Source of the DNA: a virus
Taxonomy: Duplodnaviria; Heunggongvirae; Uroviricota; Caudoviricetes
Reading direction: 5' to 3' (one strand)
DNA length: 22,241 bases
IMG/VR virus record: IMGVR_UViG_3300044620_000288
Coordinates: 64,001-86,241 of that record
In this document: piece by piece, positions 1-22,241 of the stretch
Layout of the letters: each line of letters starts with the position of its first letter
Position numbering within the stretch: the first letter of the stretch is position 1
Translations under genes and position numbers: made by a program
Notes under the pieces: generated by a model
The model's database searches: none
What the model was told of the DNA's origin: nothing
The model's input: only the letters and a program-made list of their open reading frames with translations

Positions 1-3000
1 CAAGGAGGCTTTGCTACTAAACAAGAAGCAGAAGATTATTTAAAAGAAGTAGAAGAAAAGTTAGGGGTAGAAGATAAAATCAACGCTAAGTATGATGCAG
101 AACTAGCTGCTTTAGAAGGACAACCTGCTCCTACACCAGAAGCTCCTGTAAACTTGAATGCAGAGTTGGTAAAGACGTTAACAGAAGAAAGAGATCAAAA
201 GCTTTCAGATCTGATGCCTCTCTACGGTACGGCTAGAAAGACTATGATGCAACTAGGGGATGAGGCTTTAGATCTAGGAGACCGTAATATTTTAGCAGAT
301 CCTGTTAAGTATTTAGAAGGTCGCATTGCACAAGGGGAATATAGTTTACAGCAAAGTATAGATAGGTTAAAAGCACTTGATACTAATAATCCTGATAATG
401 CTAAGGAAGCTAAAAACTTACAACGTTATATTGATACAGAAAAAATTGTTTTAGGAAAGACATATCCTAAACTTGAACAGATAAAAGCTGTAGTAGCTGA
501 GTATAATGATAAGATGAGTAGAATAGGAGAAACTCCTACACCTGCTGCACAATCTTATGACAACAAAGGAACCACTGGGCCTAGCACAGACTTCCGTGTA
601 GTTGCTAAAGGTGAGCAGAAGGAAGACAAGATGGATGACCTAGACTTAGCTGAGTTTAAGAAATGGCATGCCGCTAATGTTCCTGGTATTCCTTACGAGA
701 TATTAGAAAACATTGTTCGTAGAAACCCAGACATTACAGCTTGGGGTGTATTTGAGAATGGTGTTGCTAAGTTCTACAGAAGTGCTACACGTGGTACAGA
801 ATATCATGAGGTGTTCGAGGGTATATGGAAAGGTTTTCTTTCTCCTGGTGAAAGACAAGACTTATTAAATGAGTTTAGAAGTCAAGCTGGTACCTTCAAA
901 GATAGAGCTAGTGGGCGTGATGTTGAATATGCTGCTGCTACAGATACAGAGGCTAAGGAAAGAATTGCTGATGACTTTGCTGATTTCAGAGTGGGTAAAC
1001 TTCCTGTTAGAAGCTTGGGTGACTTGATTATCAGATTCTTCAGATCTATCATGAACTTCTTTAAGAATTTCAATGCTAAACCTACACTTAAAAAACAATT
1101 GTTTGAAGCAATTGATTTAGGTAAGTTTAAGGAGAGTGTTCTTCCTGATACAGTGAAGAATGAGGCTGCTGCATATAGAGAGATTGAAGGACTGTCTGAA
1201 CAACAAGCTCAGAAGTTTGTAGAAGATATGACAGCAAGGGTTGCTGGTCTAGTCTTCCTCAAGGCAAAGAAGTATTTGTACACTCCTCAAAAGCTTACAA
1301 GTAAGCAAATCTTTGGAGAGATAGAAGAGATGTATCTAAGGGAAGGTCAAACTCCAGGATGGAATGGTGTAAACAAACGCACTAAGCTTGGAGATGGTCG
1401 CTGGGAAGCTCTTGTACAAAGAACAAAAGAAAAGCTACGCATACTAGGTGTTACATTTAACGAGGATGGTATAATCAAACTTAATGGAGAAGACACCAAT
1501 AAGAATGACTATGCTCCTGAGGCGTTCACTGTAGACATTAAGAAAGGTGCGTCGTTTGATGTTAAGTTTACACTTGCTACTCTGTTCAAGGCTAAGGCTA
1601 TGGACCAGAGCAATACACTGAACCTAGAAATGCCTGATGCTCAGATTGATGCAGAGGTATTAGGATATAAACTTCTCAACTTCAGTACAGCATTTGCTAC
1701 ACTGCTTGAGAGACTATCTAACACTAGTGGAGTGAACAACATGACAGACAAGCTATTAGAGCTTGCAGCAAATGATGCTGATTATGTTCGTATGTTTACA
1801 CGCCTAGGTGGTAAGAAAGACAAATCTATTCCATACAAAGACTTCAAGGCTGAGGACTGGAAGTTCTTCATTAGCTTCACACAAACCTTTACAAGACAGA
1901 GACCTGATGCAATGGTACAGCGTGTTGCTGGTGGTGAGACATTTACCACTCCTGCAAATGTACAAACTGCTGCTAGACAACAAGTTGACACATGGGTGAC
2001 CAACATGAAGGTGTTGTCTAGAACAAATAAAGGAGCTATTGTATACAATAGTGCTACACAAACTTATAAGGCTAATACAAAGAAGCTTAAGGATATGCCT
2101 ATTGGCACTTCTAAGCAGATGATAGAATTCCTAAATGAGATTGGTGTTACATTTGATTCAGACACATACAAGAAGCTAAAGAGCTATGGTGGAGATAAGA
2201 GTCAAAAGAATCAGTTTGCTGCTGCTGTAAAAGATATCCGTGCCTTCTTACAAGACACTGATGACCTTCTTACAGTGACTGGTCAAACTCTAGGCATCAC
2301 TACACAACTAAACACACTTGGTCGTCTATACATAAATGCAAACAATCCTAACCAAGACATCACATATTTTGGTATCGAGAGGAAGAGGATGCAAGCATAC
2401 ATTGATAACAACACTGCATCAGTGTTTGAGAATGAGTTTAATGAGGCTACCACTCTGGATGAGCTATTAGAAAAGCGTCCTGAGCTACAGGATATATTCT
2501 CCACTGGCGCTCAAATACTTAAGAAGGGTGGACTTTATTTTGACAAGGATGGTAACAGAATTAGAGAGATTAAAGTGATGACCATTCAGGGTGTAGAGAA
2601 TAGTGATGAGTCTAAGAGTAAAGGTATTTCTAGACTTGGTCTAGGAGAGCGTTTCTCTCTTGAAATAAATGAGAACCTAAACGGTAACTTCTATATTCTT
2701 ATTCCTGCAGATAGTTCTACAGAATGGATGATGAATGTTGGTAACCAAATCAGCTACCAAGAGTTTGCTGATGGTAAAGCCTGGAACAAAATCTATTCCA
2801 TCTACAAGGGTTATCTGATGGATGACATTGCTCTAGCACGTGATTTCAAGAATCGTGGTAAGCTGAACAATGTTAATGCAAGAGCTAAAGAGTTACGTTT
2901 CTTTAATGATATCCTTCGTCCTAAGACACTAGAGAAACTAAACAGCATGATAGCTGATAAGTCAGTTTCTATGGAGGAGATTGAGAAATATGTAAACGAG

Positions 3001-6000
3001 AACCAAGAATCAATCAACCAAGATGTTGCTGGTTTCTTAGAAGGTATTACAGACACTACATTTAACACTCTTAAAGACAATGATCAAATTGTTCCTATTC
3101 AGGAAGGTTGGACATGGGATAGTCTGGACAATACATTTGCTCGTAAGAACAATATTAATAAAACCAAACCTATCATAGAAGACGTTCTGAAGCAAGTGTT
3201 GCTATTCAGAACTGTTAACTATACAATCAATAACATTGAATATCACAAGATAATATTCGGTGACCCACTTCAGTTCTCTACAGAGAAGGGTAAGTTTGAT
3301 GAGACCAAGCGTATCAAGAGCTTCCTATCTCCACGTAGAACAACATTTGATGTTGCTGAATTTGATAACTTCTTAAATGACAATCTGAATGAGGTGGCTG
3401 GTATTGCACTTCAACCTCCTAAAGATGACAGACCTGCTGACCCTGGTTACCATAACCACAAAGCTTACACAAGAACTGTAACATTTGCAGATCCTAAAAT
3501 AGCTGGTGCATTAGCAAACATCATTCCTGCGTATGCAGACATTAAAGAAGCTGATGCTGCCTCTTGGTTAATGGATACAACATTCAGAGAGATTAAGAAT
3601 AAGAACGGTCAATGGACTGATGAGGCTGAAGATTTCCACCAATGGCAAATGGCTAACACAAGAAAGAAGCTGGCTGCTAAAGGTGAATACACATATGCTA
3701 GCTCTGAGCTAAAAGCGTATGATGAAAAGCTCACATCTACACCTTCTCCTAAATACACATTAGAGATATTGAAACCTATTGTGTCTGGTGTTAAATACAA
3801 CTCAAACAACATCAACCTGGTGCTAGACAAGTTCTCTCAGATGCCTATCTACTACAGTATGGTGGAAGGAACTACTCTAGAGAAGTTATATATACAGATG
3901 TGGAAACAAGGATATGGTTATGCAATTGTAGAATCAGGAAGAAAGGTGGGAGCTGAAGGCTTACATTCTATCTACAATCCTAATGGTACATTTAATGAGG
4001 AAGCATTTAACAACTTTGTTGATGTTCCTTGGAAAGCATACGGTATCCAGGTGGAGAATATATATGATGAGGGTAAAGAACAAACTCGTGGTTCTCAGTC
4101 TACCAAGTTGATTAGCATTGACTTATTTGCTAACGGTGAGGTGTTTGGAGCTACAGGTGCACGTGCTGAATACATTAAGAATCTATACAAGAAGAATGTT
4201 AAAGACCTAGACAGAATGCATGCCAATGCTTATAATAACCTACTTAAAAAGCTTGGTGTTGTAGACAATGGTCAAGGATTTACTCTTGAAGATAAACAAG
4301 CGTTGTCTGAAGTGTTAGTGTATGAGATGTTCCGTAGAGAGCTCTCTGAGAATGCTAAAGACACTGTTAGACTTAATGAGGAAGATGAGTTCAGAATTCC
4401 TTTTGAGGCATCTCCATCTTATGTACAAATCAGAAACATCATCTACTCAATGGTTGAGAAAGCTATTCTCTCTCCTAAGATGGGTGGTAAGCCATTAGTT
4501 CAGGCTCCTGTAACCATGTGGGAGAATGCTGAGAAAGGCAGAAGTCTGGTTCAAAAGACTAAAGATGGATGGAAGAAGATATCTAGAGAAGAGTATGAGG
4601 CACTAGAGGATAGTGAGAAGAAGAAGGTGCGCATGACTAGTGACACACTCAAGTTCTATACAAAAGATAAGCCATATATGGAAGTGATGCTTCCACATTG
4701 GTTTAAAGATAAGCTTGCTGCTAAGAAGTTTAAAACTGACCAGGAAATACTTGATTACATCAATAAAAGTCCTGACGGTGCTAAGATTCTTAGAGGTATT
4801 GGTTTCCGTATTCCTACACAGTCTTTGTCTTCAATAGACTCATTTAAGGTGGTAGGGTTCCTACCTCAATATATGGGAGATACTGTTATAGTTCCTACAG
4901 AACTAGTTACCAAGTCAGGATCTGACTTTGACATAGATAAACTCAATACCTATTTAAGAAACGTATATGTAGATGCTACAGGCAACCTTAGACTTGTTAA
5001 ATACAATGGTTCTGAAGAAGCTACAAAACAATTCTTTACAAAGGTGTATGAAGACACCATCCAAACTGAGATTGACAGAATAGATAAGTTTGAAGACTTC
5101 AGAGACAGAATGTTCTCTGTGTTGATAGATGTTGAGGACTTAACAGACTTCTCTTCAGAATCTGTAAACGCAGCAATAGATGAGCAAGATGTTGACTTCT
5201 TCTATGATAACTTAAACCTATTCAAAGAAATTATAAAGCAAGCTGCTGATGCAAATCTTCCTGCTAGTGAATACATTGCACAACAGGTTGAGAAGCTGGC
5301 AGATAAGAAAACCAAACTCACTAAGAAGATCTTTAACGAGAAGCTTAAGAATGAGTTTGTAGAAGATATGTATAAGCGCTCCCTCGAGAATGAATACTAT
5401 GATTCTTTTGAAGAGTTGCTTACACTTCCTGAGAACTTCAATCGTCTCATCAGCCCTGTGGGTGATGGTGGCTTGAAAGAAATTGCTACAGAGATTGAAG
5501 ACCTATTAGGTGAGAAAGAGGTTGATGTTAAGAACAAGATCATCAACCCTAACTACATGACCACTTTGAGACACGCCTTCATAACTGCTAAGGCATGGGT
5601 GGGTATTGGTGCTGTAAACATTACCAACCACTCTCTATCTCAGAAGGTTACAGTGATTATGGATCCTGAGAAGATAAAGAACTCTCCTGCATTTGACCAG
5701 AAGTTCTTAGGTGACGGTGGTATTCTACTACCTCACAACAAGGTGACTGTTAACGGTAAGGAGTACATATCTATGTCTGGTGTACTAGATGCAGATGGTA
5801 AACTTTACATCTCTGATGGTTTGTCTGGATATATTACATCATTTGTGGATGTGGCTAAAGATCCATACATCATGAAGGTGATTAGAAGTACAAAGGCTGT
5901 TGGTACATTTATGGTGATGCAAAGAATGGGTGTTCCTATTCGTACAGCAGCTCTGTTCATGAACCAACCTATCATCAGAAAATACTTAGAACTTGTAGAA

Positions 6001-8289
6001 GGAACAGGAGCTCGTGGATTATTTGGTCGCAAGAACATGTCTACTATCATGGACAGATTCCCTGTTAAAGAAGGAGATGTTGCAGAAGTGGCTGATACTA
6101 TTGATGTTGAAAATCTTGCAGAAAACATCCGTGAGTTTGCAGAAAAAGGAAAGCTGAGCACCCTCAAGAAGAATGCTGAGCAACAACTTATATTCCAACA
6201 GTTCTTGAGACTGGCTAAGATGGCTGATTACAACTTTAAGTTTACACAGGCTATCAACTATGACACTAGTAAGTTCAAGAGTGCAGATGCTTTAAGCAAG
6301 AAGGTTATGAAAACTGACCTGGCTGCAGAGAATAACATCTTCACATCTCCTACAGAGGTGCTTGATAACTCACACATTGGAAACCAGAAGAAAATCTTAG
6401 GATTGTCTGTGGATGCTACGGGTGCCATCTTTGTATTAGACCAAGACAGATTTAGAGCTATCACAGATAAGATACTTGATCAATACAAGCAAAGAGAGTT
6501 TATAGCTGAAGATGATTATGATCGTATCTCTAATAAGGTGAGAGCATCGTTCCTAGACTATGTTATACAAACTAGAACAGGACTGAACGCTTCTATCAAA
6601 CCTTTGTTGATTGATGCTAACACATCTGTAGCTACACGTCTAGCTGAAGCTAAGACATTGTATGCCAATGAGTTACCTATCCTTAGACAACTTGAGGTGA
6701 GATTTAATAGAGAGAACGGTATACACACAGTGATGCTAATGGCTAACGTAAAGGATGCTGCTAGTGAGAATATGTACATCGGTATGATGAGAGAGCTTAG
6801 AAACAATCCTAAGACTAACCAACTGTACAAAGATTTAGTTACACTTTCCATCCTTCAGGGTACATACCAAACAGGTGTGTCTATCAAGAACATTATTCCT
6901 ATTGAAGACTACAGTGCTGTTGTAGCTCCTGTAATTTCAGGCTTGAGAGTGACAGAAGATATGGATGCATTCGCTGAAGGAATGTTCCAGCGTAATAACT
7001 GGGATGATAACATGGTGTTCTATCCTTTGAATGAGGTGTTCTTTAGAACTCTTACAGTAGATCCTAGGTATCAAGACATTGCTGGTGAGGCTGTGTATGA
7101 ATACTTCTCTCCTGTTTTCCCAAATAATGATGCTTTAAAAATCAAATCTAGTCAAAGAATAATCTTATATTTGGACGAGAATTATGATAGTGAAGCAATT
7201 GGTAGCGGGGACTATGTAAAGATAAAGAGAGTGGTGGCTAATAAAAACGGTGGTGAACTTGTAGATGTTCTGAAGGGTGTGGGTCTTTCCAAAAAAGCAT
7301 ACGCGATAATGAAGAAAGCTGGTAATCCAATGATTACACAAGTACTTGGTTATCAGAAAGTTAAATACCCTGGAACAGATGTTCCTGTAACTGTAGGTGT
7401 AAAGAACTACAAAGGAGATATTGAAAACAAGTATGTATATAAACTCATCAACCTTTATGGTGAGGGTTCATTTGGCTCAGAGTATTACACAGACTTCAAA
7501 CCTTCTGTAGTGGATAACAACACTGTTACAATTAAGAATGAGATTCCTGATAGCGATATTGTAGCTGCTTTATCTCAGGATATTAAGGTGGATGATATTA
7601 TGCAACAGTCTGCTACACCTACAAATGATGTGAAAGTGGACATGGGAAGACAAGCTGAAATAGAACCTGGACTTGGGCTCACTAAAGAAAACTTTGAATT
7701 CCCTGAGGGTTATGATGAAGCCATGGCTGCAGCTGCTGTAACAGGTCTATCTTCTGAAACAAAGATTAACATCTATGCTGGTACAGGGGAGAATGCTGAG
7801 TTAAGTAACTTTGCTAAGAGACCTTTTATATTAGGAGATGATATAACATATCCTACAGTAGAACATGCTTTTCAATTAGAAAAATTACAATATAGCAATG
7901 CTTATACAGATGAGCAAAGGGAAGCCATAATAAGAGATATGATTACTAAATCTGCTGCACAAGTAAAAGCATTTGGTAAAACTATCAAAGGATTGAATGT
8001 AAAAATGTGGAATGAAGATGCTTCTGAAATAATGAAAGATTTAATAAAACAATCTTTTCAAGCAAACCCAGCAGCTCTTCAAAAATTATTGGCTACAGGA
8101 AATGCTGAACTTACCCATACACAAGATAATACTAAATGGGGTAAAGAGTTCCCTAAACTACTTATGGAGGTTAGAAAGGAGCTAAGACCTCAAGCACCTG
8201 CTAAACCTGAAGCAACTCAAATAGACTTGTTTGATACCAATGATGAAAACCTTGATGGGGCAGATGAATCTAACCCATGTAAACGATAA
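1..8289 (+). CDS. Giant virion-associated DNA-dependent RNA polymerase (phi14:2 gp66-like, two-barrel family), 5'-partial; zincin-like domain near N-terminus, NADAR domain at C-terminus
   Basis: Frame 1 is open from base 1 (QGGFATKQEAEDYLKEVEEKLGVEDKINAKYDAELAALEG...), so the TTG at 154 is probably not the true start. Motifs seen: GFRIPTQ (4801-4821), GDTVIVP..SGSDFDIDK (DFDID at 4924-4938), KEADAASW, LKPIVSG, ESGRKVG, GSQSTKL, VDVAKDP, FMNQPII. DFDID is the catalytic motif described for the crAss-like phi14:2 virion RNAP. Confidence 0.92.
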   Translation, partial: QGGFATKQEAEDYLKEVEEKLGVEDKINAKYDAELAALEGQPAPTPEAPVNLNAELVKTLTEERDQKLSDLMPLYGTARKTMMQLGDEALDLGDRNILADPVKYLEGRIAQGEYSLQQSIDRLKALDTNNPDNAKEAKNLQRYIDTEKIVLGKTYPKLEQIKAVVAEYNDKMSRIGETPTPAAQSYDNKGTTGPSTDFRVVAKGEQKEDKMDDLDLAEFKKWHAANVPGIPYEILENIVRRNPDITAWGVFENGVAKFYRSATRGTEYHEVFEGIWKGFLSPGERQDLLNEFRSQAGTFKDRASGRDVEYAAATDTEAKERIADDFADFRVGKLPVRSLGDLIIRFFRSIMNFFKNFNAKPTLKKQLFEAIDLGKFKESVLPDTVKNEAAAYREIEGLSEQQAQKFVEDMTARVAGLVFLKAKKYLYTPQKLTSKQIFGEIEEMYLREGQTPGWNGVNKRTKLGDGRWEALVQRTKEKLRILGVTFNEDGIIKLNGEDTNKNDYAPEAFTVDIKKGASFDVKFTLATLFKAKAMDQSNTLNLEMPDAQIDAEVLGYKLLNFSTAFATLLERLSNTSGVNNMTDKLLELAANDADYVRMFTRLGGKKDKSIPYKDFKAEDWKFFISFTQTFTRQRPDAMVQRVAGGETFTTPANVQTAARQQVDTWVTNMKVLSRTNKGAIVYNSATQTYKANTKKLKDMPIGTSKQMIEFLNEIGVTFDSDTYKKLKSYGGDKSQKNQFAAAVKDIRAFLQDTDDLLTVTGQTLGITTQLNTLGRLYINANNPNQDITYFGIERKRMQAYIDNNTASVFENEFNEATTLDELLEKRPELQDIFSTGAQILKKGGLYFDKDGNRIREIKVMTIQGVENSDESKSKGISRLGLGERFSLEINENLNGNFYILIPADSSTEWMMNVGNQISYQEFADGKAWNKIYSIYKGYLMDDIALARDFKNRGKLNNVNARAKELRFFNDILRPKTLEKLNSMIADKSVSMEEIEKYVNENQESINQDVAGFLEGITDTTFNTLKDNDQIVPIQEGWTWDSLDNTFARKNNINKTKPIIEDVLKQVLLFRTVNYTINNIEYHKIIFGDPLQFSTEKGKFDETKRIKSFLSPRRTTFDVAEFDNFLNDNLNEVAGIALQPPKDDRPADPGYHNHKAYTRTVTFADPKIAGALANIIPAYADIKEADAASWLMDTTFREIKNKNGQWTDEAEDFHQWQMANTRKKLAAKGEYTYASSELKAYDEKLTSTPSPKYTLEILKPIVSGVKYNSNNINLVLDKFSQMPIYYSMVEGTTLEKLYIQMWKQGYGYAIVESGRKVGAEGLHSIYNPNGTFNEEAFNNFVDVPWKAYGIQVENIYDEGKEQTRGSQSTKLISIDLFANGEVFGATGARAEYIKNLYKKNVKDLDRMHANAYNNLLKKLGVVDNGQGFTLEDKQALSEVLVYEMFRRELSENAKDTVRLNEEDEFRIPFEASPSYVQIRNIIYSMVEKAILSPKMGGKPLVQAPVTMWENAEKGRSLVQKTKDGWKKISREEYEALEDSEKKKVRMTSDTLKFYTKDKPYMEVMLPHWFKDKLAAKKFKTDQEILDYINKSPDGAKILRGIGFRIPTQSLSSIDSFKVVGFLPQYMGDTVIVPTELVTKSGSDFDIDKLNTYLRNVYVDATGNLRLVKYNGSEEATKQFFTKVYEDTIQTEIDRIDKFEDFRDRMFSVLIDVEDLTDFSSESVNAAIDEQDVDFFYDNLNLFKEIIKQAADANLPASEYIAQQVEKLADKKTKLTKKIFNEKLKNEFVEDMYKRSLENEYYDSFEELLTLPENFNRLISPVGDGGLKEIATEIEDLLGEKEVDVKNKIINPNYMTTLRHAFITAKAWVGIGAVNITNHSLSQKVTVIMDPEKIKNSPAFDQKFLGDGGILLPHNKVTVNGKEYISMSGVLDADGKLYISDGLSGYITSFVDVAKDPYIMKVIRSTKAVGTFMVMQRMGVPIRTAALFMNQPIIRKYLELVEGTGARGLFGRKNMSTIMDRFPVKEGDVAEVADTIDVENLAENIREFAEKGKLSTLKKNAEQQLIFQQFLRLAKMADYNFKFTQAINYDTSKFKSADALSKKVMKTDLAAENNIFTSPTEVLDNSHIGNQKKILGLSVDATGAIFVLDQDRFRAITDKILDQYKQREFIAEDDYDRISNKVRASFLDYVIQTRTGLNASIKPLLIDANTSVATRLAEAKTLYANELPILRQLEVRFNRENGIHTVMLMANVKDAASENMYIGMMRELRNNPKTNQLYKDLVTLSILQGTYQTGVSIKNIIPIEDYSAVVAPVISGLRVTEDMDAFAEGMFQRNNWDDNMVFYPLNEVFFRTLTVDPRYQDIAGEAVYEYFSPVFPNNDALKIKSSQRIILYLDENYDSEAIGSGDYVKIKRVVANKNGGELVDVLKGVGLSKKAYAIMKKAGNPMITQVLGYQKVKYPGTDVPVTVGVKNYKGDIENKYVYKLINLYGEGSFGSEYYTDFKPSVVDNNTVTIKNEIPDSDIVAALSQDIKVDDIMQQSATPTNDVKVDMGRQAEIEPGLGLTKENFEFPEGYDEAMAAAAVTGLSSETKINIYAGTGENAELSNFAKRPFILGDDITYPTVEHAFQLEKLQYSNAYTDEQREAIIRDMITKSAAQVKAFGKTIKGLNVKMWNEDASEIMKDLIKQSFQANPAALQKLLATGNAELTHTQDNTKWGKEFPKLLMEVRKELRPQAPAKPEATQIDLFDTNDENLDGADESNPCKR
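640..1100 (+). other. Degenerate zincin-like (HExxH-derived) domain within the RNAP protein; boundaries approximate
   Basis: TAWGVFENGVAKFYRSATRGTEYHEVFEGIW (HEVFE at 805-819, second His replaced by Glu), followed by AKERIADDF at the usual EExxAxxF position. Confidence 0.65.
4924..4938 (+). other. RNAP catalytic DxDxD motif (DFDID)
   Basis: gac ttt gac ata gat, in frame, downstream of RIPTQ. Confidence 0.92.
7762..8187 (+). other. NADAR (YbiA/DUF1768-like) domain at the RNAP C-terminus
   Basis: Motifs appear in NADAR order: LSNF..PF, YPTVEHAFQLEK (E at 7861, K at 7882), W....IMKDLI...F.ANP...KLLATGNAEL, DNTKWG, LLMEVRKELR. Confidence 0.85.
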
Positions 8290-8294
8290 TTAAT

Positions 8295-11200
8295 ATGGCG
8301 TGTAAAGTTAAATATGTAGAACAAGAGTATAGGAAGAACTATCCTGAACTGGCTGATAAACTTAATCAGAAGTATACAGACATTTGGAAGGATATTACCG
8401 ACTCTAATCTATTTAGAAAGTATGGTGATGGTCCAACGGCTACTTATTTGCTTTCCAAAGCTGGCACTGAACAGCAACAGAAGCAGGTTAACTTTATTGC
8501 CAAACTGAATGAGAAGTATGAAACTCCTCAGGGCAAGTCAATTATACAAGGTGCTCCTACAAAGGCTGGGAACAATACAAAGATATTAGTGAATGTCCAT
8601 CCTCTGGCACAAGGAGAGTGGAGCAAGCTACAAAAACCTGAACAGGGAACATTGTTCCAATTGCGTGGTGGTACCATGGGATCTAATGCATCTCCTAAGA
8701 CCATTGCAATGATTAAGGACTTCCTTACACGCATTGGTGTTAGCACTAAGAATGTTAATGGTATTGTAGTGAATGGTGTTCAGATGAATGCAAACGCTGC
8801 AGCCATTGTAACACAGAAGCTTATTCAGGTGGTGAATGGCATGGAAGCTAGAGCTCTTCCTGAGGAAGCTATGCACTTTGCTGTAGAAATCATCAAGCAA
8901 ACTAATCCCAAGCTTTACCAAAAACTACTTAACGAAATCAATAGCTACCAAATACTAAGAGATACATTTGCTGAGTATAGCAACAATCCTCTTTATCAAA
9001 CAGAAGATGGTAGACCTGATGTATTGAAAATCAAAGATGAGGCTATTGCCAAGGTGCTTTCTGAAACAATCATCTATCAAGGTGAGAACAATAAAGAAAG
9101 TATGGAGAAACTTGCTAAGGTGCAGACCTGGTGGGGACAAATGTTGGAATGGCTCAAAGGTCTGTTCTCTAGAAGTGGATTTGATCAAGCAGCTATGGAC
9201 ATCATCTCTGGAAAAGAAATTGGTACAGCTGATGACATCCGTGCTAATGAGAATGAGATATTCTTACAGCAGTCTAAACAAGAACAGATATTTAATACCA
9301 TTAAGTCTGGCTCTATGGCTGTTGAAAAGCGTGGAGATGGTTACTATGTAAATGGTAAGAAAGTTCCTAAACGTGTAACAGATCTTGTTAATGACTGGTA
9401 TGAGCGTAGGTTTAGAGAGAAGAAACTAACAGACAGTGAGTTCCAGAAGGCTATTGACTCAATGAAAGCTGACAAGGGTACAGCTGGACATATTGATTTG
9501 GAGGAAGCATTTAAAGTGTATGTAGATCCTCAGACAGGACTAATGAGACCTGAGCCTTTAAATGATGATGCTTACGTATCTCAGCTTAACAAAGATGACC
9601 GTAAATATTACATCACTCTAAGAGATAATCTTAAGAAGCGTTTGGACTCATTTGGTCCTAATGCAAGATTCCTTGCTGAAGCTATAGTGTATGATGCTAA
9701 GAGACCGGGGGGTGGTATTGCTGGTACAATTGACTTCATAGCTATTACAGAAGATGGTAAAGTGAACATGCTTGACTGGAAGTTTACCAACCTCAATACA
9801 AATAAGTATGATGATATTCCTTGGTATAAAGTGAACGCATGGCGTACACAGATGAACCAGTACAAGTTAATCCTCAAGACAGCATATGGTATTAAGGAAG
9901 ATCAGTTTGATCAAACCAGAATGATTCCTATACAGGCTATCTACACAGAGGCTGATTATAAAAAAGAAATCTTACCACGCCTATCTGGTATTAAAATAGG
10001 AGATGTAGATATAAAGAACATCGAGGAAGACTATTTACTTCCTGTTGGTCTAGAGGAAGAAGTTACAGGAGAAGAAGAACTAGATGACTTGTTGGCTAAG
10101 CTCAACCGCATCTACAAAAGAATGTCTGAGAAAAAGGCAACACCTGGTGAAAAACTTACTAAGGCTGAACAACTTAACTCTTTGTACACAGCTATTCGTC
10201 ACCTTCAGATGAGAAGAGATGCTAAGTCTCTTGTATACCAAGCTCGTCTTATCAACAAACAAATTGAGGACATATTCACAAAGTTTGAAGATAAGTTTAA
10301 AGGTAAAGATCCATTAAGCTTTACAGAGAAAGAGCGTAGTGATTTTACAAAAGAAATGGCAGATGGACTAGAAGCACTAGAAACATATGCTGATTTGGCT
10401 ACAGATCTTGACTTCTTGTTCAGAGGTGAGCTTGATAAAGCTACAGAAGATGTTAAGAGTGAAATATACAAAGCTAGTTCTGCAGCTAAACTATTGAGAT
10501 CTAGATTGTTGAAACTGGACAAGTCTTTCACTAATGACTTCATTGCCCTATCTGAAAAAGTGAAAGGAGCTAAAGAAGGAGAGAAAACTGTTACAGGTGC
10601 AACTAAGTGGTTTAGTAGTACAGCCACCTTGCAGATTAAAGCTGCACAGGTGTTATTCAGAAAAGCTAACCGTGCCTTCACTTATGCAGGTATGGACACA
10701 GCTGCAGAAAGTAGAAGACTTGCTGAGATAAAAACCAAATATGATGCTTGGGCTAAAGGAAAAGGTCTAACATCCAATAACTACTTTGACATCATTAGAA
10801 AGAAAGCTGATTCATATCAGAAGGAAGCAGATGCTCGTAAGAAAGCTGAGATGGAAGAGCTAAACAAAATGAAGCCTGAAATCTCTGAGGAATCATACAA
10901 GCAAGAAGTTGAGAAGATTAATCAGCGTTATGAGAATGCTATCAAGGATAAGAACCAATTGATTGATGAGTTTGATCCTCAGTTCTATTCAAAACTCAAC
11001 TCTGCTATAGCCCAGAAGGACTATGCATGGATTAGAGATAATATAGATAAAGCTGAATATGCTGAGCACTTACGTAAGAAACTAGATGAAGAAGAGCAAC
11101 GCATATTTGATAAACCTCGTATTGGTACAGAGGAAGACATTGCTAATCAGATCAAGACAGAACTGAGAAAAGCAAAAGAACTATACAACATTACTACAGA

Positions 11201-13409
11201 CCAATCTATAGGATGGTTACTGTATGATGAGATAAAGCAGTTTCCAAATAAGGAAACTTGGGAGTCTAAGGAATGGAAAGAACTTACAAAGAAGGATGCT
11301 TCTGGTAAATTCATTAACCAACCAGCTATTGACTTCTATAATTATATCCGTGAGAGAAACGAACTATACAGAGACCTTGGCTACATTAATGCTAAGCAGT
11401 CTAGGGTGTTCCTACCTTGGGTGAGAAAAGGACTTACAGAAAAGCTTGTGCTTGGTGGTAATGTCACTGTTGGTGAACAGTTCCTCAGGACAATATCTAT
11501 TGATGAGGGAGATGTGGGATATGGACAACGTGATGCTATTAGTGGTAAACTAATAGACAAGGTGCCTATCTATTTCACTAGAGAGTTAGAAGGAGATGTT
11601 AGTACAGACCTTTTTAGAACAATGTCTTTATACAATGAGTTTGCTCTCAGGTATAAATACCTAAGTGATATTGAGGACCAGGTGCTAGCATTAAATAGAC
11701 TTGAGAGAAACAAGAGATCTATTGCTACATCATTCTGGGGAAAGACAGAATATAAAGATGGAGAACTCCAATACAACCCTGACAATAGTGAGAATGCTAA
11801 GATTATAGAAGACATGACCAAGGCTATTGTGTATCAGCAGAAGTTTATTCAGAGCGATACATTTGATATGGTGCTTGGAAAGATTGGTACCGTAGGAGAA
11901 AGTATAAATAAAAAGCTTGGATTCAAGCTTATACCTGAAGGACTTGCTGGAAGACAAATCAGTATAAATAAGAGTATTGATGCTCTGAATACCACCTTCC
12001 AATTACAGGCTTTAGGACTGAATGTATTATCATCCATGTCCAACTTGTTTGGTGGTACAACACAATCCTTGATTAATTCAGGTAGATATTTCACTAAGGG
12101 AGACTTTGTGAAAGCTGAGGGTAAGCTCCTATGGAATAAACTTGGAGGAGAAGATGCTAAGAAATTTATAGCAGCTAAGAACTTCTTCATGCCTTTCACA
12201 GAAAACTACAACAGAGATTTGGCTAAGAACCTGTCTATGAGTAGAGTGAGTCAGGAGAGCATTCAAGACTTCCTCATGGTACTCATGAGAAACTCTGACC
12301 GTGCTGTACAAGCTGTTAACTTTTATGCCTTCCTTGAGAATAGTATAGTGGTTGATGGTCAAGTTGTTAATGTTAGAGAATACCTCAGACAACAACCTGA
12401 GTACATTGGTAAGATGTATGATGGAACCAGAGAGGAAAGAAAATCTAGATCTGACAAGTTTGAACAAGATGTACAGAAGCTTATTGAGGAAAAGGGTGTA
12501 ATGAAACTTGGTAAGATTGAGGGAGATGAATTTGTAATCCCTGGCGTAGACCAGAAGTCTGAAAGTGTTGTTGAGTTCAGAAGGAAGGTGCAACAAGTTA
12601 CAGCTGATGCTCTTGGTAACATGTCAGAAGCTAACAAACGTCTCATCAACCTAAATGTGTATAGCAATTCATTCATGGTGTTCAAAAACTGGATCCCTCG
12701 TCTGATTGATGTACGTTTTGGTAATCTTAAATACAACTCTGCCTCAGACGCTTATGAATGGGGTAGAATGAGAATGCTGTTTAGATTTGTAGCTACAGAT
12801 ACCATTAAGTCTTTAAACAGTTTAAAGAGTTCTCTCCTAGGAAATGATGACCAGTTTATTCAACAGGTGCGTAATCTGTATGAAAAAAAGAAAGCTGACT
12901 ATGAGAAGGACACTGGTAAAGAGCTAGAAATGACTGAGGATGAATTCATTGACTTGGTTAGAAGGAACATAAAGAACCAGCTTTTAGACGTTCTCATTTT
13001 CATTGCTCTATTGGGTATCTACTTTGGACTCAAGGCAAACATGCCTGATGATGACGAAGACCCAGCTGTAAGAAACAGATGGAAGTTCATGCTCAAGGCT
13101 ACAGACAAGTTCTCAGATGAGATTGCCTACTTCTACAACCCTACCAACATATCTAAGTTGGTGTCTACAGGTATATTCCCATCCTTAGGACTGATAGAAA
13201 ACTATAAGAAAACCCTGACTAACTTTGGAAAGGAGATGTTTGGATTGGCAATAGGAGATGAGGAATTGGTAGAAGAGAACCAGGTTATCAAGTATTTGAT
13301 GAAGTCTTTTCCTATCACTAGCCAAGGAGCAGCCCTTCTTCCTATGTTCTCTCCTGAGACAGCTAAAGACCTAGGAATCAAGATGCCTTCTCAGTCAGGA
13401 ATTAGATAA
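8295..13409 (+). CDS. Giant virion cargo/ejection-like protein (1704 aa): degenerate zincin-like domain, PD-(D/E)XK nuclease, long helical region, C-terminal hydrophobic helix
   Basis: ATG lies 5 nt after the RNAP stop. Motifs: ALPEEAMHFAVE (8862-8876), KGTAGH, IAGTIDFIAITEDGKVNMLDWK, QMNQY, LLDVLIFIALLGIYFGL. Its position next to the RNAP matches crAss-like cargo gene clusters. The CDS is certain; the ejection role is inferred. Confidence 0.8.
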   Translation: MACKVKYVEQEYRKNYPELADKLNQKYTDIWKDITDSNLFRKYGDGPTATYLLSKAGTEQQQKQVNFIAKLNEKYETPQGKSIIQGAPTKAGNNTKILVNVHPLAQGEWSKLQKPEQGTLFQLRGGTMGSNASPKTIAMIKDFLTRIGVSTKNVNGIVVNGVQMNANAAAIVTQKLIQVVNGMEARALPEEAMHFAVEIIKQTNPKLYQKLLNEINSYQILRDTFAEYSNNPLYQTEDGRPDVLKIKDEAIAKVLSETIIYQGENNKESMEKLAKVQTWWGQMLEWLKGLFSRSGFDQAAMDIISGKEIGTADDIRANENEIFLQQSKQEQIFNTIKSGSMAVEKRGDGYYVNGKKVPKRVTDLVNDWYERRFREKKLTDSEFQKAIDSMKADKGTAGHIDLEEAFKVYVDPQTGLMRPEPLNDDAYVSQLNKDDRKYYITLRDNLKKRLDSFGPNARFLAEAIVYDAKRPGGGIAGTIDFIAITEDGKVNMLDWKFTNLNTNKYDDIPWYKVNAWRTQMNQYKLILKTAYGIKEDQFDQTRMIPIQAIYTEADYKKEILPRLSGIKIGDVDIKNIEEDYLLPVGLEEEVTGEEELDDLLAKLNRIYKRMSEKKATPGEKLTKAEQLNSLYTAIRHLQMRRDAKSLVYQARLINKQIEDIFTKFEDKFKGKDPLSFTEKERSDFTKEMADGLEALETYADLATDLDFLFRGELDKATEDVKSEIYKASSAAKLLRSRLLKLDKSFTNDFIALSEKVKGAKEGEKTVTGATKWFSSTATLQIKAAQVLFRKANRAFTYAGMDTAAESRRLAEIKTKYDAWAKGKGLTSNNYFDIIRKKADSYQKEADARKKAEMEELNKMKPEISEESYKQEVEKINQRYENAIKDKNQLIDEFDPQFYSKLNSAIAQKDYAWIRDNIDKAEYAEHLRKKLDEEEQRIFDKPRIGTEEDIANQIKTELRKAKELYNITTDQSIGWLLYDEIKQFPNKETWESKEWKELTKKDASGKFINQPAIDFYNYIRERNELYRDLGYINAKQSRVFLPWVRKGLTEKLVLGGNVTVGEQFLRTISIDEGDVGYGQRDAISGKLIDKVPIYFTRELEGDVSTDLFRTMSLYNEFALRYKYLSDIEDQVLALNRLERNKRSIATSFWGKTEYKDGELQYNPDNSENAKIIEDMTKAIVYQQKFIQSDTFDMVLGKIGTVGESINKKLGFKLIPEGLAGRQISINKSIDALNTTFQLQALGLNVLSSMSNLFGGTTQSLINSGRYFTKGDFVKAEGKLLWNKLGGEDAKKFIAAKNFFMPFTENYNRDLAKNLSMSRVSQESIQDFLMVLMRNSDRAVQAVNFYAFLENSIVVDGQVVNVREYLRQQPEYIGKMYDGTREERKSRSDKFEQDVQKLIEEKGVMKLGKIEGDEFVIPGVDQKSESVVEFRRKVQQVTADALGNMSEANKRLINLNVYSNSFMVFKNWIPRLIDVRFGNLKYNSASDAYEWGRMRMLFRFVATDTIKSLNSLKSSLLGNDDQFIQQVRNLYEKKKADYEKDTGKELEMTEDEFIDLVRRNIKNQLLDVLIFIALLGIYFGLKANMPDDDEDPAVRNRWKFMLKATDKFSDEIAYFYNPTNISKLVSTGIFPSLGLIENYKKTLTNFGKEMFGLAIGDEELVEENQVIKYLMKSFPITSQGAALLPMFSPETAKDLGIKMPSQSGIR
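9340..10060 (+). other. PD-(D/E)XK (RecB/AddB/Cas4-like) nuclease domain; boundaries approximate
   Basis: GT..H motif (9477-9491), E..V, GTID (D at 9732), DWK (9774-9782) and the RecB-family QxxxY motif (9849-9863). Confidence 0.82.
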
Positions 13410-13450
13410 TACATAACGCTATATTATATCGTTTATTTCTTCATAACTCA

Positions 13451-13480
13451 TTGAAAATACATTACTAACAACTAATTTTG
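13451..13480 (+). promoter_or_regulatory. Bacteroidota sigma70-type promoter (TTG-N19-TAnnTTTG)
   Basis: TTG at 13451-13453, exactly 19 nt, then TAATTTTG at 13473-13480, in the intergenic gap before the fibre module. This matches the Flavobacterium/Bacteroides consensus. Confidence 0.75.
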
Positions 13481-13485
13481 CTAAT

Positions 13486-13881
13486 ATGCGTACCGCTGCA
13501 ATTTGCCCCACATGTGCTGTTTTTGAGAATGCTTTATGCATCCTCTATAATGGTAGTTATTTGACTAACATTGACGTAGACCCCCTAGATTCTGTAGAGG
13601 TGGCGTTGAAAAAGATTAATGACAATCTAGTTCCTGTAACAGGAACTGGTGCTCCTACAGCTGGAGCCATCTATCTTGGCCAACTCTATCTAAGAACTGC
13701 TGGGGCTAAGAACTTATATTATGCCCAAACCACAGGCACAGGTGCCTTGGATTGGAGGATTGTTCTTTCTGTTCCTTATACAGGAGCTCCTCAATATGCT
13801 GACAATGCTGCTGCCATAGCTGGTGGTTTGCTTGCTGGTCAAGTTTACCGTACAGCTGATGTGTTGAAAATCGTACATTAA
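13486..13881 (+). CDS. Short fibre/decoration-like structural protein (131 aa)
   Basis: N-terminal C-x2-C-x7-C-ILYNG...ALKKI domain shared with the downstream fibre. The C-terminal YADNAAAIAGGL..GQVYRT..LKIV resembles ends I recall from Bacteroidota phage fibre-type proteins. Function is inferred. Confidence 0.65.
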   Translation: MRTAAICPTCAVFENALCILYNGSYLTNIDVDPLDSVEVALKKINDNLVPVTGTGAPTAGAIYLGQLYLRTAGAKNLYYAQTTGTGALDWRIVLSVPYTGAPQYADNAAAIAGGLLAGQVYRTADVLKIVH

Positions 13882-13889
13882 TTTAAGAC

Positions 13890-16800
13890 ATGAACGTACT
13901 TCCTAACATACTACAGTATGGAAGTAGTGGCACATCTGGTACTTCAGGTGTGTCACAGGCTTCTGACTGCGTAGATAATTTACCAGTTTATATAAATCCA
14001 GTAGTGGCTTCCGTAGAGCCACCACCTAGTGAATTATCATCTAGTCAGCCCTCCTTTTTGTCTAGACTATATGGTAGGGCTCCTGTTCAGGAGACTCCTC
14101 CTATTATTATTAGTGAGCCACTCATCTATGTGGCTCCTGCTCCAATCGATCCAAACAATAATCAAAGCTTTTTATCTAAGCTCCTTGGTGGAGACTGTAG
14201 AAATACGTCTTTCACAAACAGCCCTGTCATATGTTCTGCTGATGCCTGTCCTATTATATTAGACGCCACTTGTGTGTTCTATGAAGGATACAATCTCATC
14301 TATACAGGGATTAGTGCTAATGACAACCTTCAGACAGCTCTTGAGAAGATAGAGGAAACCTTTGCCAATAGTTTGGCAGGAAGCTCTGGTACGTCTGGCA
14401 CCTCAGGTAGTTCAGGTACATCTGGCAGTTCTGGGACTGCTGGAACAACAGGTACTTCAGGTACAACTGGTACAAGCGGAACCTCAGGAACCACAGGTAC
14501 AAGTGGAAGTTCTGGGACTAGTGGCACTACTGGGACCAGTGGTACAACGGGTACATCAGGTACAACTGGCACTAGCGGTACGTCAGGTACTAGCGCTACA
14601 TCTGGTACATCAGGCACTGCAGGAACTAGTGGCACCTCAGGTACTACGGGTACAAGTGGTACATCAGCTACTGATGGTACAGGAGGTACGAGTGGTACGT
14701 CTGGTACAGATGGAACTTCTGGCTCAAGTGGAAGTTCTGGTACATCGGGCACTTCAGGAACCACTGGAACAAGTGGTACAACTGGCACCTCAGGAACGAG
14801 TGGTACTGCTGGCTCTTCAGGTACTAGCGGTACAACAGGAACGAGTGGTAGTTCAGGTAGTACAGGAACATCAGGGACATCTGGCACTACAGGTACTAGT
14901 GGTACGTCTGGCTCTAGTGCTACAGACGGAACAGGGGGTACATCAGGTACTTCAGGTACGTCAGCAACTAGCGGATCAAGTGGGACAACAGGAACCTCAG
15001 GAAGCTCAGGTACTGCAGGTACTTCTGCAACTAGTGGAAGTTCAGGCACTTCTGGAACATCAGGTACTGACGGAACAGGAGGATCAAGTGGTACTTCTGG
15101 CACTTCTTCTACCTCAGGAACATCAGGAAGTTCTGGAACTGATGGATCAGAAGGAACATCTGGTACAAGTGGTACGAGTGCCACAAGTGGTACTTCTGGA
15201 TCTACAGGGACCTCTGGAACGAGCGGTAGCACAGGAACATCAGGTAGTAGCGGTACAAGTGGCACCTCTGCAACAGATGGCACTGGTGGTACATCAGGAA
15301 CAAGTGCAACGAGCGGAACCAGTGGAACCAGTGCTACATCAGGTACGTCTGGTACAGCAGGGACAACAGGTACATCTGGATCTTCAGGTTTGAGTGGTGA
15401 TAGATTTGCCACAACATCAACATCAACATATACATTAGGAGCTGTAGGTTCTTCAGGAACTATTACAGTGGGAACAGGACTAGCATACACTGTGGCCCAA
15501 TCTATCATTATTGCCTACGATGCTAATAATCACGTAGAAGCTGAGGTGACTTCATACAACCCATCGACTGGCTCATTGAGCTTTACTGTATTTAGACTTA
15601 CAGGGTCTGGTACATACAGTCTTTTCCAAGTGAATCTAGATGGTGCAACAGGTGGTGATGGTTCTAGTGGATCATCAGGCACTAGTGGTACGTCCGCAAC
15701 AGCTGGTACCTCTGGTACAACAGGTACATCGGGTTCAAGTGGCACGTCTGCCACATCAGGAAGTTCAGGTACCACTGGCACAAGTGGAACAGGTGGAACT
15801 TCTGGAACCAGCGGCACTACAGGCACATCTGGCTCAAGCGGAAGTAGTGGATCTTCAGGAAGTAGTGGCTCTAGTGGAACCTCTGCCACCTCTGGTACAA
15901 GTGGAACATCTGGAACAAACGGTAGTGGAGGCACTAGTGGAACAAGTGGGTCATCTGGTAGCTCAGGATCGTCTGGTACAGCTGGTACAGCAGGTAGTCC
16001 TGGTACGTCTGGAACTAGTGGTAGTTCTGGAACAGGAGGATCGTCTGGTACATCAGCAACCTCTGGAACATCAGGTTCAAGCGGAACCTCAGGTAGTAGT
16101 GGTACTACGGGAACTTCTGGTACCACGGGAACGTCTGGTACTAGTGGTACCTCAGGAGCAACTCAAGCTTTCTCTAATGTTCTAACTATGAACAGTGGTG
16201 GAGCTGGAGATGCTTCAGGAACAACATATAATGGTTCTGCTTCTAGAACTCTTTCTTATAATACAATAGGTGCTGCAGCTTCTGCTAATTTTAAAGTATT
16301 AGGAGCAAATGTTAATTATGATGTAAATAGATCAATAAAAACATCAGGTGGGGGTCTTGCTATATATTCAGGATATTCTACAGGTACTAACAGACCAACT
16401 ACATATGATATTTCTGCTCAATTTGCTGCAACAAATGATATAGCTTTTGAGATAGCTGCCGATTGGTTAAGCGGTTCAGGACCTACACTTTATGCTAGAT
16501 CTCTTCGTGACTGTTGTCAGGATTGGTCGTCTTGGGTAACTATTCTTACTTCTTTAAATTACAATTCCTATTCACCAACGTTAACAGGTGGTGGAGCTTC
16601 AGGAACATGGGGCATCAATATTACAGGTAACGCTGAAACTGTAGATGGATTTAGTGCATCTCAGTCTACTATTGCAAATGGAATTGTAGTAAGAGACCCT
16701 AGCGGATATATCTTTGGTAGCTATATCAACATGACTGATGACGGTAATCCGGGAGGAGGTACATCAATCACTTCATTTATTACTAAGCAAGGAGATAATT

Positions 16801-19553
16801 ACTACCGTTCAGTATCTCCAACTAACGCAATGGTCTCTATAAGAGGAGTTGCTAGTGGAACTTGGGGAATTAATATTTCTGGTAATGCTGCTACTTCAGA
16901 TAGAGTAAATGAGGTAAGTGAAACTAATTTGAACACTGCATTTACTAACACACCAGCAGGTCAATTATCGTGGACTGAGAATTACAACCAGACAAATGCA
17001 CCAACACCAAATACATATTACAATACTATCTCTATGAGGCATAGTAATCCTAGTAATGTATATGGGAATCAGTTAGCAATTCGTTGGGTAGATTCTGAGC
17101 CAAATACCTATGTTAGAGTTGTAAATAATGGGTCTTTTGGTCCGTGGAGAACAATTTTAGCTGATTTTAATTATAATTCTTATGCTCCAACATTAACAGG
17201 CGGTGGAGCATCAGGTACTTGGGGAATTAATATTACAGGAACAGCAGGATCCGAAACTTTAAATACCGTAACAAGTAGAGGAGCTACTACATCAAATGCT
17301 GTTACAGTAGGATTATTAATAGCTCAAGGTCCCGGAGGGAACTACAATGAAAATGTTAGACTTCCGGGTTCAACTGCTGTAATATCATTTAATACAAGTG
17401 GAGCTACCGGTGCAGGTAGCTATAATATAGTTTCTCAAACTAACTTTCAAATAAGAAATGCTGTTGGTACTCAAGTGTTTGTAATGGACCAATCAGGTAA
17501 TCTTACTATGACAGGGAACATTAGTGGTAATTATATTTTGGGAACATATTTTAATGCTTCTTTAGGTAACTCTGAGAATCCTACTATTGGTCAAATATGG
17601 ACACAAAATACGACTGATAACTATTTAAGAAAATCAACGCCTGCTCATTTTAGAAGTCAAATAACAGATGGAGTGTATGTGTACACGAGAGGTCAATCAA
17701 ACTGGAATGATAGCACTGTTATTAATAATGTTGTAGGTTTATTAGCATGGAAAAACTATGGCAATGCACACGTTATATTTGATGCTTCTCAAGGAACTTC
17801 TCCAAGTGGTGGTGGTGTAAGTCAAACTAATGCTACAAATGCTTGGAGTGCTTCTTACCCAACATTAATGGGATGGAATGGTAGTCAAACATATGGAGTA
17901 AGAGTAGATAGTGCTAGAGTAGCTGATAGTGCTACACTTGCACCTGCATATTTACCATTAGCAGGTGGTACATTAACAGGACCTCTCACGATAGGTACTA
18001 CTGTGAATTCAGTGATTTGGAATGACGGTACTGGCACCTACATGGAAAATACGGGTAATAGTGCAGCAACCAGAGTTATTAGATTACAGGCTCATAATGG
18101 AAGCTTTAGTTACACTCAACTATTTGTTAATGGTGGTGGTGGATATGTAGAAGTTAATAACCAAATGCGTGCTCCAATCTACTATGACTCTCAAGATACA
18201 ACATATTATCTAGACCCTAATAGTACAGGACTTTCTCTTTCAAGTAATGGTATAGTTTCTTCAGGGGTAGGAACTTCTGGAGGATTTCAAAACAGGGTAT
18301 ATACATCAGGAAGAAATAGAATTTGGAGTTTTGGTAATGCTGATGGCTACGGTATAAGCTATTTTCAAGGTGGTCCAGATTATATTGGTTTGCACGTTTC
18401 TGGCAGTCCTACGCAAGCTGGTTCAGATTTTTGGGTAAGTTCTACTGGTATTGCTCAAGCATCAGGAAGTATGAGGGCTCCTATATTCTATGATTCTAAT
18501 GATACCTCTTACTATGTAGATCCTAATAGTGAATCTAATCTATATAGATTTACAGCAGCGTCTATGACAAGAAATGCTATTAACTATCTTAGTATTAATT
18601 CACCTTTCACTACAAGAGCAGCTCAAACAAGACCATATCAAAACGGAACAATGGGCTGGGGAACTGTTGATTTTAATGCTGTGTTTTCTAACTGGGGCTC
18701 AGGTTTTATTGATACTTGGAGTAATCCAGCAAATGCTCCCGGAGGTTCAAGTCACTATGTTGGATTTAATGCAATGCATTATAATTTTGAAAATAATTCT
18801 CAAGGATATGGATTCCAAATGGCTTGTGCTGGAGAAGCAGCAAATAGATATTTTTGGAGAAATGGATGGCCTAATTTAAATGGTTGGGTGGAAATGTACC
18901 ATACTGGTAACTTTAATCCGGGAAGCTATTTACCACTATCTGGGGGTACTATGACTGGTGCTATCACAACACCTACGGGAACTTCAATGTATATTGGCGG
19001 ACAAAATGTTACCACAAGTGCTAGACTTATTATTAACTGGCATACAGACTCAGATTATAATTATCTAATAGGTAAAAGAGCAGGATCATGGACTCAACCT
19101 ATGGATATTTCTTTCTATACAGGTTTAAGATATCATGCACACCAAGCATATAATGGTCATATATTTTACGTTACTGGTTATGATGGTACAGAAGCTTTTT
19201 CTATAGGAAAAGGTGATGCTAATGTAAGAGTTGTTAACAATATTTATGCTTCTTCTTTTTTTGAAACTTCAGACAAAAGACTTAAAGAACTTGTTCAAGA
19301 CAATTACTCTGTAGAGGGTATTCATCTTGTTAAGCCAAAACTTTATATTAAAAATGGTAAAGAAGAAGTAGGATATTATGCTCAAGATTTTCAAGAGATT
19401 CTTCCTGTTGCTATTGCTACAGAGTTGAATGGATATTTAAACCTTTCATACACTCAGGTTCACACAGTTAAGATTGCGCATCTTGAAGATTCTGTTGAAG
19501 AAATAAAAGCAAAAATTTTATATTTAGAAAATCAATTAAAACAAAAACAATGA
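13890..19553 (+). CDS. Long fibre / receptor-binding protein (1887 aa): Cys docking domain, Gly-X-Y Ser/Thr collagen-like stalk, several knob-like modules, C-terminal peptidase S74 intramolecular chaperone
   Basis: G-X-Y blocks at 14379-15404 and 15642-16163. Repeated GTWGINI(T/S)G, RAPI(Y/F)YDS.D..YY.DPNS and YLPL.GGT.TG linkers. Knob-type ends WSSWVTIL, FGPWRTIL and NGWVEMYHTGNFNP. SDKRLK is followed by a terminal coiled coil. Confidence 0.88.
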   Translation: MNVLPNILQYGSSGTSGTSGVSQASDCVDNLPVYINPVVASVEPPPSELSSSQPSFLSRLYGRAPVQETPPIIISEPLIYVAPAPIDPNNNQSFLSKLLGGDCRNTSFTNSPVICSADACPIILDATCVFYEGYNLIYTGISANDNLQTALEKIEETFANSLAGSSGTSGTSGSSGTSGSSGTAGTTGTSGTTGTSGTSGTTGTSGSSGTSGTTGTSGTTGTSGTTGTSGTSGTSATSGTSGTAGTSGTSGTTGTSGTSATDGTGGTSGTSGTDGTSGSSGSSGTSGTSGTTGTSGTTGTSGTSGTAGSSGTSGTTGTSGSSGSTGTSGTSGTTGTSGTSGSSATDGTGGTSGTSGTSATSGSSGTTGTSGSSGTAGTSATSGSSGTSGTSGTDGTGGSSGTSGTSSTSGTSGSSGTDGSEGTSGTSGTSATSGTSGSTGTSGTSGSTGTSGSSGTSGTSATDGTGGTSGTSATSGTSGTSATSGTSGTAGTTGTSGSSGLSGDRFATTSTSTYTLGAVGSSGTITVGTGLAYTVAQSIIIAYDANNHVEAEVTSYNPSTGSLSFTVFRLTGSGTYSLFQVNLDGATGGDGSSGSSGTSGTSATAGTSGTTGTSGSSGTSATSGSSGTTGTSGTGGTSGTSGTTGTSGSSGSSGSSGSSGSSGTSATSGTSGTSGTNGSGGTSGTSGSSGSSGSSGTAGTAGSPGTSGTSGSSGTGGSSGTSATSGTSGSSGTSGSSGTTGTSGTTGTSGTSGTSGATQAFSNVLTMNSGGAGDASGTTYNGSASRTLSYNTIGAAASANFKVLGANVNYDVNRSIKTSGGGLAIYSGYSTGTNRPTTYDISAQFAATNDIAFEIAADWLSGSGPTLYARSLRDCCQDWSSWVTILTSLNYNSYSPTLTGGGASGTWGINITGNAETVDGFSASQSTIANGIVVRDPSGYIFGSYINMTDDGNPGGGTSITSFITKQGDNYYRSVSPTNAMVSIRGVASGTWGINISGNAATSDRVNEVSETNLNTAFTNTPAGQLSWTENYNQTNAPTPNTYYNTISMRHSNPSNVYGNQLAIRWVDSEPNTYVRVVNNGSFGPWRTILADFNYNSYAPTLTGGGASGTWGINITGTAGSETLNTVTSRGATTSNAVTVGLLIAQGPGGNYNENVRLPGSTAVISFNTSGATGAGSYNIVSQTNFQIRNAVGTQVFVMDQSGNLTMTGNISGNYILGTYFNASLGNSENPTIGQIWTQNTTDNYLRKSTPAHFRSQITDGVYVYTRGQSNWNDSTVINNVVGLLAWKNYGNAHVIFDASQGTSPSGGGVSQTNATNAWSASYPTLMGWNGSQTYGVRVDSARVADSATLAPAYLPLAGGTLTGPLTIGTTVNSVIWNDGTGTYMENTGNSAATRVIRLQAHNGSFSYTQLFVNGGGGYVEVNNQMRAPIYYDSQDTTYYLDPNSTGLSLSSNGIVSSGVGTSGGFQNRVYTSGRNRIWSFGNADGYGISYFQGGPDYIGLHVSGSPTQAGSDFWVSSTGIAQASGSMRAPIFYDSNDTSYYVDPNSESNLYRFTAASMTRNAINYLSINSPFTTRAAQTRPYQNGTMGWGTVDFNAVFSNWGSGFIDTWSNPANAPGGSSHYVGFNAMHYNFENNSQGYGFQMACAGEAANRYFWRNGWPNLNGWVEMYHTGNFNPGSYLPLSGGTMTGAITTPTGTSMYIGGQNVTTSARLIINWHTDSDYNYLIGKRAGSWTQPMDISFYTGLRYHAHQAYNGHIFYVTGYDGTEAFSIGKGDANVRVVNNIYASSFFETSDKRLKELVQDNYSVEGIHLVKPKLYIKNGKEEVGYYAQDFQEILPVAIATELNGYLNLSYTQVHTVKIAHLEDSVEEIKAKILYLENQLKQKQ
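14379..15404 (+). repeat. Collagen-like triplet block 1 (114 in-register triplets, mainly GTS/GSS/GTT/GTA)
   Basis: Register is unbroken from Gly 14379 to Gly 15396 (1017 nt = 113 x 9). Occasional Ala or Ser sits at the Gly position. Codons are synonymously varied. Confidence 0.9.
15405..15641 (+). other. Small beta-rich globular domain interrupting the collagen-like stalk
   Basis: About 79 aa of non-repetitive sequence (TITVGTGLAYTVAQSIIIAYD...VTSYNPSTGSL...GSGTYSLFQVNLD) between the two triplet blocks. Confidence 0.7.
15642..16163 (+). repeat. Collagen-like triplet block 2 (58 triplets)
   Basis: Runs GAT-GGD-GSS...GTS-GAT and contains the single Pro of the two blocks (GSP). Confidence 0.9.
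16533..17246 (+). repeat. Dispersed direct repeats in the fibre: W.TIL...NYNSY.PTLTGGGASGTWGINITG.A at 16533-16634 and 17145-17246, with a partial copy at 16851-16889
   Basis: The two full copies are nearly identical at protein level, 612 bp apart, and clearly similar at DNA level. Confidence 0.85.
18165..18530 (+). repeat. Direct repeat MRAPI(Y/F)YDS.DT.YY.DPNS at 18165-18224 and 18471-18530
   Basis: Two 20-aa copies 306 bp apart. Confidence 0.85.
19269..19553 (+). other. Peptidase S74 intramolecular chaperone (autocleavage) domain
   Basis: S-D-x-R-x-K (Ser 19269, Lys 19284), G..AQD...ILP, L.LSY and a terminal heptad coiled coil. Confidence 0.88.
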
Positions 19554-19933
19554 AAACAATTCAACCAGTAACAGTATGGTATGGTGGACAAGAAGTTCAA
19601 GCAACCATTCTTGGTGCAATAGCACAAAATGACAACCTTGTAAACTCTGCTACTTTTCAGTATCAATTACTGCAAGAGGTTTCTCAACCGGGCAGCATAT
19701 ATGCGTACACTCAGCCTGTGGTTACAAACTATTTAACTATGACAGGAGAGGCATACGATAATTGGGGAGATAACGACTATGCGTATGATTGGATTGCTGA
19801 GCAACTTAATCTTACCATTACAGGACCTTATGTTCCTCCTACTCCTATTCCTCCTGTACCAAGTACTACTAGTACAACAACAGAAGCTCCTTCAACAACC
19901 ACCACATCTACAACCACTGTGTCTAGTAAGTAA
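19550..19933 (+). CDS. Fibre-associated small protein (127 aa) with Pro-rich linker and Thr/Ser-rich C-terminal tail
   Basis: ATGA 4-bp overlap with the fibre stop suggests translational coupling. C-terminus is PPTPIPPVPSTTSTTTEAPSTTTTSTTTVSSK. Function unknown. Confidence 0.75.
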   Translation: MKTIQPVTVWYGGQEVQATILGAIAQNDNLVNSATFQYQLLQEVSQPGSIYAYTQPVVTNYLTMTGEAYDNWGDNDYAYDWIAEQLNLTITGPYVPPTPIPPVPSTTSTTTEAPSTTTTSTTTVSSK

Positions 19934-19935
19934 CT

Positions 19936-20691
19936 ATGTCTTGGGCAAGCTTAGCAAGTAATCAGACTGTATCGTTTAACAACCTACAGAACGCTGTAAC
20001 AAATGGTTATTTTGTTGCCCTTACAGGTATTCCTGCAACTCAAGAACAAATTACTAAGTCAGATGCTTCCACATATGTTAATGTTGATACAGGGTATGCT
20101 CCCTTTGCAGGTAAGGCAAGTAACCAGCTTGTTGTAAAAAGCAATCTGAGGCCTGTAAGTTATGCCTACACCATCTATTACGAGGAAGCTTGTTACTATG
20201 ATGGATTTTATATTGAGGGAGGTGCTGCAACTGCTGACATAGCGTGTGGTAACACTCTCACCATAACACTATACAGCCCTGTTTCATCATTTGCAAATGG
20301 AATGAAGCTGTTTTATGATTCAGCTTGTTCTAATTTTTGGTATGGAGATACAGGTGGCTGTGGTCAGTATTACAAGGTGATAGTTGCAGGAACATCATAT
20401 TCATTCACTTATGCAAACTCAAGCTCTACAGTGGGTAGTTTGACTGCTTGTCCAACTCCAACATGTCAACAGATCTATCTATATCCTTTTAACGAGTATC
20501 CATGTGACCACTACTACAGCTATACATTATTTGATACTGATAATGCTCTAGCTCCTACGAGATTATGGCTTGCTTATGAATGTAATGTAACTCCTGTAGT
20601 AGGGCAACTTAAATGGTATTCTCAGGGACCGGGTGGATTTAGTTATCAGGTGAATAATGCTGGATTTATTGTAGATACAGTGTCATGTTAA
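19936..20691 (+). CDS. Cys/Tyr-rich probable virion surface protein (251 aa)
   Basis: ATG is 2 nt after the previous stop. The N-terminal segment is bracketed by ASNQTVSFNNL / ASNQLVVKSNL. Two beta-rich, Cys-ending domains are joined by a PTPT linker; 9 Cys in total. Confidence 0.72.
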   Translation: MSWASLASNQTVSFNNLQNAVTNGYFVALTGIPATQEQITKSDASTYVNVDTGYAPFAGKASNQLVVKSNLRPVSYAYTIYYEEACYYDGFYIEGGAATADIACGNTLTITLYSPVSSFANGMKLFYDSACSNFWYGDTGGCGQYYKVIVAGTSYSFTYANSSSTVGSLTACPTPTCQQIYLYPFNEYPCDHYYSYTLFDTDNALAPTRLWLAYECNVTPVVGQLKWYSQGPGGFSYQVNNAGFIVDTVSC

Positions 20692-20721
20692 AAAATATTT
20701 TTTTAATTGAATAAACTTAAC

Positions 20722-20729
20722 TATATTTG
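20722..20729 (+). promoter_or_regulatory. Bacteroidota-type -7 promoter element TATATTTG
   Basis: Matches TAnnTTTG in an AT-rich intergenic gap 21 nt before ATG 20751. The upstream TTG (20707-20709) is 12 nt away, not the canonical 19. Confidence 0.55.
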
Positions 20730-20750
20730 TAATTCTTAAACCCACAAAGT

Positions 20751-21158
20751 ATGAACTTAAAGCTACATGAGGTGATTAACCTCTTTTATGAACTAAACGG
20801 TGTTACCAAACAAGATGGAGAAATGGTAAGCCAAGGTCTTTTGAAACAGAAAATGTCCCTCAAAGTGAAGGTGTACCTACAGCGTTTGAACAATGCTATA
20901 GGTGAAGACATTAAAATCTATGAGGAAGCTAGAAAGGAGCTGTTTAAAAAATATGGTGAAGAGGGAGAGGGTGGAAACATCAGCATTTCTAATGACAACA
21001 TTGCTGCTTTTAACAAAGATCATGTTGATCTTCTAGAAGCAGACAAAGCTATCGATGTTGCTACATTATGGGGAGCTGATTTAACATTAGATAGCTTCTC
21101 TAACATTGAGACTGAAGAGTTCTATCCATTGGTGTTCAAACTTGTAGACGGAAAGTAA
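20751..21158 (+). CDS. Small helical acidic phage protein (135 aa), possibly DUF1617-like
   Basis: Clean ATG-TAA ORF. K..L.RL.......YEEARKELFKKYGE..E.G resembles small phage proteins often found after fibre genes. The family call is tentative. Confidence 0.7.
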   Translation: MNLKLHEVINLFYELNGVTKQDGEMVSQGLLKQKMSLKVKVYLQRLNNAIGEDIKIYEEARKELFKKYGEEGEGGNISISNDNIAAFNKDHVDLLEADKAIDVATLWGADLTLDSFSNIETEEFYPLVFKLVDGK

Positions 21159-21171
21159 TATATACACGTTC

Positions 21172-22241
21172 TTATAAAAGGGCTAGCAGTGGTACCACCA
21201 CGTCGCTAGCCTTTATTTTTTTGTGGCATTCCCATTGTCTGTCTGTGCCCTTATGCTCAGGACACCAGTCCCAATCTCCTGCATCAAATCTGTATTCAGC
21301 TTTGTTCCAGCATCCATGACATACATTTGTATTAGTGATTCTGATACAGCTAAACTCATGATCTGCATCTGTGAAGTTGGATATCATTACCACCTTCTTA
21401 TCCATAGCCCACGCTAACCAGCTGAGTCCACTGGACAATCCAATGAATAGGTGACTGTGATGGATTACATTCATAGTGTTCTCCATGGATGTGTCTTCTA
21501 TCTGTATACAGTTGTCAAAAGGATTCTTCTCCTTAGACACATTGATCACCTGATATCCTTTCTCATGTATATAGTTTATCACAAGTTGCCATTCTTCCTT
21601 CTGCCAGAACTTACAGCCAGCTGTAGAGTTGGTGGCTATCGTAACATATTTACCATATAAATTGTTACCAGGAGTGAATGCAATTCTAGGTTTAAGTTCT
21701 TGATAATCAAGACCTAAGATGTTGGTAGCTGCCTCTTGAAGCTTTACAGTGTTACACAAAGCTGGTTCCTTGTCTGGATTGTAAAACCAACCAATGCTGT
21801 ACATCCCAAGGATGCCCTCAGCCTTCTGACCAGGATTGATAAACTCAAGCTCTGGATAGACATCCTCAAAGAGGAAGTTCTTAAACGTGCTCACTATTAC
21901 ATGGCAATTGTGCTTCTTCTTAAACTCTAGCACATAAGGCATCCATGCTATTGTATCTCCTAATGACTTACTGTCAAACGCTATGTATACACGCTTACCT
22001 GCGTAGTCTAGAGTGTATTCATAATAGGGCTCATCATCTTTCCATATCTTAATGGTCCACTTAGTGTACCACCTCCTATTTAGCTTAATCCAATTCTGCG
22101 CACCTATTGTATTTCTGTAATGACACACACCTTCCTCATCGATGTATTCCACTCTAAACTTACTCTTAGACCTTCCCTTGATTTCAAGGAACGGTTCTAA
22201 CACAAAGTTGTGATCAATTGTCACATGTTCGTTAGATTGTA
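21172..22241 (-). CDS. TibC/AAH-like (autotransporter O-heptosyltransferase family, GT-B/GT9-related) glycosyltransferase; probably 5'-partial
   Basis: Motifs: RVYIAFDSKSLGDTIAW (Asp at 21955-21957), STAGCKFW, FIGLSSGLSWLAWA..KKVVMISNFT...EF, and CHGCWN...WCP...ECHK with Cys spacing 3/16/12. The frame stays open upstream of the GTG at 22224 to the window edge (..QSNEHVTIDH..), so the real start probably lies outside the window. Confidence 0.82.
   Translation of the reverse strand, partial: QSNEHVTIDHNFVLEPFLEIKGRSKSKFRVEYIDEEGVCHYRNTIGAQNWIKLNRRWYTKWTIKIWKDDEPYYEYTLDYAGKRVYIAFDSKSLGDTIAWMPYVLEFKKKHNCHVIVSTFKNFLFEDVYPELEFINPGQKAEGILGMYSIGWFYNPDKEPALCNTVKLQEAATNILGLDYQELKPRIAFTPGNNLYGKYVTIATNSTAGCKFWQKEEWQLVINYIHEKGYQVINVSKEKNPFDNCIQIEDTSMENTMNVIHHSHLFIGLSSGLSWLAWAMDKKVVMISNFTDADHEFSCIRITNTNVCHGCWNKAEYRFDAGDWDWCPEHKGTDRQWECHKKIKASDVVVPLLALL
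21178..21222 (+). terminator. Intrinsic terminator for plus-strand transcripts, possibly bidirectional; overlaps the 3' end of the minus-strand glycosyltransferase CDS
   Basis: Stem aagggctagc (21178-21187) pairs with gctagccttt (21205-21214), including one G-U. Inner stem gtggt/accac with an acc loop. T-rich tract tttattttttt at 21212-21222. Confidence 0.7.

Follow-up and report, generated by a model that had tools for sequence, protein, structure and literature searches.

A NADAR domain inserted as an accessory cassette in a giant crAss-type virion RNA polymerase, a putative counter-defence tool delivered with the phage genome

The 22,241-nucleotide stretch of Caudoviricetes DNA analysed here (hereafter the window) encodes a true NADAR domain at 7756–8196, which lies in a mobile accessory cassette (7641–8214) just ahead of the conserved tail of a giant crAss-type virion RNA polymerase. 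The best explanation, to which we assign an overall probability of about 0.5, is that the packaged NADAR domain would erase base-linked ADP-ribose and so counter a host ADP-ribosyltransferase defence, with its carriers acting as polyvalent polymerases whose effectors (NADAR, ART-PolyVal, SLOG, AlkB-like, SF1 helicase and RNase H) are interchangeable. All features described below lie on the plus strand.

Positions 7762–8187 translate without stops into 142 amino acids, which match the Pfam NADAR family PF08719 with an E-value of 3e-15 and 57.2 bits (gathering score 35.1). An AlphaFold2 model of 7699–8232 gave a mean pLDDT of 90.1, with values above 90 across residues 20–160 and below 70 in the first ~20 residues. 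The model closely matches 8BAU, the Phytophthora NADAR structure (Z 17.1, RMSD 2.5 Å, 146 residues aligned; VIA-align covers model residues 17–166), and then the YbiA structure 2B3W (Z 15.2) and 8BAT (Z 9.5); the best unrelated structure after the NADARs scored Z 3.3. The original prediction, which had placed a NADAR domain here, is borne out. The fold is that of a bare YbiA-like core, and structural comparison revealed nothing that corresponds to the basic, DNA-binding N-terminal extension found in DarT1-linked NADARs.

The catalytic Glu of the predicted VEH motif is encoded exactly where expected, at 7861–7863 (E55 in the 178-residue numbering of the model), and is equivalent to E43 in the NADAR of P. 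nicotianae and to E88 in that of E. coli C7. Seven residues further on, as in 8BAU, lies the catalytic Lys of the Q..K motif, here QLEK (K62, 7882–7884; K50 and K95 in the same two enzymes). Trp104 (8008–8010) aligns to W89 of 8BAU, which contacts the pyrophosphate, and the D-N-T-K-W loop (D143 to W147, 8125–8139) is one residue longer than its 8BAU counterpart, D130 to W133, with a nearly invariant Asp at 8125 and Trp at 8137. E55, Q59, K62, W104 and H140 are invariant across both sets of homologues examined (60 and 74 sequences, 44–88% identical to the window domain).

The earlier claim of a complete motif set holds for the Glu, the Lys and DNTKWG, but not for the acidic residue of the last β-strand, which defines the NADAR subfamilies (Glu in the YbiA type, Asp in the DarT1-linked type) and is absent from the window domain in phmmer, hhalign and MAFFT alignments. 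In its place, or next to it, the strand L-T-H carries the invariant His140 (8116–8118), which phmmer aligns to E125 of 8BAU, and hhalign and MAFFT to the His immediately after the YbiA Glu. The E. coli C7 NADAR and SCO5665 both lose their activity when this third acid is mutated. A Glu-to-His change is common to AdfN-like NADARs (PMC11257639; PMC11125620), and AdfN is the sole precedent showing that a His form can work. The conservation of Glu, Lys, His and Trp over the whole clade argues for a maintained active site, and the alignments show a domain predicted to be an intact NADAR N-glycohydrolase, with the universal Glu/Lys pair and the pyrophosphate-binding Trp, Asp and Trp kept.

Overall, YbiA-like and generic NADARs are the nearest to the domain (hhalign 98.7%); AdfN (78.9%, partial) and the DarT1-linked type (Z 9.5) are more distant. 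Its core is neutral to acidic (pI 5.1–7.0). YbiA is also the best PDB sequence match (E 6e-9), and there is a weak match to TIGR02464, both of which would speak for a housekeeping N-glycosidase detoxifying riboflavin-pathway intermediates. We regard this as very improbable: the TIGR02464 score is 49.5 bits against a cut-off of 73.7 and 169.5 for YbiA itself, the Glu that defines YbiA is missing, members of the clade are restricted to phages and fused to polymerases, and its presence and absence among near-identical phages is unlike that of a metabolic need.

The domain is part of an open reading frame that is open from base 1 of the window and comprises the C-terminal 2,762 codons (1–8289) of a polymerase of ~4,480–4,530 residues, as judged from a 4,477-residue open frame in the whole record and from a near-identical full-length relative of 4,530 residues (P0004). 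The predicted fusion to a virion RNA polymerase is supported by homology: 3460–5994 is homologous to gp66 of phi14:2 (PDB 6VR4; phmmer E 5.1e-26), with residues 1154–1998 of the frame aligning to residues 946–1674 of the 6VR4 chain, GSDFDIDK included. The DFDID metal-binding motif of two-barrel RNA polymerases lies at 4924–4938 (residue 1642 of P0002) and aligns to that of 6VR4. The search found 1,633 orthologues. The gene stands in a block of giant genes adjoining tail-fibre genes. The protein ends in an acidic, conserved tail (8215–8289, NPCKR and stop), found downstream of three different cassettes and also in cassette-less relatives. The tail Cys (8278–8280) has a counterpart among the last six residues in 120/120 orthologues, and in P0004 it is the only Cys of the 4,530 residues.

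Comparison with a near-identical relative (contig L041, encoding P0005) delimits the cassette precisely. By blastn, 6900–7640 and 8215–9000 align at 97.2% and 97.7% identity, respectively, and L041 has only 25 nt between these flanks, which leaves a clean 574-nt indel separating the conserved polymerase body from the tail. The cassette opens with the low-complexity linker noted in the original prediction, an Ala/Gly/Glu-rich block at 7641–7755 that is shared with P0008, whose cassette differs; flexible linkers flank the NADAR domain on both sides. Unrelated cassettes occupy the same site in relatives 75–96% identical across the P0004 C-terminal tail, and at least two such sites are present in the window protein. 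The centre of the NADAR cassette (7814–8095) is a mosaic, with DNA identity to contig L040 of 42–72% against 95–100% on either side, and is poor in G and C at third codon positions (GC3 0.14 at 7801–8100). The NADAR core, with a GC3 of 0.192, falls under all 438-nt windows of the polymerase body, whose mean is 0.346 and whose minimum is 0.205.

The survey of orthologous polymerases proposed earlier found the domain in 11 of the 121 orthologues listed (~9%), and the relative that lacks it is 97% identical. This pattern of gain and loss is what would be expected of a counter-defence module. The clade itself, collected at E<1e-30, comprises at least 176 clusters (50% identity). Homology to the polymerase body is shared by 66 of its 74 long matches, with NADAR at varying positions, and a search of 185,579 species genomes yielded only eight loci, all of them on MAG contigs whose taxonomy is inconsistent. 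It is a phage-restricted clade, almost confined to crAss-type polymerase giants. The domains neighbouring NADAR in the giants are ART-PolyVal, SLOG, an AlkB-like oxygenase, an SF1 helicase, RNase H and an exonuclease. All are enzymes of conflict or of nucleic-acid work; ART-PolyVal and Kinase-PolyVal, both named after polyvalent proteins, occur in orthologues.

Such neighbours raise the idea that NADAR serves to erase the marks of a phage-borne ADP-ribosyltransferase of ART-PolyVal type, from the same or a co-infecting phage, protecting the phage's own DNA, RNA or polymerase in toxin–antitoxin fashion. Pairs of this kind are established (DarT1–NADAR and YarT–YbiA), and ART-PolyVal lies within 300 residues of NADAR in 5/74 giants against 1/110 NADAR-less orthologues (Fisher p = 0.04, from two samples drawn differently). 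In the close relative P0010, ART-PolyVal occupies a second cassette site of the same polymerase. Yet P0010 has the transferase without NADAR and the window protein NADAR without the transferase, which rules out an obligate partnership, and the phage record searched, which is 75% complete, gave no ART-PolyVal or DarT match. We consider this reading quite improbable.

Whether the domain reaches the cell depends on the fate of the polymerase. In experiments, gp66 of phi14:2 enters the cell together with the DNA and transcribes the early genes, with a preference for single-stranded DNA templates, and polymerase-associated proteins have been detected in crAss001 virions by mass spectrometry. From these relatives we infer that the window protein is packaged with NADAR retained in it. 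For fused polymerase polyproteins, Drobysheva et al. propose cleavage, and a zincin protease gene adjoins gp66; the domain might thus be lost before packaging. It could then be cleaved off in maturation, act only late within the producer cell (cleaning progeny DNA ahead of packaging, for instance) or have a non-catalytic structural or packaging role, and the flexible linkers and the missing third acid would fit such a course or a drifting site. Alignment of 60 relatives, on the other hand, revealed no conserved cleavage motif flanking the domain, and the invariant Glu, Lys, His and Trp speak against drift in a clade of this size. As the cassette is always internal, upstream of the conserved tail and terminal Cys, retention in the mature chain is the simpler reading, and we hold non-delivery to be improbable.

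In the preferred reading, the cassette is probably a preformed counter-defence tool that enters with the genome, its substrate being putative. By analogy with phi14:2 gp66 and the crAss001 cargo proteins, the polymerase would be packaged with NADAR attached, or freed inside the capsid, and ejected ahead of or with the DNA, so that the domain would be present before any phage gene is expressed. There it would hydrolyse the N-glycosidic linkage that joins ADP-ribose to a nucleobase (guanine, possibly cytosine), either on single-stranded phage DNA or on nascent early RNA, undoing marks of a host ADP-ribosyltransferase at which the polymerase would otherwise stall. Tethering to the polymerase may provide the proximity to nucleic acid that the bare, non-basic core lacks. 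That NADAR cleans the template while moving along the genome, as first suggested, is an attractive but putative extension.

The transferase countered is probably not canonical DarT1. Of 401 genomes sampled from Bacteroidota, the probable host phylum, 34 have DarT; every partner inspected is a macrodomain, and no DarT lies near a NADAR. DarT with a macrodomain is the thymine-specific DarTG2 type, whose mark no tested NADAR reverses, which makes DarT1 itself a doubtful and, from these sequences, unlikely target. The original antidote proposal is supported in its counter-defence part by the behaviour of the accessory cassette and the AdfN-like His; its choice of DarT1 looks unlikely, the basic extension of DarT1-linked NADARs also being absent.

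The same observations bear on a soluble target. An injected NADAR could destroy ADP-ribose-derived molecules (immune second messengers such as cyclic ADPR isomers or His-ADPR, toxic ADPr phosphates, or NAD-cap breakdown products) rather than repair nucleic acid, silencing TIR/Thoeris-like or SLOG-linked defences at the onset of infection. From genomic context, Iyer et al. 2022 conclude that soluble ADPr derivatives are the main target of phage NADARs, as well as of phage Macro, SLOG and Nudix domains; they add that virion packaging is frequent among these domains and that SLOG is found combined with NADAR (PMC9503650). Consistent with this, a cpYpsA SLOG domain adjoins NADAR in 6/74 giants and in the orthologue P0048, the core is bare and non-basic, and DarTG1 was not seen in the 401 host-phylum genomes. 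Against it, no NADAR is known to cleave an immune signal; removal of guanine-ADPr from single-stranded DNA and RNA is common to all four NADAR families, and every NADAR tested acts on this linkage. Fusion to a polymerase and the AlkB-like, RNase H, exonuclease and SF1 helicase neighbours point to work on nucleic acid, and tethering has no obvious reason if the target diffuses. A soluble target is rather unlikely, and erasure of base-linked ADP-ribose remains our preferred reading.

Among known systems, T4 AdfN (gp30.3), which has relatives among the phage "orphan antitoxin" NADARs, strips ADP-ribose from phage DNA and is the one phage NADAR shown to defeat DarTG1 (PMC11257639; PMC11125620), is likewise a bare phage core without N-terminal extension that keeps Glu and Lys and has His for Glu/Asp, and early action against nucleic-acid ADP-ribosylation is probable for both. 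AdfN, however, is a free-standing 152-residue early-gene product, whereas the window domain is part of a virion-polymerase homologue; AdfN lacks the D..WG loop kept here, and is tuned to hydroxymethyl-cytosine DNA and DarT1, neither of which is evident for the window phage. PF08010 scores the window domain at 17 bits (cut-off 36), and hhalign to AdfN (79%) spans only 54 columns; the gp30.3 Pfam model is also matched by 22/74 clade members. The DarG1 NADAR antitoxins (E. coli C7; G. lovleyi 8BAT) share the fold, the Glu/Lys pair and, as proposed here, the chemistry, which in DarG1 is removal of guanine N2 ADP-ribose in single-stranded DNA. They differ in an Asp at the third position, in a basic β-β-α extension that forms a DNA groove and in their distance from our model (Z only 9.5); the window NADAR has no adjacent DarT.

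As a carrier, phi14:2 gp66 shares the two-barrel core, DFDID and the place in a block of giant genes, and the window protein is likewise expected to be packaged, ejected and early-transcribing. With its 2,180 residues, gp66 is about half as long as the window protein and lacks NADAR. Nidovirus and other RNA-virus replicase polyproteins also hold NADAR or Macro in the same chain as a polymerase (PMC9503650), and BFVD matches include nido-like replicases; these belong to eukaryotic viruses, and their polymerase is RNA-dependent and synthesised once the virus has entered, unlike a DNA-dependent enzyme packaged in advance. The polyvalent proteins of Iyer et al. 2017 (PMC5512222) are, as here, giant, multidomain and equipped with interchangeable conflict enzymes and, as predicted here, delivered with DNA, with no NADAR listed. 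Iyer et al. 2022 (PMC9503650) propose virion packaging of NADARs, in line with the window protein, and describe viral NADARs as typically standalone and concentrated in myoviruses; the term crAss occurs in neither paper. Unlike the polyvalent proteins of both papers, the carrier in the window system is the transcribing enzyme itself.

The segment at window 7762-8187 translates without a stop and matches the Pfam NADAR family PF08719 with 57.2 bits (E 3e-15), above the gathering score of 35.1; in a genome scan of the phage record the same domain scored 53.5 bits. An AlphaFold2 model of window 7699-8232 (178 residues, numbered here from 7699), built with 60 homologues as input, reached a mean pLDDT of 90.1. 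The modelled domain, with a five-helix core and small flanking sheets, superposes on solved NADARs, at Z 17.1 (rmsd 2.5 Å over 146 residues) for the Phytophthora nicotianae enzyme with ADP-ribose (8BAU, PnNADAR), 15.2 for E. coli YbiA (2B3W) and 9.5 for the DarT1-linked Geobacter NADAR (8BAT), while the best unrelated chain gave Z 3.3. The original prediction of a NADAR domain at this position therefore holds, and chance is excluded. No NCBIfam family scored above its cut-off for the segment, PHROGs matched only families with no assigned function, and PADLOC contributed only PDC-M42C (34.6 bits), a YbiA-like model from a candidate system that is silent on function.

The motif VEHAFQLEK provides Glu55 (7861-7863) and Lys62 (7882-7884), seven residues apart, which phmmer aligns to E43 and K50 of PnNADAR, the counterparts of the catalytic E88 and K95 of E. 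coli C7 NADAR (PMC11543638). E55, Q59, K62, W104 and H140 are invariant in the 60 homologues and in a further comparison of 74, and D143 and W147 are near-invariant. In the alignment to 8BAU, the residues opposite its pyrophosphate contacts W89, D130 and W133 are W104, D143 and W147, with one additional residue separating the Asp and the Trp, and R79 of the Phytophthora enzyme is replaced by Lys or Arg.

NADAR subfamilies are distinguished by a third residue in the last strand, which is Glu in YbiA and generic members, Asp in DarT1-linked members and His in the phage gp30.3 group (PMC11543638, PMC11125620). In the window this strand reads L-T-H, with no acidic residue under any alignment. phmmer sets His140 opposite E125 of 8BAU; in the hhalign and MAFFT alignments it is Thr139 that meets the Glu of YbiA, and His140 pairs with the His of YbiA. 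Because L-K-H of T4 gp30.3, L-T-H of the window, L-V-E of YbiA and L-Y-E of 8BAU fall in register from a conserved Leu, alignment favours His140 rather than Thr139 as the equivalent of the acid, with a one-residue ambiguity remaining. The motif set had been predicted to be complete: the Glu, at the very position named (7861), and the Lys are indeed intact, but the subfamily-defining acid had been overlooked and is replaced here. Loss of the third acid abolishes activity in E. coli C7 NADAR (PMC11543638) and in SCO5665, yet the His-bearing T4 enzyme AdfN (gp30.3) is active and defeats DarTG1 (PMC11257639).

The subfamily was assigned by profile, hhalign and structural scores. The reading as an ordinary YbiA riboflavin enzyme was rejected: Thr139 or His140 stands where the last-strand Glu belongs, and the domain scores 49.5 bits against the TIGR02464 equivalog, under its cut-off of 73.7 (E. 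coli YbiA, 169.5). Nor are the features of DarT1-linked NADARs present, as the strand carries Thr-His instead of Asp, and the fold begins at the core (model residues 17-166) after a disordered Ala/Gly/Glu linker, in place of a basic N-terminal beta-beta-alpha extension forming a ssDNA groove (8BAT Z 9.5, core pI 7.0). The core is neutral to acidic, and DNA affinity, if any, would come from the polymerase. The DarT family PF14487 had no match in the 86-kb phage record, and the domain is encoded within the polymerase gene itself. Replacement of the conserved acid by His is a feature of AdfN-type NADARs (PMC11257639, PMC11125620), and the invariant His140 agrees with it. Beyond this residue, however, the similarity is limited: the domain scores 17.4 bits against the gp30.3 family PF08010, below the cut-off of 36, with matches at E<1e-3 in 22 of 74 clade members, and hhalign gives 78.9% to gp30.3 over 54 columns only, versus 98.7% (E 2e-16, full length) to YbiA-like NADARs. 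By sequence the domain is thus overall nearer the YbiA-like enzymes, and its His-type active site offers a second lineage, besides T4 AdfN, for studying how NADAR specificity is set.

The domain is carried by an open reading frame spanning window 1-8289 (2,762 codons, 5'-open, the frame being open from base 1), which extends to 4,477 codons in the whole record; a full-length, near-identical protein (P0004) has 4,530 residues. Residues 1154-1998 of the window frame (845 residues) match gp66 of phage phi14:2 (6VR4), the crAss-like virion RNA polymerase, at E 5.1e-26, with GSDFDIDK aligned to the gp66 DFDxD motif (window 4924-4938). The identification as a virion RNA polymerase, as originally predicted, is a sound homology call, from which packaging of the window protein, encoded by an uncultured phage, is inferred. 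Virion presence and entry into the host have been demonstrated only in phi14:2 and crAss001. gp66 is a virion component that is of necessity translocated with the DNA and transcribes the early genes, and it transcribes single-stranded DNA far better than duplex (Drobysheva et al.); virion mass spectrometry of crAss001 identified three polymerase-associated giants as capsid cargo. Pfam found nothing besides NADAR in the 4,530 residues of P0004, so that no protease or second enzyme is nameable in this copy. A megablast search for a near-identical phage, with window 5000-9000 as query, matched none of 50,697 phage records.

The conserved acidic tail of the polymerase (8215-8289) has a Cys third from its end (codon 8278-8280). 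Each of the 120 orthologues listed has a Cys among its last six residues, even where tails are otherwise unrelated, and in P0004 this is the sole Cys of the protein. This suggests a covalent or redox role of the C-terminus, for example in tethering, packaging or processing. A third giant reading frame, at window 13890-19550, has six stretches of collagen-like repeats (Pfam Collagen, 162 bits) and at its C-terminus a weak endosialidase-chaperone match (Peptidase_S74), the layout that a self-cleaving tail fibre would have.

A search with the polymerase core recovered 1,633 orthologues, mostly of 3,800-4,800 residues. The presence of NADAR among them is patchy: 11 of the 121 orthologues listed have it, always 900-1,150 residues after DFDID. 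In relatives that lack it (P0005, P0006, P0007, P0013 and P0014, 82-96% identical in the tail), the end of the body, ...TPTNDVKVD, passes through a short acidic linker into the common C-terminal tail ...DENLDGADESNPCKR. The boundaries are exact at the DNA level. Window 6900-7640 and 8215-9000 are 97.2% and 97.7% identical to the contig of P0005, in which 25 nt separate these flanks versus 574 nt in the window (7641-8214).

The slot also accepts other cargo. P0008, P0009 and P0012, as well as P0010/P0011 and P0016, carry different unnamed inserts of about 150 residues at this site, and the linker block that precedes the cassette in the window also occurs in P0008, ahead of another insert. One alternative cassette, starting YKDAEKRIRLEYP, is found in three relatives. 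These alternatives (~150-200 residues) have no Pfam match and are candidates for undescribed effectors. The NADAR itself varies in the manner of a mosaic: P0003 has a polymerase body identical to that of P0004 and identical NADAR ends, with a diverged middle (window 7814-8095, 42-72% DNA identity against 95-100% to either side). GC3 is 0.14 in this centre and 0.192 in the NADAR core, which is below the minimum of 0.205 among 438-nt windows along the polymerase body (mean 0.346, sd 0.048), and the segment looks recently imported. A rival explanation, following Drobysheva et al., is that proteolysis removes the domain before packaging; the cassette is always internal to the conserved tail, which argues against such a loss. 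A second cassette site lies just upstream of the window, at about residues 1600-1793 of P0004, with its right flank at window 1-120. The conserved flanks of this site enclose an ART-PolyVal ADP-ribosyltransferase in P0010 (34 bits, residues 1638-1721) and unrelated inserts in P0004 and other relatives.

A profile-free exhaustive search of 1.84 billion cluster representatives with the NADAR yielded 1,374 hits, of which 176 had E<1e-30. The best 150 of these hits include 74 proteins of at least 1,500 residues, 66 with detectable polymerase-body homology. Most of these have the NADAR near their C-terminus, but a dozen have it well upstream of the motif, and therefore insertion has been repeated. 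Most short hits come from contigs of 1-3 kb, and the seemingly stand-alone members are probably fragments of giants. Named Crassvirales with the domain inside giants are cr126_1, cr130_1, cr131_1 and cr272_1. The clade is essentially phage-restricted, since only 8 loci were found among 185,579 species genomes, all on MAG contigs of mutually inconsistent taxonomy.

Several variants were seen alongside these members. The NADAR-bearing giants of the Oafivirinae cr131_1, cr272_1 and cr130_1 (loci L002, L003 and L004) contain in-frame stops, one of them at a family-invariant Gln position (AF*AAK); this is consistent with the known stop-codon reassignment in this group, so standard ORF calls fragment these genes. 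On three Bacteroidota-labelled MAG contigs (L012-L014), the last part of a 510-aa protein, after 335 N-terminal residues, is a variant of this NADAR that reads LTHHQ...AW rather than LTHTQD..KW. One Bacteroidota MAG encodes a partial protein, P0288, in which a NADAR of this clade directly follows the C-terminal end of an adenosine-deaminase domain.

Guanine in ssDNA and RNA is cleared of ADP-ribose by members of all four NADAR families, and the generic and YbiA types also act on cytosine, with no activity on thymine (PMC11125620); T4 AdfN removes ADP-ribose from phage DNA in vivo (PMC11257639). The present analysis supports an early-acting de-ADP-ribosylase, a counter-defence effector on the polymerase, because the active site is maintained, the domain is gained and lost, its carrier is of a kind that enters with the genome and works on single-stranded template, and its neighbours are nucleic-acid enzymes. 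For nucleic-acid bases as the substrate we would give a probability of about one half. An alternative is that the enzyme acts on soluble ADP-ribose signals: Iyer et al. 2022 (PMC9503650), who proposed virion packaging of NADAR, argued for such targets, and the SLOG neighbours of the domain agree with this. An eraser for a phage-borne ADP-ribosyltransferase would be another explanation, but neither ART-PolyVal nor DarT was found in the phage record. This negative is weak, as the record is 75% complete and the ART-PolyVal control matched nowhere.

The counter-defence role proposed in the original prediction is thus supported, but its specific target, DarT1, is tempered by the absence of the ssDNA groove, by the published case for soluble targets and by a survey of the probable host phylum. 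This phylum was assumed from crAss biology and the three Bacteroidota-labelled MAG contigs, and 401 genomes were sampled from the phylum of one such MAG. DarT and NADAR each occurred in 34 of the 401, never on neighbouring coordinates, and no ORF of the 24 DarT loci inspected was recognised by a home-made NADAR HMM. The DarT partners at these loci are about 350 residues long; the five scanned by Pfam are all macrodomains, the remaining partners being judged by ORF size only (a sixth scanned ORF was a non-partner neighbour, a MarC membrane protein). Canonical DarTG1 was not found in the 401 genomes of the assumed host phylum, a result that is indicative only as regards DarT1 as a target. DarTG2 lesions are not NADAR substrates.

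A more specific model, which we regard as speculative and rather unlikely, is that the C-terminal slot is a dedicated, hot-swappable effector bay, from which NADAR performs transcription-coupled template repair; the defence countered would be a Bacteroidota nucleic-acid ADP-ribosyltransferase other than DarT1 and DarT2. Tethered to a polymerase reading single-stranded DNA, the NADAR would remove base-linked ADP-ribose exactly where the enzyme stalls, and would so give phages a counterpart to transcription-coupled repair.

Few phages are as abundant in guts and in many waters as the Crassvirales, whose counter-defence repertoire is nevertheless barely known. Delivery of the cassette together with the polymerase would mean that the enzyme meeting the incoming genome first also carries anti-immunity tools, which near-identical phages would swap like alleles. 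Natural phages with and without the cassette would then provide a simple, testable system for protein-level, pre-expression counter-defence. The cassette further suggests that ADP-ribosylation of nucleic acid, or else signalling by ADP-ribose, is a significant means of defence in Bacteroidota, with host enzymes that are apparently not DarT1.

The literature already covers NADAR chemistry, counter-defence by AdfN, polyvalent proteins and the proposal that NADARs are packaged. No paper pairing NADAR with crAss-type phages was found in the searchable literature: Iyer 2017 (PMC5512222) does not mention NADAR, and Iyer 2022 (PMC9503650) does not mention crAss and describes viral NADARs as typically standalone. 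Database annotations do mark "DUF1768" on such polymerase giants. What the present analysis adds at this locus is the precise limits of the indel, the mosaicism and low GC3 of the NADAR centre, the His as third residue and the negative DarT1 survey.

Within 300 residues of NADAR, the 74 giants carry cpYpsA SLOG (6), DUF7831 (5), ART-PolyVal (5), SF1 helicase (4) and RNase H (3) domains, and one each of AlkB-like oxygenase, Kinase-PolyVal, 3'-5' exonuclease and SprT-like. Some orthologues pair NADAR with an AlkB-like or with a SLOG domain. Polymerase orthologues bear ART-PolyVal, Kinase-PolyVal, cpYpsA SLOG, AlkB-like oxygenase, SF1 helicase and RNase H domains; the window protein has NADAR alone in Pfam. 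Together with the two cassette sites, these domains give the polymerase the character of a polyvalent protein, a virion-associated giant bearing several exchangeable conflict domains, and the neighbours of NADAR in the giants are the same domain repertoire as that of the polyvalent proteins (Iyer et al. 2017, PMC5512222).

Follow-up and report, generated by a model that had tools for sequence, protein, structure and literature searches.

Of all phages in the human gut, crassviruses are the most abundant. How they move protein cargo in the megadalton range, including an RNA polymerase, through their narrow tail has yet to be explained (PMC10172136; 2026 N4 paper). Previous work on the phages phi14:2 and crAss001 located the cargo in the virion by mass spectrometry and showed that the polymerase acts early in infection, early transcription being resistant to rifampicin (Drobysheva et al.; PMC10172136). 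The relevant Crassvirales proteins form a trio, gp078-gp077-gp076 in phi14:2 and gp47-gp50-gp49 in crAss001, whose modules are here named A (gp47-like), B (the polymerase) and C (gp49-like). The virion RNA polymerase (vRNAP) of phi14:2 is gp077, named gp66 in the paper (PDB 6VR4), and fusions among A, B and C were already noted by Drobysheva et al. The cargo is unresolved in the crAss001 maps; several disulfides are resolved in crAss001 virions, and these lie between structural proteins (PMC10172136).

Two other systems bear on what follows. In cyanopodophage A4 (Anabaena phage A-4L), cryo-EM of the packaged pre-ejectosome inside the capsid revealed a disulfide between Cys1715 of gp27 and Cys5 of gp26 (PNAS 2025, PMC12002296), a bond that the paper treats as a local stabiliser and from which it draws no general rule. 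We checked the A4 sequences and found that the only Cys of gp27 is at position -3 (..DNPCQF*) and the only Cys of gp26 at residue 5 (MSKHC). In the N4-like Schitoviridae, the ejection proteins (N4 gp50-gp52, DEV gp71-gp73) are almost free of Cys, which has been attributed to their passage through the oxidising periplasm (PMC11445570).

The window analysed here is a stretch of 22,241 nucleotides from a Caudoviricetes genome (IMG/VR record IMGVR_UViG_3300044620_000288, positions 64,001 to 86,241) and contains the following features.

1..8289, + strand: 3' part (2762 codons and stop) of the A+B polymerase ORF; the whole ORF, of 4475 aa, occupies genome positions 58862-72289.
900..1600 (rough coordinates), + strand: A-B fusion point, with no Cys; phages with separate A and B have a Cys pair at the A-B junction.
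4924..4938, + strand: catalytic DFDID motif of the two-barrel virion RNA polymerase (GSDFDIDK, ORF residue 3355), as in phi14:2.
7789..8148, + strand: NADAR (YbiA-like) domain near the polymerase C-terminus (PF08719, E 4e-13; 2B3W, E 1.6e-7).
8149..8286, + strand: acidic, non-conserved C-terminal tail of the polymerase, ending ..DESNPCKR (from alignment and a low-confidence model).
8278..8280, + strand: candidate C-terminal clasp Cys (TGT), conserved in 38/38 related loci.
8287..8294, + strand: TAA stop and 5-nt spacer before the next start; the A+B and C genes are in different frames.
8295..13409, + strand: module C gene, 1704 aa (crAss001 gp49 / phi14:2 gp076 family), with 1 Cys.
8295..8620, + strand: hypervariable N-terminal region of module C, ~100 residues before the conserved core, with only M-x(1-3)-C common in the alignment consensus.
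8301..8303, + strand: candidate N-terminal clasp Cys (TGT), MAC.., at residue 3-5 in 38/38 related loci.

The 4475-aa ORF joins module A (crAss001 gp47-like), module B (the virion RNA polymerase) and a C-terminal NADAR domain in one chain. Its residues 99-888 match residues 83-924 of crAss001 gp47 (E 2e-26), with a further match to gp078 (E 3e-4), and since ORF residues 1960-2015 match gp47 residues 2135-2190 of 2341, module A ends near ORF residue 2170. Module B was recognised by homology of residues 2784-3713 to the two-barrel vRNAP of phi14:2, gp077 (E 7e-37; PDB 6VR4, E 5e-26), together with the DFDxD catalytic motif. The position of the NADAR domain is taken in relatives by AlkB-like, PIF1/UvrD helicase, PF25176 or other domains. 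The 1704-aa protein, which starts 5 nt past the polymerase stop and directly downstream of B, is a gp49 homologue and hence module C, matching crAss001 gp49 (E 1e-5 and 4e-5) and a 1714-aa protein of cr108_1 (E 3e-16 and 4e-13); searches of PHROGs and Pfam gave no match for this protein or for the upstream cargo ORFs. By homology to phi14:2 and crAss001, the cargo proteins of this phage are presumably packaged and ejected.

The only Cys of the 4475-aa polymerase protein is Cys4473, third from the C-terminus (..NPCKR*; TGT at 8278-8280, + strand), and the only Cys of the 1704-aa protein is residue 3 (MACK..; TGT at 8301-8303, + strand). The first-pass annotation of this DNA had described both as lone residues, and our recount agreed, finding exactly 1 Cys in the 2762 window-visible residues of the polymerase and exactly 1 in the 1704-aa protein. 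The polymerase N-terminus, which lies outside the window, was read as well: the ORF begins (MPIFDN..) with no Cys nearby, and the whole of its 4475 aa holds no further Cys. Taken together, the five consecutive cargo genes encode 2 Cys in 9174 residues, as against 1.16% Cys in the rest of the genome, a rate at which 106 would be expected (Poisson P ~3e-43). These five genes contain 782 TGY triplets over all frames, of which only 2 are in frame, the triplets being frequent in the two other frames. No Cys is encoded by the three large ORFs upstream of the polymerase (933, 1178 and 884 aa), and an internal Cys frequent in relatives (PYCEVMLPH) is replaced by Met in this polymerase. The fibre proteins that adjoin the cargo, which had also been flagged as rich in Cys, contain 3, 8 and 9. 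The chance of the two Cys occupying such positions is ~3e-6 for this genome alone.

To place these residues in a wider context, we compared homologues of both proteins. Across the 38 junction-spanning related IMG/VR loci, module C has one Cys at residue 3-5 in every case (38/38), and A+B has its Cys 1-4 residues from the end in the same 38. Every one of 120 A+B homologues (501,954 aa, 0.045% Cys) carries a Cys within the last 6 residues and none carries one within the first 10. For module C we collected 608 homologues, with 130 full-length representatives at a mutual identity of <=50%; the first Cys is at residue 3-7 in 115 of these 130, and 97 of the 115 have no other. The module C set contains 156 Cys in 250,830 residues, 120 of them within the first 10 residues, and a Cys within the last 12 residues was found in 1/130. 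The rule is obeyed in 15 other phage genomes as well, namely 14 Crassvirales of three families and Flavobacterium phage Fpv1, and in a few genomes (crAss001, cr128_1, cr10_1) the C-terminal Cys is 9-11 residues from the end. The crAss001 structure paper (PMC10172136) and Drobysheva et al. do not mention the terminal cysteines, and our literature search found no paper on this rule in Crassvirales.

One module C homologue, P0107, has no Cys; scans of viral contigs for P0107, P0143 and P0056 gave no match. Other candidate exceptions were set aside: P0143 is a start-codon miscall, its cluster mate P0151 beginning MACVNPN, and the long Cys-free proteins of the module C family are fusions. An extra terminal Cys in 'B1' of cr116_1 (..IKMC*) is a product of readthrough into a LAGLIDADG-type insertion that splits DFDxD, and not a real terminus.

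The sequence around the two Cys is not conserved. The flanking tails are hypervariable with no conserved residues accompanying either Cys, and in the polymerase alignment the last ~60 columns lack a consensus save for the terminal Cys. It had been remarked that each Cys is followed by Lys, and while this is true at both sites here, it is not general among homologues, in which Lys comes after the C-terminal Cys in 20/120 and the N-terminal Cys precedes Lys or Arg in 35/120. AF2 models of both ends are of low confidence (pLDDT <50 for module C residues 1-9) and say no more than that neither end is confidently structured.

The distribution of the Cys follows the fission and fusion of the genes. 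Phages with separate A, B and C have both Cys pairs (phi14:2, ..NTIC* / MAC...ECK* / MSC; likewise crAss001, cr128_1 and cr116_1), those with A+B and C have the B-C pair only (this genome, Fpv1, cr108_1 and five Suoliviridae), and those with A and B+C have the A-B pair only (p-crAssphage, crAss002 and cr271_1). A fully fused A+B+C protein, P0036 (5544 aa), has 0 Cys, as do the fused proteins P0056, P0072, P0113 and P0091. The Cys occur solely on termini turned towards a neighbouring module of the A-B-C order, and are gone where modules are fused. Gene A keeps its C-terminal Cys even in crAss001, cr128_1 and cr116_1, where it lies away from B and on the other strand. The modules of this genome are homologous to those of the phi14:2 and crAss001 trios and obey the same rule; unlike in those phages, A and B form one 4475-aa protein with a NADAR domain, hence only one Cys pair is left. 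Conservation and co-variation of the terminal Cys, which had been raised with the original observation, are both borne out, the pair being kept in 38/38 loci and following gene fission and fusion. Since fused forms exist, linear covalent A-B-C connectivity is evidently functional.

The locus shares with A4 the adjacent genes for large ejection proteins, the upstream with a C-terminal Cys and the downstream with an N-terminal Cys, here Cys4473 of 4475 and Cys3 of 1704 as read from the sequences alone. BLASTP of the crAss modules against A4 gp27 and gp26 gave best E values of 0.38-0.88, i.e., no detectable similarity, and since there is no sequence homology to gp27 or gp26, the resemblance is one of mechanism, not descent. 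A4 differs from the crassviruses: it is T7-like, its portal bears a pentameric core, it lacks a virion RNA polymerase, and it has one Cys pair whereas crassviruses have a chain of up to three modules. Schitoviridae resemble crassviruses in that a giant virion polymerase and its co-ejected proteins are nearly without Cys. However, the N4-type polymerase is a single chain of ~3500 aa with no terminal Cys and a fold unrelated to that of the crAss enzyme, and the Schitoviridae homologues are essentially Cys-free, whereas the crAss purge spares exactly the junction-facing ends. Suppression of Cys that extends to the termini, as in Schitoviridae, does not describe this locus, where the two conserved terminal Cys are exceptions.

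The terminal Cys rule suggests an end-to-end disulfide tie between the cargo proteins. The best reading for this phage, and one we consider reasonably probable, is a head-to-tail disulfide that would make a reducible pseudo-polyprotein of A+B and C. Both Cys would be clasp residues of a tether between two virion-packaged, host-injected cargo proteins, Cys4473 of A+B most likely forming an intermolecular disulfide with Cys3 of C in the assembled, oxidised particle. The product would be one near-linear thread of ~6200 residues, its side stubs no longer than 2-3 residues, and would be functionally equivalent to the A+B+C polyprotein that is made as one chain in some relatives; its role would be co-packaging or threading. 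The purge of other Cys from the cargo would avert wrong disulfides, and would also avert trapping by periplasmic thiol oxidases as the unfolded chain crosses the tail and envelope. Following entry, reduction in the cytoplasm would break the link, releasing the polymerase and the protein tied to it. A pseudo-polyprotein of this kind had been proposed in the first-pass annotation, and it has strong comparative support in the conservation of the pair, its restriction to junctions, its loss in fusions and its persistence where the genes are not adjacent, with a structural precedent in A4; the other cargo proteins would lie outside the chain. Since the 933-, 1178- and 884-aa proteins have no Cys, the chain would be confined to the polymerase trio. 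Assembly takes place in the cytoplasm, where disulfides normally do not form, so that a disulfide link would need post-lysis oxidation or a phage factor; a thioredoxin-type CxxC protein was sought in this genome and no clear candidate was found. Further points against the disulfide are the anoxic habitats of gut crassviruses, the C-terminal Cys set 9-11 residues from the end in a few genomes, and the Cys-free P0107.

Other roles for the two Cys were weighed against a head-to-tail disulfide. Each could bond elsewhere, in a homodimer or to a Cys of the capsid, portal or inner body that anchors the cargo in the head, since one exposed terminal thiol could pair with anything near, the head and tail proteins of this genome contain Cys, and crAss001 virions link structural proteins by disulfides (PMC10172136). 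We think this unlikely, considering that the outer ends are bare (0/120 for the first 10 residues of A+B, 1/130 for the last 12 of C), that the Cys vanish exactly at fused modules, which third-party anchoring would not predict, and that the A4 structure shows a hetero-link between adjacent ejection proteins (PMC12002296). Quite unlikely, in our judgement, is a non-disulfide link or shared site, i.e., a bridging metal, other covalent chemistry, or a modification such as acylation for membrane contact in ejection. A shared metal site had been proposed in the first-pass annotation, two thiolates can bind soft metals, and the comparative data show the need for a pair and not its chemistry; however, a site with two ligands is weak, the cargo proteins are poor in His too (0.3-0.85%), the N-terminal Cys has no lipobox or signal peptide before it, neither Cys has conserved companion residues, and in the one instance of the pattern seen in a structure the link is a plain disulfide (PMC12002296). 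A CaaX-like or lipobox motif was itself rejected, since the distance of the Cys from the end varies over 1-11 residues and neither a motif nor a signal peptide is present.

It is very unlikely that the terminal Cys are recognition or processing signals that form no bond between proteins, used in packaging, in trimming by a phage protease or in redox sensing that activates the polymerase. Targeting signals are typically at termini, and cleavage of fused forms, with possible activation of the polymerase by a zincin-like protease domain, has been proposed by Drobysheva et al., but a lone Cys whose distance from the end varies (1-11 residues) and whose surroundings are unconserved would be an unusual signal, and it would be unexplained why only junction-facing ends carry it and why partners co-vary with fission and fusion. 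An origin by chance, by relaxed selection at termini, or from a junction signal in DNA or RNA with TGT codons in it by coincidence is refuted, for although both Cys-Lys here are encoded by TGTAAA, in hexamers 23 nt apart, the pair is present in every relative despite unalignable flanks, the two Cys codons are TGT or TGC and 14-42 nt apart across a gene gap of -4 to +24 nt, crAss001-type genomes fit as well with their gene A on the other strand, and the positional chance is that given above for this genome alone. Since A keeps its Cys on the other strand and codon and spacing vary, selection is on the protein and not on the DNA. Joining of both ORFs by readthrough or frameshift was likewise rejected, as their frame relation and gap (-4 to +24 nt) vary.

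Extended to the order, the disulfide reading amounts to a Crassvirales 'terminal cysteine code', in which separately encoded giant cargo proteins would, once assembly is complete, be linked by disulfides in place of peptide bonds into one redox-cleavable thread that passes down the tail as a single chain and is severed by the reducing host cytoplasm; convergence with A4 would make this a general principle of protein ejection in short-tailed phages, a proposal that we regard as evenly balanced between right and wrong. If true, a reducible tether would explain how three proteins are packed at a fixed ratio, how they enter the channel successively and separate in the cell, and why fusions and fissions of the modules are freely tolerated. 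The Cys rule offers a simple sequence signature for ejected cargo and for true start codons in metagenomic phage genomes; for the B+C genes of crAss002 and p-crAssphage ZA, for instance, the start codons in the annotation are apparently wrong.

The window forms the final 22,241 bases of an 86,241-bp single-contig phage genome (39% G+C), and a recount by translation returned the one Cys each that the first-pass annotation had read in the polymerase ORF and in the adjoining 1704-aa protein. The N-terminal part of the polymerase, which lies beyond the window and could not be seen at that time, adds none, as the complete 4475-aa ORF (genome 58862-72289) keeps a single Cys. The depletion is in fact stronger than claimed: five consecutive genes contain 2 Cys in 9174 residues, against ~106 expected at the 1.16% Cys of the remaining genome (Poisson P ~3e-43), and TGY triplets number 782 in all frames of these genes vs 2 in frame. 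His is likewise scarce in the Cys-poor cargo proteins (0.3-0.85%). Below, A denotes the crAss001 gp47-like module, B the virion RNA polymerase (vRNAP) and C the crAss001 gp49-like module, fused modules being joined by a plus sign.

Features of the Cys-poor region and its surroundings (window coordinates unless stated)
Upstream of the window, genome 49774-58855 (L001:774-9855): Cys-free big ORFs of 933, 1178 and 884 aa
Off the 5' edge to 8289, + strand: 3' end of the A+B ORF, tail ..DESNPCKR before the stop
4924-4938: catalytic motif GSDFDIDK, as in phi14:2 vRNAP
7789-8148, + strand: NADAR/YbiA domain near the A+B C-terminus
8278-8280, + strand: TGT, sole Cys codon of the A+B ORF (ORF translation)
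From 8295, 1704 codons, + strand: C ORF, head MACKVKY.., beginning 5 bases after the A+B end
8301-8303, + strand: TGT, sole Cys codon of the 1704-aa C protein (ORF translation)
13890-19553: collagen-like fibre protein of 1887 aa, Gly/Ser/Thr-rich (16.8% Gly, 16.5% Ser, 15.4% Thr)
21172-22239, - strand: Cys-rich 355-aa ORF at the window edge

Judged by its sequence matches, the 4475-aa ORF fuses modules A and B and adds an accessory domain: crAss001 gp47 is matched by residues 99-888 and 1960-2015 (E 2e-26), and the vRNAP of Cellulophaga phage phi14:2 by residues 2784-3713 (E 7e-37; PDB 6VR4, E 5e-26). The 1704-aa protein belongs to the same family as crAss001 gp49 and a 1714-aa protein of cr108_1. 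In crAss001, gp47, gp49 and gp50 are virion cargo, located in the capsid cargo zone and argued to need partial unfolding for tail passage (PMC10172136), and the phi14:2 polymerase is translocated with the DNA and then transcribes early genes (phi14:2 preprint). The 933-, 1178- and 884-aa ORFs, for which Pfam and PHROG gave no match, are probably channel-forming or other cargo proteins; their counterparts preceding module A likewise have little or no Cys in Fpv1, cr4_1, cr118_1, cr125_1, cr10_1, cr52_1, cr108_1, phi14:2 and crAss001. Among A+B homologues the accessory slot before the terminal Cys holds NADAR, AlkB-like (PF13532), PIF1/UvrD-type helicase, PF25176, PF18760 or PF00300 domains, and the Cys always follows the domain, whichever fills the slot, which looks like a swappable cassette for injected effectors. 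An HExxH (zincin-like) motif occurs in different modules in different phages, i.e., in C of phi14:2 (gp076 residue 245) and in the C-terminal part of A in crAss001 (gp47 residue 2157) and cr108_1 (2967-aa protein, residue 1525), and is absent from the A+B and C proteins of this genome. In cr116_1 (MT774389), an insertion with a 215-aa LAGLIDADG-type ORF (L056:14987-15828) interrupts the polymerase gene within the DFDxD motif; it is probably a group I intron encoding a homing endonuclease. The cr108_1 polymerase gene has a similar gap of ~290 bp (L044:17101-17392).

The first-pass annotation had proposed a head-to-tail link between the two proteins, to be judged by whether the terminal Cys are conserved and co-vary across cargo genes; both proved to be so. 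Searching IMG/VR with the 1704-aa protein retrieved 40 loci (45-87% identity), 38 of which include the junction. At every one of the 38, the C homologue (1487-2220 aa) contains a single Cys, placed at residue 3, 4 or 5 (heads include MAC, MPC, MSC, MANC, MAHC, MMGC, MISC, MAKIC and MAQIC), and a Cys also lies 1-4 residues from the end of the polymerase ORF upstream (tails include ..C, ..CK, ..CKR, ..CKF, ..CVPF and ..CY). A whole-library search with C residues 1-1200 found 608 homologues, the best 150 of which (50%-identity cluster representatives) include 130 full-length proteins. Among these 130, the first Cys lies at residue 3-7 in 115 (97 without any further Cys), at 8-10 in five and at 12-19 in three, the last probably due to start-codon miscalls, while five long proteins are Cys-free. 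P0143, another of these homologues, is a start miscall, since its cluster mate P0151 begins MACVNPN, which leaves the homologue P0107 as the single exception. The first 10 residues hold 120 of the 156 Cys in this set (250,830 residues), and Cys occurs among the last 12 residues of just one protein. The majority of C proteins begin MAC or MSC. A search with the polymerase core yielded 120 A+B homologues (2556-5183 aa, 0.045% Cys): every one has a Cys within its last 6 residues, as the very last residue in 45, and none has one in its first 10. A second Cys occurs in 73 of the 120, mostly within the conserved motif PYCE[VI][ML]LPH; here the motif reads PYMEVMLPH, with Met at ORF residue 3272 (window about 4675-4700), and even the motif Cys has thus been eliminated in this lineage. 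In alignments, neither the ~100 first residues of C nor the ~60 last residues of A+B show any consensus except for M-x-C and the terminal Cys.

We also compared 15 other phage genomes, namely 14 Crassvirales from three families and Flavobacterium phage Fpv1 (genus Fipvunavirus), which its own record places outside Crassvirales. One terminal-Cys rule is obeyed in all 15, and the pair is absent where modules are fused.

Module arrangement and terminal Cys in the genomes and homologous proteins (P handles) compared
A, B and C separate, phi14:2 (gp078-gp077-gp076): A, 1 Cys, final residue (..NTIC); B, 2 Cys, residues 3 and 2179 of 2180; C, 1 Cys, residue 3
A, B and C separate, crAss001, cr128_1 and cr116_1: Cys at the same four positions as phi14:2
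A+B fused, C separate, this genome, Fpv1, cr108_1 and five Suoliviridae: B-C pair only
A separate, B+C fused, p-crAssphage ZA, crAss002 and cr271_1: A-B pair only (..SFSCM / MSC..)
A+B+C fused, P0036 (5544 aa): Cys-free
A-C or partial fusions, P0056, P0072, P0113 and P0091: Cys-free

The outer ends (A N-terminus and C C-terminus) never carry a Cys in the genomes compared. P0056, P0072 and P0113 (~3000 aa) join the N-terminal ~1470 residues of A straight to C, without the polymerase core. The database record of P0036 (WP_168765770.1) assigns it to a 517-kb Chitinophaga polysaccharea contig, suggesting that a crAss-like element is inserted into a Bacteroidota chromosome or was co-assembled with one. 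As regards gene calls, the B+C proteins of ZA (L047:9852, non-ATG) and crAss002 (gp33, L048:9768) have an MSC head only when translated from the first or an internal ATG rather than from the annotated start; since the resulting MSCGN.. and MSCTP.. agree with the conserved M-S-C head, the true start probably lies downstream of the annotated one in both genes. For cr10_1 (MT774382; L054:18748-22356), module C is absent from the record annotation; its open frame begins MKIICPNLKNKEV.., overlaps the A+B gene end and reaches the record end.

On the simplest and most probable reading of these sequences, each C-terminal Cys is bonded to the N-terminal Cys of the following module, a link that stands in for the peptide bond found when modules are fused. 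That the terminal Cys instead bonds a third partner, or homodimerises, seems improbable, since neither its restriction to junction-facing ends nor its loss upon module fusion would be explained. A metal bridge or other chemistry linking the two thiols likewise seems improbable, as no ligands accompany the terminal Cys and His is depleted in these proteins. A role purely as a signal is improbable, given that the Cys stands alone and its surroundings are not conserved. Chance or a DNA-level cause is refuted: TGT and TGC are both used, the two codons are separated by 14-42 nt in relatives, and the A protein of crAss001, cr128_1 and cr116_1 keeps its sole or almost sole Cys at the C-terminal end although its gene is remote from B and on the other strand, indicating selection on the proteins rather than on junction DNA.

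A direct precedent exists in cyanopodophage A4, where cryo-EM of the packaged pre-ejectosome resolved a disulfide between gp27 Cys1715 and gp26 Cys5, treated as a local stabiliser (PMC12002296). In the A-4L genome, we found these to be the sole Cys of gp27 (1717 aa, ..DNPCQF) and gp26 (1114 aa, MSKHC). The terminal-Cys pattern is the same, but the A4 proteins bear no resemblance to the crAss modules; the crAss case is non-homologous, built round a virion RNA polymerase, conserved order-wide and co-varies with gene fission and fusion. Our literature search found no paper mentioning these terminal Cys in Crassvirales; "cysteine" is absent from the crAss001 structural atlas paper (PMC10172136), as are "cys" and "disulf" from the phi14:2 preprint.

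Several resolved disulfides are present in crAss001 virions (PMC10172136), and such bonds therefore do form in crassvirus particles; for the present pair we infer a disulfide, presumably formed in the particle. Met removal from MAC or MSC heads would make the Cys the second residue, and since the Cys is near-terminal on both partners, the linked product would be an almost unbranched thread, suited to passing a narrow channel. AF2 models of both ends are weak, and all they indicate is a lack of confidently predicted structure there. The purge of all other cargo Cys fits the argument made for N4-like ejection proteins, whose Cys scarcity was attributed to crossing the oxidising periplasm (PMC11445570), and it would also avert mispairing. 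Disulfide-tethered ejection proteins are already known from A4, and this window is an instance of the terminal-Cys rule with A+B fused and C separate. The tether may serve co-packaging, ordered threading or both, and reduction in the cytoplasm would then release the linked parts.

Follow-up and report, generated by a model that had tools for sequence, protein, structure and literature searches.

The tail fibres of an uncultured, freshwater-type phage are most likely coated with sugar by an enzyme that the phage itself encodes, because in its lineage this enzyme and the type of fibre built on Gly-Thr-Ser (GTS) collagen-like repeats have been gained and lost together. The window (the whole stretch of DNA analyzed, 22,241 nucleotides, positions 64,001 to 86,241 of IMG/VR record IMGVR_UViG_3300044620_000288) contains both a GTS fibre gene and a gene for a TibC/Aah-family O-glycosyltransferase (GT) domain (Table 1). 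The family to which the enzyme domain belongs, the anatomy of the repeats, and the co-occurrence of the two are grounded in this analysis. Judged from these genomic data, the earlier proposal is partly supported; its core, glycosylation of the GTS collagen-like fibre by the phage's own TibC-like enzyme, came through the comparison with related genomes. The host is probably a member of the Bacteroidota. The phage had been called crAss-like in the first-pass annotation, a label that holds only in the sense of a distant relation, with a terminase 27% to 33% identical to those of crAss-like and Cellulophaga phages and 40% identical to that of a Leptolyngbya phage.

Table 1. Features of the fibre and glycosyltransferase region (nucleotide positions in the window).
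Feature	Position	Strand	Remarks
Small conserved gene, 131 aa	13486..13881	+	Directly 5' of the fibre gene
Tail-fibre gene, 1887 aa	13890-19553	+	Translation; Pfam Collagen 2.4e-48; PHROG tail-fibre families
Fibre N-terminal part, aa 1-163	13890..14378	+	Residues ~108-160, conserved attachment module
Collagen-like block 1, aa 164-505	14379-15404	+	114 Gly-X-Y triplets
Globular insert between the collagen-like blocks, 79 aa	15405..15641	+	
Collagen-like block 2, aa 585-758	15642-16163	+	58 Gly-X-Y triplets; Thr/Ser-rich, one Pro
Peptidase_S74 (PF13884), weak match	19269..19409	+	Intramolecular chaperone of endosialidase-type trimeric fibres; E 0.0028, 18.3 bits
Small gene, 127 aa	19550-19933	+	Overlaps the fibre stop codon; Thr/Ser-rich tail in the last ~24 residues (~19859-19930)
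Cys-rich gene, 251 aa	19936..20691	+	
Gene, 135 aa	20751..21158	+	phrog_1401
TibC/Aah-family (BAHT) O-glycosyltransferase domain	21172..22241	-	ORF 21172-22239 runs off the contig; the gene lacks its 5' part

Beyond its N-terminal anchor, the fibre has two GTS collagen-like blocks, which are followed by distal domains and, at the C-terminus, by a chaperone-like end. Approximately 172 Gly-X-Y triplets with overwhelmingly Thr or Ser at X and Y had been noted at first sight, and the 2 blocks together hold exactly 172 in-frame triplets, with Ser or Thr at 167 of the 172 X positions (97%) and 146 of the 172 Y positions (85%), or 91% of both. GTS (80), GSS (32), and GTT (18) are the most frequent triplets. 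The first position is occupied by Gly in 158 triplets, by Ala in 13, and by Ser in 1, which agrees with the Gly at every third residue of collagen (PF01391), and Pro appears once among the 344 X/Y positions, so that the repeats lack the Pro-richness of that family. Block 1, in which X and Y are nearly all Thr/Ser, Pro is absent, and Gly is replaced in frame by Ala or Ser at 10 places, is proposed as the candidate acceptor region. The pattern is neither a simple tandem repeat of DNA nor an artefact of the reading frame, since the codons are varied and Gly-X-Y is read in one frame of one strand only. At the C-terminal end, the match to Peptidase_S74 falls under the 22-bit cut-off of the family. 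A second GTS fibre is encoded in the same genome outside the window (genome positions 34161-38789), and its Peptidase_S74 domain scores 69 bits. This trimer-chaperone domain, weak in the one fibre and strong in the other, is an indirect sign that the fibres may be trimers. Also outside the window, several poly-Thr/Ser tracts are found in other late proteins of the genome.

Parts of the fibre and of its surroundings are conserved among relatives. Residues ~108-160 of the fibre are 44% to 71% identical to the start of positional fibre orthologues in enzyme-bearing and enzyme-less relatives alike, and the 79-aa insert has 58% to 68% identical copies between the GTS blocks in the fibres of 14 other enzyme-bearing loci. 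The 131-aa gene has copies (47% to 83% identical) at the same site, 5' of GTS fibres, in 8 other loci. Just 3' of fibre genes, the N-terminal 90 residues of the 127-aa protein are found again in L019 and G061, and the first ~71 residues of the 251-aa protein in relatives. No Pfam or PHROG match was obtained for the 131-aa, 127-aa, and 251-aa neighbours or for a 1704-aa protein.

The enzyme domain lies 1.6 kb 3' of the fibre gene on the opposite strand, convergent with the fibre operon. An enzyme resembling TibC/AAH had been recognized here before, and the profile search bears this out: TIGR04414 (hepto_Aah_TibC) matches with 267.4 bits over profile positions 26-368 of 374, above its curated equivalog cut-off of 200 bits, and models of LPS heptosyltransferases reach merely 15 to 34 bits. 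Compared with the TibC structure 4rap, the E-value is 9e-47. An AlphaFold2 model of the domain (pLDDT 89) gave Foldseek TM-scores of 0.86 to 0.89 to 4rap/4rb4 (0.88 to 4rap), with WaaC as runner-up (TM 0.4 to 0.5), and the predicted protomer has the N-terminal β-barrel, the GT-B catalytic domain, and the iron-finger insertion. By profile and predicted fold, the domain is thus a genuine member of the BAHT family.

The residues of the active site had been described earlier as intact motifs, which holds for most of them. In TibC, Asp110 is the catalytic base, Thr226 and Lys230 bind the β-phosphate, Trp305 contacts the sugar O4, Arg286 contacts N1 of the adenine and confers ADP specificity for the donor, and Cys339, Cys342, Cys358, and Cys370 coordinate iron (PMC4358343). 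The first 4 of these correspond to D95, T206, K210, and W274 of the window ORF and are invariant across 45 phage homologues, save for a Thr-to-Ser change in 3 of them; C307, C310, C326, and C338, the 4 predicted iron-finger cysteines, keep the TibC spacing and are invariant in the 45 homologues. The exception is the adenine-contacting Arg286, whose position is occupied by Thr255 in the window ORF, by Thr in 37 of the 45 phage homologues, and by Arg in just 4. Therefore, ADP-heptose is not simply to be assumed as the donor. In addition, the thumb on which the TibC dodecamer depends (TibC residues ~255-282) aligns to a segment shorter by 9 residues, which contains only a 2-residue strand in the model, so that a dodecameric ring is not assured.

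The enzyme is not a stand-alone TibC. In nearly all relatives the TibC-like domain forms the end of a protein of 1000 to 1600 aa. Among the 16 nearest homologues (66% to 89% identical), 15 have ~790 to 820 extra in-frame residues upstream, which brings the protein to ~1150 aa. Its order is methyltransferase, unassigned region, GT4 glycosyltransferase, and TibC-like domain, and in some genomes additional pyruvyl-, sulfo-, or deacetylase modules are fused. The contig end thus truncates a multidomain protein, of which the window shows the final domain.

To follow GTS repeats across genomes, a GTS DNA pattern was used as the marker, because the Pfam Collagen model is too broad and also catches the short GPQ/GIQ collagens of enzyme-less genomes. 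The genomic association between TibC-like GTs and GTS-rich fibres, which had been put forward as a check of the idea, proved strongly positive. Every GT-bearing record of at least 42 kb has GTS repeats (8 of 8 among those at least 90% complete), and among relatives sampled twice by their terminase, with a completeness of at least 90%, 8 genomes have both traits and 7 have neither. For the lineage in total, at the same completeness, both are present in 15 relatives and absent from 7, and no relative is discordant. The fibres themselves follow the same division. The GT-less genomes G053, G056, and G060 have the same fibre slot and the same N-terminal ~350 aa with no collagen stalk; the GT-bearing G008 and G061 have that fibre N-terminus followed by GTS repeats; and the GT-less G122 has a short conventional GPQ/GIQ collagen only.

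Common ancestry or host range, such as adaptation of both to a single group of hosts, could in principle link the enzyme to GTS stalks that are unglycosylated and serve as flexible or triple-helical spacers. Pro-poor collagen-like segments are indeed common in phage fibres, and GTS runs are found in some enzyme-less phages. Moreover, on the best terminase tree the enzyme and GTS change together approximately 4 times, and since only one contrast lies on well-supported branches, a phylogenetic sign test is without power. Nevertheless, close genomes with terminases at least 83% identical differ in the enzyme and in GTS together, and the association recurs in unrelated phage lineages and in bacteria (see below), which makes unglycosylated spacers very unlikely.

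We also considered mucin-like poly-Thr/Ser tracts, such as the tail of the 127-aa protein and the tails and linkers of late proteins, as the main acceptors in place of the collagen-like stalks. The Thr-rich tail reported earlier on the gene after the fibre is real, with ~24 Thr/Ser-rich residues at its end, and such tracts are numerous in the window genome and in other GT-bearing genomes, at 4 to 10 per genome versus 0 to 2 per enzyme-less relative. There is also a precedent in mycobacteriophages, whose capsid and tail-tube proteins are glycosylated at Ser/Thr-rich C-terminal tails (PMC10527164). However, the tracts also occur in enzyme-less relatives, including G056 and G060, and are therefore not tied to the enzyme; only the GTS repeat follows the enzyme without any exception, and the partners of the bacterial GTs are GTS/GSS repeats, not poly-Thr. 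Hence, the case for other Ser/Thr-rich virion proteins as substrates is weaker, and poly-Thr/Ser tracts are unlikely to be the main acceptors.

The pairing of enzyme and GTS repeats extends beyond this lineage. In the cultured Microcystis phage Mel-JY01 (PP395634.1), a fibre, a structural protein, and a 1227-aa TibC fusion are encoded in a row, and a 735-kb phage has a GT and ~2000 GTS matches; a GT-less Leptolyngbya phage has no GTS matches. The agreement is looser among other phages, since the GT is absent from 4 of 7 near-complete GTS-bearing records, and GTS is nearly absent from one huge phage whose GT is 34% identical. In bacterial genomes, a single-protein scan found no relative and an alignment-based scan did. 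On bacterial contigs, a Pro-free GXY-repeat ORF lies in the flanks of 35 of 53 GT loci, with a Ser/Thr content of at least 64% in all but 3. The GT stands alone in Methylobacter, Methylomicrobium, Polaromonas, and Arenicellales, where it adjoins a small signal-peptide or lipoprotein gene with 15 to 39 GTS/GSS triplets. By analogy, these putative pairs mirror the enzyme-substrate neighbours TibC-TibA and Aah-AIDA-I.

This wider distribution bears on a third alternative, in which the enzyme acts on the host (on LPS, capsule, another surface glycan, or a small molecule) for receptor masking, superinfection exclusion, or counter-defence and merely shares an exchangeable module with GTS fibres. The enzyme frequently has the fibre as a neighbour: 34 of 61 viral GT loci are flanked by a collagen ORF that is Ser/Thr-rich and Pro-free, lying within 1.5 kb in 17 and convergent downstream, as in the window, in 32, so that co-transfer as a cassette could contribute to the association. 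A role on the host would also fit the GT9, GT4, GT25, pyruvyl-transferase, and deacetylase domains, all usual in the synthesis of LPS and polysaccharides, and the match of the GT4 domain to 'GT4 in conflict systems' in some homologues. Against a host target, the enzyme belongs to the protein-glycosylating TibC/Aah branch, as seen from its 267 bits versus the low scores of the LPS models; GTS is found in 2 fibre genes 40 kb apart only where the GT is present; and the pairing also exists in unrelated phages and, with GTS proteins that are small and secreted as the partners, in bacterial chromosomes. We consider action on the host quite unlikely.

In 4 close relatives, genes for the synthesis of ADP-heptose adjoin the enzyme, an indirect sign of a heptose donor. 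In G008, HldD-like, HldE-kinase-like, HldE-adenylyltransferase-like, and HAD-phosphatase genes lie between the GT and the fibre. Kinase-like genes lie a few kb from the GT in 3 further genomes (G001, G009, and G031) and in the same record in another (G088), and in none of 7 GT-less genomes. Among 5 GT-bearing genomes including that of the window phage, no NTP_transferase was found, and cytidylyltransferase-like and epimerase genes were found in G008 only. The 86 kb available for the window phage, with ~25% of the genome missing, contain no sugar-nucleotide genes.

From these data we infer the fibre as acceptor, the identity of the sugar, and the purpose of the coat as follows. The minus-strand gene of the window would encode the final domain of a large glycosylation enzyme of the cytoplasm. 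During infection, its TibC-like domain would attach the first O-linked sugar (most likely heptose, taken from a nucleotide-activated donor) to Ser and Thr residues of the (Gly-Thr/Ser-Ser/Thr)n stalks of the 2 presumably trimeric tail fibres of the phage, and the remaining domains (GT4 and methyltransferase) would extend and methylate the glycan. The product would be a Pro-free collagen-like stalk in a glycan sheath, which may stabilize the helix, keep the stalk hydrated and extended, resist proteases, or act as a shield. Judged from the genes, we regard this full proposal, with heptose on the GTS stalks of both fibres and a glycan extended and methylated by the fused domains, as probable. To our knowledge, the acceptors of known BAHT enzymes are Ser residues in β-helix strand-loop-strand motifs, not collagen-like repeats. 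Among the annotated ORFs no autotransporter was noticed, and the partner seen repeatedly beside the enzyme is a GTS repeat protein. Our literature search found no paper linking a TibC-type enzyme or ADP-heptose with phage collagen-like fibres. More broadly, there is an even chance that a TibC/Aah branch with the (Gly-Thr/Ser-Ser)n repeat as acceptor, together with fused GT4/methyltransferase modules (in some genomes also modules of the pyruvyl-, sulfo-, or deacetylase kind) and at times an ADP-heptose pathway carried by the phage, constitutes a widespread, undescribed system of phages and bacteria that builds glycan-sheathed, Pro-free collagen- or mucin-like stalks on tail fibres and secreted bacterial proteins.

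If glycosylation of the GTS fibres is true, a viral enzyme would turn tail fibres into glycoproteins in many aquatic phages, among them crAss relatives, cyanophages, and phages of very large size, with a bearing on host recognition, particle stability, and the modelling and expression of such fibres. The TibC/Aah family would reach beyond proteobacterial virulence adhesins to a new type of acceptor and to viruses, and the fibres would be a natural case in which a collagen-like helix is supported by sugar in place of proline or hydroxyproline. The cultured phage Mel-JY01, which has the same pairing, already makes the hypothesis testable.

Several known systems resemble the one proposed here. 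Thr-rich Gly-X-Y repeats with O-linked sugars are found in BclA of Bacillus anthracis and in the cuticle collagen of Riftia, in which the sugar on Thr stabilizes a hydroxyproline-poor triple helix. In these proteins the enzymes are unrelated and Pro is present, whereas those of the phage contain much Ser and practically no Pro. A064R of Chlorovirus PBCV-1 is a multidomain glycosyltransferase-methyltransferase for capsid glycans. Like it, the phage protein would be a virus-encoded, cytoplasmic, multidomain enzyme of sugar transfer and methylation with a predicted structural-protein target, but A064R belongs to a eukaryotic virus, serves an N-linked glycan, and has unrelated domains. The virion glycosylation of mycobacteriophages (Freeman et al. 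2023, PMC10527164) resembles the proposed system in that GTs encoded by the phage would act in the host cytoplasm to O-glycosylate Ser/Thr-rich parts of its own structural proteins; there, the glycans have been demonstrated, the targets are C-terminal tails of capsid and tail-tube subunits, and the enzyme families are different, so that the likeness is one of function, not of membership. The closest counterparts are TibC-TibA and Aah-AIDA-I of E. coli (TIGR04414; 4rap/4rb4; PMC4358343). The phage system would differ from them in its presumed acceptor, which is a phage fibre with a Gly-Thr-Ser collagen-like repeat instead of a β-helix autotransporter, in its setting in a virus with a probable Bacteroidota host, and, compared with TibC, in the fusion to GT4 and methyltransferase modules, the Arg286-to-Thr change, and the shorter thumb region. 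It shares with them the family, the fold, the Asp, Thr/Lys, and Trp residues, and the four-Cys iron finger; the gene of a cytoplasmic enzyme that adjoins that of a highly repetitive, Ser-rich, putative substrate, which would be hyper-glycosylated before assembly or export; and, in close relatives of the window phage, the heptose-pathway genes beside the enzyme.

The 1887-aa protein, assigned to tail fibres by PHROGs, contains 114 and 58 in-frame Gly-X-Y triplets in two blocks, so that the approximately 172 triplets reported in the first-pass annotation proved to be an exact count. Gly opens 158 triplets, Ala 13, and Ser 1; Ser or Thr fills 167/172 X and 146/172 Y positions, and Pro occurs at 1 of 344 X/Y positions. 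Because the codons are varied, this Gly-Thr/Ser-Ser/Thr (GTS) repeat is a protein-level repeat. The fibre matches Collagen (Pfam, E 2.4e-48) and, weakly at its C-terminus, the Peptidase_S74 chaperone. The same genome encodes another GTS fibre, 1542 aa long (Collagen, 6e-55; Peptidase_S74, 4e-19), and several further late proteins with poly-Thr/Ser tracts. The Thr-rich tail described earlier on the gene after the fibre is also present, as the Thr/Ser-rich end of the 127-aa protein, and the sequence observation is confirmed. A small poly-Thr-tailed gene directly follows each of the two GTS fibre genes (127 and 120 aa, the latter DUF7936; see table), and their products may be fibre-associated or assembly proteins. 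The window takes up the final 22.2 kb of a viral contig 86,241 bp long (completeness 75%, CheckV). The PHROGs match of its 4475-aa ORF lies in the last ~150 residues (phrog_1017, phrog_652); no match was found for the next, 1704-aa protein, whose homologues stand upstream of the fibre in relatives.

Features of the window and of the compared loci
Feature	Location	Strand	Remark
4475-aa ORF	window 1-8289		window begins inside ORF
1704-aa ORF	window 8295-13409		
131-aa gene	region of the finding	plus	
1887-aa fibre gene	window 13890-19553	plus	
Three small genes (127, 251, 135 aa)	region of the finding	plus	
127-aa gene	window 19550-19933		C-terminal Thr/Ser-rich (poly-Thr) tail
355-aa open frame	window 21172-22239	minus	runs past contig end
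120-aa gene	genome 38791-39153		after second GTS fibre
G008 gene run	L013:11252-16235 (~20.6-25.6 kb)		ADP-heptose pathway-like genes
ADP-glyceromanno-heptose 6-epimerase-like (HldD-like)	G008, between enzyme and fibre		
Heptose-7-phosphate kinase-like (HldE kinase-like)	G008, between enzyme and fibre		
Heptose-1-phosphate adenylyltransferase-like (HldE adenylyltransferase-like)	G008, between enzyme and fibre		
HAD phosphatase-like	G008, between enzyme and fibre		
Adenylyl-sulfate-kinase-like	G008, between enzyme and fibre		
NoeE-like (sulfotransferase-type)	G008, between enzyme and fibre		
327-aa collagen-like protein	L453:1025-2008 (G122)		GPQ/GIQ segments
1463-aa enzyme	L177:13863-18251 (G050)		
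Run headed by TibC-like gene	G061:C1:94332-100027		
Mel-JY01 GTS fibre	L193:2-3052 (PP395634.1)	plus	runs past record start

The minus-strand frame scored 267.4 bits (cut-off 200) against TIGR04414, the autotransporter strand-loop-strand O-heptosyltransferase model, and matched TibC (4rap) with E 9e-47. An AlphaFold2 model of the enzyme domain (pLDDT 89) reached TM 0.88 to TibC, N-terminal beta-barrel included, versus 0.4-0.5 at most for LPS heptosyltransferases. Residue roles were taken from the TibC structure paper (PMC4358343). The window enzyme keeps the catalytic Asp110, Thr226 and Lys230 as beta-phosphate ligands, Trp305, and all four iron-binding Cys, and across 45 phage homologues these positions show no or almost no variation. 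TibC Arg286 forms a hydrogen bond with N1 of adenine and accounts for ADP specificity (PMC4358343); this residue is Thr in the window enzyme and in 37/45 phage homologues, and in this alignment the donor-binding site is altered at one residue. In place of Pro300, the stereoselectivity position, the same alignment has Ser or Gly, and the window enzyme is 9 residues shorter over the segment that aligns with the dodecamer-forming thumb. Because 15 of the 16 nearest homologues (66-89% identical) have approximately 790 to 820 extra in-frame residues upstream, what the window holds is just the final module of a multidomain enzyme for glycosylation. The TibC/AAH-like enzyme with intact motifs was thus borne out in family, catalytic residues, and Cys residues, but it is a cut multidomain protein and lacks Arg286. 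At locus L009 (enzyme 88% identical), the upstream part comprises a SAM methyltransferase, an unassigned region, and a GT4 domain; other homologues carry polysaccharide pyruvyl transferase, GT25, GT32, FkbM methyltransferase, PIG-L deacetylase, or DUF6165, and domain content differs widely from phage to phage. The G050 enzyme is extended by a polysaccharide pyruvyl-transferase domain, and a separate gene for an FkbM methyltransferase comes after it. Stand-alone TibC-like genes occur in G061 (369 aa), G069, and G074; the G061 run also contains two free-standing GT4 genes (338 and 885 aa) and, as a second GT9-like gene, a weak match of 315 aa. This arrangement looks as if the fusion protein had been split into an operon.

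To follow the repeat across genomes, we used a DNA pattern of three consecutive Gly-Thr-Ser codons plus Gly with ≤2 mismatches, whose reversed control was near zero. The pattern was found in 39/49 whole enzyme-bearing records, the other ten being fragments of 8-40 kb, and in 8/8 of those ≥90% complete. Two samples of close terminase relatives (≥83% identical) were compared at the same completeness. Enzyme and pattern (105-458 hits) were both present in G050, G059, G061, G118, G119, G123, G124, and G125, and both absent in G053, G054, G056, G058, G060, G121, and G122. Including the members of this lineage from the enzyme-first set, the proposed check for co-occurrence of TibC-like genes and GTS-rich fibres in related phages gave 15 genomes with both, 7 with neither, and 0 discordant, a phylogenetically corrected test being without power here because well-supported branches underlie only one contrast. 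On the terminase tree the states are interleaved and changed jointly approximately 4 times. Whole-genome comparison found no collagen-like ORF in enzyme-less G053, G056, and G060, where the place of the fibre, downstream of the 1704-aa gene, is taken by a protein whose N-terminal ~350 residues are the same as those preceding the GTS repeats in enzyme-bearing G008 and G061. The sole collagen in enzyme-less G122 is a 327-aa protein in which two short segments are of the conventional GPQ/GIQ type, which shows that Pro/Gln-type collagen can do without the enzyme. Since three of these genomes are collagen-free and the fourth has only the GPQ/GIQ type, the enzyme tracks Ser/Thr collagen and not collagen generally. 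The terminase shares 40% identity with its counterpart in a Leptolyngbya phage and 27-33% with those of Cellulophaga and crAss-like phages. The closest enzyme copies in bacterial bins (61-72%) come from short contigs assigned to Sediminibacterium, Chitinophaga, and Lutibacter bins, which hints weakly at a Bacteroidota host.

In G008, whose enzyme is 78% identical to ours, the genes that separate the TibC fusion from the GTS fibre are named after best-matching models, with every score under the equivalog cut-off. G001, G009, and G031 also have kinase-like genes within a few kb of the enzyme, and in G088 both are on one record; such genes were found in 0/7 enzyme-less genomes. This gene content favours a heptose donor, the Arg286 change notwithstanding. 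The G008 genes also hint at further glycan decoration, and the adenylyl-sulfate-kinase-like and NoeE-like genes suggest a sulfated glycan. Because no heptose-pathway-type gene was found in the 86 kb of the window's genome, its donor would come from the host or the missing genome quarter.

The genomic association on which the first-pass annotation had staked fibre glycosylation by the TibC-like enzyme was thus found, and independent support was gained; glycosylation itself is still something we infer from sequence, and overall the interpretation is partly supported. Its extension to other Ser/Thr-rich virion proteins is weak: poly-Ser/Thr tracts are commoner with the enzyme (4-10 per genome versus 0-2) but also occur in enzyme-less genomes. 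Our literature search found no publication joining BAHT enzymes (the TibC/Aah family) to collagen-like repeats or phage fibres; the phage virion glycosylation demonstrated so far is the mycobacteriophage case (PMC10527164).

Beyond this lineage, a Ser/Thr-rich, Pro-free collagen ORF lies within the fetched flanks of 34/61 viral enzyme loci, at ≤1.5 kb in 17 and convergent downstream, as in the window, in 32. In the cultured Microcystis phage Mel-JY01, the genes for a GTS fibre, for a structural protein, and for a 1227-aa TibC fusion follow one another. The fibre exceeds 1000 aa; GenBank annotates the wrong strand there, the two minus-strand 'hypothetical proteins' of PEVP-type repeats being the reverse reading. 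The enzyme is accompanied by ~2000 pattern hits in a 735-kb phage; in a 636-kb phage, whose enzyme is 34% identical, the pattern is almost absent. The Leptolyngbya phage, the nearest cultured terminase relative, is enzyme-less with zero pattern hits. When GTS repeats were searched first, the enzyme was on 15/36 viral records versus a very low background; it was absent in 4/7 near-complete records, so GTS repeats can occur without it.

On bacterial contigs, a Pro-free GXY-repeat ORF flanks 35/53 enzyme loci, with ≥64% Ser/Thr in all but three. TibC-like/GTS pairs on chromosomes (L336, L338, L343, L353, L359, and others) come from Methylococcales, Burkholderiales, and Arenicellales. The genuine chromosomes of Methylobacter, Methylomicrobium, Polaromonas, and Arenicellales encode a stand-alone enzyme (374-441 aa) next to a small signal-peptide or lipoprotein (lipobox) gene carrying 15-39 GTS/GSS triplets. 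We take this layout as the strongest hint that the repeat itself is the acceptor, and it mirrors the enzyme-beside-substrate arrangement of TibC and TibA.
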